Source: Oligoflexia bacterium (GTDB lineage Bacteria; Bdellovibrionota; UBA1018). From it: 57,921 bases of DNA. Position numbers and translations under genes: made by a program. The number at the start of each line of letters is the position of its first letter. Position 1 is the stretch's first letter. Shown here one piece after another: positions 1 to 57,921 of this stretch. The notes below the pieces were generated by a model. That model searched no databases. It had not been told where the DNA came from and was given only the letters and a program-made list of their open reading frames with translations. Location of the stretch: assembly GCA_043732485.1 (NCBI GenBank), contig JAYTHP010000212.1, forward strand, positions 1 through 57,921. The letters are read 5' to 3'.

Positions 1-59
1 TGTGACGAACACTCTCCCGTCGACAGCCCCCTCACCCTCACGGCCATGCGCGCTGTGCG

Positions 60-70
60 CCCCCCCCCCC
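60..70. repeat. poly(C) homopolymer tract (11 C)
   Basis: Read directly: c at position 60 followed by ten c at 61-70. It lies in non-coding sequence at the window edge. Confidence 0.9.
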
Positions 71-153
71 GCTTCACCGTTTGTCTCAGACGTCTCTTCT
101 CTTGGTCTACGCATTGCATCAAAAATCGCTGAGAATGAAAGCCATTAGTTATT

Positions 154-188
154 GCATGGCATGGCATGGCACGGCATGACCTAGCATG
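154..188. repeat. pentanucleotide tandem repeat (GCATG) x5 with one mismatch, plus a spaced sixth copy
   Basis: Read directly: gcatg gcatg gcatg gcacg gcatg at 154-178 and gcatg again at 184-188. It lies downstream of the minus-strand ORF that ends at 318. Confidence 0.85.
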
Positions 189-317
189 AAACCCTCACCC
201 CACAGCGCGCTTAGCAGTTTAAGACCGTAGGCTAAGGTCTCCCCCATCTAGCTCAACTCTTTCCCTGAGCGTCCACCTCACGCCGGCACGCCTGGCAAAG
301 TTTTTTCGCCCGGCCGC

Positions 318-1562
318 CTAATCGGTTCCTGCAAGTCCGATCTGATTGAGTTCACAGGCGCTATTGCCTGAAGACTGAAAAAACGCCTTAAAATAGACTT
401 GGCTTAAAGAACCATAGGACCCAATTTTGCCGCTCACCACGCTGGCCGAGTTGGCCGTCGCAGTGGTTCCCGCGGCTGTGGTCCAGGCCGAGCCGTTCCA
501 ATACTTCCATGGGCCCGAGCTGCTGGAGCCCAGATGATAGACCAGCCCACTTGCGCATCCTCCTGAACCTAAGTTTTCAAGAAACGAGTTTAAGTGATAA
601 AACGACACGCCCTGATTGCTAATCAAGCTTGGAGCAGTGGAGTCATAGTGGGTGGGGCCAATGGAAACTGCGGCAAGCTCAGGGGAGCACACGAGGCCGC
701 TGGTGCCAACGTCAGTGCACTTGCCTGAGGTGTCGTTGGACGCAAAAATCGCTTGGTACTAAAAATAACCATTAGTCGGCAAAACCGAGGACGTCAGGAA
801 AGGGAAGCTTGAGCAAGTCATGACAAGCAGGCTGGTTAAAACCGCCTCCGCGGAGGTGAAATCGCCACCCTCCTTGCTGATTTGATTGTTGTTCAGTTCC
901 GAAAAATAGCTTTGACTGCTGCCATCCGTCCCCACCCAAGGTGGCGACCCCGTGCTGCAGGTGGCAATCCCCGCGCTGTTGGTCACAGAGGCTGCGCAGC
1001 TGGCCACCCCGCGTCGCCGGATTGCCGTGACTATCCAACCCACGAGAGCTTCAAGCGGTAAGGCGAGAGCCTGACCCACAAAGCCTGTGAGCTGATTATT
1101 GCCAGCCACCACGGTGATCTGCGGCGCGGTTGAGGTGAAAGCCTGACCATAGCTCCAACCTTGTAAACTGATTGCGCTTCCCGGGATCACGCCGGTCAAT
1201 TATGCGACATAACTCCCATCCCCCTGATTCACAAGCTCCGTCCACTGAATGACGCTCGTCCCCGTGGAGGTGGCCGTTAAGTTCACTTGATAGCGCTTAG
1301 CCACTATCGGCAGGTTGAAGGAATCACGCAAAAAAAGCGTCACTTTCAAGCTGCTATCCACCACCACGGAATTTTGCGTGACCTCGACGAACGCGTGCAC
1401 CGGCGATGACGGAATCCCCAGGATCGTCCCCTTGGGTACGGTTTGCCTCTGCAGGCAGGCGACACCAAGCGTGAGCGCAAACAAAGCAGCCACCGAGAAC
1501 AATAAGCCATGAGAGACCGCCGTTTTTCGTTGAATGCCGGTATTCCCAGCATGCAAGAGCAA
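318..1562 (-). pseudogene. Ig-like (Big_1-type) surface lipoprotein/adhesin-like gene interrupted by two in-frame stop codons
   Basis: Track ORFs 1562-1200, 1199-759 and 692-318 share one minus-strand frame and are separated only by TAA (1200-1202) and TAG (759-761). The N-terminus has a signal/lipobox-like LFALTLGVAC. The TAA falls inside an Ig-like pattern, GDGSYVA*LTGVIPGSAISL. Confidence 0.5.
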
Positions 1563-2076
1563 GCGCTTAGGGTGACTGAGCGCTTGCTGAGCAAGCGTAA
1601 AGTGGACCCGCCCCTCTTAAATGATGCACAAGTCACCCAGCGAAGACAAAGCAATACGGTGCTTTTTTGAATGAGTCTCAGGCTGTAAAGTCATTAAAAA
1701 CTACTCAAAGCTTTGGCAGCAAAAGTCTTCCACCCCTGCGCCCACTGGTTGGCGCTCCTTCCCTCATGTTTCTTACGGGTGGCTCCAGGCTAAGCGCACG
1801 TCGATGCCCCAGGAGTCAAAAAACCTCTCCAGCAAGGTGGACTAGAGGCGCCCTCCTCTACTCCCCGTTCAAAAAATAGCAATGAGCAGCCGCCGTATCA
1901 GCACAACCCGTACCCGGTAGGAACGGGCGGACTGACAGTCAGTTGGACGAGCGCTTGCTTTTTACGAGCTTCTTTCACCTTCCGTCGTGTGGGCTTGGGG
2001 GGTAGGGGGGTAGCCTTTTGCTACGCCAAATTGCCGACGCCTGACTTCTGCACTTTTTTTTTGCAAGACCTCAGAG

Positions 2077-3621
2077 CTAGAAGTCACCGGTTCCCACTTC
2101 CGCCATCACGGATAATTTCTTGCAACCTCGCGCCAGTGCCGGCTGGGTTGCAAGCCTCCCCTCAAAGGGAGGCTGGGCGTGCAACCAGCGCCTGAAGCGC
2201 TTCTTCAGCTCGTCATCCACCCTGCCCAATGCCCCTTGATCGCCATTGGGGCTGCTTTCAGCCACGCGCTGCTGGGAGCGGACGATCCGCTGATCCTCCT
2301 CCATGATGATCCGATAAAAGCGCTGGATGAGAGCCTGAGTCATCTGCTTAAAGCCCGGCCAATGGGTGAGATTGCCTGGAAACTTCTGAAACCGACGGTG
2401 CGAACCGATAATCACCAGCGTGTGCTCGGCATCCACCACCACGTAAAAAATGGTCATCTCGTGGTAATCATTGACAGGGTTGCGATAGCGGTTTGGGAAA
2501 TTAAGCTGCCAAAAGAAATGAGGATTCTCAAAATGCCAATGAATCGACTCCTGCGTGAAGGTCACCTGGGGGTTTTCCACCATCAGGGGGCCCGCTTGCT
2601 TAGCGAAGGTCTCCGCATGAACCAGCTCCACGTGGTCATTATCCAAGGCATTCTCGACATTCCACTGAAAGCCCGCCTCAGAGAGGACCGCAACCCAGAC
2701 TGATTCAAAATTTTCTAACTCAGGCAAGCCATCAGGCTCGGGATAATGGCCTTCGCCCCACTTAAGATAAATCACCGGACCCGCTTCTCGTGCTTCAAAG
2801 GTTTTTACCCTGAAGGCCGCATGCCCTTTTTGGGTTTTCGGGTCATAAACGCACTCGCCTTGCTCGTTAAAAAGCAAGCCATGCAAGGGGCATTGCAAAC
2901 AAAACTGCTGCTGCTCCTCCTGGTCCGCAGCCTCATCAGGCGACTGCTCAGCAAGGATTGGCTCGCGCCAGAGAAAATCATCCAGACTAAAGGCGGTCTT
3001 CGCCGCACTCTTTGCCGCACGGCGCTCTGCGACACTGGTCCTTTGACCCAAACTTAGCTCTGCTAATTGATGCGGACAGCGATTCTCCTGCGCAATCACC
3101 CGCCCCTCGTGATTGCGCCAGACCACCAAGTTCAACCCAAAGCGCCTCCACGCTTGAGGCCCCTCCTGCAGATCCCGAGCCAGACCAATGACATACCAAC
3201 CCTTGGGCAAACTCATTGGCTTGCGCTCTTTCCCCTGCAAGCTGGACGCTTCCTGCTTACCCTGAGAGGTAATGACGTCTCGCATGCCGTAAGCGTCTTT
3301 GAGTCGGCGTGAGCCACTCCGCAAGCGACCTGGCATCCGGCCCACAAGCGTCGCAACCGTAAATTGGCTTTGCGCGGAAGAAAGCTCCGCAAACCGCCCG
3401 GACCCCGCGCTCGTCACGCCTGGCATGGCGCGAACTGGCAGCAGGTTGCCTAAGGTCACCCCAAGACTGCAGCCGACTAGCCAGAAAAACCTTTTTAGCG
3501 CAGGCCGGCTGTGGTTAAGCTTTTTTTGCAGATCCTTGCGAGAGGCGGTCTGGCCGCAAGGGGTTAATGAGGGAGGGGTTTGTCTGTAAAAGCAACGCGG
3601 CAGAAGAGAATCACCATTCAT
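2077..3621 (-). CDS. Rieske [2Fe-2S] non-heme-iron oxygenase (alpha-subunit-like)
   Basis: Rieske half-motifs RCPHQ and CLQCPLHG are present, with the mononuclear-iron motif ENALDNDHVELVH (D-x2-H-x4-H). The catalytic core begins near M136 (MSLPKGWYVIGLARDL; alternative start at 3216). The upstream 135 aa contain one hydrophobic segment, so the start is uncertain. Confidence 0.75.
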   Translation of the reverse strand: MNGDSLLPRCFYRQTPPSLTPCGQTASRKDLQKKLNHSRPALKRFFWLVGCSLGVTLGNLLPVRAMPGVTSAGSGRFAELSSAQSQFTVATLVGRMPGRLRSGSRRLKDAYGMRDVITSQGKQEASSLQGKERKPMSLPKGWYVIGLARDLQEGPQAWRRFGLNLVVWRNHEGRVIAQENRCPHQLAELSLGQRTSVAERRAAKSAAKTAFSLDDFLWREPILAEQSPDEAADQEEQQQFCLQCPLHGLLFNEQGECVYDPKTQKGHAAFRVKTFEAREAGPVIYLKWGEGHYPEPDGLPELENFESVWVAVLSEAGFQWNVENALDNDHVELVHAETFAKQAGPLMVENPQVTFTQESIHWHFENPHFFWQLNFPNRYRNPVNDYHEMTIFYVVVDAEHTLVIIGSHRRFQKFPGNLTHWPGFKQMTQALIQRFYRIIMEEDQRIVRSQQRVAESSPNGDQGALGRVDDELKKRFRRWLHAQPPFEGRLATQPALARGCKKLSVMAEVGTGDF

Positions 3622-3772
3622 GAGTCAAACAGCTAGCAAAGCAGTCTTCGAGTGGCAAGCAGAATCAAACACAAACGGCAACGCGGGGAAAACAGAGGAG
3701 CACTTGAGGCAAGAGACCGCAAGACAATGAAGCTTAGGAGAGGCTGCAAACCCACGCCAAACCCCCCGCAGT

Positions 3773-4588
3773 TTACCTATGGGGCACGGCGCGACTCCCA
3801 AAAATTGCCGTTCCCAGCCTTAAATGAGTGGCGCCTGCGGCAAGGGCGGCTTCATAATCGCCTGACATCCCCATCGAGAGTTTACCTTGGGTAAAAGCAC
3901 GAACCCGCTCACCGAGCGCTTGCAGCCTTTGAAAAGCCAGTGCGGGCGAGCCCTGCGGGTTAGGAATGCACATCAGACCCTGCAGCAAGAGCGTGGGCGT
4001 GGACGCCACGACCTGGCACAAGGCCTCACACGCTTGCTCACTCACCCCGTGCTTGCTGGGCTCTTGATCGAGATTGACGGATAGAAAAACCGGTAACCTA
4101 CCCCCCACCCGCCCAGGCATGGCTTGGAGCTCTGCTTGCCGCTGGCTCAGCGCTTGAGCTAGGGACTGGGCTAAAGAGTGCGCTAAAGATTGTGAAGACA
4201 CGCTGTGCAAGGAGACTAAGTGCGGCAAAAGGCTTTTGATCTTGTTTGTTTGCAAATGACCCAAAAAATGCCACCTCAGGTCATGTAACCCTAACGTTTT
4301 AGCCTGCTGGGCTTTTTGCAGCAGCTCCTGGACATAGTTTTCACCAAAATCGCGCTGACCCAAGTGATACAGGCACTGGATGGCTTCCATCGGCTGTTGC
4401 TTGCTCACAGCAATCACCACAGGTGGTGTTGGTGGCGGTGATGACGACGCCGCAGGCAACTCCCCGGCGCTCAGCGCGAGGACGTGCTGCATCACCGCCT
4501 GGTAACGATTGGCTAAAGCTGCTTGTTGCGCAAGACCTGTCAAACCCTCACCCCTCTTATGTTTCTTCCAGTCATCAAAGCCTAGCAA
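3773..4588 (-). CDS. yggS: YggS-family pyridoxal-phosphate homeostasis protein
   Basis: The signature WHFLGHLQTNKIK is present, along with a C-terminal LSMGMSGDYEAA..GATHLRLGTAIFG typical of the YggS/PROSC fold. A short SLA(H/Q) low-complexity insert is present. Confidence 0.85.
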   Translation of the reverse strand: MLGFDDWKKHKRGEGLTGLAQQAALANRYQAVMQHVLALSAGELPAASSSPPPTPPVVIAVSKQQPMEAIQCLYHLGQRDFGENYVQELLQKAQQAKTLGLHDLRWHFLGHLQTNKIKSLLPHLVSLHSVSSQSLAHSLAQSLAQALSQRQAELQAMPGRVGGRLPVFLSVNLDQEPSKHGVSEQACEALCQVVASTPTLLLQGLMCIPNPQGSPALAFQRLQALGERVRAFTQGKLSMGMSGDYEAALAAGATHLRLGTAIFGSRAVPHR

Positions 4589-4627
4589 ACTGCTTTCAGC
4601 CCTCTGCCCGATAGACTCCTGACTGAG

Positions 4628-5311
4628 CTAGGGGCGAGAAGGCGGCGCGCCGCTTTTTAACCAACTGAAGCGCTTCACCTGGAAGATGCTTTCCAGATCG
4701 CACAACACCGCAGCCACGGGTAAGCCAACGACGTTTTGATAACTGCCTATAATCCGATGAATCAAGCTCATCCCTAAGCCTTGCGCACCGTAAGCCCCTG
4801 CCTTATCCATCGGCTCCTGGCTACCCACATAAGCCCGGATCGTGGCAGGCGTGAGCGGCAACATCTCCACTTGGGTCACCACCACGCGCTCCACCACCCG
4901 GAGGACCTGGCCGTTTGCCACCTGCATCAGGCAATAACCGGTGAAAACAAAATGCTTTTTCCCCGAAAGTCTTCCCAAAAAAGCGGTAGCCTCGCGAGCC
5001 GACTTTGGTTTACCGAGCATCGGACCTGCTTTGCTCTCAGCAACCATGGTGTCAGCAGCAAGGATCAAGCGCGACTCACTGCCACAAATCCCACTCTGCT
5101 TGACGGCTGCGGCCTTCAAATGCGCCAGCCGTTTCACGAGCGCCCGGGCCTGCTCCCCCCGCTTGGGGGTCTCATCCACCTGAGGAGTGATGACTTGAAT
5201 GGGTAGCCTGATGTCTTGCAACAGCTGGCTGCGCCTGGGCGAACTGGAAGCAAGAATGATGGGCAGGATGATTTTCGGTGTTTTGAAGGTCGTGGCTGTC
5301 TTTGATGTCAT
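4628..5311 (-). CDS. maf: Maf-like nucleoside-triphosphate pyrophosphatase / septum-formation protein
   Basis: The N-terminal ILASSSPRRSQLL and C-terminal DKAGAYGAQG motifs of the Maf family are present. Confidence 0.85.
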   Translation of the reverse strand: MTSKTATTFKTPKIILPIILASSSPRRSQLLQDIRLPIQVITPQVDETPKRGEQARALVKRLAHLKAAAVKQSGICGSESRLILAADTMVAESKAGPMLGKPKSAREATAFLGRLSGKKHFVFTGYCLMQVANGQVLRVVERVVVTQVEMLPLTPATIRAYVGSQEPMDKAGAYGAQGLGMSLIHRIIGSYQNVVGLPVAAVLCDLESIFQVKRFSWLKSGAPPSRP

Positions 5312-5631
5312 GTGAGGGGGACCCTAAACGAGACGGCGGTTTGAAGGCGGGATCGCCTGCGACTCAATCACATCGCCTGACAAAATCAAACAGAAAAACG
5401 CAAAAGACGCCTGCACCCTCTTTGCAAAACAACGACACGGTAGCGAGGTAGCCAGGCCAGGTAGACCAGCAAGCAAGTGTGCGGGTAAGATCTTGGGGTG
5501 TGTGGCGCCAGAGGCCAGCAGCAAAGAGTCCAAAAGACCGGGCCACCCACCCACGCGGGAGTTCATTTTTTCCTGAGGTCAGTTCTCTCCTTCGCACTTG
5601 CTTTCCTTCTCCCTTGCCCCCCTTTTCTTAG

Positions 5632-6864
5632 TTAATCAAAGCGGGTGGCAAGGAACTTAAACTGGTCCTTAAACTCACGGGTGGTTTCGGTTTTGCGAAA
5701 AAACAGCATCACTTCCGTGCGCACCCCCCGCTTGCTTAAAAACAAAAACCCTCCCCCCATGCGAAACGCGAGCGCTAAACCGATGCCTGCTCCGGCCGTG
5801 GAGGTCTCTAAACGGTAAGGCTCACTAACATAGAGCCGACTGAGGTGGCCCAGCAATTGCTCGCGCTCCAGCGAGCCGTAATGATCCACCACGGCCATCG
5901 CAAAGATCTCGCCATCAAAACCAAACTGCAACTCAATGGCGCTTTTCCCCGTTAAGCGGATCATCGGGGTGTCGCGTGCGGTTTGATCAAGCGGGGCGTG
6001 CCCCCTGGAGTCGTGCGGCGCGTCAAAGATGGCATTCATCAACAGTTCATCAGCCGCATTGCAAATCAGCAAGGCAATCCTATTTTTGAAGCGCTTTTCC
6101 AGCAAATACTCGCGCATGACCTCCACGGCTGCTTGCTTTTCTCCGGACAGACGAAAGGACACCGTGCAGGTATCCCGCGATCCTGGGATATAGTGTTGCA
6201 ACCCAAAGGGCCTAGGGGCAAGCATCCCCTTAAGCAAGCGGCCATAAAACTGAGCTGAGCGCTGGGGGTCGGCAAACTTGCGGTAAATATAAGCGCCCAA
6301 AAACCGGCTTTGCGCCAAAAAATGGGCCGTAGCCAGATCCTGGGTCGTGATGAAATGCACCTGATGCAATAAGGCTGCCCCTCCTGCGGCAGGCAAACGC
6401 TCAGCCACCGCCTGCTCCCACTGTTCATGCTGCTCAGCTGAGAACAGCTCAAGCAAGACCAACGTCACGCGCTGGTGGAGTAAAATCTCAAGCCCCGCAC
6501 TCAAACCTCGCGCGTGCAAGGCCTGAGCCTGGCAAACGGCCGCTGCTTGCTGAAAAAACTCCACCACCGCGCTCGCACTCAGCTCGCCACCGCAATTCGT
6601 CGCTTCATCCTCATGTGCACCCCCTGCAGCCTTGCGATCCCCCTCCCGCGCCTTCGCCAACTGAGCCAAGTCCTGCGTTTCAAGCGGGGCCTGAGGGGGG
6701 AGAGGCACAAACGAGATCAGTAAAAAAATAGGGCGCGATGATCCCTGATCGAGAGGCGGCGTCTGGAGGATGGCGCCCCGTTTTTTGAAAGCCTCGGCCG
6801 CTGACGGTTGCTGCGTGCCTGAAGTGGATTTTTTTCGAGTGATCGGTTTCTTAGTCAACGCCAT
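5632..6864 (-). CDS. RsbW/SpoIIAB-type GHKL ATP-binding (serine-kinase-like) protein with a long N-terminal domain
   Basis: The C-terminal ~150 aa carry an N-box-like AADELLMNAIFDA, VVDHYGSL and GAGIGLALAF (G-box-like). The N-terminal ~250 aa have no motif I recognise. Confidence 0.55.
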   Translation of the reverse strand: MALTKKPITRKKSTSGTQQPSAAEAFKKRGAILQTPPLDQGSSRPIFLLISFVPLPPQAPLETQDLAQLAKAREGDRKAAGGAHEDEATNCGGELSASAVVEFFQQAAAVCQAQALHARGLSAGLEILLHQRVTLVLLELFSAEQHEQWEQAVAERLPAAGGAALLHQVHFITTQDLATAHFLAQSRFLGAYIYRKFADPQRSAQFYGRLLKGMLAPRPFGLQHYIPGSRDTCTVSFRLSGEKQAAVEVMREYLLEKRFKNRIALLICNAADELLMNAIFDAPHDSRGHAPLDQTARDTPMIRLTGKSAIELQFGFDGEIFAMAVVDHYGSLEREQLLGHLSRLYVSEPYRLETSTAGAGIGLALAFRMGGGFLFLSKRGVRTEVMLFFRKTETTREFKDQFKFLATRFD

Positions 6865-7076
6865 TCAGATTGCACACCCTCGCACTGCCTGAACCCAGGC
6901 GAGAAGGTAAGCACAGGGCATGCATTCTCCTCCGGACGAGCCCAGGGACAGCCCTTAAGAAACCCCTTAAGATCACCTTTAGACTTAACCCGCGCATGAT
7001 CCCCCTTTCCTCACGCTCACACCTTGTTCCCCCCCGCAGCCGCTTTTTTGATCCTCAGTTTTCACGCTCTGTTTTT

Positions 7077-7562
7077 TCAAGGCTGTGGGGTGTTCTCACT
7101 CAAGAAGCCAAAATACTCCTCCGGGATATCATCAAACACTGCGTTTTTTGAACACTGCGTGCATTGCAGCTCCGGCAGACTCAAGCCGGTATTCCTAAGA
7201 TCCTCAGTCTTAAAGAGCCCTAACAGCTCGGCCTTACATGCCGGACAGGCAAACGGCACATAAATCGATGCTACCTCACCCCCACAGCGAAAGTTAGAGA
7301 TCAAATTCATCTGCTCGACGATGGCCGTCGAGCACTCAACAAAAACCAGCCGCGCGCCTGCCGCCTGTGCGCTTTGAAAGAAGCTGATCCACGACTTCAC
7401 CCCAATCGAATTAATCCGGGTAATCGCCTTACAATTCACTTCCATGAAGGAGGCAGGTTGACCTAGCAACTGATCAAAATGCACGCTCTCTTCAATCGAT
7501 CCAGCCATCGTGACCACAAGCTTTTCTGCTTGCTGCTCTTTTTTGAGGGTAAACATCTCCAT
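7077..7562 (-). CDS. STAS-domain (anti-sigma-antagonist-like) protein with a C-terminal zinc-ribbon
   Basis: The N-terminal ~100 aa follow a STAS-like pattern (VVTMAGSIEES...EVNCKAITRINSIGVKSW...FVECS..IVEQMNL). The C-terminus has CPAC...CTQC. Confidence 0.55.
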   Translation of the reverse strand: MEMFTLKKEQQAEKLVVTMAGSIEESVHFDQLLGQPASFMEVNCKAITRINSIGVKSWISFFQSAQAAGARLVFVECSTAIVEQMNLISNFRCGGEVASIYVPFACPACKAELLGLFKTEDLRNTGLSLPELQCTQCSKNAVFDDIPEEYFGFLSENTPQP

Positions 7563-7635
7563 CCTCCCACAGCTTTCCCGGTCGGGAAAACCGTATTCCC
7601 TTGAAATTAGTCTAAAATTTAATCAAAATTAGAAC

Positions 7636-9759
7636 ATGAGGCAAGCCAAAAACGCAAAACGCTGGAAACCTAAGTTGTCGATTCAAAGCAAGCTGCTGTT
7701 AGGTGCTATTGCTTTGATTGGTTCGATCATTGTTTTCATGAGCCTCACTATGATCTGGGTGTTTACCCAAGAAAAAACAAATGCGCTTGCTGCTCATCAA
7801 GCGCAGCAACTGACTTTAGCCAGTCGCAACCTCGTCCGCCTCCTGGAGCACGCCCTGGATCACCTGAGAGCGCTTGACCTAGAGCCAAGCCACCACCACC
7901 GGCTTGCCCCCCTACTTACCCAGAGAGCGCAAATTTCGCACCAAGAGCTGGAGTTTTCGCTCGTGCGCTGGGGGGAGTTTGACCCCGCAAGCGGACGCCT
8001 CGATCCCCTTGTCCAGTCACTGCCAGAAGCCCACGTGCTTAATCAAGCCCCCAGAGCCGTGACTTTGACGTCAGCTGAGTGGGAACTGGCCCGCGCTTGG
8101 TTGCGCCGCCAATGCCCAAGCAGCCTGCCACAGCCTTACCCTCAGCCGCAGCAGCCTACAGCAGAACTCATTGCCTTTTTCCCCGCTCCCGAGGAGCCAG
8201 GCCCTGCCTCCGCTACCCCGCGCCCGCGCCTCCACCTGGTCTACGGTAAGAAGCGCGGGCAAAAAACCTTCTCAGTTGCGCTAGCCACGCTCGACTTATC
8301 GCCTTTTGCAGCCTCTTTAGGACTGCTCGACTTGACGGTTGCCGATCAAGAAGGCGAGGTGCTATTCGCCCACTCCGCTCAGCGGGAAAGCAACCGTCCT
8401 CACCTTCCAGCCCTGACCGACACCAGACTCACCCCGCCGTCACGAGCGCAGGCGAAAGCGAGTTCGTCCGTGGCTCTCGATTTTTTGTTCTTAGAAGCTA
8501 AGCAATCCCCAAGCGCGCAAGCCTCCTCCACCCTCATCCCGGAGCCAACAACAGACACATTTCACACCCCATGGGACGCTTTGTTTCAGGCTCGGCAGCA
8601 TTTAGGCAGCAGTGTCTCCCCAGGCCTCGGACTAATCGTCTTGAGCCGCACGGCCTTAGAGGCCAACATTCGCTCCAGCCCCAGCCTGACTGAGCAGCTC
8701 GTGGCGCTTGCGGCCGTCGCTATTTGCTTAGCAAGCGTGCTGGCTATTTTTTTCTCGCGCTCACTGACCTCCCCTCTCAATCAGCTGCTGCTTGCCACCC
8801 AAGCCGTCAGTGAGGGAAACTTTCAGTTACAGTTGCCAGAGGCGGGTTCAGACGAGATTGGGGTCTTAGCGGCTGCCTTTCAAACCATGTCTGAGAAAAT
8901 CACCTTGCTGATTCAAGCGGAGATTGAAAGGGCCAGCCTCACGCAGGAACTCGCCATGGCCTCCACCATCCAAAAAACACTTTTTCCTGCCCAAAATTAT
9001 CTCGATCCCCGCATTACCCTGCACAGTTTTTACCAGCCTGCCGCCACCTGCAGCGGTGACTGGTGGAACTTCTTCATCAGCCGCGATCACCTGGTATTTA
9101 TGATGGCTGACGCCACCGGCCATGGCTTTCCCAGTGCCTTGCTCACAGCCTCGATGCGCAGCTGCTTGAGCATGATTGAGAAACGCGCCTCACAAGACCC
9201 TCATTTCACTTGGTCAGCAAGCGAGATCCTTTCCAGTGCCAATCGCGTGATCTTCGATGCCGCACGCGGACAACTGATGATGACCCTGTTTGTGGGGATC
9301 TTGGACTTTAGATCCCTCACCCTCACTTACGGCAGCGCCGGGCACACCGTTCCCTGGGTGCTGCGCCGTCAAGGAGATAACGCCTTACTGATTAGCCTGC
9401 TTGCCCCAGGCCAGCGCCTCGGTGAAGTGCAAGAAGTCGCCTCTTTTTTAGAACAAAGCCTGATCTTGCAACCTCAAGACCGCATCTTTCTCGCAACCGA
9501 TGGCCTCACTGAGGGTCGTAACCGCAAGGGCGTAAGCTTTGGGAAAATGACCCTCAAACAGCTCCTCTTGCAATCACTCCACCTCGAACCGCCCAAGGTG
9601 ATCGATGAGCTGCAAGCGGCCTTGCGCAAGCACCATCAGGGTTGGCCGCCAGAGGATGATATCACGCTTGCGCTGCTCCAACTTACTCCAGCCAGCACCA
9701 ACCCCCCACGACCTAAGAGCAGCCAAGCGGCGGCGGGCGACGAGCGCCTGGTCGATTGA
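7636..9759 (+). CDS. membrane-bound HAMP + PP2C (SpoIIE/RsbU-type) serine phosphatase
   Basis: Two hydrophobic segments flank a ~310-aa Pro-rich outer region. A HAMP domain follows (SPLNQLLLATQAVSEGNF...DEIGVLAAAFQTM). PP2C/SpoIIE motifs SGDWWNF, ADATGHGFPSAL and ATDGLTEG are present. Confidence 0.85.
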   Translation: MRQAKNAKRWKPKLSIQSKLLLGAIALIGSIIVFMSLTMIWVFTQEKTNALAAHQAQQLTLASRNLVRLLEHALDHLRALDLEPSHHHRLAPLLTQRAQISHQELEFSLVRWGEFDPASGRLDPLVQSLPEAHVLNQAPRAVTLTSAEWELARAWLRRQCPSSLPQPYPQPQQPTAELIAFFPAPEEPGPASATPRPRLHLVYGKKRGQKTFSVALATLDLSPFAASLGLLDLTVADQEGEVLFAHSAQRESNRPHLPALTDTRLTPPSRAQAKASSSVALDFLFLEAKQSPSAQASSTLIPEPTTDTFHTPWDALFQARQHLGSSVSPGLGLIVLSRTALEANIRSSPSLTEQLVALAAVAICLASVLAIFFSRSLTSPLNQLLLATQAVSEGNFQLQLPEAGSDEIGVLAAAFQTMSEKITLLIQAEIERASLTQELAMASTIQKTLFPAQNYLDPRITLHSFYQPAATCSGDWWNFFISRDHLVFMMADATGHGFPSALLTASMRSCLSMIEKRASQDPHFTWSASEILSSANRVIFDAARGQLMMTLFVGILDFRSLTLTYGSAGHTVPWVLRRQGDNALLISLLAPGQRLGEVQEVASFLEQSLILQPQDRIFLATDGLTEGRNRKGVSFGKMTLKQLLLQSLHLEPPKVIDELQAALRKHHQGWPPEDDITLALLQLTPASTNPPRPKSSQAAAGDERLVD

Positions 9760-10350
9760 CGCAGTGATGGCGCTCTGATGAGAAAGAACGCAAGAGAAAG
9801 AAAGAGTGTGTGGGGAGGGCTGTGGCTGCCTCACTAAGAACCGCTGAGGATCCAGACTGCGTTTCAAGACTCCCCTACCCTCTCCTCCTGCTGAAGCAGA
9901 GGCGGAAGGACTAGTATGAGAAGAAGGGCAGTCACTCATTGCTGATCTTTTTTTTCGCTAGCAAAGCTGCTTTTTGACTCAAAAAAGTATTTCTTAACAA
10001 AACACTTCAGCCAACCCCATCCAAACGGGAGACAGCTTCATGAAAAAAGTGAAGAGCGGATCTCTTTAGCGGTGCCGGAAAACGTGGTGAATGGCTTTCG
10101 AGAGCAAGCAGGGACAGAGCGCACTAACGATCAATGGTTGATGAATCAGGCTCTGAGCTTATTTTAAAACACCCCTCAGTTTTTACCCGCTTGAAAAAAG
10201 TTGAACACGGCAAGCCTGGCCCCGCTACCTGCGATTGGCTCAAATCACCCTCAGGCAAAGCGCACCGACGACTCCTTCCTGAGTCCCTGCTCCTCCGGAT
10301 CACCTCCCGGCTACTGTGCGGTGGCGCGCAGCGGAAAGGCAGGTGAGGCT

Positions 10351-13300
10351 TCACCCCTGCGGACTCTGGAGCCTCAGCAAAAACGTGCTGCCCTTTCCCT
10401 CCGCAGTCGATTCCAGCACTAACTGCCCACCCAAGCTCTCAGCGAGTTGTCTGGATAAGAACAATCCCAGCCCGTTACCACCTAAGGAATGGCGATGACT
10501 TGAGGGCGACTCCGGCAGGAGCACCTGAAAGAGCTGCGCTGCCTCGCGCTCAGATAGCCCCACACCACAATCGCACACCCGGATTTCAAGCACCGTGCCG
10601 CGAGCCTCTGGAACGAGTTGGCTGTCAATGCTGATACCACGGGAGCTGGAAAGATCCTTAAGCGGCGTGAACTTGACCGCGTTGCTAATCAGATGGGTCA
10701 TTATCTGCTTGAAGCGCTTGGGATCGGTATAGACCCTGGTGCTGCTGAGGGGGTGAGTAGCGCCACCGTCGTCAGTAGTGGCGGTGGCGGTAAGAGTGAG
10801 ATTTTTCTCAGCCGCTTGCCTCTGGAAAAGATCCATCACTTCTGCAATCAGCTGCTGCCAGTTGCAGTCCTCTTTTTTTAATAGCAAGAAGCCTGCTTCT
10901 AGTTTCGAGAGATCCAGCGCGTCACTCACTAGCAGCTTCAGCCACTGACAGTTCTTGGCAACAATCCCCACAAAGTGCTCACGATCAGCCCGGGTTAAGT
11001 CAGGCTCTTTGAGTAGCTCCGTAAAACCGAGCATCACAGTAAGCGGCGTGCGAATTTCGTGACTCAGGTGCGCTAAGAAGCTGTTTTTCCGCTGGTTGAC
11101 CGCCTGCAAATGCTCGACCAATTGCTGCAATCTCTTTTCCGAGCGCTCAAGCCGCTCTCGCATCAAGGTCAGCTCGGTGATGTCGCGGGAGATACCCGTT
11201 AGCCCGACCACCCGCCCTAAAAAATCGCGACGCACTTGTTTATTGGCCCAATAGATGCGCGTCAGCCCCTCAGGTGAGGTGACCCGCTCGGCCAGCAGTT
11301 CACCCCGCCCAGAATTTAAAACTCGGGCGTCATTTTCTGTAATCACCTCCCCTTCCTGCCCAGGATAGTACTCAGCGGCACTTTTTCCGTAAAACTGCTC
11401 TTCTTTCCGTCCGATGAAAACAAAGTAAGCAGGATTGCCATAGACCAGTTTGGCATAACGGTTTTTAACAAAAATAAGATCGGTCGAAGCCTCAGTGATC
11501 GCTTTTAAAATTTCCGACGCCTGCTTAAAGTCATTTTCAATGTCCTTGCGGTCGGTGATGTCAGAGAAGATGCTCACCACCCCCCCCTCTTTTTTTTTGC
11601 CTTCCGTGAGTGTCAGTGGGCAAGCATCCATCTCAAGCAAACGGTAAGCCTTCTGCAGGGGGTTATAAACCGCAATTACCACCCGTTTTTGCGTTATTCC
11701 GGTTTGCAGCGCCACTGACACCGGATGCTCGTCGTCGGGAAACAGCGTACCGTCTTCCCGCAAGTTGGGGGAGACCGTCTTCTCACCCCTGAGCCGATCA
11801 CTCAAGCCTGCCAGATCCTGTGTGCCTAAAATGGCCTCGGCGGCAGGGTTCATGCTCAGCGCTTGCAAGGCTGGGTCGTAAAACACCACCCCTTGCAGCA
11901 TGTTTGCGGCAAGCAGCGTTTGTAACCGCTCACTCTCGCGCAGCGCCTCTTCCACCCGCTTGACACTTGACACATCCACGGAAACCCCAATCCAGCTGGA
12001 ACCGCAAGCCTGCTGGTGCTCACTGCGTTGCAAAAAAACGCCGTGATTGAGGAACCACAAGTATTCGCCCGACCCCGCGCGCACTCGGCACTCCGATTCG
12101 TAGGGTGCTTGGGTGAGTCTTGCTTGCTCCCAAGCCGCCCAGACCTGCGGCAGATCCACTGGATGCACCCGCGCGCTCCAGCTCTCCAGCACGTTAGTCG
12201 CCTGCGACAGGCCTAAAAAATCCAGCAACTGGCGATTACAGAAGGTGTTCTCCCCCTGCTCGTTGACCATCCAGAGGTGCTGAGGGGAAAGCTCGGCTAG
12301 CAGTCGAAATTTTTCTTCCTCAGCCTGGCGTGCGGTCAAATCCTCGCTAAAGAACACCAACCCACCCACCCGCCCCCCCTTTGTAACCCACCAGGGGCGC
12401 ACTTCCCAGCGGAGGTATTGCATCAGGCCGCCTGGGCTGAGAAAGGAATCACACTCACACCGCTCACTCACCCCCTGCTCCAAACAGCGGCGATGCAGCG
12501 CTTTCCAGTGCTCAGGCAAGCAGGGGAACACCTCGTAATGGCTGCGACCGATCAGATTTTGCCCGGTTAAGCCAAAATCCTGCAACCAGCGATCACTCAC
12601 CAGCAGGTAACGCATCTCAGTATCAAACATCGCAACACCGACGGGGACGTTTTGCAAAAACAAGGCACTGAGCTCGCTTGCTTGCTGTAGCCGCTCCTCA
12701 GTCGCCCTTTGCAGCGTCACGTCTTCGACCCAGCCCGTCAACTGGTAACCCTCCCCACCCCCAGGCTGAGGGAGCGGGAAAGAGCGATCCCGCAGCAGCA
12801 GCTGCGATCCGTCGTCCCAGGTAATCCGGCCATCTAAGTCTGTTGCTTCCCCCCGGGCATGCCACTCATGACTTGCAACAATCCTGGCCCGGTCTTCAAG
12901 GTGAATGCTCTCCAGTAAGGAATGAGCGTCTTGATACAGGGTCTCAACTTTTTTTTGCCCTAAGAGTTCATGGGAGGGGCTAACATAACTCAGCGAGGCT
13001 TGAGCCTCCGGCTTAGGATAGTCCCTGACAAAGACCACCTCTTTCTCAGGGCCATCGGCACCGACCCCCCCCGCTTCGGCTGGACTCAAGGCCTGGCTGC
13101 TGCAGATTGCAAGCACGCCTGCCACTGCCCCGTCGTCCGCCATCACAGGCGAGTAACGCACACACCAGCTACCCCAGGCCTCACAGTCCTCAGGCCGCAC
13201 CCGGGTTGCGCGACTCACCTTAGGTAGGTGCTTACCCAGGTTGCGGCTGACACTGAGCGCCTGGGCACTCGCCCGCACCCAAGCAATTTCCTCCTCGCGC

Positions 13301-13638
13301 ACGAAGCCTGGTGACTCGTGAGACCCTGGCGCCACCAGCGGTTGCCCAAAATCTAAGCCGGAAGACTTTTTGTGAGTGCCTAGCGCCTGGGCATAAGCGT
13401 CATTGTAAAAAACAAATCCCGCCTCACCCCAAAATAACGCCATCGCGACGGGTGGCGCGCCGAGCACGATCCTTAGGGTTGTTTGCAAGTCACAAGACCA
13501 GCAAGCGGGCTCTCCCAGTGGATGCAAGGCCCAGTCCAGCTCGTAAGCCACAAGCCCTGCTTGTCCGCCCGAGGCAAATACTTCAAATCCATGGTGACCT
13601 AACGTTTGCTCCATTGACTTTCGTCCTACGTCCGTCAC
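10351..13638 (-). CDS. multi-PAS sensor histidine kinase (no receiver domain)
   Basis: The H-box is FLAHLSHEIRTPL, and the ATPase boxes are NAVKFT, DCGVGL and GGNGLGLFLSRQLAESLGG. Several PAS/PAC-like repeats lie upstream. The start is ambiguous (GTG 13638 or ATG 13614). Confidence 0.85.
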   Translation of the reverse strand: MTDVGRKSMEQTLGHHGFEVFASGGQAGLVAYELDWALHPLGEPACWSCDLQTTLRIVLGAPPVAMALFWGEAGFVFYNDAYAQALGTHKKSSGLDFGQPLVAPGSHESPGFVREEEIAWVRASAQALSVSRNLGKHLPKVSRATRVRPEDCEAWGSWCVRYSPVMADDGAVAGVLAICSSQALSPAEAGGVGADGPEKEVVFVRDYPKPEAQASLSYVSPSHELLGQKKVETLYQDAHSLLESIHLEDRARIVASHEWHARGEATDLDGRITWDDGSQLLLRDRSFPLPQPGGGEGYQLTGWVEDVTLQRATEERLQQASELSALFLQNVPVGVAMFDTEMRYLLVSDRWLQDFGLTGQNLIGRSHYEVFPCLPEHWKALHRRCLEQGVSERCECDSFLSPGGLMQYLRWEVRPWWVTKGGRVGGLVFFSEDLTARQAEEEKFRLLAELSPQHLWMVNEQGENTFCNRQLLDFLGLSQATNVLESWSARVHPVDLPQVWAAWEQARLTQAPYESECRVRAGSGEYLWFLNHGVFLQRSEHQQACGSSWIGVSVDVSSVKRVEEALRESERLQTLLAANMLQGVVFYDPALQALSMNPAAEAILGTQDLAGLSDRLRGEKTVSPNLREDGTLFPDDEHPVSVALQTGITQKRVVIAVYNPLQKAYRLLEMDACPLTLTEGKKKEGGVVSIFSDITDRKDIENDFKQASEILKAITEASTDLIFVKNRYAKLVYGNPAYFVFIGRKEEQFYGKSAAEYYPGQEGEVITENDARVLNSGRGELLAERVTSPEGLTRIYWANKQVRRDFLGRVVGLTGISRDITELTLMRERLERSEKRLQQLVEHLQAVNQRKNSFLAHLSHEIRTPLTVMLGFTELLKEPDLTRADREHFVGIVAKNCQWLKLLVSDALDLSKLEAGFLLLKKEDCNWQQLIAEVMDLFQRQAAEKNLTLTATATTDDGGATHPLSSTRVYTDPKRFKQIMTHLISNAVKFTPLKDLSSSRGISIDSQLVPEARGTVLEIRVCDCGVGLSEREAAQLFQVLLPESPSSHRHSLGGNGLGLFLSRQLAESLGGQLVLESTAEGKGSTFLLRLQSPQG

Positions 13639-13775
13639 CCAACAAAATCAAGCAAAGTTCTTGGCAAAGATGAAAGGGCAAAGACCCCACAAGCTTGAGG
13701 CCACACGCTCCTTGCTGCCCTCAACCTGTGACCTTGTGCCAAAAGAGTCCTTTGATTGCGACAATTTCCGCGCTC

Positions 13776-16700
13776 TCAGGCCGGCAGCGTTTCATCGAGA
13801 CTACTTGCGAAGGCGCTGGTCAGCGACTCAGGCGTCGATTCCGCCTCAGTGTTTGCCACCTTGGCACGCTTTTGATGGAAGAGGGTCAGCAAAAATATGC
13901 TCCCTTTGCCCTCAGCCGTCTCCTCCAGCACCAACGCTCCCCCCAAACTCTCGGCAAGCTGGCGCGAGAGAAACAGGCCTAAGCCGTTGCCGCCAAAGGC
14001 CTGCTTAATCGAAGAGTTAGCTTGGGAGAAAATCTGAAATAACTTCGATCGGTCGTTTTCTGAGATCCCAATGCCTGAGTCGCGCACGCGCACTTCTAGA
14101 TCGAAGGCCTGTTCTCCGCAAGCGCGCGATTGCACCTGCACCACCACGCTGCCTGAGTCAGGGGTAAATTTAATCGCATTGCTGATCAAGTTGGTCAAGA
14201 TTTGCTTCAAGCGCACCGCGTCGCTGTGCAGGGCGCTTTGGGCGCTCTCCGACCACTCAAGCCTCAGGCTTAAGCGCTTTTGCCCAGCCTTCAGGGTGAG
14301 CAAAGCAATCACCTCTTCGACGATCGCCTGCAGGTCACAATCCTCGTTGTGAATCTGAATGTAGCCTGCCTCAATTTTTGATAAATCCAAAGTATCATTG
14401 ACCAACGCCACCAACTGGTGACAATTGCTCTCCACGATCGCCACATAGCGTTCGCGCTCAGCCACCAAGAGCTGAGCGTCTTTGAGCAACTCGGTGAACC
14501 CGGCAATGGCGGCAAGGGGGGTCCGGATCTCGTGACTCATGTTGGCCAGGAAGGTGTTCTTGCGCTGATTGGTGGCTTGTAAATGCTCCACCAACTGTTG
14601 CAGCCGGGTCTCAGAATGCTGCAATCGCTCTTGCGTCAAGGTGATTTCGGTAATATCCCGGGAAATCCCGATTAAACCCACCACCCGTCCCAGGAAATCA
14701 CGACGCACCTGCTTGTTAGACCAGTAAAGGCGAGTTTCCCCGCTTGCCACCGTTAAAGCCTCAGTGATAATCTCCCCTACCCCAGTACTCATGATCCGCT
14801 CGTCGGTTTGCAAAATCACTTCCCCTTGATCTCCCGGTAAAAACTCGGTGTCCGTTTTACCGTATAAATTTTCTTTCCCCTTGCCTAAGACCGCTTGCAT
14901 CGCAGGGTTGGCATAAATAATATGGGACGTGCGGCTTTTCACAAAAATCATATCCGTGGACGCTGACATGATCGCCTCAAGAATGTCTGAAGATTGCTTG
15001 AGCTCATTTTCAATCCGCTTTCGCTCGGTGATGTCAGAAAAAATCGACACCACCCCATAGGGCACCTGCTCCTCTGCCCCGCGCAGCAGCGGGACAGCAT
15101 CCAGCTCCAGCAGGCGATAGGCCTCCTCGCGGGGGTTGTAAACGCTTAAAATCACACCCTTTTGCGCCATCCCGGTATGCAGCGCCAAGGTGGTGGGATG
15201 GTCTTGAGCAGAAAAGTGCGAACCATCTTCCCGCAAATTGGGGTGGGTTCGCTTCCTCCTGAGCGAGGTGGCTAGGTTGTTCTCACACGAGCGCCCCAGG
15301 ATGGCCAGCGCCGCCGGGTTGGCCGACAGCAAACTTCCCTCATGGTCATGAAAAACTACCCCTTGCAGCATGGTCTCTGACAATAGCTTTTGCCGCAATT
15401 CACTTTCTCTGAGCAACTCTTCTGCCTGCTTGATGCGGGAAATATCTACCGAAACGCCAATCCACTGCGATAGCTGTGTGGTTTTATTCTTGAGCAGGAC
15501 GGCGCGATTCAGAAACCAGCGGTATTCTCCGTCTTTTGAGCGGATGCGACATTCCGCTTCCATCGGGGTATGCTTCGCAGTGGCTTCTGCCCACAAGGCA
15601 TTGAGCTTGGGGCGGTCGTCTGGATGAACGTGCTGGGGCCAGGAATCACCAGTACTAGTCCCACTCTCTAAACCCAAAAAATCGACTAACTGCGTGTTGT
15701 GATAGGTGGCCACTCCCGTTTCATCCAGAATCCACAAGTGCTGAGGTGCAAGCTCAGCAATCAGGCGTAGCTTTTCTTCTCCCACCTGGCGGGCGGTAAT
15801 GTCCTCTGAAAAAATAATCAATCCCCCTACCCCACCGCCGTGCGCAAGCCAGGGGCGAACCTCCCACTGGATGTATTTAATCGTCCCATCGGGCTGGACA
15901 AAGGCATCACAATCATTTTTTTCCGTGGCGCCAGCCAAGCAACGCGTATGAGATTCCCTCCAACGCTCAGGCAAAAACGGGAACACCTCATAGTGGTTGC
16001 GACCCATCACGTCTTGCGCCTTAAGCCCCGCTTCCTTCAGCCAGCGGGCACTCACCCGCAAATAGCGCATCTCGTGATCAAACATCGCCAAACCCACAGG
16101 CGAGTTCTCCAAAAACAAGGCGTTAATCGCATCAGCCTGCCGTAATTTGGCTTCAGTTTGCTTTAGCACGCTTTGGTCTTCGGCAACCACCACGACTTGG
16201 GCGCAACGACCACGCCGAAAAAGAGAGGGGTCGCAATCATGGTCACCGTCATAGGCTGGTAACAGAAAAGAGCGGGGCTGAGCGAGTGTGTCCGTCAGGG
16301 TCACAGGCAACACCAAAGGCGACGACACGGGAAGCGCTGCAGCCGGAAACAACGGGTCGTCTCCTCTTGCTGCTGCGTCTATCCCTTGTTCTACCCTCTG
16401 TTGCAGCGGCCGTTGAGCTGCACAGAGCATCACCAGCACCCCACCCACGACAGGCGGTGAACCCTCAGCCCCCCTTGCGTGGTCGTGTCGGAACACTGGC
16501 TGAGCGCTCCACTGCCATCCATCCGCAGTCGCAGCAGCGCCGGCGCTGATGGGCTGGGTTTGCCCTTGCCCAGCACGAAAAACCTGCCGCGCCTCGGCCA
16601 GAAAATCGGCAGCAGGTTGCTGCAGCCGCTCATCAGCTTTTTGCCCCAGTGCGCGCGCAGGCGCAAGACTGAGTCCCACAAAGGCGTCGTTTGCAAACTG

Positions 16701-16943
16701 AAAGAAGTCCTCGCCCCAGTAAAGCACCATCGGCTGGCTAGCATTCAAAACAATGCCCAAGACAGTCTTCAGGGGGCCTGGCCAACCGGCGCCATCGTGA
16801 GAAGGAAAACAAGGAGAATCAGGCTCGCCCAAGGGGTGCCTCGCCCAATCAATCTCCTGCAACAGGGAGACGACCTTGCCCCCTTTGCTGCAGACGCGCT
16901 TAAAAAATGGAGTGTGAGCTTGCTGCGCTTTCATAATACCCAC
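13776..16943 (-). CDS. multi-PAS sensor histidine kinase, tandem paralogue of 10351-13638
   Basis: The H-box is FLANMSHEIRTPL, and the ATPase boxes are NAIKFT, DSGIGI and GGNGLGLFLSRQLAESLGG. Long blocks are near-identical to the neighbouring kinase (for example NKQVRRDFLGRVVGL.GISRDITE). The start is GTG 16943 or ATG 16934. Confidence 0.85.
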   Translation of the reverse strand: MGIMKAQQAHTPFFKRVCSKGGKVVSLLQEIDWARHPLGEPDSPCFPSHDGAGWPGPLKTVLGIVLNASQPMVLYWGEDFFQFANDAFVGLSLAPARALGQKADERLQQPAADFLAEARQVFRAGQGQTQPISAGAAATADGWQWSAQPVFRHDHARGAEGSPPVVGGVLVMLCAAQRPLQQRVEQGIDAAARGDDPLFPAAALPVSSPLVLPVTLTDTLAQPRSFLLPAYDGDHDCDPSLFRRGRCAQVVVVAEDQSVLKQTEAKLRQADAINALFLENSPVGLAMFDHEMRYLRVSARWLKEAGLKAQDVMGRNHYEVFPFLPERWRESHTRCLAGATEKNDCDAFVQPDGTIKYIQWEVRPWLAHGGGVGGLIIFSEDITARQVGEEKLRLIAELAPQHLWILDETGVATYHNTQLVDFLGLESGTSTGDSWPQHVHPDDRPKLNALWAEATAKHTPMEAECRIRSKDGEYRWFLNRAVLLKNKTTQLSQWIGVSVDISRIKQAEELLRESELRQKLLSETMLQGVVFHDHEGSLLSANPAALAILGRSCENNLATSLRRKRTHPNLREDGSHFSAQDHPTTLALHTGMAQKGVILSVYNPREEAYRLLELDAVPLLRGAEEQVPYGVVSIFSDITERKRIENELKQSSDILEAIMSASTDMIFVKSRTSHIIYANPAMQAVLGKGKENLYGKTDTEFLPGDQGEVILQTDERIMSTGVGEIITEALTVASGETRLYWSNKQVRRDFLGRVVGLIGISRDITEITLTQERLQHSETRLQQLVEHLQATNQRKNTFLANMSHEIRTPLAAIAGFTELLKDAQLLVAERERYVAIVESNCHQLVALVNDTLDLSKIEAGYIQIHNEDCDLQAIVEEVIALLTLKAGQKRLSLRLEWSESAQSALHSDAVRLKQILTNLISNAIKFTPDSGSVVVQVQSRACGEQAFDLEVRVRDSGIGISENDRSKLFQIFSQANSSIKQAFGGNGLGLFLSRQLAESLGGALVLEETAEGKGSIFLLTLFHQKRAKVANTEAESTPESLTSAFASSLDETLPA

Positions 16944-16972
16944 TAATATTGAAAAAGTTTAAAAAAATCAAG
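16944..16972 (-). promoter_or_regulatory. candidate sigma70-type promoter abutting the kinase start codon
   Basis: On the minus strand, TTGATT (16972-16967), a 17-nt spacer and TATTAG (16949-16944) precede ATG 16934 by about 10 nt. There is no Shine-Dalgarno sequence. Confidence 0.25.
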
Positions 16973-17133
16973 ATCCGACTGAAGTTAAGCTTAAGGAGGG
17001 GGAGATGGCTTCAGAAGGGGCAATAGACAAGCAGACCCCTGGTTTTTTGAGAGCCTTAAGGTCTCAGGTGTGCAGGGTGCGTTGCCAGGTGGCTCAGACG
17101 GCTCGGGGAGGCTATAAGAGAGGGCCCGGGAAA

Positions 17134-17307
17134 TTAGGAAGAAGACGACGCAGAAGGGGGATGGGGTGGGTCTTGCCCTAACAGGCTTTTCTTAAACGCG
17201 CCCAGGCCTTTGCCTAAGGCTTGACCTAATTCTGGCAAACGATTCCTGCCAAAAAGGAGCGTGATAAAAAACAGCACTAAAAGGTGACTCATGCTTAGAC
17301 CAAACAT
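17134..17307 (-). CDS. tatA: twin-arginine translocase subunit TatA/E (57 aa; below the ORF-track cutoff)
   Basis: My own translation gives MFGLSMSHLLVLFFITLLFGRNRLPELGQALGKGLGAFKKSLLGQDPPHPPSASSSS. It matches the TatA pattern (H-LL-hydrophobic helix-FG-..-LPELG..LGK....FKK). Confidence 0.8.
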   Translation of the reverse strand: MFGLSMSHLLVLFFITLLFGRNRLPELGQALGKGLGAFKKSLLGQDPPHPPSASSSS

Positions 17308-17369
17308 ACCCCCAATGTATCTCAGGAAGGCGGTGGCGTCAAATTTGAAAATCGGCTAAGTTGAGAGCC

Positions 17370-18089
17370 ATGAAATACCTTGAATACCGCTGCACCGTGA
17401 CTGGCAAACAGCCCTTAACACCGACGGTGTTTCAGCTGCAGTTTGTCACCGAGCCGGACTTGCAGTTTGTGGGCGGACAGTTTGTCAGTATCGTGATTCC
17501 CGGGGCCTCACCCGAAGGGCGCGACCTGAGACGAGCCTATTCGCTGGCCTCTTCTCCCTCACAAAGGCCCTATGAACTGTGCATCAAGCGGGTCAAAGGA
17601 GGTCCTGGCACAACCTACTTAGATCACTTAGCAATCGGAGCCTGCTTTACGGCGGTGGCTCCTTACGGCGATTTTGTTTTTAAAACCGCGCGCGAACGTC
17701 AGGTTTTTTTCATCGCCACGGGTTCTGGCATTGCTCCTTTTCGCGCGATGATGGGCGGGGCGGAGTACCAGCAGGCCCCTCCGGTTTTGCCGCCCACTTG
17801 CTTACTCGGGGTGAGGAGCGAGGACGAAGTCTTGTATGATTCCTTTTTTCAAGCGCAACCCCAGGCCCGCTGGGTGCCGATGGTCTCGCAACCCACCCAT
17901 CCCACCGCTTGGACGGGTCAAAAAGGCAGGGTCACGGACTATTTGCGAGCTTTGGGGAAAGACTTTCCGTGGGAGCAAGCGGATTTCTATCTGTGTGGTA
18001 ACGGTCAGATGATCAAAGAAGTGAAAGGCATTTTGTTTGATCACCAGGTCTTAAAGACTGCCATTCATCAGGAAATCTACTTTCGCTGA
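17370..18089 (+). CDS. ferredoxin-NADP(+) reductase-family flavoprotein
   Basis: Motifs are RAYSLAS (R-x-Y-S FAD-binding), GGPGTTYL, FIATGSGIAPF (NAD(P)-binding) and YLCGNGQMI. ATG 17370 is preferred over the track's TTG at 17361. Confidence 0.8.
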   Translation: MKYLEYRCTVTGKQPLTPTVFQLQFVTEPDLQFVGGQFVSIVIPGASPEGRDLRRAYSLASSPSQRPYELCIKRVKGGPGTTYLDHLAIGACFTAVAPYGDFVFKTARERQVFFIATGSGIAPFRAMMGGAEYQQAPPVLPPTCLLGVRSEDEVLYDSFFQAQPQARWVPMVSQPTHPTAWTGQKGRVTDYLRALGKDFPWEQADFYLCGNGQMIKEVKGILFDHQVLKTAIHQEIYFR

Positions 18090-18972
18090 AAAAATGCGCC
18101 AGGTGGTCTTGCGTCAATAGCTCTTGCATCAGTTGCGGTTCGCTTTTGAGGGCTTTGGAGTAGAGGAAAAGAAAATCCCTGGTTTTTTGCGGGATGGGGC
18201 CCTGTGTGACGCAAGTGCGCTCTTGCACCAGGTGCAACAGTCTGGCCTCGCGCCTCCAAAAAAAGCGTAACCTCTTTAAAAGATGCTCCATTAAGCTTGC
18301 TGAGGCGCGAGCTGCCGCATTTTCAATCAACTGTAACGCCATCACCCCTAACAGGCGATCCGACTGCCCCTGCCAAAAAGCCACCCACAGAGAGGGCTCT
18401 GAGTGGTGCCATTCGCTAGGGAGATGGCGGACCTCGAACTGGTGTGAAAAGCGTGGCTTCTTTTTTGCCCCCCGCTTAGCTTGGGGAGTAAGATGCCCCA
18501 CGCGCTGGAGCAGAAACTTTAACCCCAAAAAGGCCTCCAGGGTCAAGGCGCGGGAGCGAAAGCAGCCAAAGAAGCGAAAGCCTGGGAACTTTTGCGGTTG
18601 AGTGGTGTAAACCCAGGTCATGCTGTCTTCAGCTTGCTGGTACCCGACGTAGGGATACAGATGAAAAAACCGAGCCACCACGTTCCATTTGGGGCGATGC
18701 GTTTGAATCTCATTAATTTCCAGGATGCGCGCTTCAAGATCGCTTGCCGTCACCTGATAAGTCAGCTGCGAGGCTTCCTTCAGCATGCGACTGACTTTTT
18801 TACTGCGCGGGCTGCGAGCTAGAGAACGATAACTGCGCAGACGCTTTTTCAGATTCTTAGCTTTACCGACATAGAGGATCTGTGCCTTGGCATCACGAAA
18901 GAAATAAATCCCTGGGCACGAGGGCACCTGGCTCAGAAAATCTGAGCCAAACTTGAGATCAAAGGCTTTCAT
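18013..18972 (-). CDS. GIY-YIG nuclease, homologue of the UvrC N-terminal half (Cho-like)
   Basis: The N-terminus reads PGIYFFRDAKAQILYVGKAKNLKKRLRSY...EARILEINEIQTHRPKWN, followed by FFGCFRSRALTLEAFLGLKFLLQ as in UvrC. No UvrC C-terminal endonuclease/HhH region is present. Confidence 0.7.
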   Translation of the reverse strand: MKAFDLKFGSDFLSQVPSCPGIYFFRDAKAQILYVGKAKNLKKRLRSYRSLARSPRSKKVSRMLKEASQLTYQVTASDLEARILEINEIQTHRPKWNVVARFFHLYPYVGYQQAEDSMTWVYTTQPQKFPGFRFFGCFRSRALTLEAFLGLKFLLQRVGHLTPQAKRGAKKKPRFSHQFEVRHLPSEWHHSEPSLWVAFWQGQSDRLLGVMALQLIENAAARASASLMEHLLKRLRFFWRREARLLHLVQERTCVTQGPIPQKTRDFLFLYSKALKSEPQLMQELLTQDHLAHFFSESRFPDEWQSLRPGDQTKCLSLL

Positions 18973-19637
18973 GACCTCTGTTTTTTCAAAGTCGAAGGGG
19001 CAGGGGAAGACAAAGGCAGCAGAGCAGCCGCCTTACCAGACGCACTAAAAGGATGGGCTTTTTCGGAAATTTCTTCCAATTTCCGCTCTGCCGTTTCCAG
19101 GTAACTCAATGCTAGCGCTTTTTCTCGCTTTTCTTTCTGCAAACTTTCGTCCAGTAGGTTGCGTTGTTCCTTATAGCTGTGCACCAGCTGACTTAACTCG
19201 TCGTTTTGTTGCTTCAAGCTCCAGTTTTGGTGCGCCAGCTTCTCAGCCTTCAGCAAAACCGCCTGCTCCCGCTCACTCCCCACCGTTTGTGCTTGCTGGG
19301 CTTCTTGCTTGGCTGTCTTCACCAGTAGGCTAGCCATTTCTAAGTCTTGCTTCAATTTCTTCTCCACCTTAGCGCGCTCTTGTGCCTGCGACTGCAAGAC
19401 TGTGGAGAGCAGCTGATTTTCCTCCACTAGCGCCCACAAGGTTTGCTGGATTTGCTCGCCTAACGCCTGCTCGGCTTGGATCAGTTGGTCAATTTTTTGA
19501 CTCCACTGGGGCGAAGAACCGTCTTGCCGCGACGAGGCCAAAGACGCTGCCGCACCCTCGCTCATGCCAACTTTCACCGCGGCAGGGGCATTCAAGGGAC
19601 GACGGCTGTTGTGCGGGGGCGGTGAGGAAGGGTTCAT
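18969..19637 (-). CDS. coiled-coil protein of unknown function
   Basis: This is a 222-aa ORF rich in heptad-like Q/E/K/L sequence. Its stop overlaps the start of the downstream GIY-YIG gene (ATGA at 18969-18972). Confidence 0.5.
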   Translation of the reverse strand: MNPSSPPPHNSRRPLNAPAAVKVGMSEGAAASLASSRQDGSSPQWSQKIDQLIQAEQALGEQIQQTLWALVEENQLLSTVLQSQAQERAKVEKKLKQDLEMASLLVKTAKQEAQQAQTVGSEREQAVLLKAEKLAHQNWSLKQQNDELSQLVHSYKEQRNLLDESLQKEKREKALALSYLETAERKLEEISEKAHPFSASGKAAALLPLSSPAPSTLKKQRS

Positions 19638-19910
19638 ACTCTCCTCTTAGTTTTTACTGAAATGAACGATTTGTAAATGGGCTAATTTTGCCTAAAAAGA
19701 AATCCTTGAAAACAGCGGTTAGAGCCAAATCTCAAGGCTGTGCAGGGCGTAGGAGCGTGGAGCGAAGCTAAGGTCCCGAGTCCTGCAGGACTCAAACGGG
19801 CACGCATGAGAAGCGATAGGCTTGAAGTGGGTGGAATCGACCCTCGCGCGTCTAAAAGCGGCTTGCAAGCAAGGCCGGTTGCAGGGTCAATTCAGGCAAC
19901 AGCTAAGAGG

Positions 19911-20000
19911 TGGCGGAGAGAGAGAGATTCGAACTCTCGAGCGGTTTTACCCGCTGCTCCCTTAGCAAGGGAGTGCCTTCGGCCACTCGGCCATCTCTCC
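19911..20000 (-). tRNA. tRNA-Ser (anticodon GCU), CCA encoded
   Basis: The reverse complement reads GGAGAGA TG GCCGAGTGGCCGAAGGC A CTCCC TTGCTAA GGGAG, then a long variable arm, GAGAG TTCGAAT CTCTC, TCTCTCC, G and CCA. The acceptor, anticodon and T stems all pair. Confidence 0.93.
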
Positions 20001-20236
20001 AAAAGCAACAAAATCTAATATTTTAAAGAGCAAAAACCAGGAGTTAGCAGTTAATTCCCTCAACTTCGGGGGGGGCGTCAGTAAGCTTCAACAGCGACGG
20101 CGAGCAACTCAACCCAGACCCGAGCTAAAAACGGGCAACAAACCCTTCTCTCCAACTCAACCTCTATCGCGCTAGAGGGGATAAGACAACCCTTAACCCA
20201 AGGAAGGCCGGCATTTTTTTGCAAAAACCTCACCTT

Positions 20237-21312
20237 TTACTTCCGTCGTCTTGCCAGCCGATAGACTCTCGCTGTGGATGCACCTTGAGCGTCGATCACC
20301 CGTTGCTTGATCAGCACAACAACGTCACGCACCACCTTGCGACACGGAACATCGGACATCCATGCGACGATCTCTTGCTTTGAAAATTTACTCTTCTTCT
20401 GGGCAATGGATACGATCTTTCGCTGCCTGGCCTCAGGGGGCCTTTGAGCTTCTGCGCGGAGCAGACTTCGCCCTTCTTCTGCCGCTTCTTCCGCAGCCAC
20501 TGCGAAACATTCCGCCAAAAACTCAAGAAGGGGGTGCACAGAAACAAGCCCTCTACTTTGGCGAATGGCCAGGTAATAACGATCCCGGCCGCCCATGATG
20601 ACAGTCTCACTGGAGACAAGCCTTGCAAGGCGCTGACCACTCAAGAGGAGCAACAGCTGTTGCATTAGTCGCACAGTGCGACCCTTGCCACCAACAAAGG
20701 GATGGATGATAACGGCAATAAAATGGAAGGCAAAGGCTCGTGCGGCGGGGGGCATTCATCGATGCGCGCACCCGTCACGGCGCTCACGATACTTACCGGG
20801 TGGCTTCGAAGCCTCCCGCATTGCCTCTCATCAATTAAGTCCTACGGCAAGTCCTGCGGCAAGTCCTAGTTGACCAGCCTCTGTAGATCGCACATTTCGG
20901 CTATTTTGAGCGGAACGCCATCTTTTGTTAATCATTCAGCATAATCTAGGGCTTCGCGGTAGTTTTGCACTTCCTTGATATCCTTTTTGAGTCCTGCGAC
21001 CCTTTTCCCTTGCAAGAGGGCAGTCACTTCACTTTCCCCAAGCCCATTGCCTTCAAGTTGATGTGAGTAGGTGATGGCTCTCACCTTCGCGTTGCGCAAG
21101 AGCTTTAACTCCTGTGGAGCTGCTAAATATTCTTCCAAGAACGGCCTTGCTTTAGCAATCAGCATGAGCGATTTCACCAGGGTAGGCGTATAGCGAACCT
21201 CATGAGGGATCTTAAGACGGGGCTCAAATGAGGATATCTTGAAGGCATACCCTATTGTCCACCAAATGCCCGCCAGCCCGAGCGGGTATTGCTCCCGCTT
21301 GTTGCTGCTCAA
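20237..21312 (-). pseudogene. decayed Fic/DOC-family (AMPylase-type) gene
   Basis: An N-terminal piece (21312-20932, ending ...YREALDYAE*) and a C-terminal piece (20755-20237, with HPFVGGKGRTVR in place of HPFx[D/E]GNGRxxR) are present. The ~175-nt gap holds Fic-like peptide fragments in other frames (DGVPLKIAEMCDLQRLV; GRLRSHPVSIVS) and a 12-bp tandem repeat. Confidence 0.6.
20837..20869. repeat. 12-bp tandem repeat (aagtcctRcggc) x2.75 inside the Fic pseudogene gap
   Basis: Read directly: aagtcctacggc aagtcctgcggc aagtcctag. Confidence 0.85.
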
Positions 21313-21514
21313 TCACCCTACCCTTTCTTGCTACCCCTGCTTGAAGCGGGGGGCGGGGTAAAAAGACTTGAGCCTTTCTTCTCTGGTGACTTTTACATTA
21401 CGCTCGTCACCCGTCGCTTCTACGACTTCAAAACTGTAGGCAAAAAGTGAGGCGGGCTTTTAAAGCAAAACACCAAATTACCCCCCACTCTTACAGTAGA
21501 CCTTCCTGCCTATA

Positions 21515-22169
21515 ACCTAAGTTTTTATAGGTTATAGGCTAAAGCGCCAGAGCAAAAAGCCGCCGCAAGACCTTCTATTTGATATCGCTCATGAGCAAAA
21601 AGGCTATTTCACTGCTCAACAGGCCCTCCTTGCTGGGATTCCCGATAGCGCCCATGCCTATCACGTGCGAGCTGGAAACTGGGTTCGCGAGCAGCGCGGT
21701 ATTGATAGACTCGTGCGTTACCCCTCCACTGAGTTTGAAAACCTCATGGTCTGGTACCTAGGGTCGCGCGACCGCACAGGAACACCTAGAGACGTTTTTT
21801 CCTACGAAACGGCACTCCTCTTTTACGATCTCTCTGACGCCAACCACAGCAAGACGCACCTGACCGTCCCCCCTCACTTCAGACGCGCTCAGCAACCACC
21901 CCGAAGTCCTCGCTTTCCATAAGAAAAAGCTTGACCCGAGTAAAGCTCAGCTCAGATTTGGCTTGAAACTCACCTCTCCCCTGCGCACCCTACAAGACAT
22001 GGTCTCAAAGCCCTCCTCTTCGCTCGCTATCGTGGAGCAGGCGATCAACGGGTCCGTAGAGCGAGGGCTGGTACTTAGCAGGGAAATCCAACAGCCTCCA
22101 GAGCTTGCTCACTTCATGCGAGTTGTTATCCTTGCACGAGGCGCGCACTCACGTCTATCCCCGCAGTGA
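21515..22169 (+). pseudogene. frameshifted AbiEi-type (type IV toxin-antitoxin) antitoxin-like gene, no cognate toxin gene
   Basis: One frame reads FDIAHEQKGYFTAQQALLAGIPDSAHAYHVRAGNWVREQRGIDRLVRYP...HLTVPPHFRR and stops at 21922. The expected continuation (PEVLAFHKKKLDPSKAQLRFGLKLTSPLRTLQDMVS...) lies in another frame. No ATG start is present for the first part. Confidence 0.55.
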
Positions 22170-23072
22170 CCCGGACCGGTGCAGCAGCATCATGTGCGGG
22201 ACGGTGAGGGCAGCAAGCGCCGTAAAAACGACTCGCCAAAGCGGCGCGCCATCGCTCGCTCCTCCAACTTCCTGCAGGCGGCCTTCAACCGCCACGCCTA
22301 AGGCAATCACGACTAGGGTAGGTAACACGCCGCACCAGAGCCACTGCTGCCGCGTCAGGGTCGGCGCCCCTTGCACCGTGCGCACCAAGTGTCTGGGACT
22401 ATGCATCCCACAAAAGTACACACTAAAAGCTAACAGCGGAGGGAGGCACAAAGCCAGTGTGGCGTTAGCAGCCAAGATCGAGCCGTTCAGCCAGCGCTTC
22501 TTGACCAGACACTCAAGCACACCGCATGCCACCCCCCCTAGCCACAGCCCACTGAGGGGTTGTAACACCGCTTGAAAACTGGCCGCATCGCGAGGGCCGA
22601 CCCACCTGGCAAACACTTGGGTTACTTCGGCTGAGTGATTCCAAAAAGGCAGCACCACCAGCGTGCCGCCATAAACCAGCCTGGTGAGTGAGGACGACTG
22701 AGCACGCCTGAGATCCCCTGCAAAATGCCAGACAGAGAGCGCTAGAAAGAGCGCAAGCCCTGGGCTTGGCGCAAGCTGCAACCCTAAGAGCACCACACCT
22801 GTCGTTGCCAGGTAGCAAGCGACAAACAGCGCCCAGGCGCCAGCTTGCTTCAGCTGCCACGTCTGCTGAGCGTAAACCGTATCGAGTGACCCGTGTGGGA
22901 CGCCCAGTAACAAAAGCCCCAGCACCAGTATCTTGAAGAATTGCGGCCTGAGCAACTGCGGGAGCGCAAGGCCCCAGAGCTCTGGCGGCAGCCATCCCAC
23001 CGCGGCGTAGAGGACGAAGCAGGCTGCAAGCCCCGCTAAAAAAATGAGGGCTTGGCGGTCCTCGGCGCTCAC
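22155..23072 (-). CDS. blh: Brp/Blh-family beta-carotene 15,15'-dioxygenase (retinal synthase)
   Basis: This is a polytopic membrane protein with the Blh His-containing blocks GVPHGSLD, SVWHFAGD and GMHSPRHL. Its GTG start overlaps the crtY stop (GTGA at 23069-23072). Confidence 0.8.
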   Translation of the reverse strand: MSAEDRQALIFLAGLAACFVLYAAVGWLPPELWGLALPQLLRPQFFKILVLGLLLLGVPHGSLDTVYAQQTWQLKQAGAWALFVACYLATTGVVLLGLQLAPSPGLALFLALSVWHFAGDLRRAQSSSLTRLVYGGTLVVLPFWNHSAEVTQVFARWVGPRDAASFQAVLQPLSGLWLGGVACGVLECLVKKRWLNGSILAANATLALCLPPLLAFSVYFCGMHSPRHLVRTVQGAPTLTRQQWLWCGVLPTLVVIALGVAVEGRLQEVGGASDGAPLWRVVFTALAALTVPHMMLLHRSGSLRG

Positions 23073-24532
23073 CCTTTTTTCACCCGACCACCCCTACCCA
23101 CAACAACACTATCCCCGCGAGGCGATCGTAAGACCCGCGGCAGCTCAGCCAAGAACACCCCCGCTGGCATGGCGGCAATGATTTTTAGGCAATCCAGCCA
23201 GGTGGGGTGACCTGAGAGGAAACGAATCACTCGAGGGGTGGCGACGTTTTTAAAGAAGCGAAAAAATAACTCAGGCGCAATCTCAGGGTGCGAGCGCAAG
23301 ACGGCCAGAAAGACCTGATCCATCATCCTGATGCGCTTGCCGTCAGGAGCGTGAGGGATCGGGGGTAAGCCACGCTTGAGTTCACCAGCGCAGCTGCGAG
23401 CCCACACTTGGATCCGCTGAAAAGCATACCCCGTGCTGGGCCTGGCGGCTCCGGCCATCAGTCCCACCTGCAAGTAACTGGCATCTTGAACGGTCTGAGC
23501 AGACAGGCTTCCCATCGGTAGCACTCCTGCCTCCTCGCGCAGCACTGTGGTGACACCTGTTTCCCCTGCTCTTAGCCTGACTGCTTGCCTGGCAGCAGCC
23601 GCAAGCTCGCAAGCCGGGATGGGCGTGGGGGCAAAAACCGTGACTTCGACTAAAGCCTGGTGAGCGGAGCTCGGAATGACGTACGTGAAGAGAATGGGGC
23701 ACGGAGTAGGGAGGGGACGGGGCAAAGAGGCAGACGACGCGGCAACCACTCCCTCACGCTGACCCGGCTGATCGCCTTGCGCTTGGCTGTGGTGGTAAGG
23801 CGGTGGTACTGCTGCCGCTGCCGCTGCTGCTGCTGCTGCTGCTAGCTGCACCTGATCCCCTTCATTAAAGCTCATGAGATCAACACAATCGGCATCAAAA
23901 ATAGGCTCCTGGCTATGAACTTCTAAGCCATAAAACGACTGCCACAATCCTGCACTCGCCTCTATAAACGGAAGGTTTGCTGCCCCGCGCGTATCAACGA
24001 CATAGCGGGCCCGGTAGGTCCGCCCTTCGTTGTGGGTATTCGAAGGGGTGCGAGTGGTGGTTACTTCCCAGCTCCCCGAAGCTGTTTTCGAGGGCGCCTG
24101 CTCCACGTTGCTGCCGAGTTCTAACCTTACCTGGTGGTTACTTTGGGAAAAAACGGCTTGCGCATAGTCATAAAAGCGATCGCCTGGCAAAATGGCATAA
24201 GGGGTGCTGCTGCCGCACTCAAACTCGTGTGTCTGCCCCGCCTGACGCACCCGCATGCGGCTAAAACGGTGACTGACGAGCGCCTTGAAGGGATCTTTAG
24301 TAGCCGCCGCTGGAGAAGTCACTGGGTTTGGTTCCCAAAACGCCCAGGTGCGGTCATGCGAGTAGCTGAGGCGTTGTTCCAGGATCAAGACTTTCAGCCT
24401 CGCGCCTGCTTGCAACACAGCAAGCCCCAGGCTAAGCCCTGCGCAGCCCCCTCCCAGGATCAATAAGTCGACCTCCTCCGCTATTTGGCCTGACAGCGCG
24501 CTCCTGCTAACGCTCACCGGCGCCACCACCAT
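23069..24532 (-). CDS. crtY: lycopene beta-cyclase (CrtY type) with a low-complexity insert
   Basis: An FAD-binding DLLILGGGCAGLSLG lies near the N-terminus, and CrtY-like blocks are present (FTYVIPSSAHQALVEVTVF). ATG 24532 is preferred over the track start at 24679, which would overlap crtB by 166 nt. Confidence 0.85.
   Translation of the reverse strand: MVVAPVSVSRSALSGQIAEEVDLLILGGGCAGLSLGLAVLQAGARLKVLILEQRLSYSHDRTWAFWEPNPVTSPAAATKDPFKALVSHRFSRMRVRQAGQTHEFECGSSTPYAILPGDRFYDYAQAVFSQSNHQVRLELGSNVEQAPSKTASGSWEVTTTRTPSNTHNEGRTYRARYVVDTRGAANLPFIEASAGLWQSFYGLEVHSQEPIFDADCVDLMSFNEGDQVQLAAAAAAAAAAAVPPPYHHSQAQGDQPGQREGVVAASSASLPRPLPTPCPILFTYVIPSSAHQALVEVTVFAPTPIPACELAAAARQAVRLRAGETGVTTVLREEAGVLPMGSLSAQTVQDASYLQVGLMAGAARPSTGYAFQRIQVWARSCAGELKRGLPPIPHAPDGKRIRMMDQVFLAVLRSHPEIAPELFFRFFKNVATPRVIRFLSGHPTWLDCLKIIAAMPAGVFLAELPRVLRSPRGDSVVVGRGGRVKKG
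23811..23843. repeat. GCY trinucleotide run (11 units) encoding poly-Ala in crtY
   Basis: Read directly: gct gcc gct gcc gct gct gct gct gct gct gct. It is translated on the minus strand as a run of about 11 Ala. Confidence 0.9.
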
Positions 24533-25374
24533 CGCGGGGTGCAGACAAACCGGAGCACAGCGCGCGCCGTAAGCCGGGTTTTTTGCCAGCCGCTTAAAGA
24601 CACCCGCTTGCTCCAGTAATCGTAATCGCGGGCCTGAAGCTGAACTCCAATTTCCCGGTACAACGAAAGCGCCACCCATACGCCTAAGCGGGCACGGCGC
24701 GGTAGGTAGATTAAGCCGCGCTGCCCGCTGTCGTAATAGCGCTCAGCTAGTGCCAGCAAATGGCTAAGAGTCTTTTTTAAAACGACTTGCTGGGAAGCCT
24801 GGAGCTGAAAAGGAGCTTGTAACACGGCAAGCGAGAAGTCGCTTGCCTGTACCTGGCCAGGCAAGTCTTGCAGTAGGGCGGCCGGGAGATAGCGCCGCCC
24901 GAGTGCCGCGTCCTCTTTGACATCTCTGCAGATATTGGTCAACTGCATGGCCATCCCCAAGTCGCCTGCATGCTGGGCTGCCTGCCCTTTTTGCTCCACT
25001 TCCAACACGTCACACATCATGATCCCTACCGTGCCTGCCACCTGATAACAGTACTTGAGCAACTCACTTTCTGTTTCAAGCAGCAGCGGATCTAAGTCGC
25101 GCCCCACCCCAAGGATGAGCTCCTGCAAAGCAGCCGCGTTGATCTGCGCTGAGTGAAAAAACTCGCTCTGCAAGGTCTCTGCTTGCAACGCTTGCAGTTG
25201 CTTGCGGGTGACGGCAACTGACACCAGCCGCTCATCGACCAAATCATCAATACTACGGCAAATGGCGTAAAGCCAGGTGGCCCGCCTTGCCGCCTCGCGA
25301 CTGAGGAGCTGCTTGGCAAAAGCGAAGCTTTTCCCTTTGGCTTGCAATAAGGCCTCAGCCTGCTGGAAGTTCAA
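24514..25374 (-). CDS. crtB: phytoene synthase
   Basis: The motifs YAICRSIDDLVDE and NICRDVKEDAALGRRYLP (Asp-rich squalene/phytoene synthase motifs) are present. The TTG start overlaps the crtI stop (TTGA at 25371-25374). Confidence 0.9.
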   Translation of the reverse strand: MNFQQAEALLQAKGKSFAFAKQLLSREAARRATWLYAICRSIDDLVDERLVSVAVTRKQLQALQAETLQSEFFHSAQINAAALQELILGVGRDLDPLLLETESELLKYCYQVAGTVGIMMCDVLEVEQKGQAAQHAGDLGMAMQLTNICRDVKEDAALGRRYLPAALLQDLPGQVQASDFSLAVLQAPFQLQASQQVVLKKTLSHLLALAERYYDSGQRGLIYLPRRARLGVWVALSLYREIGVQLQARDYDYWSKRVSLSGWQKTRLTARAVLRFVCTPRWWWRR

Positions 25375-26921
25375 GAGGCCGCAACCGCGGTGGCGGCAGG
25401 AATCAGCTTATCAATCAAGCGCGCCGAGCAGAGCACGCCTGGTAGCCCCGCACCTGGATGAGTGCCTGCGCCCACCAGGTAGAGATTCTTAATCCCCTCA
25501 GCGCGGTTATGAAAACGAAACCACGCCGATTGCCGAAAGATCGGCGCAATCGAAAAACCGGCACCATGCTCGCTCAGATAATCTTTTTCAAAGTCGTCAG
25601 GCGTCATGAAAAAATCGCTAGTGATAGTTTCTTCTAAGCCAGGTAACATCGATTTTGCCAGGGCGCTTACGATACGATTGCGAAGCTTCGGGCCTTCCAC
25701 ACTCCAATCGAGCTGAGCTTGCTGATTGGGCACCGGACATAGCACGTAAAAGCTATCACAGCCCGCAGGCGCAAAGCTCGGATCAGTTGCCGTCGGCCGA
25801 TGCAAGTACAAGGAAAAGTCTTCAGCCAGGATCTGGCGATCAAAGATGTCTTTTAACAGCTCCCGGTAACGCGCCCCCATCCAGATCGTGTGATGCGCCA
25901 CCTCGTCATAAGTTTTCCGAGTGCCAAAGTACAAGACAAACAAGCCCATCGAGAACTTCGCGGTCTTAAGCTTCAGCCGGGTGACTTGCGATTGCTGCGC
26001 TTTGGCGATCATCGATCGGTAGAGATGGGCAGGATCGGCGTTTGAGACAATGAGATCAAAAGGTAAGCGCTCGCCCGTGCTTAAGCTCACGCCTTTTGCC
26101 ACCCCACGCTCCACTTCAATTTGAGTGATTGTGGTGTTCAAGCGAACGGTAATCCCTTGTCTGGCCATCAATCCCCCCAAGGCATCAATGATCGCTCCTG
26201 TGCCGCCCATGGCAAAATGCACCCCGTAGGCCCGCTCGAGAAAATGAATCAAAGCGTAGATGCTCGAAGTGTCAAAGGGATTGCCTCCCACCAGCAGCGG
26301 CTGGATGGAAAAAGCCTGCTGTAACTTGGGATGTGACAGGTAACTGGAGACCATCCCCCAAACGGTCTTGTAGTTTTTTAGCCTGATCAGACGCGGCACC
26401 TGGGCTAGCATCATCCGCAGCCGGTGAAACGGCGCGTCAGCTAACTCCAGGTAGCCGATATCAAAAATACGCTTCGAGTGCGCAAGCAACTGCTGATAGC
26501 CCTCGACATCGCGCGGCTCAATTTTTCGAATTTCTGCCAACGTGTCTTCCAAGGTGCCACCATAGTCAAAGGTCGAGCCGTCCTGGTAGTAAAAGCGGTA
26601 CCAGACCTTAAGCGGCACTAGTTTCAGATGATGCTCCATCGTCTCGCCAAACAGCGCAAAAAGCTCCTCAAATAAAAAAGGCGCCGTAATCACCGTGGGA
26701 CCTGCGTCGTGGCGAAAACCATCTTTTTCAAAGACCTGGCCGCGTCCACCCAGCCTCGGACAGCGATCCATCACGGTGACTTGATAGCCCTTGGCGCGCA
26801 TCCGCAAGGCTGCGGCGATCCCACCAAAGCCTGCTCCAATCACCAGCGCGGTAGGGGGCTGGGGAACAGCAGTGACGGGAGTGGAGTGATGCAAGGGTGT
26901 GGAGGCATGGGTAGCGGTCAT
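25371..26921 (-). CDS. crtI: phytoene desaturase
   Basis: The N-terminal dinucleotide fold is LVIGAGFGGIAAALRM..GYQVTVMD, and the C-terminal block is LYLVGAGTHPGAGLPGV. The length of 516 aa is typical of CrtI. Confidence 0.92.
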   Translation of the reverse strand: MTATHASTPLHHSTPVTAVPQPPTALVIGAGFGGIAAALRMRAKGYQVTVMDRCPRLGGRGQVFEKDGFRHDAGPTVITAPFLFEELFALFGETMEHHLKLVPLKVWYRFYYQDGSTFDYGGTLEDTLAEIRKIEPRDVEGYQQLLAHSKRIFDIGYLELADAPFHRLRMMLAQVPRLIRLKNYKTVWGMVSSYLSHPKLQQAFSIQPLLVGGNPFDTSSIYALIHFLERAYGVHFAMGGTGAIIDALGGLMARQGITVRLNTTITQIEVERGVAKGVSLSTGERLPFDLIVSNADPAHLYRSMIAKAQQSQVTRLKLKTAKFSMGLFVLYFGTRKTYDEVAHHTIWMGARYRELLKDIFDRQILAEDFSLYLHRPTATDPSFAPAGCDSFYVLCPVPNQQAQLDWSVEGPKLRNRIVSALAKSMLPGLEETITSDFFMTPDDFEKDYLSEHGAGFSIAPIFRQSAWFRFHNRAEGIKNLYLVGAGTHPGAGLPGVLCSARLIDKLIPAATAVAAS

Positions 26922-26986
26922 AAGTCACCTTTTTTTTTCAAGGGTTCAAAGCGTGATAGAATCAGGGAAAGTCGCCAAGAGTCATA

Positions 26987-27012
26987 TAGAATGAGGCAGT
27001 AGAATGAGGCAG
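26987..27012. repeat. 13-bp perfect tandem direct repeat (tagaatgaggcag x2) upstream of crtI
   Basis: Read directly at 26987-26999 and 27000-27012. A degenerate third copy, tagaatcaggga, lies near 26957. It sits in the 246-nt crtE-crtI spacer. Confidence 0.85.
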
Positions 27013-27167
27013 TTCGTACGTCAGAGATCACAGCGGAAAAGCATCTCGAACCCTCCTCTGGGTTATAAGGCTTTTCACGGGCTTTGCATGAACCTTTCAT
27101 GAACTTCTTGGGCACTTCCGATCACCAACCCCTCCCCTGAAGCGAGATGGGGGTGGCGCGTGTGTGA

Positions 27168-28226
27168 TCAAAAAATCGACATCTCTCTTGCTAGGCTTTG
27201 CAAATACTGCCCCGAGTGGCCGGGTAAGTCACGCGCCATCGCTTCTGCGGAAGCAAAATAGCTGCGCGCCAGCGCCTTCACCTGCTCTAGCGCCTGCTGC
27301 TCGCTGCCCTGTCGCAAGATCCATTCATAGAGATTCAAACTGGCAGGCTTACCCTCTTGTGCCTGATCCTGCTTAAGGTCCACTAAATCATCACGAATCT
27401 GGTAGCCAACCGCGAAATCCTCGGCCGCACGCCGGGCCCAGGTTAAAGCCTGAAAATTTTCTGAGGCAATCAAGGCCAACTCTAACGGTAAACTGAGCAA
27501 CGCGCCTGATTTGGCCTTCACCACCTCGGCATAACTCTCTACCCCTGCAAGACCCCGACTCGCCGACGCTGTCGTTCCGGCTGCCCACCCGCCGCAAGCA
27601 TTTAGCATTTCTGCGCCCCGCAGGTCATCACACTGTCCGTCAATGGCGGCTGACACGCAGCGATGCATCGCCCGCAGCAGCGCAGGCAACAGCCGCGGCT
27701 GACTGAAGTGCGATAGGGCCCCGTAAGCACTGGAAATCATGTAATCTCCCGCACAAATTGCAACTGCCGGTGAAAACTTCACCCACACCGCTTCACACCC
27801 CCTCCGCTCGGTTGCTTGATCCTGTAAGTCATCGTGAACTAACGAGGCATTGTGCAGCAGCTCTACCACGGCACAAAGCAGCAGCGCGTCCTCACGCGCG
27901 ACGCCTAGGCTCAGGCAAGCGCTCCAACCAATGCGCGCCCGCGTGCGACTCCCACCGGAGCTGACCTGGTACAAGGCTGCCTGGGCCGCTTGGCTAAGGC
28001 CTGACCGATGCTGCAAATAAGGCAAGACCTTCTGCGGGTGGGTCGGATCTAGGGCTGCGCTCGTCAAAGTCCTAAGACCCAGGCCGGCTCCCGTGAGCAA
28101 CTCGGTCATCTTGCGCTCAACCGCCCCCATCCCCTCCTCTTGGGCAGCTGCAAGTGCTCCCCCGGCAGCCGCCATCAACGGGTTACTTACCAGGTTACTT
28201 AGCGGATCACTTGGCATGTCACACAC
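27168..28226 (-). CDS. crtE: geranylgeranyl-diphosphate (polyprenyl) synthase
   Basis: The first Asp-rich motif is LVHDDLQD and the second is QIRDDLVD. Its position between the rhodopsin and crtI matches canonical photosystem clusters. Confidence 0.85.
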   Translation of the reverse strand: MCDMPSDPLSNLVSNPLMAAAGGALAAAQEEGMGAVERKMTELLTGAGLGLRTLTSAALDPTHPQKVLPYLQHRSGLSQAAQAALYQVSSGGSRTRARIGWSACLSLGVAREDALLLCAVVELLHNASLVHDDLQDQATERRGCEAVWVKFSPAVAICAGDYMISSAYGALSHFSQPRLLPALLRAMHRCVSAAIDGQCDDLRGAEMLNACGGWAAGTTASASRGLAGVESYAEVVKAKSGALLSLPLELALIASENFQALTWARRAAEDFAVGYQIRDDLVDLKQDQAQEGKPASLNLYEWILRQGSEQQALEQVKALARSYFASAEAMARDLPGHSGQYLQSLAREMSIF

Positions 28227-28355
28227 CTCTTGGCTGAGAAGTCTTAAAGTTTAAGGCAAAAGCCCGATCAGCCCCGTGAGGACCAACCGGGCTCAATGTT
28301 TTTACTCTTTTTTTTGTTCTGGTTTAGCTCTGGTTCTCAGTTCTGATCATCGTTT

Positions 28356-28385
28356 GCACTCCCTATGGCTGCACTCCTTATGGCA
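28356..28385. repeat. 15-bp tandem direct repeat (gcactccYtatggcW x2) between the rhodopsin and crtE
   Basis: Read directly: gcactccctatggct at 28356-28370 and gcactccttatggca at 28371-28385. Confidence 0.85.
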
Positions 28386-28418
28386 AACTTCTGCAACAAC
28401 CCAAAGACCCGAGAAAAA

Positions 28419-29183
28419 TCAGTGCGCGCCCTTAGGCAAGGACCCATCGGCTTCCGACTTCGCTCTGGCAATCCAGTAGATCATCACACCGTAGAAGGCT
28501 TTGGCCAACACGTCAGAAATGGCGTAGCCGACTTGAACTGCGACAATCGAGGACTCCGAGGCGATCCCGAAGGTAGGCAAGAAAAAGGTGATAGGGTAAA
28601 ACGACCAAGTAACGAGCAACAACAGTCTGATGTTGGCAGTTAAATCTTTCACTGCCTCAGGCTGGTGCTTCATGGCCGAACCCAGCTTGCCCCATAAAAC
28701 TGACAAGATGTACAAGAAAGGGATCATGCTCAGCGTGCCCCAAGCCGCTCGGGTCATCATATCGCCTGCAATTTCTCCAGGATAACCTAAAGCGATCATC
28801 AAGAAGGCGGCCAAACCGAGCCTAGCAAACAACCCCTTTTGATCAGCTTTCGAAAACGCCAGCACTGAAATCAATTCGATTAACAGCAACGGCACCGTCA
28901 GCAACCAGTCCACATATCGATAAGCATCGTTAAAAGGAACGCCTGATGGCTTAAATACTCCAGCCGTCATGGTATAAGCATGCGACCAGCTATCGAAAAT
29001 TCTTAAGTAATGGTATCCAGCAATCGCCACCACCACCGCGGAAATCAGCAGTGCTGGGCGATATTTTTCACCCACCTGGCTTCGTGCCCCGAGAAAAAAG
29101 ACAAAAGCCCCTAGCATGGCAGCAATGGTGAACGACAAAGCGTTGTAAACAGCAAAGTACTGGCCTGTAGTTAATTCAAGCAT
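28419..29183 (-). CDS. microbial rhodopsin, xanthorhodopsin/Gloeobacter-rhodopsin-like outward proton pump (DTE motif)
   Basis: This is a seven-helix protein of 254 aa. Key blocks are AGYHYLRIF (H58), RYVDWLLTVPLLLIE (R89, D92, T96, L100, E103), GYPGEI, AAWGTLSMIPFLYILSVLW (G149) and VQVGYAISDVLAK (D224, Schiff-base K228). Confidence 0.93.
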   Translation of the reverse strand: MLELTTGQYFAVYNALSFTIAAMLGAFVFFLGARSQVGEKYRPALLISAVVVAIAGYHYLRIFDSWSHAYTMTAGVFKPSGVPFNDAYRYVDWLLTVPLLLIELISVLAFSKADQKGLFARLGLAAFLMIALGYPGEIAGDMMTRAAWGTLSMIPFLYILSVLWGKLGSAMKHQPEAVKDLTANIRLLLLVTWSFYPITFFLPTFGIASESSIVAVQVGYAISDVLAKAFYGVMIYWIARAKSEADGSLPKGAH

Positions 29184-29192
29184 TACACTGAT

Positions 29193-29216
29193 CTCCTTTG
29201 AGATGACCTCATTTTA
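29193..29216 (-). promoter_or_regulatory. rhodopsin ribosome-binding site and candidate -10 element
   Basis: On the minus strand, AAAGGAG (29199-29193) lies 9 nt before ATG 29183. TAAAAT (29216-29211) lies upstream. The -35 element is weak or unclear. Confidence 0.35.
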
Positions 29217-29493
29217 GTTTGCTTAACATTTTTTAACGCAGCTGCGAAAGACTACGTCGCTTGGTGATTTTAGCCTTCAACGACTACTTTTTTCTTTTTT
29301 GGCTGCGTCAGTCACTTGAGTCTACACCTTCGGTGCCCAATGTCTAGTCCCTAAATGGGTCAACTCAATCCACCCCCGGTGAGTGTTGCAATTTTGACGC
29401 TTGTAGCGCCCCGTTTTGCTCCCTTGAGGCTCTTGCAATCCTTAAAATCTCTCGAAGACCCGAGATCTAAACTTTTTCGCTCAACTACTGCAC

Positions 29494-30480
29494 CTACTGC
29501 CTGACAAGCCTCAGGGGCTCTGCCGATACCTGCCAGCCGCAGCCGGCGCCGCGAGAAGCCCGAAAAGGGTTAATCTCCATTCCCCCTCGTCTGGTATAGC
29601 GGGCATAGACGGATAACACCTCAGGTTGGGTGTGCCGCCAGAGGTCCATAAAAATCCGTTCGACACATTGCTCATGAAACTCGTTATGATTGCGAAACGA
29701 GACAACATACCTGAGTAGCCCTTCATGCCAAAGTTTACGCCCACGGTAACGAATGGCAAGCGAACCCCAATCGGGTTGCCCGGTGATCAAGCAATTGGAT
29801 TTTAAGAGATGAGTGATAAGTGTTTCTTCAATGATTTCAGAGCTTTCAGGCCCAGAGCCGCACTGCAAAAGGTCCGGCTGAGGGGTGAAGTCGCTGCACT
29901 CCACGTCAAGCCCATCCAGGCAAAGCCCCTGAAAGTTTCCAAACCCTCTGCTAGGGTAATCCTCCACGGGCACCAAATCCAGCGTGACCTTGCCCTGGAC
30001 GGCAGCTGAGACGTCGCGCACCATGTGCTCTTGCACCACGCTCAGGCTCTCAAAGCGCGACTGATTAAACGAGTTCAAGTACAATTTGAAGGACTTGGAC
30101 TCAATCAAAGCCACAGAATCACAAGGGATTTGAAAGTGGGCAATAGCCACCCGCGGTTTCCCTCGGGGGTTGAGCCAGGAAACCTCATAGCCCGTCCACA
30201 AATCGACGCCCTCAAATGGCAACGGTTGCTCGCTCAGCCCCAACTCAGCTCGCTTGAGCTGCCGAGGCAGGGGGAACAAAAGCCCAGGCGAGTAAGTTTG
30301 AAGATACTGCGAGGAGACGCCCAACGGAGAGCCCTGGAGGCCCTGCGCAGAAACACCCCCGCCTGGCTCGTGAGCATTCCTGAGGGAGGAGTCGGCCTTG
30401 CTTGTCGGGCCGGGGGCTGAAGCAGGGGGAGCATGTTCAAAGGCCTTGAGGTCTGCCCCTGGCAAAAGGTGTTTTGTCAT
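29494..30480 (-). CDS. queF: NADPH-dependent 7-cyano-7-deazaguanine (preQ0) reductase, type II (two-domain) QueF
   Basis: Long blocks match the E. coli-type QueF as I recall it: IESKSFKLYLNSFNQSRF, HLLKSNCLITGQPDWGS, SFRNHNEFHEQCVERIF and SVYARYTRRGG. The ~45-aa N-terminal extension is questionable, since an internal TTG start is possible. Confidence 0.9.
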   Translation of the reverse strand: MTKHLLPGADLKAFEHAPPASAPGPTSKADSSLRNAHEPGGGVSAQGLQGSPLGVSSQYLQTYSPGLLFPLPRQLKRAELGLSEQPLPFEGVDLWTGYEVSWLNPRGKPRVAIAHFQIPCDSVALIESKSFKLYLNSFNQSRFESLSVVQEHMVRDVSAAVQGKVTLDLVPVEDYPSRGFGNFQGLCLDGLDVECSDFTPQPDLLQCGSGPESSEIIEETLITHLLKSNCLITGQPDWGSLAIRYRGRKLWHEGLLRYVVSFRNHNEFHEQCVERIFMDLWRHTQPEVLSVYARYTRRGGMEINPFRASRGAGCGWQVSAEPLRLVRQ

Positions 30481-30770
30481 AAGAAAAAAAAGAAACCAAC
30501 GAGAGACAAGTGAGCTTCAGAACAGGCCACGAGCCCCTGGTGACAGACCCCAGGGTCCCCCATTTGAGATCCTCGTTAAAATCGTTCTGCCGCAGTCTCT
30601 CTTGCTTGAAGTGCGGTTCAAAGTGAGCGACCCTTGGCCACTACCCACTTCTCTTGAACTAAGGGAAACTGAAGCCGCGTTCAAGCTCCGGTTTTTTTGA
30701 GTCCTCTCAAGGAGCGGTCACTTTCGAGCTAGCAGAAACAGCTTCAAAAGTAAAGAAAACTCCTCATCAG

Positions 30771-30794
30771 CTCACCCTTGCGCTCACCCTTGCA
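30771..30794. repeat. 12-bp tandem direct repeat (ctcacccttgcR x2)
   Basis: Read directly in the queF/SDR divergent intergenic region. Confidence 0.85.
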
Positions 30795-30809
30795 ATTACC
30801 GACCTCTTC

Positions 30810-30831
30810 AGAGAGACTAGAGAGAGACTAG
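30810..30831. repeat. 11-bp perfect tandem direct repeat (agagagactag x2)
   Basis: Read directly, 16 nt downstream of the previous repeat. Confidence 0.85.
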
Positions 30832-31081
30832 AAAAAAACGAGAGAAGCCTAAGCAGAAGAGCACAGAGGGCTCGAAAGTCCCTCAAGCTTGGGCTTCCCG
30901 CTGACGCGGCCGACCCACTCGCACCTATTTTTTCTCCTGGGCTTTCTTTGGGGCCTATCCCCTAACCAAAAGCAGGGATCGCGGCGGCAGGTGGGGACGT
31001 AAACTGGAGACTTTGCCGTCCCCGAGGCTTAACCCGGTGGCGCAACAAGCGACCCAGCACCAAAGGAAAACGCTAAAGACC

Positions 31082-32050
31082 ATGACCCAACCCAAAAATA
31101 CTCCTCCCGAGCAAGCACTGAACAGACACCCACAAGGCGCCTTTAGCCGCAAAGCCTTTGGATCCGCCTCCACCGCAGAGGAGGTCACGCAAGGGCTAGA
31201 CTTAACAGGTCAAACTATCCTGCTGACGGGCTGTAATTCCGGGTTAGGGCAAGAATCCCTGCGCGTGTTGCACCTGCGGGGAGCTCAGATCTACGCCGCC
31301 GCCCGCACTCTGGAAAAAGCCCAGGCGGCAAGCGCTCCCTATTCCAGTTCAAGCCGAGTGCTGCCTGTGGCTTGCGATCTTGCCGATCCAGCTAGCATTT
31401 TGCGGCTGGTGGACGCCTTGAAAGCCAAAAACGTGCAACTTGATGTCATTTTATGCAATGCCGGCGTTATGGCTTTACCCAAGCGCCAGGAGATTGCTGG
31501 CGTGGAGTTACAGTTTTTTACGAATCATTTTGGGCACTTTCTCCTCGTCACCAGGCTGCTCGATCACTTGTCGCCAGGCGCCAGAATCGTTCTGATCAGC
31601 AGCCAAGCCCACCGCATGGCGCCTGCTGGCGGGATTAACTTTTCTCACCTCACCCAGAAGGCGGGTTATCGTCCCTGGACCGCCTACGGTCAATCGAAGA
31701 TGGCTAACTTACTGTTTTGCTCTCACCTCGCCCTCAAGCTCCGGGGAACTGGCAAAACCGTCAATGCGGTGCATCCCGGAGTGATTCTCACCCCGCTGTG
31801 GCGCCATATGCCAGGCTTAGTGGGCTGGATCATGAACCGGATCGCGCCTCTCTTCTTAAAAACCATTTCTCAAGGAGCGGCCACCGGAGTTTTTGTCGCC
31901 GTCCACCCGCAAGCAGCCGGCGTGTCAGGGAAATACTGGATGGACTGCCAGGTTGCCAAAGCCCGCAAAGAGGCCACCGATCCGCAGCTTGCTCAGCAGC
32001 TATGGCAATTCTCGGAAGACTTAGCCGCCGCCTCCACCCCTCCGTCTTAG
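31082..32050 (+). CDS. short-chain dehydrogenase/reductase, retinol-dehydrogenase/WWOX-like subgroup
   Basis: Motifs are LLTGCNSGLGQES (TGxxxGxG), NAGVMALP, FFTNHFGHFLL and YGQSKMANLLF (YxxxK). ATG 31082 is preferred over the track start at 31013. Confidence 0.8.
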   Translation: MTQPKNTPPEQALNRHPQGAFSRKAFGSASTAEEVTQGLDLTGQTILLTGCNSGLGQESLRVLHLRGAQIYAAARTLEKAQAASAPYSSSSRVLPVACDLADPASILRLVDALKAKNVQLDVILCNAGVMALPKRQEIAGVELQFFTNHFGHFLLVTRLLDHLSPGARIVLISSQAHRMAPAGGINFSHLTQKAGYRPWTAYGQSKMANLLFCSHLALKLRGTGKTVNAVHPGVILTPLWRHMPGLVGWIMNRIAPLFLKTISQGAATGVFVAVHPQAAGVSGKYWMDCQVAKARKEATDPQLAQQLWQFSEDLAAASTPPS

Positions 32051-33204
32051 GGGCCGCGCAGATCGCTTGCTCTTGCGGTTTGCTGCCTTAACCAGTGATC
32101 CGCCACAATGATGGCCGCCATCGCTTCCACAATCACTACCGCCCGTGGCAAAACGCAAGGATCATGGCGCCCGCTCCCCGGCAGCAGGGTGCTTGCACCT
32201 GTGGCCGTCACTGTGCTTTGGCTTTGCATCAGGCTTGAGGTCGGCTTAAAAGCCACTCTAAAGGTGATCGGCATGCCGTTACTAATCCCGCCTTGAATCC
32301 CTCCCGAGTGATTGGTGAGGGTTTTAAGCTCAGGCAGAGCCAATGGACTTGCCGCAACTTGCGGGGAGAGGCTGCCTGCAGCCGTTTGCTCGGGCCTCAC
32401 CCAAAGGTCGTTTTGTTGCGAACCCCTTTGGGCACATCCCGCAAAGCCTGATCCCACCTCAAAGCCCTTCACCGCATTGATACTGAGCATCGCCTTACCC
32501 AAATCTGCGTGCAAACGATCAAACACCGGCTCCCCTAGCCCGACTGGCACTCCCGTGATCACCCCGGAGATCACCCCGCCCAGGCTATCGCCTTGCGCTT
32601 TGGCCTCTTCAATCAACAGAATCATGGCTTGAGCCGCAGCCTCATCCGAGCAAAGCACCGCAGTGGCGTTGCGCTGGGCTAATAACTCAGGCGTCCAGTT
32701 TTCCAGCCGCTTAGCCATCACCGATCCCACCTGCGTCACCGCAGCGCAGATGCTGATCCCTAGCGGTCTGAGGAGCATTTGCGCCACGGAGCCTGCAACC
32801 ACCCGCGCCACCGTCTCACGCGCCGAAGCCCGCCCGCCGCCGCGGTGATCGCGAATCCCGTATTTTTTTTGGTACGTATAATCGGCATGGGAAGGACGAA
32901 AACTGCCTTGCAGGTGATCGTAATCTTGCGAGCGTGCATCCTGATTCGCAATCAAGGCTGCAAGCGGCGTTCCGGTGGTTTGTCCCTCAAAAACCCCCCC
33001 GACCCATTGCGGCTGATCTTGCTCTCGTCTGGCGCTTTGCAAGTGCGATTGCCCAGGCCTACGCAGTCGCAAATTAGCCGCCAAAAGTTCGTCATCGAGC
33101 CTCACCCCCGCTGGACAGCCATCCACCACCACGCCGATCATGGGACCGTGCGACTCACCAAAAGTGGTGACCTTAAAAAGCTCTCCAATCGTATTTCCGG
33201 CCAT
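32047..33204 (-). CDS. aroC: chorismate synthase
   Basis: The sequence reads MAGNTIGELFKVTTFGESHGPMIGVVVDGCPAG...RRPGQS...GGGRASARET...SGRHDPCV. ATG 33204 overlaps the aroB stop (TAATG). Confidence 0.92.
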   Translation of the reverse strand: MAGNTIGELFKVTTFGESHGPMIGVVVDGCPAGVRLDDELLAANLRLRRPGQSHLQSARREQDQPQWVGGVFEGQTTGTPLAALIANQDARSQDYDHLQGSFRPSHADYTYQKKYGIRDHRGGGRASARETVARVVAGSVAQMLLRPLGISICAAVTQVGSVMAKRLENWTPELLAQRNATAVLCSDEAAAQAMILLIEEAKAQGDSLGGVISGVITGVPVGLGEPVFDRLHADLGKAMLSINAVKGFEVGSGFAGCAQRGSQQNDLWVRPEQTAAGSLSPQVAASPLALPELKTLTNHSGGIQGGISNGMPITFRVAFKPTSSLMQSQSTVTATGASTLLPGSGRHDPCVLPRAVVIVEAMAAIIVADHWLRQQTARASDLRGP

Positions 33205-34394
33205 TAATCCGTACTCCTTCTCAGGCGGCGCTTGGGCCTGGCGACCTCTTGCAAAAACTGGGTTAATTCGGCTTGCACCCACTCAGGCTTGAGGGACTCC
33301 ACCGTGACCGGCTCGCCGACGGCTTTCAGGAGAACGAAGCGCAGGTTTTTGACCACTTTTTTATCCTGCTTCATGGCTGCCAGCACCAACCCGGGGTCCA
33401 GGTCGCGCGGCAGCGGCGGCACCTTGAATCTAGCTAACTCCCCGTCATAAAAGCGAAAGGTCGCAACCGGCAAAAGTTTGGCGGCTGCCGACAGTCTGAG
33501 CGCAAATCTCATCCCCCACATCAACGCCTCGCCATGCCGAAAGGTGCGATAGCCTGTCAGTTGCTCAAGCGCATGGCCCAAGGTATGACCAAAATTGAGC
33601 CACTCCCTTTGCCCAGTGCGCTCGAGAACATCCGCCTGCAAGACCTTACCCTTCAAGACCAAAGCCCGCGAAATCCAAGACGGCAGTGCTGCGTGATGCC
33701 ACTCCTCAGCAAACGGCACTGGCACCGCGGTTAACTCATTCAAAAATAATTCATCAAACAAGAATGCCATTTTTAAGGTCTCAGCCCAACCCGAAACCCA
33801 ATCTCTGAGGGACAAGGTGCGCAAGCAATCCGTCTGGCAAACCACATGGACCGGCTGATGAAAAGCCCCTAACAGGTTTTTGCCGTACGGTAGATTAATC
33901 CCGGTTTTACCCCCCACCGCACTATCGACTTGCGCAAGCAAGGTGGTGGGAAAAGGAATCCAGGGCACCCCGCGCATGTAGGTGGCCGCGAGAAAGCCCA
34001 CGGCGTCACCCACCGACCCGCCCCCCATGGCGCCGATGATCGCTAGCCGATGCACCCCTGCTTGAAACAGTTTTTGATGCATCGCCGCTAGCTGCTTTAG
34101 GGTCTTCAGCGATTCACCGGCTTGCACTGCCTCCAAGTGAACCTCCCACTGCAGGTGCTCCAGCAAGCCTTTTACTTGCGTGGCGTACCATTTTTGGTCC
34201 TGGTCATAGAAGAGAAAGAAAAGCTGCGGCGGCTTGGCCTGCAAAAACTCCTTCAAACCCCGCAAGGCATCCGTACCGATGGAGACCTGATAGGAGCCTT
34301 CTTCGTTAGGCATTAGTGGTGGTGATGGTTGGGTCGGGGTGTGGTTAACAGCAGCGGTCGTGGTGTTAATGGTCAATTGATGCAGCGTCAGCAT
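33204..34394 (-). CDS. aroB: 3-dehydroquinate synthase
   Basis: Motifs are GGGSVGDAVGFLAATYMRGVPWIPFPTTLLAQVDSAVGGKTGINL and NFGHTLGHALE. The N-terminal ~40 aa form a low-complexity extension. Confidence 0.9.
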   Translation of the reverse strand: MLTLHQLTINTTTAAVNHTPTQPSPPLMPNEEGSYQVSIGTDALRGLKEFLQAKPPQLFFLFYDQDQKWYATQVKGLLEHLQWEVHLEAVQAGESLKTLKQLAAMHQKLFQAGVHRLAIIGAMGGGSVGDAVGFLAATYMRGVPWIPFPTTLLAQVDSAVGGKTGINLPYGKNLLGAFHQPVHVVCQTDCLRTLSLRDWVSGWAETLKMAFLFDELFLNELTAVPVPFAEEWHHAALPSWISRALVLKGKVLQADVLERTGQREWLNFGHTLGHALEQLTGYRTFRHGEALMWGMRFALRLSAAAKLLPVATFRFYDGELARFKVPPLPRDLDPGLVLAAMKQDKKVVKNLRFVLLKAVGEPVTVESLKPEWVQAELTQFLQEVARPKRRLRRSTD

Positions 34395-36659
34395 TCAGGT
34401 GCTCCTTACTCTTTCTTCTACCGCCACTCCGGCTCCGCCTTGTAACGCTTTAAGGGTGGCAAAAAAATGGGGATAAGAAACCGCCACACACTCCGCGCCC
34501 TCCACCTCGCACCCCAACGCCGCCGCCTCTGCACCACCCAAACTCCGCCTTCCTGTCGTGAGCAGACCCAGGAGTGTTAGCACCATCACCATGCGATGAT
34601 CACTAAAACTAGACACCTTCCCCCAAGCTTGGGGGTTTTGTGGTCCTTCGATGCTAAAACCATCCGGGCTGACCTCCATGCCCATCCCTAAACACTCAAA
34701 ACTTACTCTTAGCGCCTCGATACGGTCACACTCCTTCTTGCGCAGCTCTTGCGCCCCGTACACCCGGGTTACTCCCACCGCTTGACTCGCTAAAACGGCA
34801 ATCAGCGGCAATTCGTCAATCAAGCGCGGGATTTCCTGCGCGGGAATGTCGGTTGCGACCAACTGACCTGAGTAACTCACCTCAAGCGTGCCTTCAGGCT
34901 CAAGCCCCGACTGCACGCTCAAGGCGTCTGGTTGACTCACACGGGCCTCGACCTTAGCGCCCATCCGTGCCAGTACTGCAAGCAAGCCGGTACGGGAGGG
35001 ATTTAACCCCACGTGCTCAAGGATGACCCGAGAGCCCGGAATCACGCTTGCAGCCACTAGCCACACTGCGGCAGAGGAGAAATCGCCGGGGATCGCAAGT
35101 GTGCGCGGCTGCAGCTTCTGACCGCCTGGCAGCCGTAAGCTTTTACTGGGATCAATAAAAATTTGCGCTCCAAAGTAACGCAGCAGCCGCTCCGTGTGAT
35201 CGCGACTGTCAATAAGCCCCCGCAGGATCGTAGTTCCCTGCGCCTGCAGCCCTGCCAGCAAGAGCGCACTTTTGACCTGGGCGCTTGCCACGGGCAACGC
35301 ATACTCCATTCCCTGGAGCGCCAAAGTACCGGTCATCCATAGCGGCAAAGTTTCCCTGCGCGGGGGAGCAAGCGGGCTTAGCCATTGACCTGCTCTGCTT
35401 TCTACTGGCTCTCCTAGCTCTTGGCCTTGAAATCTTACACCCATCAAACCCAAAGGCTCAGTTACCCGGCGCATCGGTCGCACCCGTAGCGAGGCATCCC
35501 CGGTAATCTCGACCGTCAGCGGCTGCTTGGCCAATAAGCCCGGCAACAGGCGCGCCGTGGTGCCAGAATTTTGACAATCTAAACAAATCCGACCCTCGCC
35601 TTGCTGCCCGAGCGCCCCCCCTTCCACCTGCAAGACCTGCTCGCCTGCTTCCTGAACTCTTACCCCCAAGGCACGCAAGCACGTAAGGGTTGCCTGCACG
35701 TCCTGACTGGTTGAAAGCCCGTGCAAAGTGCTGGTGCCTTGGGCTAGCGCTCCTAAGATCAGCGCGCGGTGGGAGACCGACTTGTCGCCAGGCACTCGGA
35801 TCCTTCCTTGCAGCGGAAGCGGTTGACGGCCTAGCAAGCGGGCGAGTGGCCGGACGGCTGAGCGCACCACCGACGACAACGACGACTCGTCTTCAGATTG
35901 CGAGGTGGAGGGTGCTGTGGGGGGGGGTTGATTCCAATACTCAAGTTGCCACTGATATTCTTTGGGCTCTTTGGGCTCTTTGGGCAAGCGCGCGAGTTTG
36001 CGAACGAGCTTACGCACTAATTTGCCATGATGACCGGTTTGCATCTTCAATGATTGCAGCTCCGCCAGGCCCACACCAGCACCAACAACGACCGCACTCG
36101 CCTGCCGTTCAGGTTCTGGCATCTCTTGCGTCAGCCTCTTGCCGTCTCGTTGTGGGAGGAGCGCAAGAAAATAGCGCAAAATTCCTTGGCTAGAAACCAC
36201 CACCACTTTTTGCGCTGTACCGAGCTCTTGTACGAGCTGGAGCACTTGCTCTTGAATCCGTTGCGATGAGCCGGCCCAACCGGCTGCCTTCGGCCACACC
36301 CCTTGCTGCTCCCACTGCTGTAATTCCAGCACCCCAAACTTCTCAACGATCTGCTCGCGCGTCAAACCCGACCACAGGCCATAATCAATTTCATTTAAAC
36401 GCTCGTCAACTTTGAGCTTGACGCCCCCACAGTGCTCGTGAATGATCTCAGCCGTACGCCGCGTTCGTCTCAGGGAGGCTGACAGAATTAAATCTGGTTG
36501 AACCTCGGATTGAACCGACGACGCACAAAAAAACTGCCCCAACCGCTGCGCCTGTGCTTCGCCCTCAGCCGTAAGGGGTAGATCCTGCTGGGACCCAATC
36601 CAAACCGGCGTACTCCCCTGAGGGAAGGTGTTACCGTGGCGGCACAACCACAAGATCAT
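34395..36659 (-). CDS. aroA: fusion protein: histidine-phosphatase-superfamily domain + EPSP synthase
   Basis: The N-terminal ~200 aa read LWLCRHGNT, SASLRRTRRTAE, NEIDYG and VVVSSQG. A repeat linker follows (KLVRKLVRKLARLPKEPKEPKE). A full EPSP synthase comes next (VPGDKSVSHRALILGALAQG...). Confidence 0.85.
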   Translation of the reverse strand: MILWLCRHGNTFPQGSTPVWIGSQQDLPLTAEGEAQAQRLGQFFCASSVQSEVQPDLILSASLRRTRRTAEIIHEHCGGVKLKVDERLNEIDYGLWSGLTREQIVEKFGVLELQQWEQQGVWPKAAGWAGSSQRIQEQVLQLVQELGTAQKVVVVSSQGILRYFLALLPQRDGKRLTQEMPEPERQASAVVVGAGVGLAELQSLKMQTGHHGKLVRKLVRKLARLPKEPKEPKEYQWQLEYWNQPPPTAPSTSQSEDESSLSSVVRSAVRPLARLLGRQPLPLQGRIRVPGDKSVSHRALILGALAQGTSTLHGLSTSQDVQATLTCLRALGVRVQEAGEQVLQVEGGALGQQGEGRICLDCQNSGTTARLLPGLLAKQPLTVEITGDASLRVRPMRRVTEPLGLMGVRFQGQELGEPVESRAGQWLSPLAPPRRETLPLWMTGTLALQGMEYALPVASAQVKSALLLAGLQAQGTTILRGLIDSRDHTERLLRYFGAQIFIDPSKSLRLPGGQKLQPRTLAIPGDFSSAAVWLVAASVIPGSRVILEHVGLNPSRTGLLAVLARMGAKVEARVSQPDALSVQSGLEPEGTLEVSYSGQLVATDIPAQEIPRLIDELPLIAVLASQAVGVTRVYGAQELRKKECDRIEALRVSFECLGMGMEVSPDGFSIEGPQNPQAWGKVSSFSDHRMVMVLTLLGLLTTGRRSLGGAEAAALGCEVEGAECVAVSYPHFFATLKALQGGAGVAVEERVRST
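35960..35986. repeat. 9-bp in-frame tandem repeat x3 (ctttgggcW) encoding (PKE)3 in the aroA fusion linker
   Basis: Read directly: ctttgggct ctttgggct ctttgggca. Confidence 0.9.
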
Positions 36660-37555
36660 TGAACCAACTCCCCTTCCCGCTCGATAATGGCTTCAACAAT
36701 GGCCACATCCGACGGGTAATCCACCGACCAGTGCGTTCTGCCCTGATAATCAGCTAAAAAAACATGCACCGGGATACCATGCTCTAAAGCCCGCAACTGC
36801 TCTAGCCCTTCAGCGCTTTCCAAAGCAGAAGGCGACAACTGGACGTAACGCCTCAGCGTCTCCAAACGATAGCCGTAAATCCCGATATGTCGATGCCGAA
36901 CCACTGCTGCTAGCTCTTCTCCTGCTGGCTGCTCTTGTGGCCGCAGCGGAGGGATCACCGCTTTTGAGAAATACAACGCCGCATGGGGTTGCGGCAAGAG
37001 CGTCGATCCTTGCAAAGGTGGGGAGCTCCGTGCAGCAGCTGAGCTAGACGCGTTTGCAAGGTTGCGGTTTGGGTCGGCTTGAAACACCACAAAAGTCCCG
37101 CTGGTAGGCTTGCTCTTGCGGCATTCCTGAAAGTGCGCCCAAGCCTGGGGATCTAAAGCCACAGCAGGCGTCCCCCACCCGCTACTGACGCGTGGGTCTT
37201 GAAAAAGCGCAATCAATTGGGCGACGACATGCGGCGGGGTTAAAACCGCATCACCTTGCAGATTAATCAGCAAGGTCTCAGGCGCTAGACCTAGATGCTG
37301 AGCTGCAGCAAAAACTCGCTCCGAGCCGTTATGACAAAGTTGTTTAGGGTCGCACACGACTTGCCCACCAAAGGCTTCCACATGCCGGGCAATCGCCAGA
37401 TCATCCGTCGCCACCCAGACCTGGGCCTGGCCTACCACCGAGCTTGCAATCTTCCAAGTGCGCTGGATCAAACTCACACCGTGAATCAGGGTTTGCGGCT
37501 TTTGTGGAAAGCGGGTCGATCCCCCGCGCGCTGGAATGATAACGGCAGTACCCAT
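36656..37555 (-). CDS. kdsB: 3-deoxy-manno-octulosonate cytidylyltransferase (CMP-KDO synthetase)
   Basis: The N-terminus reads AVIIPARGGSTRFPQKPQTLIHG, followed by INLQGD, IGIYGYR and LEQLRALEHG blocks. The stop overlaps the aroA start (ATGA). An Ala/Ser/Pro-rich insert is present. Confidence 0.85.
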   Translation of the reverse strand: MGTAVIIPARGGSTRFPQKPQTLIHGVSLIQRTWKIASSVVGQAQVWVATDDLAIARHVEAFGGQVVCDPKQLCHNGSERVFAAAQHLGLAPETLLINLQGDAVLTPPHVVAQLIALFQDPRVSSGWGTPAVALDPQAWAHFQECRKSKPTSGTFVVFQADPNRNLANASSSAAARSSPPLQGSTLLPQPHAALYFSKAVIPPLRPQEQPAGEELAAVVRHRHIGIYGYRLETLRRYVQLSPSALESAEGLEQLRALEHGIPVHVFLADYQGRTHWSVDYPSDVAIVEAIIEREGELVQ

Positions 37556-37618
37556 GGTCTTGATCTTGCCAAGAGCCCGGCGCTTTAGCTAGTCAAATTT
37601 CCCGCTCGTCGCCAAAAA

Positions 37619-38311
37619 TCAACCCCCCCGCCGCCAATCAGGCTTAAAGCGCAGCGCCTGCTCCAGCCAGCTTACGAGCGGCAGGGAGCGCTGTGCCACC
37701 TCCACAAGTTGACCTAAGAACCCTGGCTGACAAAGCTCCTTGGGCGTGAAGTGTTTATGGATACTTAAGGACTTTTGCATCAGCAGGTACTGGTATTTCT
37801 CCTCTACCTGATAACCGCACGGCAATCTGACAAACTGCTCTTTCCCAAACCCCTGAAAGGTGCCTCGAAAATTTTTACTCTTTAAAAACCGGTGCAGCAC
37901 CTCAGGCTGCTTCTCAAGCGCCATCCGGATGAAACGCAACTGCGGACCGCTCGGGCGATAAAGCCCAGCCCCCCAAAGAATTTCACTGGCACCGACGGAA
38001 AAATAGAAACAAGGCGGCATTTCAAAGCGGGAGGTTTTAGGCGGACCCATCACACAAGCAATGAAATCCTTCAGCGGACCCAAGCTCACTGCGTTCTCAG
38101 GCGAGCGCATCGGTCGGGAAATAGAGCGTACCGAGAAGCGAAAATGGGGCAGCTGGTTTTGAAGCTGAGCCCCCAGCCCGAGCACCACTGCAGCAAACGG
38201 TGCCTTGATGAGCGCCTCATATTCCGGACGATTATTGGCAAACCAAACTAAATCGTTCTCTTTTCGAGCTTTTTTCAAAAACTTCAGACTCTGAGGGGCA
38301 AAAAGCATCAT
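37619..38311 (-). CDS. DUF2461-family (TIGR02453-like) conserved protein
   Basis: The call is a pattern match from memory: FLKKARKENDLVWFANNRPEYE...P, GAGLYRPSGPQLRFIR, LPCGY and LLMQKSL. Confidence 0.5.
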   Translation of the reverse strand: MMLFAPQSLKFLKKARKENDLVWFANNRPEYEALIKAPFAAVVLGLGAQLQNQLPHFRFSVRSISRPMRSPENAVSLGPLKDFIACVMGPPKTSRFEMPPCFYFSVGASEILWGAGLYRPSGPQLRFIRMALEKQPEVLHRFLKSKNFRGTFQGFGKEQFVRLPCGYQVEEKYQYLLMQKSLSIHKHFTPKELCQPGFLGQLVEVAQRSLPLVSWLEQALRFKPDWRRGG

Positions 38312-38526
38312 GATGTAGGGTTTTCGCAGGGGAAAAAAAGAGGAGCGTACAAAAATCGGGAGAAACAGCAGTTCAGCAGAAGTGAACTTAGCTTAGCCCA
38401 AATCGCTTGAAGGCGTCATCCCTTTCTTTGGTATTTTGCGCCCGGCTCAACTCGCAGCATGGCTTTTCTTCCCAACCGCCCAGAGGACTTTTAGGTCTTA
38501 TGAGCGCAGGGGATGAGGTCGAGCGG

Positions 38527-39543
38527 TTACTGACCACTCTCCTCTGGAGCCGCGCCACTACCGCTGCCTTCTGCTGCTGTGGGTACGGTGAGTGCAGCTT
38601 CAGGCGCTGTTATGGGGGAAGCCGAGGGCGTCACGACTGGCTCAGGCGTTGCAGCTTCCTTGGGGAGCTCAGCAGGCGTCTTCGCCTCAGCGGCCGTTTT
38701 CTCTTCCGCGGCCTTTCGCTCCGCTTCAGCATTTAAAAGAGCAGGCGTCACACTGCCTGCAGTCGCTTCGGCAACCGGGGCGGAGGCGTTGGGTACCAGA
38801 ATCGGGCTCGAGGAGGGCGATGTCGCCGGAGAGGGCACAAGAGAAGAAGACCCAAGAGCTGACGGCGCTGAGCCCGTAGCTGATTCCGAGGGCGCTGGAG
38901 AAGATCCCTTGCTTGGTGAGGGTGCGGGGGTTGCCTCCGAGTCGGGCTCACGTTGTCCGGCGCTGTCCAACGTGCAAAACGCCGGACGGTTAAACTCTTC
39001 AGGCAGCACCAAGCGCTGCCAAGGGAAAATGGTGTCGGCATCTGGGATCAGGCCAGCGTTCAGTTTGACCGTTTTTTCAATCATGCCCCCTGGACCATAG
39101 ACTTGTACTTTTTGACTCAGCCGCTCGCTCGCTTGAAAGAGAATCTGACTGAGTGTCTCCCCTTTTTTTACCTGGTGAATACTTTGGTGGCAGGGAATAT
39201 CTAAAGCGCTTGCCTGGGCAGGGGCCAAAAGCGCCATTGGGATCATCATTGCCAAGCTCATTGCCAAGCTCATTGCCAAGCTCAGTGCTGAGGCTTGCTT
39301 CCAGCGCAGACAGGCTTGCGCCCCTTGCTGCAAGACGCCGGTGAGGCCGAATGTTAGATAGCGCGCGTTACCCGACGACAACGACGACAGCGGCGGGGTC
39401 GCAAGCCTAGGAAGCACAGCAGGAGTTTTCACCAGCGATTGAAAATACATCATAAGTTCGCTTCGGCTTTTTTCGCCCAAACTTGATCTTTTTTTGGTGA
39501 TAAAGGGTAAAAAACGAGAAAAGCCGCTCTTTTTCCCCCACAC
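38527..39543 (-). CDS. secreted LysM-like domain protein with a long Pro/Ser/Ala-rich tail
   Basis: A signal-like MSLAMSLAMMIPMALLAPAQASA is followed by a LysM-like block, HQVKKGETLSQIL...NAGLIPDADTIFPWQRLVLP. The C-terminal ~170 aa are low complexity. The start codon is uncertain. Confidence 0.5.
   Translation of the reverse strand: MWGKKSGFSRFLPFITKKRSSLGEKSRSELMMYFQSLVKTPAVLPRLATPPLSSLSSGNARYLTFGLTGVLQQGAQACLRWKQASALSLAMSLAMSLAMMIPMALLAPAQASALDIPCHQSIHQVKKGETLSQILFQASERLSQKVQVYGPGGMIEKTVKLNAGLIPDADTIFPWQRLVLPEEFNRPAFCTLDSAGQREPDSEATPAPSPSKGSSPAPSESATGSAPSALGSSSLVPSPATSPSSSPILVPNASAPVAEATAGSVTPALLNAEAERKAAEEKTAAEAKTPAELPKEAATPEPVVTPSASPITAPEAALTVPTAAEGSGSGAAPEESGQ
39247..39282. repeat. 12-bp perfect tandem repeat x3 (cattgccaagct) encoding (SLAM)n in the signal region
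   Basis: Read directly at 39247-39258, 39259-39270 and 39271-39282. Confidence 0.9.
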
Positions 39544-39646
39544 CTCCCTCTTAACCCCCCTTTTTTTTCAGCAAACAGTCTCCGAAAAACGCCACCAGGA
39601 TTAGCCATTGACGCCACCCCGCACGCTGGGCTATAAAATTGAGCCA

Positions 39647-41620
39647 ATGGAGCTGAAAAAAAATCATTTTGACGTCATCGTGATTGGAGGTGGGCATGCC
39701 GGCTGCGAAGCCGCCCATGCTGCCGCCCGCATGGGCTGTGAGACCGCACTCATCACCCTGGACGCCAAACGCATAGGCGCCATGTCGTGTAATCCTGCCA
39801 TTGGTGGTTTAGCCAAGGGGCAGCTAGTAAAAGAAGTTGACGCCTTAGGGGGGTTAATGGGGAAAGTGGCTGATCGCTCAGCCATCCAGTACCGAAGACT
39901 CAATAGCAGCAAAGGCCCTGCCGTGCGCTCCTCCCGCACGCAATGTGATCGTAGCCTTTATGCAGCCGCCATGCAGACGCAGCTTTCTCTTCAACCCCGG
40001 CTGCAAATCCTCGAGTGCGAGGTGGATCGGCTTTGGCTACACTCGGGGCTTCACTCGGCGCCGTCGCCACAATCAAAAATCCAGGGTGTGATCCTCGTTG
40101 AGGGCACCCGACTGCAGGCGAGCTGCGTCATCATCACTTCGGGGACCTTTTTGCAAGGGATGATGTTTACCGGCTCCCAGCAAACCGCAGGCGGCAGGTA
40201 CGGCGATCGTTCCGTCCTGGGTCTGAGTCGCTCACTGGCAGCCTTAGGCTTTAGCATGGGTCGCTTAAAAACCGGCACCCCACCACGTTTAGACCGCGAC
40301 TCGATTGATTACAGCCGTCTGGAGGAGCAACCTGGGGATGCCCAGCCGCTGGCTTTCTCTTTTTTCCAGAAACTCAACCCTTTTCCTTACCTCCCCCAAG
40401 TCAGCTGCCACCTCACTTATACCAACTTACAGACCCACGAACTGATTGCAGCCAACCTCCATCAGTCGCCCATTTACTCAGGCCTGATTCAAGGCAAGGG
40501 ACCTCGTTACTGTCCTTCCATCGAAGATAAGGTCAAGCGCTTTCCGGAAAAAGAGCGCCATCAGATTTTCTTAGAACCTGAGGGCCTCACCACCCCACTC
40601 GTTTATGTCAACGGGATTTCCACCAGCCTACCCGAGGACGTGCAAGATCAGTTCGTGCACTCGATTGTCGGTTTAGAGCAGGCCCGCTTCATTCGCTATG
40701 GTTACGCCGTCGAGTACGATTGCATTGATGCCCGACAACTCAAAGCCACTTTTGAATCAAAAGACGTCAGGGGGCTGTTTTTTGCAGGGCAAATCAATGG
40801 CACCTCAGGCTATGAAGAAGCCGCAGGGCAGGGTATTTTAGCCGGGATCAACGCCGCCTTGCTGCTGCAAGAGCGTGACCCCCTGGTGCTGTCACGCGCG
40901 GATGGCTACTTAGGGGTGTTGGCCGATGACTTAGTGCTCAAAGGTACCGATGAACCCTACCGCATGTTCACCTCGCGTGCCGAGCATCGCCTTTTACTGC
41001 GAGAAGACAACGCAACCCTCAGGCTCAGTGAAATCGGCTGGCAACTCGGCCTGCTGAGCGCTGAGGATTACGCCCACTTTAAAGTTAAGAAAAATGAGCT
41101 TGCAACACTCACCACCCAGCTTGCAAGTTTTTACCTCTATCCCAGAGCGGAAGCCGTCGTGGAGTTTCTGCAAAAAAGAGCCCTGCCGAGCTTACAAGAC
41201 CGAGTCTCAGGAGCACACTTTTTACGGCGCCCTGAGATCCGTTGGGCCGACCTTTGCGAACTGGGCTTTCCAGGCCAGGACGCTGACCCGGAAGTCAGCG
41301 AGCAACTGGAAGTGCAAATCAAGTATGCAGGCTACATTGAGCGCGACTTGCAGCTCGTAGAAGCGGTAAAAAAACACGAGCAGATTCGCATTCCGTTGGA
41401 TTTTGACTTTGCGCAAGTGGCAGGGCTGAGCCATGAGATCAGACAGCGCCTACTCCTCACCCGCCCAGAGACACTCGGGCAAGCCAGTCGCATGCAAGGC
41501 GTGACGCCTGCTGCTGCAGCCAATTTAATGATTTTCTTCAAAATGCATTCCTTTAACAGGACGAAAACCGCCCCCCCCCTCTCACCACCGCCATCTTCCT
41601 ACGCCTGCACCGAATCGTGA
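39647..41620 (+). CDS. mnmG: tRNA uridine-5-carboxymethylaminomethyl modification enzyme MnmG (GidA)
   Basis: The sequence reads [23 protein letters not shown]...[19 protein letters not shown]...[11 protein letters not shown]...[19 protein letters not shown] 39647 is preferred over the track's TTG at 39608. Confidence 0.95.
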
Positions 41621-42378
41621 CACAGCAAGACTCCCCCACCACCATCACCATCACGAACGAGACTGTGGCGCTGCAAGCCTTGCTTGCAACCTTAACCCCT
41701 CCCCTTCCCGCACTCGTGCAAGCACAAATCATCCGCTTTTTTGACTTTCTAGGCGCCGAAAATCAGCTACAAAACCTGACTCGGCTGACAAGCGCTGAGG
41801 AGTTTTTTTACGGCCACCTAGCCGATGTGCTAGAGCTCACGCGCGGTGACTGGCTTGGCGCCAACGCCTTAGACCTAGGCTCGGGGTGTGGCGTGCCGGG
41901 TTTACTTGCGGCCCTGGTCTCCGAGGAGTCGAGGTGGGTTTTAGTAGAATCAGAACGCCGCAAAGCGGACTACCTCAGCCGCGCAGTCCTCCACCTCGGC
42001 TTAGCACAAGTCCAGGTCTACTCCGGAAGAGTGGAGCAGTACTGGGCTGCACCTTGGGCGGCTACTCCCCACTTCACTCCCCAGCCGTTTGCAATGACGG
42101 TGGTGGCAAGAGCGGTGGGCTCGACGGAACGGATCGCCCGCTGGCTCGGGTTAGGATCCGCCAAACCCAAGCGCCCCGCTTCCCCTCAGGGAGAGGGCTG
42201 CGAAAGTTCCACGTGGAACAATTTGGTACTCCTCAAGGGACCAGCTTGGCCTAAGGAATGGCAAGAGCTTCAAAAAGGCCCGCTGCGGCATCGGCTCAAG
42301 CTCGTGCGCGAGTGGCCCTATCAGGTGGGGCCTGAGCAAAAAAACCGCTTCCTAGTCCAGCTGCAACCCAACCGCTAG
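41617..42378 (+). CDS. rsmG: 16S rRNA m7G527 methyltransferase RsmG (GidB)
   Basis: The call rests on its position after mnmG (GTGA overlap), the SAM-binding [12 protein letters not shown], and [11 protein letters not shown]. It contains a C-terminal insert relative to typical ~210-aa RsmG proteins. Confidence 0.8.
42205..42220. promoter_or_regulatory. parS-like site (15/16 match to the palindromic parS) inside rsmG
   Basis: AGTTCCACGTGGAACA read directly, compared with consensus tGTTNCACGTGAAACa. Confidence 0.6.
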
Positions 42379-42422
42379 TGTACGGGCAATGATGTTCCAC
42401 GTGGAACATCATTGCCCGTACA
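42379..42422. promoter_or_regulatory. 44-bp perfect palindrome containing a perfectly palindromic parS (TGTTCCACGTGGAACA at 42393-42408)
   Basis: Base-by-base pairing was verified from t42379/a42422 in to c42400/g42401. It begins immediately after the rsmG stop codon and lies ~225 nt upstream of parA. Confidence 0.85.
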
Positions 42423-42646
42423 GGAAAAAAATCACCGCCTGCGCAGTTTGCTATTGCCTCCTCCCGCTGGGACAGCTAGCGTGAAAGAACGAGCTTTTGC
42501 GCCTACGCAGGCAGCCCGACCTTCTGGCAACCCTTCTTAGTCTTGCGCCACAAGAGAAAGAGAAAAAAAGTACCCCATGATTTGCTTACCCCCCCGCCCC
42601 CTGCCCCTTGCGCCTTACTCACCCCTTCACCTCCAGGGAGCGCGCC

Positions 42647-43552
42647 GTGGGTAAGATTATTGCCGTTACTAATCAAAAAGGTGGAGTAGGTAAAACCACC
42701 ACCACGGTGAACCTTGCAGCCTCGCTTGCCGTTAGTGAAAAAAAAGTACTTGTGCTGGATTTTGATCCCCAAGGCAACGCCAGTTCGGCTTTTGGCCTTG
42801 ATCGCGCGAGCTTTGAGCAGACCGGGACCATCTACCAGGTTTTAGTGGGCGATCGCTTGCTCTCACAAGTCATTCAACCGACGGAAATGGATAGTCTTTT
42901 TGTCGCTCCTGCCAGTAGCGATCTTGCCGGAGCCGAAATTGAGCTCGTCGGAGCCTTTGCACGGGAGCATAAACTGCGCAGCGCGCTTGAGGAAGTGTCG
43001 CATCAGTATGATTACATCTTCATTGACTGTCCACCTTCTTTAGGGCTGCTGACGATCAACGCGCTGACGGCCGCTCACTCCTACCTGGTGCCCCTGCAAT
43101 GCGAGTATTTCGCGCTGGAAGGGCTAAGTCAATTGTTAAATACAGTCTCTTTAATCAGAAAAAACCTCAATCCGCAACTCGCTGAAGAAGGCATTGTGCT
43201 GACGATGTTTGACAGCCGCAATAACCTGGCCAACGAAGTGGTCAAGGAAGTGCGTACCCACTTTGGCCACCAGGTCTTCAAGACCATCATCCCACGGAAC
43301 GTCAGGCTGAGCGAATGCTCTAGCTTCGGTAAGCCGATCTTGCTCTACGATATTGACTCCAAGGGCTGCCTCTCCTACCTCAACTTAGCAAAAGAACTGC
43401 TCGAGCGACATCAGCCGGTGGTTGCGGCACCTCCCCCTCCCGCACCGCAAAAGATTAAACCGCACAGCGCTCAGCCTTCCCGCGATGCAGGCGCTAATCC
43501 AGAATTACGCAGTAAAAACAGGCGCTTGCCACCAGAAGTGAGCTCGCCGTGA
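42647..43552 (+). CDS. parA: chromosome-partitioning ATPase ParA (Soj)
   Basis: The deviant Walker A is KIIAVTNQKGGVGKTTT, and DCPPSLG is present. GTG 42647 is preceded by AGGGAG. The C-terminal ~45 aa form a Pro-rich basic tail. Confidence 0.92.
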   Translation: MGKIIAVTNQKGGVGKTTTTVNLAASLAVSEKKVLVLDFDPQGNASSAFGLDRASFEQTGTIYQVLVGDRLLSQVIQPTEMDSLFVAPASSDLAGAEIELVGAFAREHKLRSALEEVSHQYDYIFIDCPPSLGLLTINALTAAHSYLVPLQCEYFALEGLSQLLNTVSLIRKNLNPQLAEEGIVLTMFDSRNNLANEVVKEVRTHFGHQVFKTIIPRNVRLSECSSFGKPILLYDIDSKGCLSYLNLAKELLERHQPVVAAPPPPAPQKIKPHSAQPSRDAGANPELRSKNRRLPPEVSSP

Positions 43553-43645
43553 TGCAAGTGCAGTGTCATCCGCTGCTTGCATTAGGGGTCAGCCGTCGTC
43601 GTTTGTAGTTTTTCGTAAAAGTCTTGGCAAAAAGGAGATCCGCTC

Positions 43646-44674
43646 ATGGTACAAAAACCCACTCTTGGCAAAGGCCTTGCTTCCTTGTTCCCGGGTAGCA
43701 GCCCACACCCGCACCCCTCCGCCGCGGCACTGTTCCCGCCGCCGCAAGACGAAACCCCACCACCTTCGCCCCCACCCCTCATCAGCTCAAGCGGCGCGCA
43801 AGTCCCCCAACACGCGACCCCTCACCCTGAGTCCACAGCAGCCACCCGCTACATGGGTATCACGCTAGCGCTGCTGGACGACATCACGGCCAATAGCCTC
43901 CAACCACGCCGAGACTTTGATGACCAAGCACTCGAGGAGCTGGCGGCCTCGATCCGGGTGCACGGCCTGATCCAGCCGCTGATTGTTCGCAAAAACGCCA
44001 CCCGCGGCTTTGAGCTGGTGGCAGGCGAACGCCGGCTGCGAGCCGCCAAAATGGCGGGACTCAAGCAAGTTCCCGTGGTGATTCGTAAGTCGACCGACCG
44101 CGAATCGCTGGAAGTAGCCTTAATTGAGAACATCCAGCGCTCGGACCTCAACTGCATCGACGAGGCGCTGGCCTACTTTCAGTTGATTAAGGAGTTTGGC
44201 TTGACGCAAGAAGAGCTCGCCACCCGCGTTGGCAAAGACCGCGCCTCAGTAGCCAATCACTTACGCCTCTTGCGCCTCCCGGAAGCGGTGATTGAGGACT
44301 TAAAGCAACAACGCTTATCGCTTGGCCACGGCAAGGCGATTTTATCGCTGGAATCGATGGAATTACGGCTGCAGGTCCGAAAACTGATCCTCGAGCAAGG
44401 CTTAAGCGTCCGGGCCACCGAGGTGCTAATTGACCGACTGAAAACAGAAGGCCCAACGTCAGACCCGGCAGACGCTCAAATGGATCCTCCAACGACGCCG
44501 CCAGAAAATGCCTTGCAACTGCGTCTGAACAACCTCAGTCGTGAGTTGGAGCGCCAATGGTCGACCAAAGTGGAAGTCCGCGGCACGGCTAGTAAAGGTA
44601 AGTTTCTCGTTCATTACTCCAACGCGCAAGAGTTTGAGCGTCTGCTTGAGAAGTTTCAAATGGGTTCCGCATGA
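43646..44674 (+). CDS. parB: chromosome-partitioning protein ParB (Spo0J)
   Basis: The N-terminus is LGKGLASLF. The ParB box reads QPRRDFDDQALEELAASIRVHGLIQPLIVR and GERRLRAAKMAG. The HTH reads LTQEELATRVGKDRASVANHLRLLRLP. A strong RBS, AAAGGAG, is present. Confidence 0.9.
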   Translation: MVQKPTLGKGLASLFPGSSPHPHPSAAALFPPPQDETPPPSPPPLISSSGAQVPQHATPHPESTAATRYMGITLALLDDITANSLQPRRDFDDQALEELAASIRVHGLIQPLIVRKNATRGFELVAGERRLRAAKMAGLKQVPVVIRKSTDRESLEVALIENIQRSDLNCIDEALAYFQLIKEFGLTQEELATRVGKDRASVANHLRLLRLPEAVIEDLKQQRLSLGHGKAILSLESMELRLQVRKLILEQGLSVRATEVLIDRLKTEGPTSDPADAQMDPPTTPPENALQLRLNNLSRELERQWSTKVEVRGTASKGKFLVHYSNAQEFERLLEKFQMGSA

Positions 44675-45084
44675 GCGCGACCTCCGATCTCTCGCTCCCT
44701 GCCACCTACTCGCTCGTCACCGCTATCCTGGACAGTGGTTGCGAGTTTGAAGGACGATTATGCTTTTTTGGTACCGTGCGTATTGGTGGCATTTTTCGTG
44801 GGGAAATCTACACGCCTGACACCCTGATTGTGGGTGAAGGAGCGCGCGTGGATGCCCACATTGAAGCAGGCGTGATTATCATTAGTGGGGAGGTCAACGG
44901 CACTTTGCGCGCCAAACACCGGGTGGAGATTAACCGCCCGGCCATTTTTCGCGGCGACATCTTAACCCCTAGCCTGAGCGTCGATGAGGGTGTGATTTTT
45001 GAGGGTAGTAGCAAGATGGGGTCATCGGCGTCCTCTCCGCCGTCCTCTCCACTCTCCTCCGCTGCTTCGGAAGCCACGAGCTGA
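44671..45084 (+). CDS. bactofilin-family cytoskeletal protein
   Basis: Repetitive beta-helix-type sequence is present (FEGRLCFFGTVRIGGIFRGEIYTPDTLIVGEGARVDAHIEAGVIIISGEVNGTL...). The start overlaps the parB stop (ATGA). Confidence 0.8.
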   Translation: MSATSDLSLPATYSLVTAILDSGCEFEGRLCFFGTVRIGGIFRGEIYTPDTLIVGEGARVDAHIEAGVIIISGEVNGTLRAKHRVEINRPAIFRGDILTPSLSVDEGVIFEGSSKMGSSASSPPSSPLSSAASEATS

Positions 45085-45111
45085 TTTTTATTTGACCCCC
45101 AAGCTTCAAGT

Positions 45112-45609
45112 GTGTTACCTCCAAACAAAATCTTCAAGTATAAGGTGGATCACCCTTTGGAAGCACTGCTGAAACAACTCGAACTCGATTACACTTTTTC
45201 TATTCACTTTTTTATTTTCTTCGCAGCCTTTTTTGCGCTCTCCCAGCTCTACTTGATCCCCTTCCAGCGGATGCTGGAAACTCGTTACCAAAAAATCAGC
45301 AAAGACCTTGAGCTAGCCGAACGGCTGGCGAACCAGGCAGTTGCAAAACTTGACGAGCATCGCAGACGCATGCAAGAGGCCAAACAGCTAGCCCAAAGCG
45401 AGTACGAGGTTTGGGTTGCCTCCGCTAAGAGCCAGGAATTACAAATCTTAACGCAGGCAAAGAATCAAGCCAAGCAGCTGAAGACCGCAAGCCTTGAACA
45501 ACTGCAAGACACCCAGGCAGAGCTCATAGCCCAACTCGAAGTGCAAGTCACCCCTTTGGCCCAAGCGATGGCTGAACCCTTCTTACTGCCGGAGTCGGCC
45601 GCAAGATGA
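45112..45609 (+). CDS. atpF: F0F1 ATP synthase subunit b' (b-like)
   Basis: A single N-terminal TM helix (FSIHFFIFFAAFFALSQLYLI) is followed by a long charged helix. Its position is immediately upstream of b/delta/alpha. Confidence 0.6.
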   Translation: MLPPNKIFKYKVDHPLEALLKQLELDYTFSIHFFIFFAAFFALSQLYLIPFQRMLETRYQKISKDLELAERLANQAVAKLDEHRRRMQEAKQLAQSEYEVWVASAKSQELQILTQAKNQAKQLKTASLEQLQDTQAELIAQLEVQVTPLAQAMAEPFLLPESAAR

Positions 45610-46091
45610 GCTTACTTGCACCGATGGTCAACCTCACGCTCTTAGGGTTTTTTTTACAACGCAGCCTCAAGGTTCCGCTGCGCGAATTTGCAGCCCAGCG
45701 GGCCAGCCAGGTTCGTGCTGACTTGCAAAACGCGGAAACTCAGCTGAGAACCGCAACCCAGCAACTGCACACCGCAAGCGTCAAACTTGCCGGACTCGAG
45801 CAAGAAATCAAATCACTGCACCAGGAGGCTGAGCGCACGGGCAGACTGGCGCATCAAAAGACCACCGAAGCAGCGCAGCGCTTAGCCGCCCGCCTGCTTG
45901 AGCAAGGTCGCTTCTCCAGTCAGCTCTTGCTGGAAGACTTTCAAGCCGCGCTGAAACAGCGCTTAGCCATGGCAGCGCTCACCCAAGCCACCCAGCTGAT
46001 TACCCAGCGCCTGGATCGCGGACAACAGCAGGCTTGGCGCCAGCAATTCGCACATCTCTTACCGCGCGAGCTTGCGAAGGGTTCCGCATGA
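45606..46091 (+). CDS. atpF: F0F1 ATP synthase subunit b
   Basis: A short N-terminal hydrophobic segment is followed by a long helical region. ATGA overlaps occur with both neighbours. Confidence 0.6.
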   Translation: MSLLAPMVNLTLLGFFLQRSLKVPLREFAAQRASQVRADLQNAETQLRTATQQLHTASVKLAGLEQEIKSLHQEAERTGRLAHQKTTEAAQRLAARLLEQGRFSSQLLLEDFQAALKQRLAMAALTQATQLITQRLDRGQQQAWRQQFAHLLPRELAKGSA

Positions 46092-46648
46092 AGCTTGCCA
46101 CAAGTTATGCCAACAGTTTTTATCAAGCAGCCCAAGAGCTCAGTGTCTCAGGCGAAGAGCTGAGCAAGCTGGTGACGCAGCTGCAAGACTTTCAAGAGCT
46201 GCTAGGTGCTCTCCCCCCTTTGAAAGCCATGCTGCTTGCGCCTTTCTTACCGCGCCAGGAAAAAATAGCGTTGTTAACGACCCTCTCTGCGGCAAGCGCC
46301 GTTGCTTTTCATCCGCTGGTCAGAGAATTTCTACTGCTCTTGACGCGCAAAAATCGCCTGCCGCTGCTCCTTGCGATCCTGACGTCCCTGAAGGCGGCGC
46401 TGGCCCTTGGTCAGGGTGAATTGCGGGGCACGGTGAGTTCGTCGCAAGCCTTAAGCCCGCAAGAGCTCACTGAGGTGGCAGCACTTTTTACCGCCAAATT
46501 GCAGAAGAAAGTCAGCTTAGAGCCGCAGATTGATCCTGCGCTTTTAGCGGGACTCAAGGTCACGGTCTTAGGGGTGACCTACGACGGCACGCTACTCAAC
46601 CAACTCCAACAACTGCAAGCTCATTTAACCCAAAGTCCACCGCTTTAA
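46088..46648 (+). CDS. atpH: F0F1 ATP synthase subunit delta (OSCP)
   Basis: The sequence reads MKLATSYANSFYQAA..., and the C-terminus is GLKVTVLGVTYDGTL, typical of delta. ATG 46088 overlaps the atpF stop. Confidence 0.75.
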   Translation: MKLATSYANSFYQAAQELSVSGEELSKLVTQLQDFQELLGALPPLKAMLLAPFLPRQEKIALLTTLSAASAVAFHPLVREFLLLLTRKNRLPLLLAILTSLKAALALGQGELRGTVSSSQALSPQELTEVAALFTAKLQKKVSLEPQIDPALLAGLKVTVLGVTYDGTLLNQLQQLQAHLTQSPPL

Positions 46649-46696
46649 GCGGCTGGGCCAGCGTTCGCTCACCCTTTTGAAGGAAACACACCTGTT

Positions 46697-48226
46697 ATGT
46701 CCATTCGACCGGAAGAAATCACCGACCTACTGAAAACCCAACTGCTTCAATTTGAAAAGAAATTTGATATTTCCGAAACCGGCTCCGTTATCACCGTAGG
46801 TGACGGCGTGGCGCGTGTCTATGGCTTGGAAAACGTCATGGCAGGCGAGCTGGTGGACTTTGGCGGAGGCGTGACCGGCATGGTGCTGAACCTCGATGCC
46901 GAAAGCGTGGGGGTGGCGATTCTCGGGGATGAGACCCAGGTAAAAGAAGGCAGCAAGGTCAAGCGGACCTCGAAAATTGTTGAAGTTCCGGTGGGAACCG
47001 CCCTACTGGGCCGCGTGGTCAATGCCTTAGGCGTGCCGATTGACGGCAAAGGTCCGCTCAAGGGTGTCGAGTATCGCAAGATGGAAATGAAGGCTCCCGG
47101 CATTGTCGCCAGGCAATCGGTGAAAGAGCCACTGCAGACCGGCATTAAGGCGATTGATGCGATGATCCCGATTGGCCGTGGACAGCGGGAATTGATCATT
47201 GGTGATCGTCAGACCGGAAAGACCGCCGTAGCGCTTGACACGATTATCAATCAAAAAGGGCGCGCGGTGATGTGTATTTATGTCGCCATTGGTCAAAAGC
47301 AATCCACCGTAGCCCAGGTCGTCGATCAGCTGCGCACTCATGACGCGCTCGATCACACCATTGTGGTGGCAGCCACTGCCTCTGAAGCGGCTTTGCTGCA
47401 ATTTCTGGCCCCTTATGCCGGGGTCACGATGGGCGAATGGTTTCGTGATCAAGGACAACACGCGCTGATTGTTTATGATGATTTAACGAAGCAAGCGCAA
47501 GCCTACCGACAGCTCTCCTTGCTGCTCAGGCGCCCCCCGGGGCGCGAGGCCTACCCAGGCGACGTGTTTTACCTTCACTCCCGCCTTCTAGAGCGCGCCG
47601 CTAAATTATCGGATGCTTTAGGTGGAGGATCGCTCACCGCTTTGCCGATTATTGAAACGCAAGCAGGTGACGTCTCCGCTTACATTCCAACCAACGTCAT
47701 TTCCATTACGGACGGGCAAATCTTCTTAGAAACCGATCTTTTTTACTCAGGCGTGCGTCCGGCAGTGAACGTCGGGCTTTCCGTGTCCCGCGTCGGAGGC
47801 AGCGCGCAGATTAAGGCCATGAAGCAGGTGGCAGGCACTTTGCGTTTAGACTTGGCGCAATACCGCGAAAAAGCAGCCTTTGCGCAATTTGGCAGCGATC
47901 TTGACACGGCCACCCAAAGACAGCTGGCCCGCGGACAACGCTTGATGGAAATTCTCAAGCAAGGGCAATACCAACCCATGAGTGTTGAGCAGCAGGTGGT
48001 GATCTTGTTTGCCGGGATTCACGGCTGGCTGGATAAGATCCCGGTTGAGAAGCTAAAGCTTTACGAAAGTCAGTTGCTCAAGTTGCTTGAGACTCAGCAC
48101 TCTCATCTTTTGACCACGATCCAAACCGCAGGCAAGATCTCGGAAAGCACGCAAGCGGAGTTGGAGAAAGTGCTGCAGAGTTTTGGGGCTGAGTTTGCGC
48201 AGGCGGTGGACGCGCAGCATGCCTAG
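46697..48226 (+). CDS. atpA: F0F1 ATP synthase subunit alpha
   Basis: The Walker A is GDRQTGKTA. The sequence is highly canonical throughout ([25 protein letters not shown]). Confidence 0.97.
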
Positions 48227-49130
48227 TATTAAGGATCTTAAAAAAAGAATCACCACCGTGAAGAACACCCAGCAGACCACGCGGGCCATGAAGATGGTTT
48301 CCGCGGCGAAGCTGCGGCGCTCGCAAGAGGCGATTGTCAATCACCGCCCTTACGCACGGAAGATTCAAAGCCTGATCCACTCGCTGACGCCCTTGATCTC
48401 GGCTGAGAGTTTTCCAAAACTTGCGGTTTTTCAAGGAAGCAAAAGCTCGCAGCCGACGGGAGAGCAGGTGGGGTTAGGCGGCGTGCAGAAGCAGCTACTC
48501 GTGGTGGTGACCTCCGAGCGCGGCTTGTGTGGCAGTTTTAACGGCAACGTGCTGAAGCTCACCCAGCGAGTGATGGGAGAGTTAAGCCAGCAGCATCAAG
48601 AGTTTGAACTTTCGTTTATTGGTAAAAAGGGCTATGATTTTTTCAAAACCAAGTCGGTGAAAATCGCCTCCCATTTTCCTGATCTCACGGGGAAGGTCAC
48701 GGCAGGAAAAGCAAAGAAGTTAGCGCAGACGTTGCTTGCTCAATTCCTGGCAGGACACTTCTCGCAAATTCGGATCATTTACAACGAGTTTGCGAGTGCG
48801 GGCGCCCAGATCACCCGTATTGAGACCTTTTTACCCCTGGTGACTGAGCTTGCGGCATCACCGCCTTTAGATTATATCGAGCGTGATCAGCTGCCTGAGG
48901 TTTACGAACAGTTACTTGAGAAAAGTTTTTCCAATCAAATCCTGAGGATTTTCTTGGAATCGCAAGCCAGTGAACACGCCGCGCGCATGGCTGCGATGGA
49001 AAACGCGACGAAAAATGCAGGAGAAATGATCCGCAAGCTGACTTTGCTTTACAACAAGACCAGGCAAGCGGGGATTACCAAAGAATTGCTAGAAATTATT
49101 GCGGGCAGTGAATCGCAAAAAAATGCTTAA
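48219..49130 (+). CDS. atpG: F0F1 ATP synthase subunit gamma
   Basis: The N-terminus is [34 protein letters not shown] and the C-terminus is [16 protein letters not shown] 48219 overlaps the end of atpA. Confidence 0.93.
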
Positions 49131-49228
49131 AATAACCTCCTGCAATCCACGAGCTCCCGAACCAGAGAGCTCCTCGCAAGTGAAAGCCCAAAGGTTAAAA
49201 GAAGGCTCATAGGAAGGAATGAACGTAG

Positions 49229-50701
<1,473 letters not shown>

Positions 50702-50777
50702 GGCTCTTAGCCAATAAGCAAAAAGCCTGAGCCATTGCTTGCTAATGGACTTATGCGCATGAAGAGGAACACACACG

Positions 50778-51248
50778 GTGGTGAAGCCAGAATCGAAGCC
50801 AGAATCAAAGCCAGGATCACCTGAAACACCTACCGAAGCGTCTGACTTTTTAACGCTCGATTTATTAACGCCCGAGCGCCGGGTGTTAGAAGGTGGGCGT
50901 GTCAAAGAAGTGACTCTGACCACCTTACGGGGAGAGATTCAGGTTCTCCCAGGTCACGCCCCGCTGGTGGGACTGCTGGCCGTGGGTATGATCCGGTATC
51001 AGACGGTAGGCTTAGAGGACGTCTCAGCGGCGATTTCCACGGGGTTCTTTGAAGTCGCAGGTAACCATGTCAGCGTTTTGGCAAGTACGCTGGAGTTGGC
51101 AACCGAGATTAATCTCTCACGCGCGAAGAAGGCGCAAGAGCTTGCTGAAGAGGCCCTCAGGGGCTCGGATCTCGATGAGGGCGAGTTCAAGAAATATCAA
51201 CTGAAATTGCAACGCTCACTCGTGCGACAAAGCCTGGCAAATCAATAA
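50778..51248 (+). CDS. atpC: F0F1 ATP synthase subunit epsilon with an N-terminal KPES-repeat extension
   Basis: The core reads LDLLTPERRVLEG...GEIQVLPGHAPLVGLL...GFFEV..N.VSVLA. The start is GTG, preceded by AAGAGGA. Confidence 0.85.
   Translation: MVKPESKPESKPGSPETPTEASDFLTLDLLTPERRVLEGGRVKEVTLTTLRGEIQVLPGHAPLVGLLAVGMIRYQTVGLEDVSAAISTGFFEVAGNHVSVLASTLELATEINLSRAKKAQELAEEALRGSDLDEGEFKKYQLKLQRSLVRQSLANQ
50784..50819. repeat. 12-bp in-frame tandem repeat x3 encoding KPES-KPES-KPGS
   Basis: Read directly: aagccagaatcg aagccagaatca aagccaggatca. Confidence 0.9.
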
Positions 51249-51255
51249 TATTTAG

Positions 51256-51284
51256 TTGAAAAAATAAGGAGATCCCTTTACACT
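51256..51284 (+). promoter_or_regulatory. candidate sigma70 promoter downstream of atpC
   Basis: TTGAAA (51256-51261), a 17-nt spacer and TACACT (51279-51284) are followed by a 7-bp stem (ACCGCCA...TGGCGGT). Confidence 0.35.
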
Positions 51285-51485
51285 AGAATCTAGACCGCCA
51301 CCAAGTCACCCAGGCTCTGGCGGTTCAGGTTCTTAGCCTAAACAATGGCGTTTGCCTCAAAAGAGCTTTTTCGTCGCAGGCAGCTGACGGCGGCTTTGCG
51401 TCTGGTGGCCAAGCCCAGGCTCAAAAGAGAGCTTAAGAGAGAGCATAAAAAGAGAAAGGTGCCCCACTTTCATGAAAGCGAGTGA

Positions 51486-54400
51486 ATGACTCTGCCACCT
51501 ACTGGCCCTTTTGCACTCACGCGGCATCACCAGAAACAGCGACTGGTCGTCCGCGTTTTTTTAGTCAAAAGCCTAAGTTTAGCGCTCACTTTTTCGCTCC
51601 TCCCCCCACTCAGCCTCACTTATCTTAGCGCTGCGGCTGCAAACTCCTTGCAAGACACTCAGCCCAGCACCCTTGAGCAAGAAGCGGAACTGGCTCAAAC
51701 CGAGGTCAAAGACCGGGAAATTGGGCAACCAGGGGCGCAGGAAATAGCGCAAGACGCTGCTCAGGAAAGCGTCGCCCAGGAAGTCAGTGGTTTACCGCTC
51801 CTGCCTGAGTCTGCAGGGCGGGCTGAAGCGCCTCAAGCTGAGGATCAGACAGCGGCCATCCTCCTTCCCCCGGAACAAACCACTCAAGCCAGAACAGAAG
51901 CTGTAGCCGACGAGGTTATCTCCGACGCTTCCAAAGACACCTCCAACGCAGCCTCCAAAGACGCGCCACTCACTGAAAATGAGAAAATGGCCTCCATTCA
52001 CGACTTCCTGCGACAGCAGTTCCAGCAGTCAGTCGAGTCTCAAGAGGACAGCCCGTCGACCTCCTCCTTATCGCCGCCCGCGGAAGCCACACGCGGCGAC
52101 TCAGACGACTTAGAGGACTCATCGAAAGACTCACGAGAGGACCTAGACCAATCTAAAAATGCCCAGCCACCAGGTCCACCGCCAGGCACAAGCACTTACC
52201 CACCGGTTGCTCTACTCACTCCCCTGCAGGCTGCGGCAACCCCTTCTCAGCCTGCACAAAACCCGCCTGAAACCGAGCTCGTACCGCTCACTCTGGCAGC
52301 AAACCTTTTACCTGTCACGCTGCGCACGCCGCAAGACCGTGACGGGCATAGCTCCGAAGACCTTGCTGTTGGTGGCAGTAGCAGGAGCCCGCATAGCTCC
52401 TGGCGTCGTCTGTCTTCACCTCACTTAGCGAGCACCACCGCGACCCCCACGACAGACGACCTGCAACCCACGAACCGCAACAGCGCAGCTCACCAGTGGG
52501 GTGCCGCTTACTTGGACGCCTTGCGCACCACGCAAGCAGCAGCATCGCTCCATTCACTGCCGCCTGCAATGCCCCGCAAGAAAAAAAAACGACGCAGACG
52601 TAGGCCTCAACCCCACCGCAGCAGCAGAATCACGAGCTCCAGTCCTACCGGCCAAACTTACGCTCCAGGCACCCCTACCACCTCCTTGCTTCGTCAACCT
52701 GACCCTACGACTGCCGCACCCCTCCCGCCCTCAGCAGGGCTATGGCTGACAACACTCTTGCGACCTACCGAGGGAATCCCACTGAAAGCGACTCCAGAAA
52801 TTCTCCTTGAGCCGCTTGCGCAGCGGATGGCGCAGTTGGAAATCCAGTCGCTTCTGGAGAGCGTCATGAACCTAGAAAGGAATATAGAAAGGGACGTGGC
52901 CGAAAGCGCAGAAAAACCAAGGGAAACTGCACGGAGCGCGCCCGAGAACAAGACAGACGTTTCTTTGCAGCAAATCGCTTTACGGCTAGCGCAACTCGCA
53001 CCCCAGTCGTCGCCCTCTGCTTCTCAGCCGGCCGACCCAGTGCACCCGACCGCGAAGGGTCAGCCCGGTGCTCAGCAGAATTTGACGAACGCGCCCAGGC
53101 AAGCGGCTGCAGCAAGTACTCGACCCACTTCCACCACCCAGCAGCAGCAACAAAACCAACTGCAGGCTCCATTGTTTTCGTTTGTCGAGGCCTTCGATGC
53201 GGAGCAAACGGTGCTTGATCCGCTTGCCGTGGAAACGCAAGGCATCCCCCTCAATCAACCCCACACGCCTGCGACTTGGGGTCAGGTGAGCCTGGCCCAA
53301 CACGGCACCACCTGGGTCTGGCTTGATCCCGCCCCTCCTACGTCCCAAGACCTTCAGACACTCCCTGAGGCCCGCCGCAGTATCCCGCTCATATCCGAGC
53401 AAACCGAAACTGGGCTACGAATGCTGGAGTCCTCGCTCAAGCGCTCGCACCTGCTGGCACAAAACCCTTCAGCAAGCAACGCCGAGTTGCTAGCTGCCGC
53501 CAGCGAGCGTGACAGTCAAAAGCCCACAGGCCTGGTCTATGGCCAACTGAAAGCAGGCTGGCGGCTAACCTGGGCTGGGGCCGAGCAACGGCAACCCCCC
53601 ATTTATCTCAGCTCCCACTATGAGCTTTTAGAGGACCCAGCGGTAGACTCAGGCAATGAGCCTGCAACCCTCTCCTACCCGCCGCAACAAGATCGCTTCT
53701 TCATCTACCGCAAGGTCTCTCCCGGGGCCCACCAGCTCATGCTGATCTCGCTGACAGACCCCAGCCAAGCTCTAGCCGTGAGTTTCCCGGTGACAGGCAA
53801 CCAGAAGACCTATCTCGATCTTACTCAGATTACGGGTCTTGATCTTGTAGGCCAAGTGCAAAAGCTCAACCGCCTGGAGCCCTTTCAATTCTTACCTTCG
53901 AACCGACACTATCAAGTAGTGGTCCTTGGACAGCCCAATGCCTGGGCAATCACACAAGAAGAGGGACGATTTGAGATCCCCGGGGTGCTCATCGCCGGAA
54001 GCTACCCACTCTTGCTTGAGACGCGCCATCCACGGGAGTTCACCCATCGCTATCAAATCAGAAGCGAGGCAGCGACTGCTAGGCGCGAGCTGCAACTGAT
54101 TCGCGTCCCCAACCCTCTAATTGAATTTTGGCGTCACCCGGTACTAGCGCATTTTGGTCAAGACGAGGATGCAGATAGTAGTATCATGAGCGGAAGTAGG
54201 ACAGGGGAGGACGCTCTACTGGAGGGCGGCGGCGGTGACATGCCGCTTGGCACTAGTGCTCGCAGTAGCAGGGATGAGGAATGGAGTGAGCAAACGGGCA
54301 TAGTGGTTGGCTTTGTAGCTGGGCTGATGGCAGCGTGGGATGAGCGCTATATTCTTCCTAATATTTATTCGCTTTTCTCAAGCGGCGGCAGGGAATCAAG

Positions 54401-54638
54401 CCGTGTAAGTAGCACGCAACAGAATTTAGGCAATCCAAGCCCGAAAGTCTTTACACTCTCGCCGCTAGGATTTCCGCAATTTGGCTTGCGCCTCCAAGAA
54501 GCCACCCACCGCTTCCTAGGCTTCAACATTCCTGCAGGCCCCACACGGGTGGAGCTTAGGGATGAAAACTATGAATTGGTGTTTAGCGAGCTGGTCATTA
54601 CTTCGCCGCGAGTAATCAACATCGTCGGTCCGTACTAG
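51486..54638 (+). CDS. large (1050 aa) secreted/low-complexity protein of unknown function
   Basis: An N-terminal signal-like segment is present (VFLVKSLSLALTFSLLPPLSLTYLSAAAA). About 600 aa of Pro/Gln/Ser/Thr/Ala-rich sequence follow, including PRKKKKRRRRRP. The C-terminal ~400 aa look globular, with a beta-sandwich-like stretch (QVVVLGQPNAWAITQEEGRFEIPGVLIAGSYPLLLE). Confidence 0.6.
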   Translation: MTLPPTGPFALTRHHQKQRLVVRVFLVKSLSLALTFSLLPPLSLTYLSAAAANSLQDTQPSTLEQEAELAQTEVKDREIGQPGAQEIAQDAAQESVAQEVSGLPLLPESAGRAEAPQAEDQTAAILLPPEQTTQARTEAVADEVISDASKDTSNAASKDAPLTENEKMASIHDFLRQQFQQSVESQEDSPSTSSLSPPAEATRGDSDDLEDSSKDSREDLDQSKNAQPPGPPPGTSTYPPVALLTPLQAAATPSQPAQNPPETELVPLTLAANLLPVTLRTPQDRDGHSSEDLAVGGSSRSPHSSWRRLSSPHLASTTATPTTDDLQPTNRNSAAHQWGAAYLDALRTTQAAASLHSLPPAMPRKKKKRRRRRPQPHRSSRITSSSPTGQTYAPGTPTTSLLRQPDPTTAAPLPPSAGLWLTTLLRPTEGIPLKATPEILLEPLAQRMAQLEIQSLLESVMNLERNIERDVAESAEKPRETARSAPENKTDVSLQQIALRLAQLAPQSSPSASQPADPVHPTAKGQPGAQQNLTNAPRQAAAASTRPTSTTQQQQQNQLQAPLFSFVEAFDAEQTVLDPLAVETQGIPLNQPHTPATWGQVSLAQHGTTWVWLDPAPPTSQDLQTLPEARRSIPLISEQTETGLRMLESSLKRSHLLAQNPSASNAELLAAASERDSQKPTGLVYGQLKAGWRLTWAGAEQRQPPIYLSSHYELLEDPAVDSGNEPATLSYPPQQDRFFIYRKVSPGAHQLMLISLTDPSQALAVSFPVTGNQKTYLDLTQITGLDLVGQVQKLNRLEPFQFLPSNRHYQVVVLGQPNAWAITQEEGRFEIPGVLIAGSYPLLLETRHPREFTHRYQIRSEAATARRELQLIRVPNPLIEFWRHPVLAHFGQDEDADSSIMSGSRTGEDALLEGGGGDMPLGTSARSSRDEEWSEQTGIVVGFVAGLMAAWDERYILPNIYSLFSSGGRESSRVSSTQQNLGNPSPKVFTLSPLGFPQFGLRLQEATHRFLGFNIPAGPTRVELRDENYELVFSELVITSPRVINIVGPY

Positions 54639-54653
54639 GGAGCCGATTTTTTT
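54625..54653 (+). terminator. Rho-independent terminator overlapping the stop codon of the 1050-aa ORF
   Basis: A stem tcggtcc / gg(g)a(g)ccga with loop gtacta is followed by seven T (54647-54653). Confidence 0.65.
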
Positions 54654-55019
54654 CTACGTAGCCTAAGGCGTGAGGGTTTGACTTCCTGAGAACCTGCCGA
54701 TCCGCCCGGTCCACGCCTTTTTGTGGGCGCGACCCCCTACGGGGGAGTGCAAACCTCTCAGACAAGCGAAGCAAACGTCACGACCCTGATCATTAACGAG
54801 GCTGAATCAACCCTCATCGGTTGCTCTCTCGAAGAGCTAGCCCCAAGCGACAACAAAAACTAGCATCGCTTGCCCGGACTAAAAAAATAGGCTTCTTTTT
54901 TACCCCTACCGATACCAAAAGGGACCACCCAGATCCTGATTAACCTTACCTCGCCTACCTTCCCCTCCAGTAAAGCGCAATCAATACACACGACGGGGAT
55001 CGACTCATTAGTCGTGTTC

Positions 55020-56693
55020 CTACTGCATCAAAGGATACCCATCGGTATTGATTCCACTACTGTCATTAGGACAACCCCGCCATGGAAAGTTGGTGTAATA
55101 GTAAATATCGCTAAAAATAGTGTCGTTATATAGTCTACCTGAGCCGACAGCATCACAATTAAATTGGGTTGCAAATCCAATCGTCCGCAGCCAAGAATTC
55201 AAGCGCGTGCACTGCACGTCCTGGAAATTATCCGACCCCCCCTGACCCGGCTGCCAGGAGGAATTACTAGACTGCGTGCAACCTGAGCCGCTGCAAGCTG
55301 AGAAAACCAGCAAACTATGACCAGAGTCCACGTATTGCCTGAAAATAGTCTCAGTCCCAACCATCCAGGAACTAAATCCCATCAAGATCACGGCGTCGTA
55401 GTTATTAATCTGTTGCGCAAAAATGTTCGGGGCTGCACCCGCTACGGGATCCCAACTCACAGCACTAGAAGTGCTGAACCGAGTAAAAGTACCTCCGTCG
55501 TAGGACATGGTGCCACCTTTTGGTAACCAGGTCCACCAGCTCGATGCATTAGTGAACTGGTCATTGGTATAGCAGCCAGTTGGGCTAATCCCATTACCAG
55601 GCTCGAGAACTAAAATACGAGGATGAGTATTTGACAATGGAACAAGAGCACTCATTATATTAGCCCATAAATAATGCATTGTCGTTATTTGCTGAACGTC
55701 AGAATTAGTAATATTTTGCCAATGGTTAGACAGCCACAGTCCAGAAAAAGCAACTAAGTTTCCGCTACCAGCACCTAACGCCTGCGGAACGGCAATCGCC
55801 GCATGAGGAGTTCCTGAAGGCGCAGGCGTCAATGCCGTTGCGCAATACGGATAGGGATTATTAGCAACAAACCAGCCACTACTTGGGCAAGGAATTGGGG
55901 CATCAGGCGGCGCCCAGTCAGAGCCGTTACAAACCCAAATGCCTGATCCTAGCAGCGTACTGACACTGCCCATGGTCGCCGCACTGCAGGTGATCGCTGG
56001 AGGTCTACTTGCAGTCGTTGTTGGAAAAGGAGCGCTGCACTTAAAGACCGAATTGACCATTTCCATCGTGCCCCCTTGCGACGCACAAAGCCCATTGACG
56101 TCCACTGAGGAAGCGCAAGACTTAATCTGATGCGAAATAGGATCGACCGTGATAATGACTGGAAAGGTCGGATTGCTGGCCACGGTAGGGGAGGCCAGGG
56201 TGGTGACTTGCACTTGCAAGTTGGCAAGGTAGTTATAATAGATCGAGCCGTTGGCACCGACTGTCGCAATTGGACTTGGAGTCGCGCTGCTACCTGAGGG
56301 CAGCACCCACTGAAGATTCTGAACCTGCAAGTTTCCAAGCATCACCGAATTGTTGGCTTGATTGGGCTTCGGATACAGCGTCATGTTTGGCAACACCACG
56401 GCGCCATTGAGGGTGGCTGGGAACTTACTCACTGAGCTAGGGTCAAAGGTGACATGATTGGTCGTGAATGCTGTGCCGCAGGAAGTCACTTGGCCTAGCT
56501 GACTTGCGACCTGCGAGTGAAAAATGGCAAAACTGGAAGCCGACTGGGACTGGGCGTTCATGTTGCTGAGCATTTTAATCATCGGGGCTGAGGCCAGCAT
56601 TGCCGTGGTCCCAACTGCTAAAGAAGCCATCATTTCAACGAGGGTAAACCCGGATCTCAGGAGCGATATTTTTTTAAAAAACTTATTTCTCAT
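55020..56693 (-). CDS. prepilin-type (type IV pilin-like) protein with a Cys-rich domain and a ~290-aa C-terminal extension
   Basis: The N-terminus, MRNKFFKKISLLRSG/FTLVEMMASLAVGTTAML, is a class III signal (G|FTLVE). The middle domain is paralogous to 56896-57717. The C-terminal region is of unknown fold. Confidence 0.7.
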   Translation of the reverse strand: MRNKFFKKISLLRSGFTLVEMMASLAVGTTAMLASAPMIKMLSNMNAQSQSASSFAIFHSQVASQLGQVTSCGTAFTTNHVTFDPSSVSKFPATLNGAVVLPNMTLYPKPNQANNSVMLGNLQVQNLQWVLPSGSSATPSPIATVGANGSIYYNYLANLQVQVTTLASPTVASNPTFPVIITVDPISHQIKSCASSVDVNGLCASQGGTMEMVNSVFKCSAPFPTTTASRPPAITCSAATMGSVSTLLGSGIWVCNGSDWAPPDAPIPCPSSGWFVANNPYPYCATALTPAPSGTPHAAIAVPQALGAGSGNLVAFSGLWLSNHWQNITNSDVQQITTMHYLWANIMSALVPLSNTHPRILVLEPGNGISPTGCYTNDQFTNASSWWTWLPKGGTMSYDGGTFTRFSTSSAVSWDPVAGAAPNIFAQQINNYDAVILMGFSSWMVGTETIFRQYVDSGHSLLVFSACSGSGCTQSSNSSWQPGQGGSDNFQDVQCTRLNSWLRTIGFATQFNCDAVGSGRLYNDTIFSDIYYYTNFPWRGCPNDSSGINTDGYPLMQ

Positions 56694-56895
56694 ACTGATT
56701 TCTCATGATGACCACACACCTTTTCTCTTCTTATCGCCTCAGGGCACGAAAAAATTAAGCCCGAAAAATTTATAAGCAATCCCGATCAGTTGAGCACATC
56801 CACCTAGCCCACTCACCGACTTCTTACACCTCGTATTTTAGCGACTCCCCACCCTACACCACCTCACCCACCACCCTGCTCAATGGAAGGATTTT

Positions 56896-57717
56896 CTAGG
56901 GATTGCCCGATGATTGCCACAGGCCGTTATCGCCATTACAAGTCCAAAAACCTAAACCGATCTGATAGAACGAGGCACCACTGAAGGCAGCGGTGCACGA
57001 ACTGGTCGGCTGGGCTGTAACAATCGGGTAGGGAATGGCACAAGCAAAATTGCCAAACATCTGCCCTCCTAAGTTGTTGCAATTAGTAGTCTTATTCTGA
57101 GTCAGCGAGCATTTCAAGATAACATTTCCCGCCGTAGGATCGACTGAGACATTCAAGGCCAAATCGGTGTGCAAACTCACATTGGGATTCACGACACTCA
57201 CCGCGTTGAGCCGCAAAGTGGTTGGATACTGATAATAGATCGAGGGCGTGAACGAAAGGTGCGGGGTGTAGACGCTTGAAGAGGTCGGCGACGGAGCGGC
57301 TGCGGTCTGTCCTGCTGGGGTGTTAACGATCCAGGAAAGCCCGGTAACTCGCAGGTTATCGATGAAAAAGTTCTGTAAGGCCGCAGGTGAAGGATACAGC
57401 GTGAAGCCCGGCAAAACGAGTGGGGCATTTAACCCTGCCGACTCGGCTTGCGGTACGAAGGTGATGTTGTTTGCAGAAAATGCCGCCAAGCAATTGATAG
57501 GATTCTCAAGACTTAAGCTCATGAAATTGTTCAAATCACTAATCGAGATTTGCATCTGAGTGATGGTGCCACTTAGAAGCAAACTTCTTAGTGCAGGGAG
57601 AGTCGCCGTCATGATAGCCACCGTCAGTCCCATAACGAGCATGGCATCAATGAGGCCATAGCCACCCGCAGCCTTCGCACGCTGCGCTAAAACCTTTAGC
57701 CGTTCCTGTCTCATCAT
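56896..57717 (-). CDS. pilin-like protein with a non-canonical prepilin leader, paralogue of 55020-56693
   Basis: The leader is MMRQERLKVLAQRAKAAGG/YGLIDAMLVMGLTVAIMTA, with Asp where Glu5 is expected. It shares blocks with its neighbour (ITF.P, LVLPGFTLYP, L.V.GLSWIV, CA.P.P, FWTCNG). Confidence 0.55.
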   Translation of the reverse strand: MMRQERLKVLAQRAKAAGGYGLIDAMLVMGLTVAIMTATLPALRSLLLSGTITQMQISISDLNNFMSLSLENPINCLAAFSANNITFVPQAESAGLNAPLVLPGFTLYPSPAALQNFFIDNLRVTGLSWIVNTPAGQTAAAPSPTSSSVYTPHLSFTPSIYYQYPTTLRLNAVSVVNPNVSLHTDLALNVSVDPTAGNVILKCSLTQNKTTNCNNLGGQMFGNFACAIPYPIVTAQPTSSCTAAFSGASFYQIGLGFWTCNGDNGLWQSSGNP

Positions 57718-57840
57718 GCCTTACTCGCCCACGCAAGCATCAACACAACTTCTGGCTCGCACTCCCCAGTAGACTCGACTAAGAAAAGCAGTATGCCTAA
57801 CATTGCCCTTAGTTCCCTACCTTAACCGAGGTTAGCTCCG

Positions 57841-57916
57841 GAAAAAACTGCCCTAAGCCACTGCCTACGTTACTATTATCAGAGTGCATGGTGACTTGGT
57901 ACTGAAAAAACTGCCC
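57841..57916. repeat. 13-bp direct repeat (gaaaaaactgccc) present twice, 63 bp apart, upstream of the pilin-like genes
   Basis: Read directly at 57841-57853 and 57904-57916. Confidence 0.8.
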
Positions 57917-57921
57917 CGTAA

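Follow-up and report, generated by a model that had tools for sequence, protein, structure and literature searches.

A predicted retinal-based light-energy module with divided sequence affinities in an uncultured Bdellovibrionota bacterium

INTRODUCTION

The gene order crtEIBY, blh was published for the marine proteorhodopsin (PR) photosystem (Sabehi et al. 2005, PMC1175822), and Blh from a marine PR cluster was shown by experiment to make retinal from beta-carotene in Escherichia coli (PMC1175822). A xanthorhodopsin (XR) counterpart, XR-crtEIBY-brp, has been published for Tardiphaga glacier isolates (PMC7701988), and both this type of module and the XR-crtEIBY-blh order are already known. An uncultured member of the Bdellovibrionota is also the source of a described XR, Kin4B8, which is encoded on a fosmid from Lake Kinneret (PDB 7YTB/8I2Z; Chazan et al., bioRxiv 10.1101/2022.08.24.505090).

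Here we describe a six-gene cluster, opsin-crtE-crtI-crtB-crtY-blh, in a 57,921-nucleotide contig (JAYTHP010000212.1; the window) assigned to an Oligoflexia bacterium. The marine PR systems share its biosynthetic logic and enzyme order but differ in having a PR pump, marine proteobacterial hosts and, in some versions, idi; a preliminary description of the locus likened its gene order to that of canonical marine photosystem clusters, but the pump is of the XR type. Proteobacterial XR-crtEIBY-brp/blh operons have the same six genes, order, orientation, and overlapping crtB/crtY junction, and the order recurs in a Polaromonas metagenome-assembled genome (JABBPC010000032; locus L084) and in locus L085, with CrtI 72 to 73% identical. 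However, the opsins of these operons are only 31 to 50% identical to that described here (those of L084 and L082 are PR-type and that of L085 is a nonfenestrated XR with Trp), their CrtE, CrtI, and CrtY lack the extensions and inserts seen in the window, and their intergenic spacers are short. The closest opsins outside two sibling contigs (L090 and L091) are instead in divergent XR clusters (L004, Pseudobdellovibrionaceae; L005, Bdellovibrio sp.; L086; L088). These opsins are 68 to 72% identical and all have the fenestration Gly, but crtB-crtI-crtE is divergent from the opsin and CrtI is only 44 to 45% identical. L086 and L088 also have a fused CrtY::Blh (659 to 668 amino acids) after crtB-crtI-crtE, and add glycosyltransferase, acyltransferase, Caroten_synth (CruF-like), and FA_desaturase genes, none of which is in the window; these additions fit synthesis of a modified antenna carotenoid.

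RESULTS

Organization of the cluster. Six minus-strand open reading frames, each in frame with one terminal stop, occupy positions 22155 to 29183 as previously claimed, with the junctions and spacers as described. The pattern is not a chance one, and the scores of five of the six products are well above the curated Pfam thresholds. The opsin gene (28419-29183, 254 amino acids) has a strong ribosome-binding site (AAAGGAG) 7 nt 5' of its ATG and is followed by crtE (27168-28217), for which a GTG start at 28226 (352 amino acids, leaving a 192-nt spacer) had been proposed. The ATG at 28217 is more likely, as it is preceded by AAGAGG and also chosen by an independent gene call, giving 349 amino acids and a 201-nt spacer. 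Next are crtI (25371-26921, 516 amino acids), crtB (24514-25374, 286 amino acids, TTG start), crtY (23069-24532, 487 amino acids), and blh (22155-23072, 305 amino acids, GTG start). The crtY start already adopted, ATG 24532, fits the homologue alignment better than that of the longest open reading frame (24679). The overlaps on which translational coupling of crtI, crtB, crtY, and blh was proposed are all present: the crtI TGA stop and crtB TTG start share TTGA (25371-25374), crtB and crtY overlap by 19 nt (24514-24532), as they also do in L082, L084, and L085, and the blh GTG start and crtY stop share GTGA (23069-23072). The cluster lacks idi, and the pathway to isoprenoid precursors lies outside the window.

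The opsin-crtE spacer contains a candidate minus-strand terminator or attenuator (28258-28294), a hairpin with a 16-bp stem followed by UUUU, whose local fold (-24.9 kcal/mol, z = -4.4) was equalled by 0 of 200 shuffles, although it was not picked up by a simple scan for terminators. Consensus scans for promoters and terminators gave no matches above chance. Within the crtE-crtI spacer (26922-27167, 246 nt) are a hairpin (27123-27157) and a tandem duplication of 13 nt (26987-27012), and the spacer is found in one copy only within the window and fetched loci; the sibling contigs have no such spacer, their crtE and crtI genes overlapping by 4 nt. This anatomy suggests at least two expression units: one would be the opsin, which has its own strong ribosome-binding site and the stable hairpin 3' of it, and the other a translationally coupled crtI-crtB-crtY-blh operon, with crtE between the two and separated by a spacer on either side.

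The opsin. The opsin matches Pfam PF01036 (6e-35), and its closest solved structures are demonstrated XR-family outward proton pumps (1e-82 to 1e-77). These include Kin4B8 (7ytb), psXR, Gloeobacter rhodopsin (6NWD, 2e-80), and Salinibacter ruber XR (3DDL, 7e-77), the last two being of the same family and sharing the fenestration Gly (Gly156/Gly149) and the DTE motif. The pump residues His58, Arg89, Asp92-Thr96-Glu103 (DTE), Asp224, and the Schiff base Lys228 are all present, as in all 16 cluster opsins compared, together with a green-tuning Leu100 and the antenna-fenestration Gly149. Closest overall are Bdellovibrionota opsins (65 to 79% identity), and by sequence it is placed within the Bdellovibrionota XR clade. 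Of the solved relatives, Kin4B8, from the same phylum, scores best (1.3e-82; 58% identity across 248 columns) and shares the DTE motif, His-Asp counterion pair, green-tuning Leu, and fenestration Gly (G153, equivalent to G149). [quoted passage not shown]

The retinal-synthesis enzymes. Profile searches with the six proteins recovered the expected family in each case, and the identities first proposed hold. CrtI, assigned as phytoene desaturase, scores 574 bits against NCBIfam TIGR02734 (cut-off, 238) and is 72 to 79% identical to proteins of Polaromonas/Herminiimonas-type cassettes and the sibling contigs. The blh product belongs to the Brp/Blh beta-carotene 15,15'-dioxygenase family as predicted, with 146 bits against TIGR03753 (cut-off, 95), a PF15461 match of 3e-36, and five His residues (His60, His116, His224, His228, and His293) invariant across homologues. 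CrtE matches PF00348 (5e-36), has DDLQD and DDLVD Asp-rich motifs that are invariant in an alignment with cluster homologues, and is 41 to 58% identical to crtE products at the same position in L082, L084, L085, L090, and L091; compared with homologues it has additional N-terminal segments of ∼47 amino acids and a 16-amino-acid insert. CrtB matches PF00494 (1e-49), with NCBIfam CrtB and HpnD matches below cut-off, and is assigned because its gene lies between those of CrtI and CrtY and it is 40 to 55% identical to cluster homologues. The CrtY match to PF05834 (141 bits) is split over two stretches; the protein is ∼95 amino acids longer than its homologues and 42 to 45% identical in aligned columns to those of L082 to L085. 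An AlphaFold2 model (pLDDT 85.6, pTM 0.86) predicts a flavoprotein fold, the best PDB matches being FAD-dependent geranylgeranyl reductases and p-hydroxybenzoate-hydroxylase-type enzymes. We note that CrtE, CrtB, and CrtY fall below the NCBIfam equivalog cut-offs, and their specific functions, as prenyl-diphosphate (geranylgeranyl diphosphate) synthase, phytoene synthase, and lycopene beta-cyclase, therefore rest on context and Pfam-level membership. The proposal of a complete retinal proton-pump module in canonical order is thus borne out in silico by the families, pump residues, Blh histidines, CrtE motifs, and CrtY core.

Host and surroundings. All AtpD matches with a phylum-level label are to Bdellovibrionota (Oligoflexia or Bdellovibrionia, 84 to 87% identity), and this core-gene check places the contig, and by its sequence the uncultured host, in that phylum. 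The window is a core region close to the chromosomal origin, and mnmG-rsmG-parAB-atp lies near the cluster. The host had been presented as an unexpected background for phototrophy; the core setting stands, but the surprise is lessened because XRs are known in the phylum and the Kin4B8 structure is solved. The cluster had been called the only clearly accessory, function-conferring block, but the window contains other noncore material: remnants of genes, a decayed Fic gene among them, lie between blh and tRNA-Ser.

Relationships of the opsin and pigment genes. Judged by sequence identity, the opsin does not share its nearest relatives with the pigment enzymes. Loci with opsins 65 to 75% identical have CrtI at 42 to 47%, CrtB at 30 to 35%, CrtY at 20 to 25%, and undetectable Blh, whereas loci with CrtI at 72 to 77% have CrtE at 41 to 48%, CrtB at 40 to 46%, CrtY at 34 to 36%, Blh at 35 to 37%, and opsins of only 29 to 50%. 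Neighbor-joining trees, which are without support values, agree with this split. The five pigment enzymes all have their nearest taxon-named relatives in Polaromonas/Herminiimonas-type cassettes (CrtI, 72 to 78%, versus 42 to 47% in Bdellovibrionota clusters), and Polaromonas and Herminiimonas are the only named taxa among the best 120 CrtI relatives; the closest cassette carriers, L082 (GCA_027486675.1), L085, L090, and L091, are unlabelled loci. The sibling contigs have the same order, with opsins at 78 to 79%, CrtE at 58%, CrtI at 75 to 79%, and CrtB at 55%.

DISCUSSION

The cluster is most likely an old mosaic, shared by at least two sibling lineages, as judged from sequence affinities. 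A proteobacterial-type retinal cassette may have been joined to a Bdellovibrionota-type XR or, alternatively, such an XR may have replaced the cassette's own opsin. Between the cluster and the remainder of the window, tetranucleotide signatures correlate with r = 0.90, indistinguishable from leave-out controls (0.914 ± 0.022), and GC content is similar (0.563 versus 0.551); as the composition is host-like and the mosaic is common to the sibling contigs, we infer that any transfer was old. Acquisition of the whole module as a recent genomic island beside tRNA-Ser is improbable: the discordant relatives, the decayed Fic gene, broken open reading frames and tRNA-Ser(GCU) just downstream of blh, and queF/aro flanks shared by none of the fetched relatives would fit it, but the composition does not, searches for an integrase, a transposase, or direct repeats derived from the tRNA were negative, the tRNA 3' end faces away from the cluster, and the closest relatives are only 55 to 79% identical at the protein level. 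The same evidence leaves the earlier designation as an accessory block partly upheld, with the split relationships in favor, and the host-like composition and lack of detected mobility genes or att repeats against. Vertical inheritance within Bdellovibrionota, with either two old cassette types or transfer from Bdellovibrionota to Betaproteobacteria, is unlikely but deserves more weight. It accords with the fully host-like composition and with the ∼47 to 48% GC, unlike Polaromonas, of the closest CrtI carriers, L082 and L091 (77 to 79%). Nonetheless, CrtI is only 42 to 47% identical in all eight taxon-labelled Bdellovibrionota loci with crt genes close to the opsin (including L004, L005, L008, L009, L013, L014, and L020) and in the unlabelled L086 and L088, which have the L004/L005 layout; all of these differ in architecture, and the close CrtI relatives with a named taxon all belong to the Burkholderiales. 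That a proteobacterial crt cassette was joined to a Bdellovibrionota contig in silico is scarcely credible: the differing relatives could reflect such a chimera, but the sequence of window positions 23818 to 39183 recurs with one mismatch in an independent assembly (Logan SRR23617243, L081), which has aroB through crtY in one contiguous stretch, the tetranucleotide signature is host-like and not like Polaromonas (0.58 to 0.61), and the opsin-crtE-crtI-crtB junctions recur in the sibling contigs.

CrtY has a lineage-specific insert of ∼50 low-complexity residues (∼226-279; minus strand, 23696-23857), with Ala11 followed by a Pro/Ser/Gln-rich segment, that might impair the enzyme. The poly-Ala is coded by an imperfect, slippage-prone (GCA)n repeat (23809-23849; TRF period 3, 13 copies), and repeat length is uncertain because the Logan contig stops within it. 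The insert is missing from four aligned cluster homologues, and all 149 representative homologues align in two stretches flanking it. Inactivation of the cyclase, with lycopene accumulating and retinal coming from outside, is nevertheless quite improbable, since the frame is intact over the 162 nt of the insert, the residues invariant in 60 homologues are kept, and blh is intact and translationally coupled 3' of crtY. In the model the insert is predicted to form a helix and disordered loop (pLDDT below 50 at residues 245 to 270) between two confidently modelled strands of a core above 90. A further suggestion, that the opsin has two chromophores, extends the main reading and does not compete with it: a xanthophyll docked at the Gly149 fenestration would pass blue/violet excitation to retinal, the cell either producing this xanthophyll with enzymes encoded outside the cluster or obtaining it from prey or its surroundings. 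We regard this as possible but doubtful. Gly149 is the counterpart of XR Gly156 and Kin4B8 Gly153, a residue on which carotenoid binding depends, and is kept in all 12 Bdellovibrionota-clade opsins compared; energy transfer occurs in Kin4B8 from bound lutein and zeaxanthin, and the polar Thr204 is comparable to its Ser208. However, the predicted end products are beta-carotene, which Kin4B8 does not bind, and retinal; Kin4B8 Tyr209 is replaced by Phe205; and the closest differently organized relatives have antenna-type genes beside the opsin. Salinibacter XR and Gloeobacter rhodopsin use host-made 4-keto carotenoid antennas, whereas no ketolase gene was found near the opsin here, and scanned window open reading frames of at least 150 amino acids included no ketolase, hydroxylase, CruF-like, or glycosyl-/acyltransferase genes.

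What is new in this locus is the division of affinities between opsin and pigment genes, a layout unlike the clusters of the opsin's relatives, the lack of signs of recent transfer, and the CrtY insert. Taken together, the cluster is very probably a retinal-based light-energy module in a Bdellovibrionota host, most likely an old opsin/cassette mosaic. CrtE would supply geranylgeranyl diphosphate, which CrtB would condense to phytoene, with CrtI desaturating this to lycopene, CrtY cyclizing lycopene to beta-carotene, and Blh cutting beta-carotene at the 15,15' bond to give two all-trans-retinal. With retinal bound to Lys228, the opsin would pump protons outward in green light, and the resulting proton-motive force may supplement the F1Fo ATP synthase, motility, and transport.

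Gene content and organization of the rhodopsin cluster

The six genes lie consecutively on the minus strand, as the preliminary description had it: ORF listing and direct reading place the opsin at 28419-29183, crtE at 27168-28226 as first read, crtI at 25371-26921, crtB at 24514-25374, crtY at 23069-24532, and blh at 22155-23072. Direct reading likewise recovers the junctions reported earlier (TTGA at 25371-25374, a crtB/crtY overlap of 19 nt, and GTGA at 23069-23072) and the spacers of 192 and 246 nt. The crtE start is probably the ATG at 28217, behind AAGAGG, rather than the earlier call, giving a product of 349 aa, the length also returned by an independent gene call; for crtY, the longest ORF extends to 24679, and alignment shows that the start first chosen matches the homologues better. 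An independent Logan assembly (SRR23617243) reproduces positions 23818-39183 of the window with one mismatch. Plus-strand ORFs over the cluster (e.g., 22105-22575) fall within or span genes whose family matches are strong, and we treat them as antisense artefacts.

Profile searches assign all six proteins to the expected Pfam families, far above threshold (Bac_rhodopsin, polyprenyl_synt, Amino_oxidase, SQS_PSY, Lycopene_cycl, and BCD), and by Pfam and NCBIfam matches the five retinal-pathway enzymes are all encoded beside the opsin. CrtI scores 574 bits against the curated NCBIfam cut-off of 238 (TIGR02734), and Blh scores 146 bits against a cut-off of 95 (TIGR03753); the latter, together with the BCD match, bears out the proposal that the blh candidate is a carotenoid oxygenase. 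Blh residues His60, His116, His224, His228, and His293 are invariant in alignments with cluster homologues, and we take these to be the iron ligands of published Blh biochemistry. CrtE, CrtB, and CrtY pass only the Pfam thresholds and fall under the NCBIfam equivalog cut-offs, and their exact functions therefore rest on family and context; CrtE keeps its DDLQD and DDLVD motifs, and CrtY retains each residue found invariant among 60 homologues. Retinal production and a functional holoprotein are predictions for this cluster, as are all of the functions assigned to it here from sequence.

The simplest reading of the opsin is that it would be a green-absorbing outward proton pump. PF01036 spans residues 19-237, alignment places the Schiff-base Lys228 within an SDVLAK motif, and His58, Arg89, the Asp92-Thr96-Glu103 (DTE) triad, and Asp224 are present, and the spectral-tuning site holds Leu100. 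Among solved structures, the best relatives are without exception proton pumps of the xanthorhodopsin (XR) clade, namely, Kin4B8 from Lake Kinneret (1.3e-82), psXR, Gloeobacter rhodopsin, and Salinibacter XR; structure-sequence scores run from 1e-82 to 8e-63 within this clade, compared with ~1e-25 for chloride and sodium pumps and ~1e-20 for proteorhodopsins. Families, motifs, and gene order together support the earlier interpretation of the cluster as a putatively complete retinal-based proton-pump module.

The overlapping crtI, crtB, crtY, and blh genes are probably translated as one operon, and a strong ribosome binding site lies upstream of the opsin. A consensus promoter and terminator scan across the cluster gave counts not above those of shuffled sequences, and folds of the whole spacers are no more stable than shuffles; the sole feature to stand out is a local hairpin at 28258-28294, 125 nt past the opsin stop, with 16 bp followed by UUUU (-24.9 kcal/mol, z = -4.4). 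The two spacers flanking crtE are each a unique sequence within the window and the fetched comparison loci, and this single occurrence led us to reject repeated or mobile elements as their source. Each contains a perfect or near-perfect tandem duplication, 15 nt x2 at 28355-28384 in the opsin-crtE spacer and 13 nt x2 at 26987-27012 in the crtE-crtI spacer, which may represent operator-like sites or have arisen by slippage. Sibling metagenome contigs have no comparable spacers, with an opsin-crtE gap of 77 nt and a crtE/crtI overlap of 4 nt.

A repeat-encoded insert in CrtY

CrtY is ~95 aa longer than its homologues, mostly through one insert of ~50 residues (residues ~226-279) composed of Ala11 and then a Pro/Ser/Gln-rich stretch. 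An imperfect (GCA)13 repeat at 23809-23849 encodes part of the insert, including Ala11. The insert sets this CrtY apart from the matches listed: 149 of 149 homologues align in two stretches around it, and the best relative among 1.84 billion representative proteins is 48% identical. In an AlphaFold2 model of high overall confidence (pLDDT 85.6, pTM 0.86), the insert falls below 50 and lies between two well-modelled strands; in the PDB, the model most closely resembles FAD-dependent geranylgeranyl reductases and hydroxylases. The Logan contig stops within the repeat, where one base differs, which leaves the repeat length insecure; it may be variable or mis-assembled. CrtY is probably functional, although it is the weakest link of the predicted pathway.

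We note that lengthened proteins are common across the window, with N-terminal or internal low-complexity segments relative to homologues. AtpD (49229-50701) has 490 aa versus 474 in homologues, QueF (29494-30480) has ~58 additional N-terminal residues, CrtI (25371-26921) has ~25 extra residues, and CrtE (27168-28217) has ~47 plus 16. Some of these extensions may reflect start-codon over-extension; the internal inserts are real.

Probable mosaic ancestry of the opsin and the retinal cassette

The opsin and the enzymes point to different relatives. Comparison of the best 80 genome loci from an opsin search shows that the list is headed by Bdellovibrionota metagenome-assembled genomes (MAGs) with opsins of 65 to 75% identity, and the window's layout is found in none of the 80. 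Loci L001 to L003 have the opsin alone, and in four others (Pseudobdellovibrionaceae L004, Bdellovibrio sp. L005, L086, and L088) crtB-crtI-crtE is divergent from the opsin. In L086 and L088, these are followed by a gene for a fused CrtY::Blh and by glycosyltransferase, acyltransferase, Caroten_synth, and FA_desaturase genes, a set that fits synthesis of a modified antenna carotenoid; each looks like a self-contained cluster for retinal and antenna carotenoid, with Caroten_synth resembling CruF. The fused Lycopene_cycl and BCD proteins are 659 to 668 aa (L086:7418-9397 and L088:10822-12828), and the opsins there are 69 to 72% identical to that in the window. In contrast to this type of cluster, crtY and blh are two genes in the window, the whole cluster runs in one direction, and none of the accessory genes are present.

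The enzymes have their closest counterparts elsewhere, with CrtI 72 to 78% identical to a set of proteins in which Polaromonas and Herminiimonas are the sole taxa named. At the high-opsin loci of the Bdellovibrionota clade (opsin, 65 to 75%), CrtE is weak or without a match, CrtI is 42 to 47% identical, CrtB is 30 to 35%, CrtY is 20 to 25%, and Blh is not detected. The pattern is reciprocal across all five enzymes at three cassette-carrying loci (L082 of GCA_027486675.1, the Polaromonas MAG L084, and L085 of GCA_037443605.1), where the opsin is 29 to 50% identical, CrtE is 41 to 48%, CrtI is 72 to 77%, CrtB is 40 to 46%, CrtY is 34 to 36%, and Blh is 35 to 37%. Neighbor-joining trees, which carry no support values, give the same split between opsin and enzymes. 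The codirectional order opsin, crtE, crtI, crtB, crtY, blh is shared by the window with L084 and L085, two loci that encode such CrtI relatives, and is also known from the literature (PMC1175822; PMC7701988). We conclude that the cluster has a mosaic origin, combining a xanthorhodopsin of Bdellovibrionota type with a retinal cassette of proteobacterial type; the donor and the direction of transfer are uncertain. In two MAGs labelled Chlamydiales (L073:10001-15300 and L049), an XR-like opsin of 53 to 57% identity is followed by codirectional crtI and crtB, and their CrtI identity (53 to 55%) falls between the values for the two types of cassette. In L073, crtY and blh are present as well, and the opsin is non-fenestrated, with Phe.

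Mosaicism of this kind could in principle come from a recently acquired island or from an assembly chimera, and composition bears on both. The tetranucleotide correlation between the cluster and the rest of the window is 0.899, within the range of leave-out controls (0.914 +/- 0.022) and far above Polaromonas (0.58 to 0.61), and GC content is 0.563 in the cluster versus 0.551; the deviation from the host expected of a recent island is not seen. No integrase or transposase was found among the ORFs scanned, and a tRNA-linked island was rejected, as repeats around the tRNA-Ser region are only chance matches of at most 16 nt and the tRNA 3' end faces away from the cluster. The cluster is an accessory block, as proposed earlier, in the evolutionary sense of a mosaic; as a recent island it finds no support, being host-like in composition, with neither an integrase nor att-like repeats found. 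Two sibling lineages of ~47% GC (contigs L089/L090 and L091; L090 and L091 are from ERZ27314285) share the order opsin, crtE, crtI, crtB, with identities of 78 to 79%, 58%, 75 to 79%, and 55%, respectively, and the arrangement is therefore older than their divergence. The gene upstream in L089 differs from that in the window. Composition and the sibling contigs together argue strongly against a chimera. A search of metagenomes with Blh, meant to find syntenic clusters, gave no relatives, and one with AroC, meant to find a genome that shares the flanks but not the cluster, gave only relatives of at most 54% identity and no synteny.

The carotenoid antenna

Gly149 of the opsin aligns with Gly156 of XR and Gly153 of Kin4B8, the residue that opens the fenestration required for a carotenoid antenna (bioRxiv 10.1101/2022.08.24.505090), and this Gly is retained in all of the Bdellovibrionota-clade opsins compared. 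Family scans of the window's ORFs of at least 150 aa found no genes forming keto- or hydroxy-carotenoids, and Kin4B8 does not bind beta-carotene. The opsin may use a xanthophyll made elsewhere in the genome, use a scavenged xanthophyll, or have no antenna. At position 204 this opsin has Thr, where most relatives have Met and Kin4B8 has Ser.

A more elaborate scenario would join these observations to the mosaic ancestry. The lineage would have kept the fenestrated XR of its phylum and acquired a simple crtEIBY-blh retinal cassette from Betaproteobacteria, possible prey organisms, giving up the lineage-typical cluster of divergent crtEIB, fused CrtY::Blh, and genes for acylated glycosyl keto-carotenoids. 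For its antenna, the rebuilt module would rely on xanthophylls obtained by scavenging, from prey or from the water, and the polar Thr204 on the fenestration floor would be an adaptation to hydroxylated carotenoids. Taken as a whole, we regard this scenario as improbable.

Host and genomic neighborhood

The window is chromosomal core, with mnmG, rsmG, parA, parB, the atp operon, aroA/B/C, and queF, and the host assignment holds up with AtpD, for which all matches carrying a phylum-level label are Bdellovibrionota, Oligoflexia, or Bdellovibrionia, at 84 to 87% identity. Two database entries are odd: proteins of MAG LF-bin-178 (P0003 and P0172) are labelled 'Methylotenera sp.' by one source, whereas another gives 'Oligoflexia bacterium', and P0121 (JGI, 761 aa) has an AtpD score above the self-match and extra P-loop domains, which may point to a fusion or to an artefact of gene calling. 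The host context is not new, because Kin4B8 itself comes from an uncultured Bdellovibrionota bacterium (bioRxiv 10.1101/2022.08.24.505090) and glacier and lake studies list rhodopsin-bearing Bdellovibrio and Oligoflexia MAGs.

Rfam at the gathering threshold identifies only the tRNA in the window. The ~2 kb between blh and tRNA-Ser(GCU) (19911-20000) contains broken ORFs (20237-21312, minus; 21579-22169, plus) and looks like decaying accessory DNA. A Fic-family gene lies there in two pieces, both just below Pfam thresholds (Fic_N, 20.1 bits; Fic, 22.8 bits), with a degenerated active-site motif (HPFVGGKGR), and three out-of-frame fragments nearby have no family match. A reading of 21579-22169 as an AbiEi-type antitoxin remnant was dropped, because Pfam gave nothing in its favor at a threshold as loose as E = 1. 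In the 17 to 19 kb interval (17361-19637), 3' of the tRNA, GC skew is reversed relative to most of the window; an FNR-like reductase and a GIY-YIG-domain protein (18013-18972) are encoded there, along with an unassigned 222-aa ORF, and this interval may be a small separate insertion.

Other nearby genes include two adjacent, mutually similar minus-strand multi-PAS histidine kinases (10351-13638, 1095 aa; 13776-16943, 1055 aa), 5 to 12 kb from the cluster, and a HAMP-SpoIIE (PP2C) phosphatase (7636-9759). A 754-aa fusion of a His_Phos_1 histidine phosphatase and EPSP synthase (AroA) (34395-36659, minus) heads an aroA-aroB-aroC run. Two genes from the opsin, a plus-strand SDR gene (31013-32050) has as its best solved relatives an uncharacterised mycobacterial SDR (1e-32), followed by light-dependent protochlorophyllide oxidoreductases (~1e-22); a link to retinal was dropped, as the best solved relatives give no specific retinoid connection.

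Significance

The XR-crtEIBY-blh module type, the pump family, and its occurrence in the phylum are already published (PMC1175822; PMC7701988; bioRxiv 10.1101/2022.08.24.505090), and current understanding is therefore unchanged. The cluster is of moderate interest for its mosaic ancestry, for having lost, or simply lacking, the antenna-carotenoid genes of close opsin relatives, and for the repeat-encoded CrtY insert. Bdellovibrionota are a largely predatory phylum, usually regarded as strict organoheterotrophic predators, and the cluster appears to be a well-resolved and complete example of predicted rhodopsin phototrophy within it. The cluster also shows that an opsin and its neighboring retinal-pathway genes can differ in history within one compact unit, which supports the view that rhodopsin photosystems are modular and exchangeable. 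The contrast with opsin relatives that carry antenna genes offers a natural comparison of self-made and scavenged antennas in fenestrated xanthorhodopsins.

Follow-up and report, generated by a model that had tools for sequence, protein, structure and literature searches.

A xanthorhodopsin-clade opsin from a divergent Bdellovibrionota bacterium keeps the fenestration glycine beside an altered carotenoid site

The opsin encoded in the 57,921-nt stretch of DNA analyzed here (the window, a whole contig of 58 kb) most likely uses retinal as its only chromophore or binds a carotenoid weakly, with its fenestration glycine, Gly149, persisting as a relic. We assign this reading a probability of about 0.55. 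It is the favored one because no antenna genes are linked to the opsin and because the lineage-specific changes in the protein are concentrated on the carotenoid surface. Under this explanation, Gly149 would be an inherited, clade-wide state, and the rest of the antenna apparatus would have gone in this lineage. The contig lacks the ketocarotenoid acyl-glycoside gene set that accompanies the opsin in close relatives, and the helix E/F surface that would hold the carotenoid appears to have acquired six replacements. We infer the loss of the antenna from sequence comparison. An earlier note on the same DNA had left three options for an antenna pigment, namely that it is made elsewhere, scavenged, or absent. 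The evidence leans to the last of these.

The opsin gene (28419-29183, minus strand) encodes a protein of 254 amino acids. A GGAG ribosome-binding site, read from the sequence at 29193-29196 (minus strand), precedes its ATG at 29183 with a spacing of 9 nt. The protein matches the Pfam family Bac_rhodopsin (E 6e-35). From its ORF translation, the Pfam match, phmmer searches against the PDB and a neighbor-joining (NJ) tree, it was assigned to the xanthorhodopsin (XR) clade, subgroup I type, with a DTE proton-pump motif. The residues that had been picked out earlier (H58, R89, D92, T96, L100, E103, W148, G149, D224, and K228) were all recovered in the translation. The translation and alignments revealed a complete pump set of D92-T96-E103, H58, D224, and K228. 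The helix C codons D92 to E103 (28875-28910, minus strand) encode the acceptor D92, T96, the green-tuning L100, and the donor E103, and the retinal Schiff-base lysine, K228, is encoded at 28500-28502 (minus strand). We predict that the protein is a green-absorbing, light-driven outward proton pump.

Searches of the PDB with phmmer returned Kin4B8 as the best match (1.3e-82), followed by psXR (3.2e-82), Gloeobacter rhodopsin (GR; 1.6e-80), Salinibacter XR (7.4e-77), Thermus rhodopsin (6e-72), and green proteorhodopsin (GPR; 5e-20). In the NJ tree, which was built without bootstrap, the opsin falls inside the XR clade, its sister is the metagenomic protein P0002, the next branch is an Oligoflexia MAG, and GPR lies outside. 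The tree position and the bit scores (262-280 for XR, GR, psXR, and Kin4B8 vs 75 for GPR) bear out the earlier placement of the protein in the xanthorhodopsin/Gloeobacter-rhodopsin clade and rule out the classical proteorhodopsin clade. Pairwise alignments place G149 (codon 28737-28739, minus strand) opposite XR G156, GR G178, and Kin4B8 G153, and a multiple alignment places it opposite bacteriorhodopsin Trp138, so the homology proposed for this residue also stands.

The opsin is 53-58% identical to proven pumps. Kin4B8 (PDB 7YTB/8I2Z; GenBank OP056329), from an uncultured freshwater member of the Bdellovibrionota, is ~58% identical to it. The two proteins come from the same phylum, and both have the DTE motif and a Leu for spectral tuning. 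Kin4B8 belongs to a neighboring subclade of the NJ tree and is not the sister of the opsin. Salinibacter ruber XR (3DDL) and GR (6NWD) belong to the same clade with 55% and 53% identity, respectively, and all pump residues and Gly156/Gly178 are common to the three proteins. As a pump, the opsin is a further typical member of the XR clade, and the phylum already has a thoroughly characterized XR in Kin4B8.

A co-directional minus-strand run, opsin-crtE-crtI-crtB-crtY-blh (22155-29183), begins with the opsin gene, and the six genes are probably co-transcribed. The gene for a crtE-like polyprenyl (GGPP) synthase (27168-28226, minus strand; true start probably the ATG at 28216) is followed on the same strand by crtI for phytoene desaturase (25371-26921; TIGR02734, 574 bits) and crtB for phytoene synthase (24514-25374). 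Next are crtY for lycopene cyclase (23069-24679, minus strand; the listed ORF overlaps crtB by 166 nt, and the gene probably starts further downstream than listed) and blh for the beta-carotene 15,15'-dioxygenase that makes retinal (22155-23072, minus strand; TIGR03753, 146 bits). All five have Pfam matches above the curated cut-off, and among them only crtI and blh passed NCBIfam cut-offs. The operon would produce beta-carotene and cleave it to retinal, the chromophore of the opsin. Its gene content is the same as that of the proteorhodopsin-type "photosystem" cassette (opsin plus crtEIBY plus blh) found with proteorhodopsins and subgroup II XRs (PMC3646047). The opsin here differs in being an XR of the subgroup I type rather than a proteorhodopsin (GPR match 5e-20). 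A queF gene lies upstream of the opsin.

We searched the 58-kb contig for genes that could modify carotenoids into antenna pigments. Pfam scans of ~50 non-overlapping ORFs detected no FA_hydroxylase (CrtZ/CrtG type), no FA_desaturase (CrtW/CrtR type), and no match to Caroten_synth (CruF) or other carotenoid-modifying families. Nor did they detect a second CrtI-like protein, and the crtI product is the sole Amino_oxidase protein among these ORFs. Six-frame tblastn of the contig with Pfam-verified crtZ, crtW, cruF, GT2, and acyltransferase sequences from relatives gave no match at E <= 1e-4; the CrtZ and CrtW leads came from approximate query sequences, whose matches in relatives were confirmed by Pfam and then reused against the window. 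Both approaches agree with the earlier statement that the window encodes no ketolase or hydroxylase. This result covers one contig of the genome, and antenna genes could sit elsewhere in it. Two candidates on the contig were considered and set aside. The crtI product is not a CrtO-type ketolase, as it scored 70 bits against the CrtO model (cut-off 1000) vs 574 bits against TIGR02734. A Rieske oxygenase (2077-3621) is unsupported as a carotenoid hydroxylase, with generic matches only (Rieske, DdmC, KshA, and SxtT) and a distance of 25 kb from the opsin. In S. ruber, crtO accompanies the XR gene (PMC3646047), whereas no ketolase gene is near this opsin.

All named homologs of the MnmG protein of the contig are from Bdellovibrionota, Bdellovibrionia, or Oligoflexia, with identities of at most 67%. 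The closest opsins in species-representative genomes (64-75% identity) are from MAGs labeled Oligoflexia, Bacteriovoracaceae, Bdellovibrionales, Pseudobdellovibrionaceae, and Bdellovibrio. Based on the MnmG homologs and the closest opsins, the contig is from a divergent, freshwater-type Bdellovibrionota bacterium.

Eleven relatives (L001-L005, L008, L009, L013, L014, L020, and L083) carry blh, GT2, acyltransferase, and cruF genes within ~6 kb of the opsin. Ten of these are among the closest genome loci, and the other, L083, is a metagenomic locus that encodes the opsin P0005. A crtW gene (FA_desaturase-type ketolase) is present in 10 of the 11 loci (none was found in L004), and L001 also has crtZ (FA_hydroxylase). 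The relatives' blh is often fused to crtY, giving a 670-aa protein, and their CruF-type protein is PF04240 Caroten_synth; crtB, crtI, and crtE lie near the clusters. The gene set matches the steps proposed for salinixanthin synthesis, which involve a ketolase, a 1',2'-hydratase, a glycosyltransferase, and an acyltransferase (PMC5822342). We thus predict that these relatives make a monocyclic 4-keto carotenoid acyl glycoside with genes that stand beside the XR gene. Their opsins are 66-75% identical to the one studied here and agree with it in the pump residues and the Gly. However, they have the consensus carotenoid site (T/S, Y, M, M), whereas the opsin of our contig has a derived site and belongs to a plain opsin-crtEIBY-blh operon.

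The crtI and crtB products of the contig are 43-45% and 31-35% identical, respectively, to those of the antenna-cluster relatives. Among genome loci, the closest crtI sequences (54-55%) are from L049 and L073, two XR-clade loci in MAGs labeled Chlamydiales that have the opsin-crtI-crtB-crtY-blh layout in common with the window. The opsins at these two loci are ~54-57% identical to ours and are not fenestrated. The nearest opsin homolog, P0002 (79% identity), is encoded on a 2.7-kb contig with opsin, crtE (58%), and crtI (75%) in the same order as in the window. This gene order suggests that the plain operon is common to a small sub-lineage. No closer relative than P0002 on a longer contig was found in a collection of 5.8 billion proteins.

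In fresh water, opsins bearing Gly156 make up the majority of the XR clade. The earlier note had given weight to the retention of this glycine, which proved to be the clade default. [quoted passage not shown] We compared the opsin and its homologs at 11 carotenoid-site positions taken from three sources. These are the helix-F polyene slot (XR T160, L194, L197, A198, G201, and I205; PMC3646047), the residues common to XR and GR, both validated ketocarotenoid binders (G156, T160, N191, L197, I205, Y207, and M211; PMC3587595), and the Kin4B8/psXR pocket (Kin4B8 Y204, A205, S208, and Y209; PMC12308411, PMC12779958).

At these 11 positions, the opsin has G, M, N, L, L, V, S, I, F, F, and T, and the homolog consensus is G, T/S, N, L, L, A, G, I, Y, M, and M. 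Six positions are changed (XR numbering T160M, A198V, G201S, Y207F, M208F, and M211T, corresponding to opsin M153, V191, S194, F200, F201, and T204), and N191, L194/L197, and I205 are kept. The replacements are in the putative carotenoid-binding surface of helices E-F (codons 147-205; 28569-28745, minus strand). M153, V191, S194, F201, and T204 each occur in 0 of 119 homologs, and F200 occurs in 5 of them, with Tyr at that position in the other 114. Half of the opsin-unique residues (5 of 10) fall within the 11 positions (hypergeometric p = 1.2e-5, 119 homologs), a list that was assembled after part of the data had been seen and to which M208 was added from the psXR paper. The changes affect three of the six residues of the helix-F polyene slot (M153, V191, and S194). 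They also affect the Tyr (XR Y207, Kin4B8 Y204) that is reportedly conserved in all known carotenoid-binding rhodopsins (PMC12308411), which is F200 in the opsin. As judged from the alignment, T160M, A198V, G201S, and M208F bring bulkier side chains into the helix E/F surface, and M153, F201, and S194 may close the site. The antenna reading of the earlier note is sound in its Gly homology, but it left aside the other carotenoid-site residues, and 6 of 11 are altered, including those at XR Y207 and G201.

The overall divergence of P0002 is the same: outside the site it differs at 62/243 positions vs 63/243 for the opsin, and it has 0 of 11 site deviations from the consensus. Identity between the two proteins is 60-67% over residues 141-200, compared with 87-97% at the termini. 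Since P0002 combines the same operon layout with a consensus site, missing adjacent antenna genes alone do not predict loss of the site. Salinixanthin binding is poor in subgroup II XRs that have the Gly but not the helix-F slot (PMC3646047).

Of the other explanations, the one that survives best is that the site was remodeled for a 3-hydroxy xanthophyll antenna (zeaxanthin or lutein) as in Kin4B8, with the pigment coming from a crtZ elsewhere in the genome, from prey, or from the environment. We consider this unlikely, but a serious contender. The earlier note had framed the choice as a ketocarotenoid or a hydroxylated antenna without taking into account Kin4B8, the closest characterized relative and a user of 3-hydroxy xanthophylls. 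Lutein and zeaxanthin both act as antennas of Kin4B8, which comes from the same phylum, with an energy transfer of 40-55%. Kin4B8 binds salinixanthin without transfer and does not bind beta-carotene; a change of its G153 to Phe abolishes binding (bioRxiv 10.1101/2022.08.24.505090). Kin4B8 G153, S208, and N188 correspond to opsin G149, T204, and N184, such that the fenestration Gly, the pocket-floor hydroxyl, and the Asn are all retained. The hydroxyl is essential for zeaxanthin in Kin4B8, where S208A abolishes binding, and Thr is found at this position in the xanthophyll-binding proteorhodopsins KR1 and EinA29G6 (PMC12308411). Because T204 is polar like these residues, a change of ligand fits as well as a loss. 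The close relatives with ketocarotenoid clusters all have Met there, and the Met to Thr replacement resembles a specificity switch. The operon would also yield beta-carotene, the substrate of CrtZ.

However, the contig has no crtZ, and the remaining pocket residues argue against a functional xanthophyll site. Kin4B8 Y204, A205, Y209, T157, and G198 correspond to opsin F200, F201, F205, M153, and S194. F205 reproduces the Kin4B8 Y209F mutant, which still binds but with energy transfer reduced from ~40% to ~18% (PMC12308411), and F200 takes the place of the Tyr conserved in the known binders. The polyene slot would be filled by S194, V191, and M153, which are also the residues seen in non-fenestrated opsins. 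F201 is larger than the Leu of psXR at the Kin4B8 A205 position, which already constrains and pushes the lutein ring (PMC12779958). Single residues make loose predictors, as psXR binds lutein over a hydrophobic pocket floor.

An opsin that uses retinal alone, or binds carotenoid weakly, is also favored over retention of a salinixanthin-like 4-keto carotenoid acyl glycoside antenna whose crtW, cruF, GT2, and acyltransferase genes moved elsewhere in the genome. Such genes do adjoin the opsin in the 11 close relatives, the window is one contig only, and P0002 shows that the same operon layout can accompany an intact consensus site. However, the residues at XR Met211 and Tyr207, common to the validated binders XR and GR (PMC3587595), are both replaced, and half of the helix-F slot residues (3/6) are altered, which makes this option improbable. 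A sensory or otherwise non-pumping, not energy-conserving role is highly improbable: genes for a SpoIIE-type phosphatase and two large PAS histidine kinases are found 12-20 kb from the opsin and the XR of one Sphingomonas strain has been proposed as a sensor (PMC7762795), but the DTE motif, H58, R89, D224, and K228 are all conserved, the operon partners are retinal synthesis genes and not a transducer or kinase, and the protein is 53-58% identical to proven pumps.

More tentatively, and with slightly less than even odds in our estimation, the retinal-only opsin may represent a natural intermediate in antenna loss. In such an intermediate, the fenestration Gly would be kept while the polyene slot and the ring pocket are closed, following the replacement of a linked ketocarotenoid-glycoside cluster by a plain retinal operon. 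What is new relative to the earlier note is a Gly-bearing XR with a putatively degraded site, within a clade in which the opsin gene of other members adjoins an antenna-pigment cluster. Fenestrated rhodopsins in metagenomes are currently tallied by this single glycine, and the tallies feed estimates of antenna light energy in lakes and oceans. If the site is indeed degraded, the glycine would be necessary but not sufficient, and glycine-based censuses would overcount and should be read as upper bounds. The opsin and the 79%-identical P0002 would then form a ready pair for mapping the residues beyond Gly156 that antenna binding needs. For freshwater Bdellovibrionota, the common occurrence of XR genes within a cluster predicting a salinixanthin-like ketocarotenoid acyl glycoside offers a testable lead to a native antenna.

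We examined how the replaced residues are distributed in a set of 80 genome-derived relatives. Only L049 and L073 have M at XR-160 and S at XR-201, and L073 also has Val at XR-198, as in the opsin. These are the two relatives with Trp or Phe at XR-156 (vs Gly in the opsin), where the fenestration is blocked. We considered whether M153, V191, and S194 came by gene conversion from an opsin of the L049/L073 type and rejected this, as P0002 is closer to the opsin than L073 is in every 30-residue window. With no sign of recombination in the sliding-window identity, the residues common to the opsin and L049/L073 are best interpreted as parallel changes. Three of the six replacements in the opsin thus parallel the state of non-fenestrated XRs.

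A conserved gene cluster surrounds the xanthorhodopsin (XR) gene in the closest Bdellovibrionota/Oligoflexia relatives (loci L001-L005, L008, L009, L013, L014, L020 and L083; for example, L001:4847-9792 and L005:10855-16188). Alongside blh, which in some cases comes with crtY, the cluster has genes for a GT2 glycosyltransferase, an acyltransferase and a CruF-type PF04240 protein. All of these loci except L004 also encode CrtW, and the L001 cluster additionally encodes CrtZ. From these genes, the relatives are predicted to make a ketocarotenoid acyl glycoside resembling salinixanthin. A full-text literature search found no description of the linkage between the XR gene and this cluster.

In L005, one ORF of ~670 aa (10855-12867) encodes a lycopene cyclase domain at residues 7-294 and, fused to it, a Blh beta-carotene dioxygenase domain at residues 409-656. 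ORFs with the same crtY-blh fusion were also identified in L004, L008, L009, L013, L014 and L020. The window has crtY and blh as two distinct genes with a 4-nt overlap.

XR-clade opsins were also identified in two Chlamydiales-labelled MAGs (L049:53-790 and L073:10001-10753). In these opsins the fenestration position is occupied by Trp or Phe, and crtI-crtB(-crtY-blh) come next. Finding a rhodopsin photosystem in bins labelled Chlamydiae is unexpected and could also reflect a binning error. L022, a 2.2-kb Chloroflexota contig, carries two inverted opsin copies (266-994, forward strand, and 1225-1953, reverse strand), possibly a palindromic assembly artefact.

Elsewhere in the window, a 754-aa ORF (34395-36659, reverse strand) fuses a His_Phos_1 histidine-phosphatase domain to EPSP synthase (AroA) and belongs to the gene run aroC-aroB-aroA-kdsB. 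On the forward strand, the run at 39608-51248 starts with mnmG-rsmG-parA-parB-bactofilin and continues with the genes for ATP synthase b', b, delta, alpha, gamma, beta and epsilon; genes for subunits a and c are absent. The layout resembles that of an origin-proximal region in which the F0 operon is split. Two PAS-rich histidine kinases, each >1000 aa, are arranged in tandem (10351-13638 and 13776-16943). Beside them are a weak STAS-domain ORF (7077-7562) and a HAMP-SpoIIE phosphatase (7636-9759), and together these genes (7077-16943) look like a partner-switching signalling module.

Two ORFs remained without matches, one of 1050 aa (51486-54638, forward strand) in Pfam and PDB and one of 410 aa (5632-6864, reverse strand) in Pfam and NCBIfam. 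A 514-aa Rieske [2Fe-2S] oxygenase (2077-3621, reverse strand) resembles DdmC, KshA and SxtT only in a generic way, and nothing was found that connects it with carotenoids.

Shortly downstream of where the opsin operon ends, what looks like a disrupted Fic/DOC gene is represented by a C-terminal fragment (20237-20755) and a Fic_N fragment (20932-21312). These fragments adjoin a tRNA-Ser(GCT) gene (19911-20000, reverse strand), and an ORF with a GIY-YIG nuclease domain (18013-18972) lies on the side opposite them. The region at 19911-21312 may mark the junction of a rearrangement or integration.
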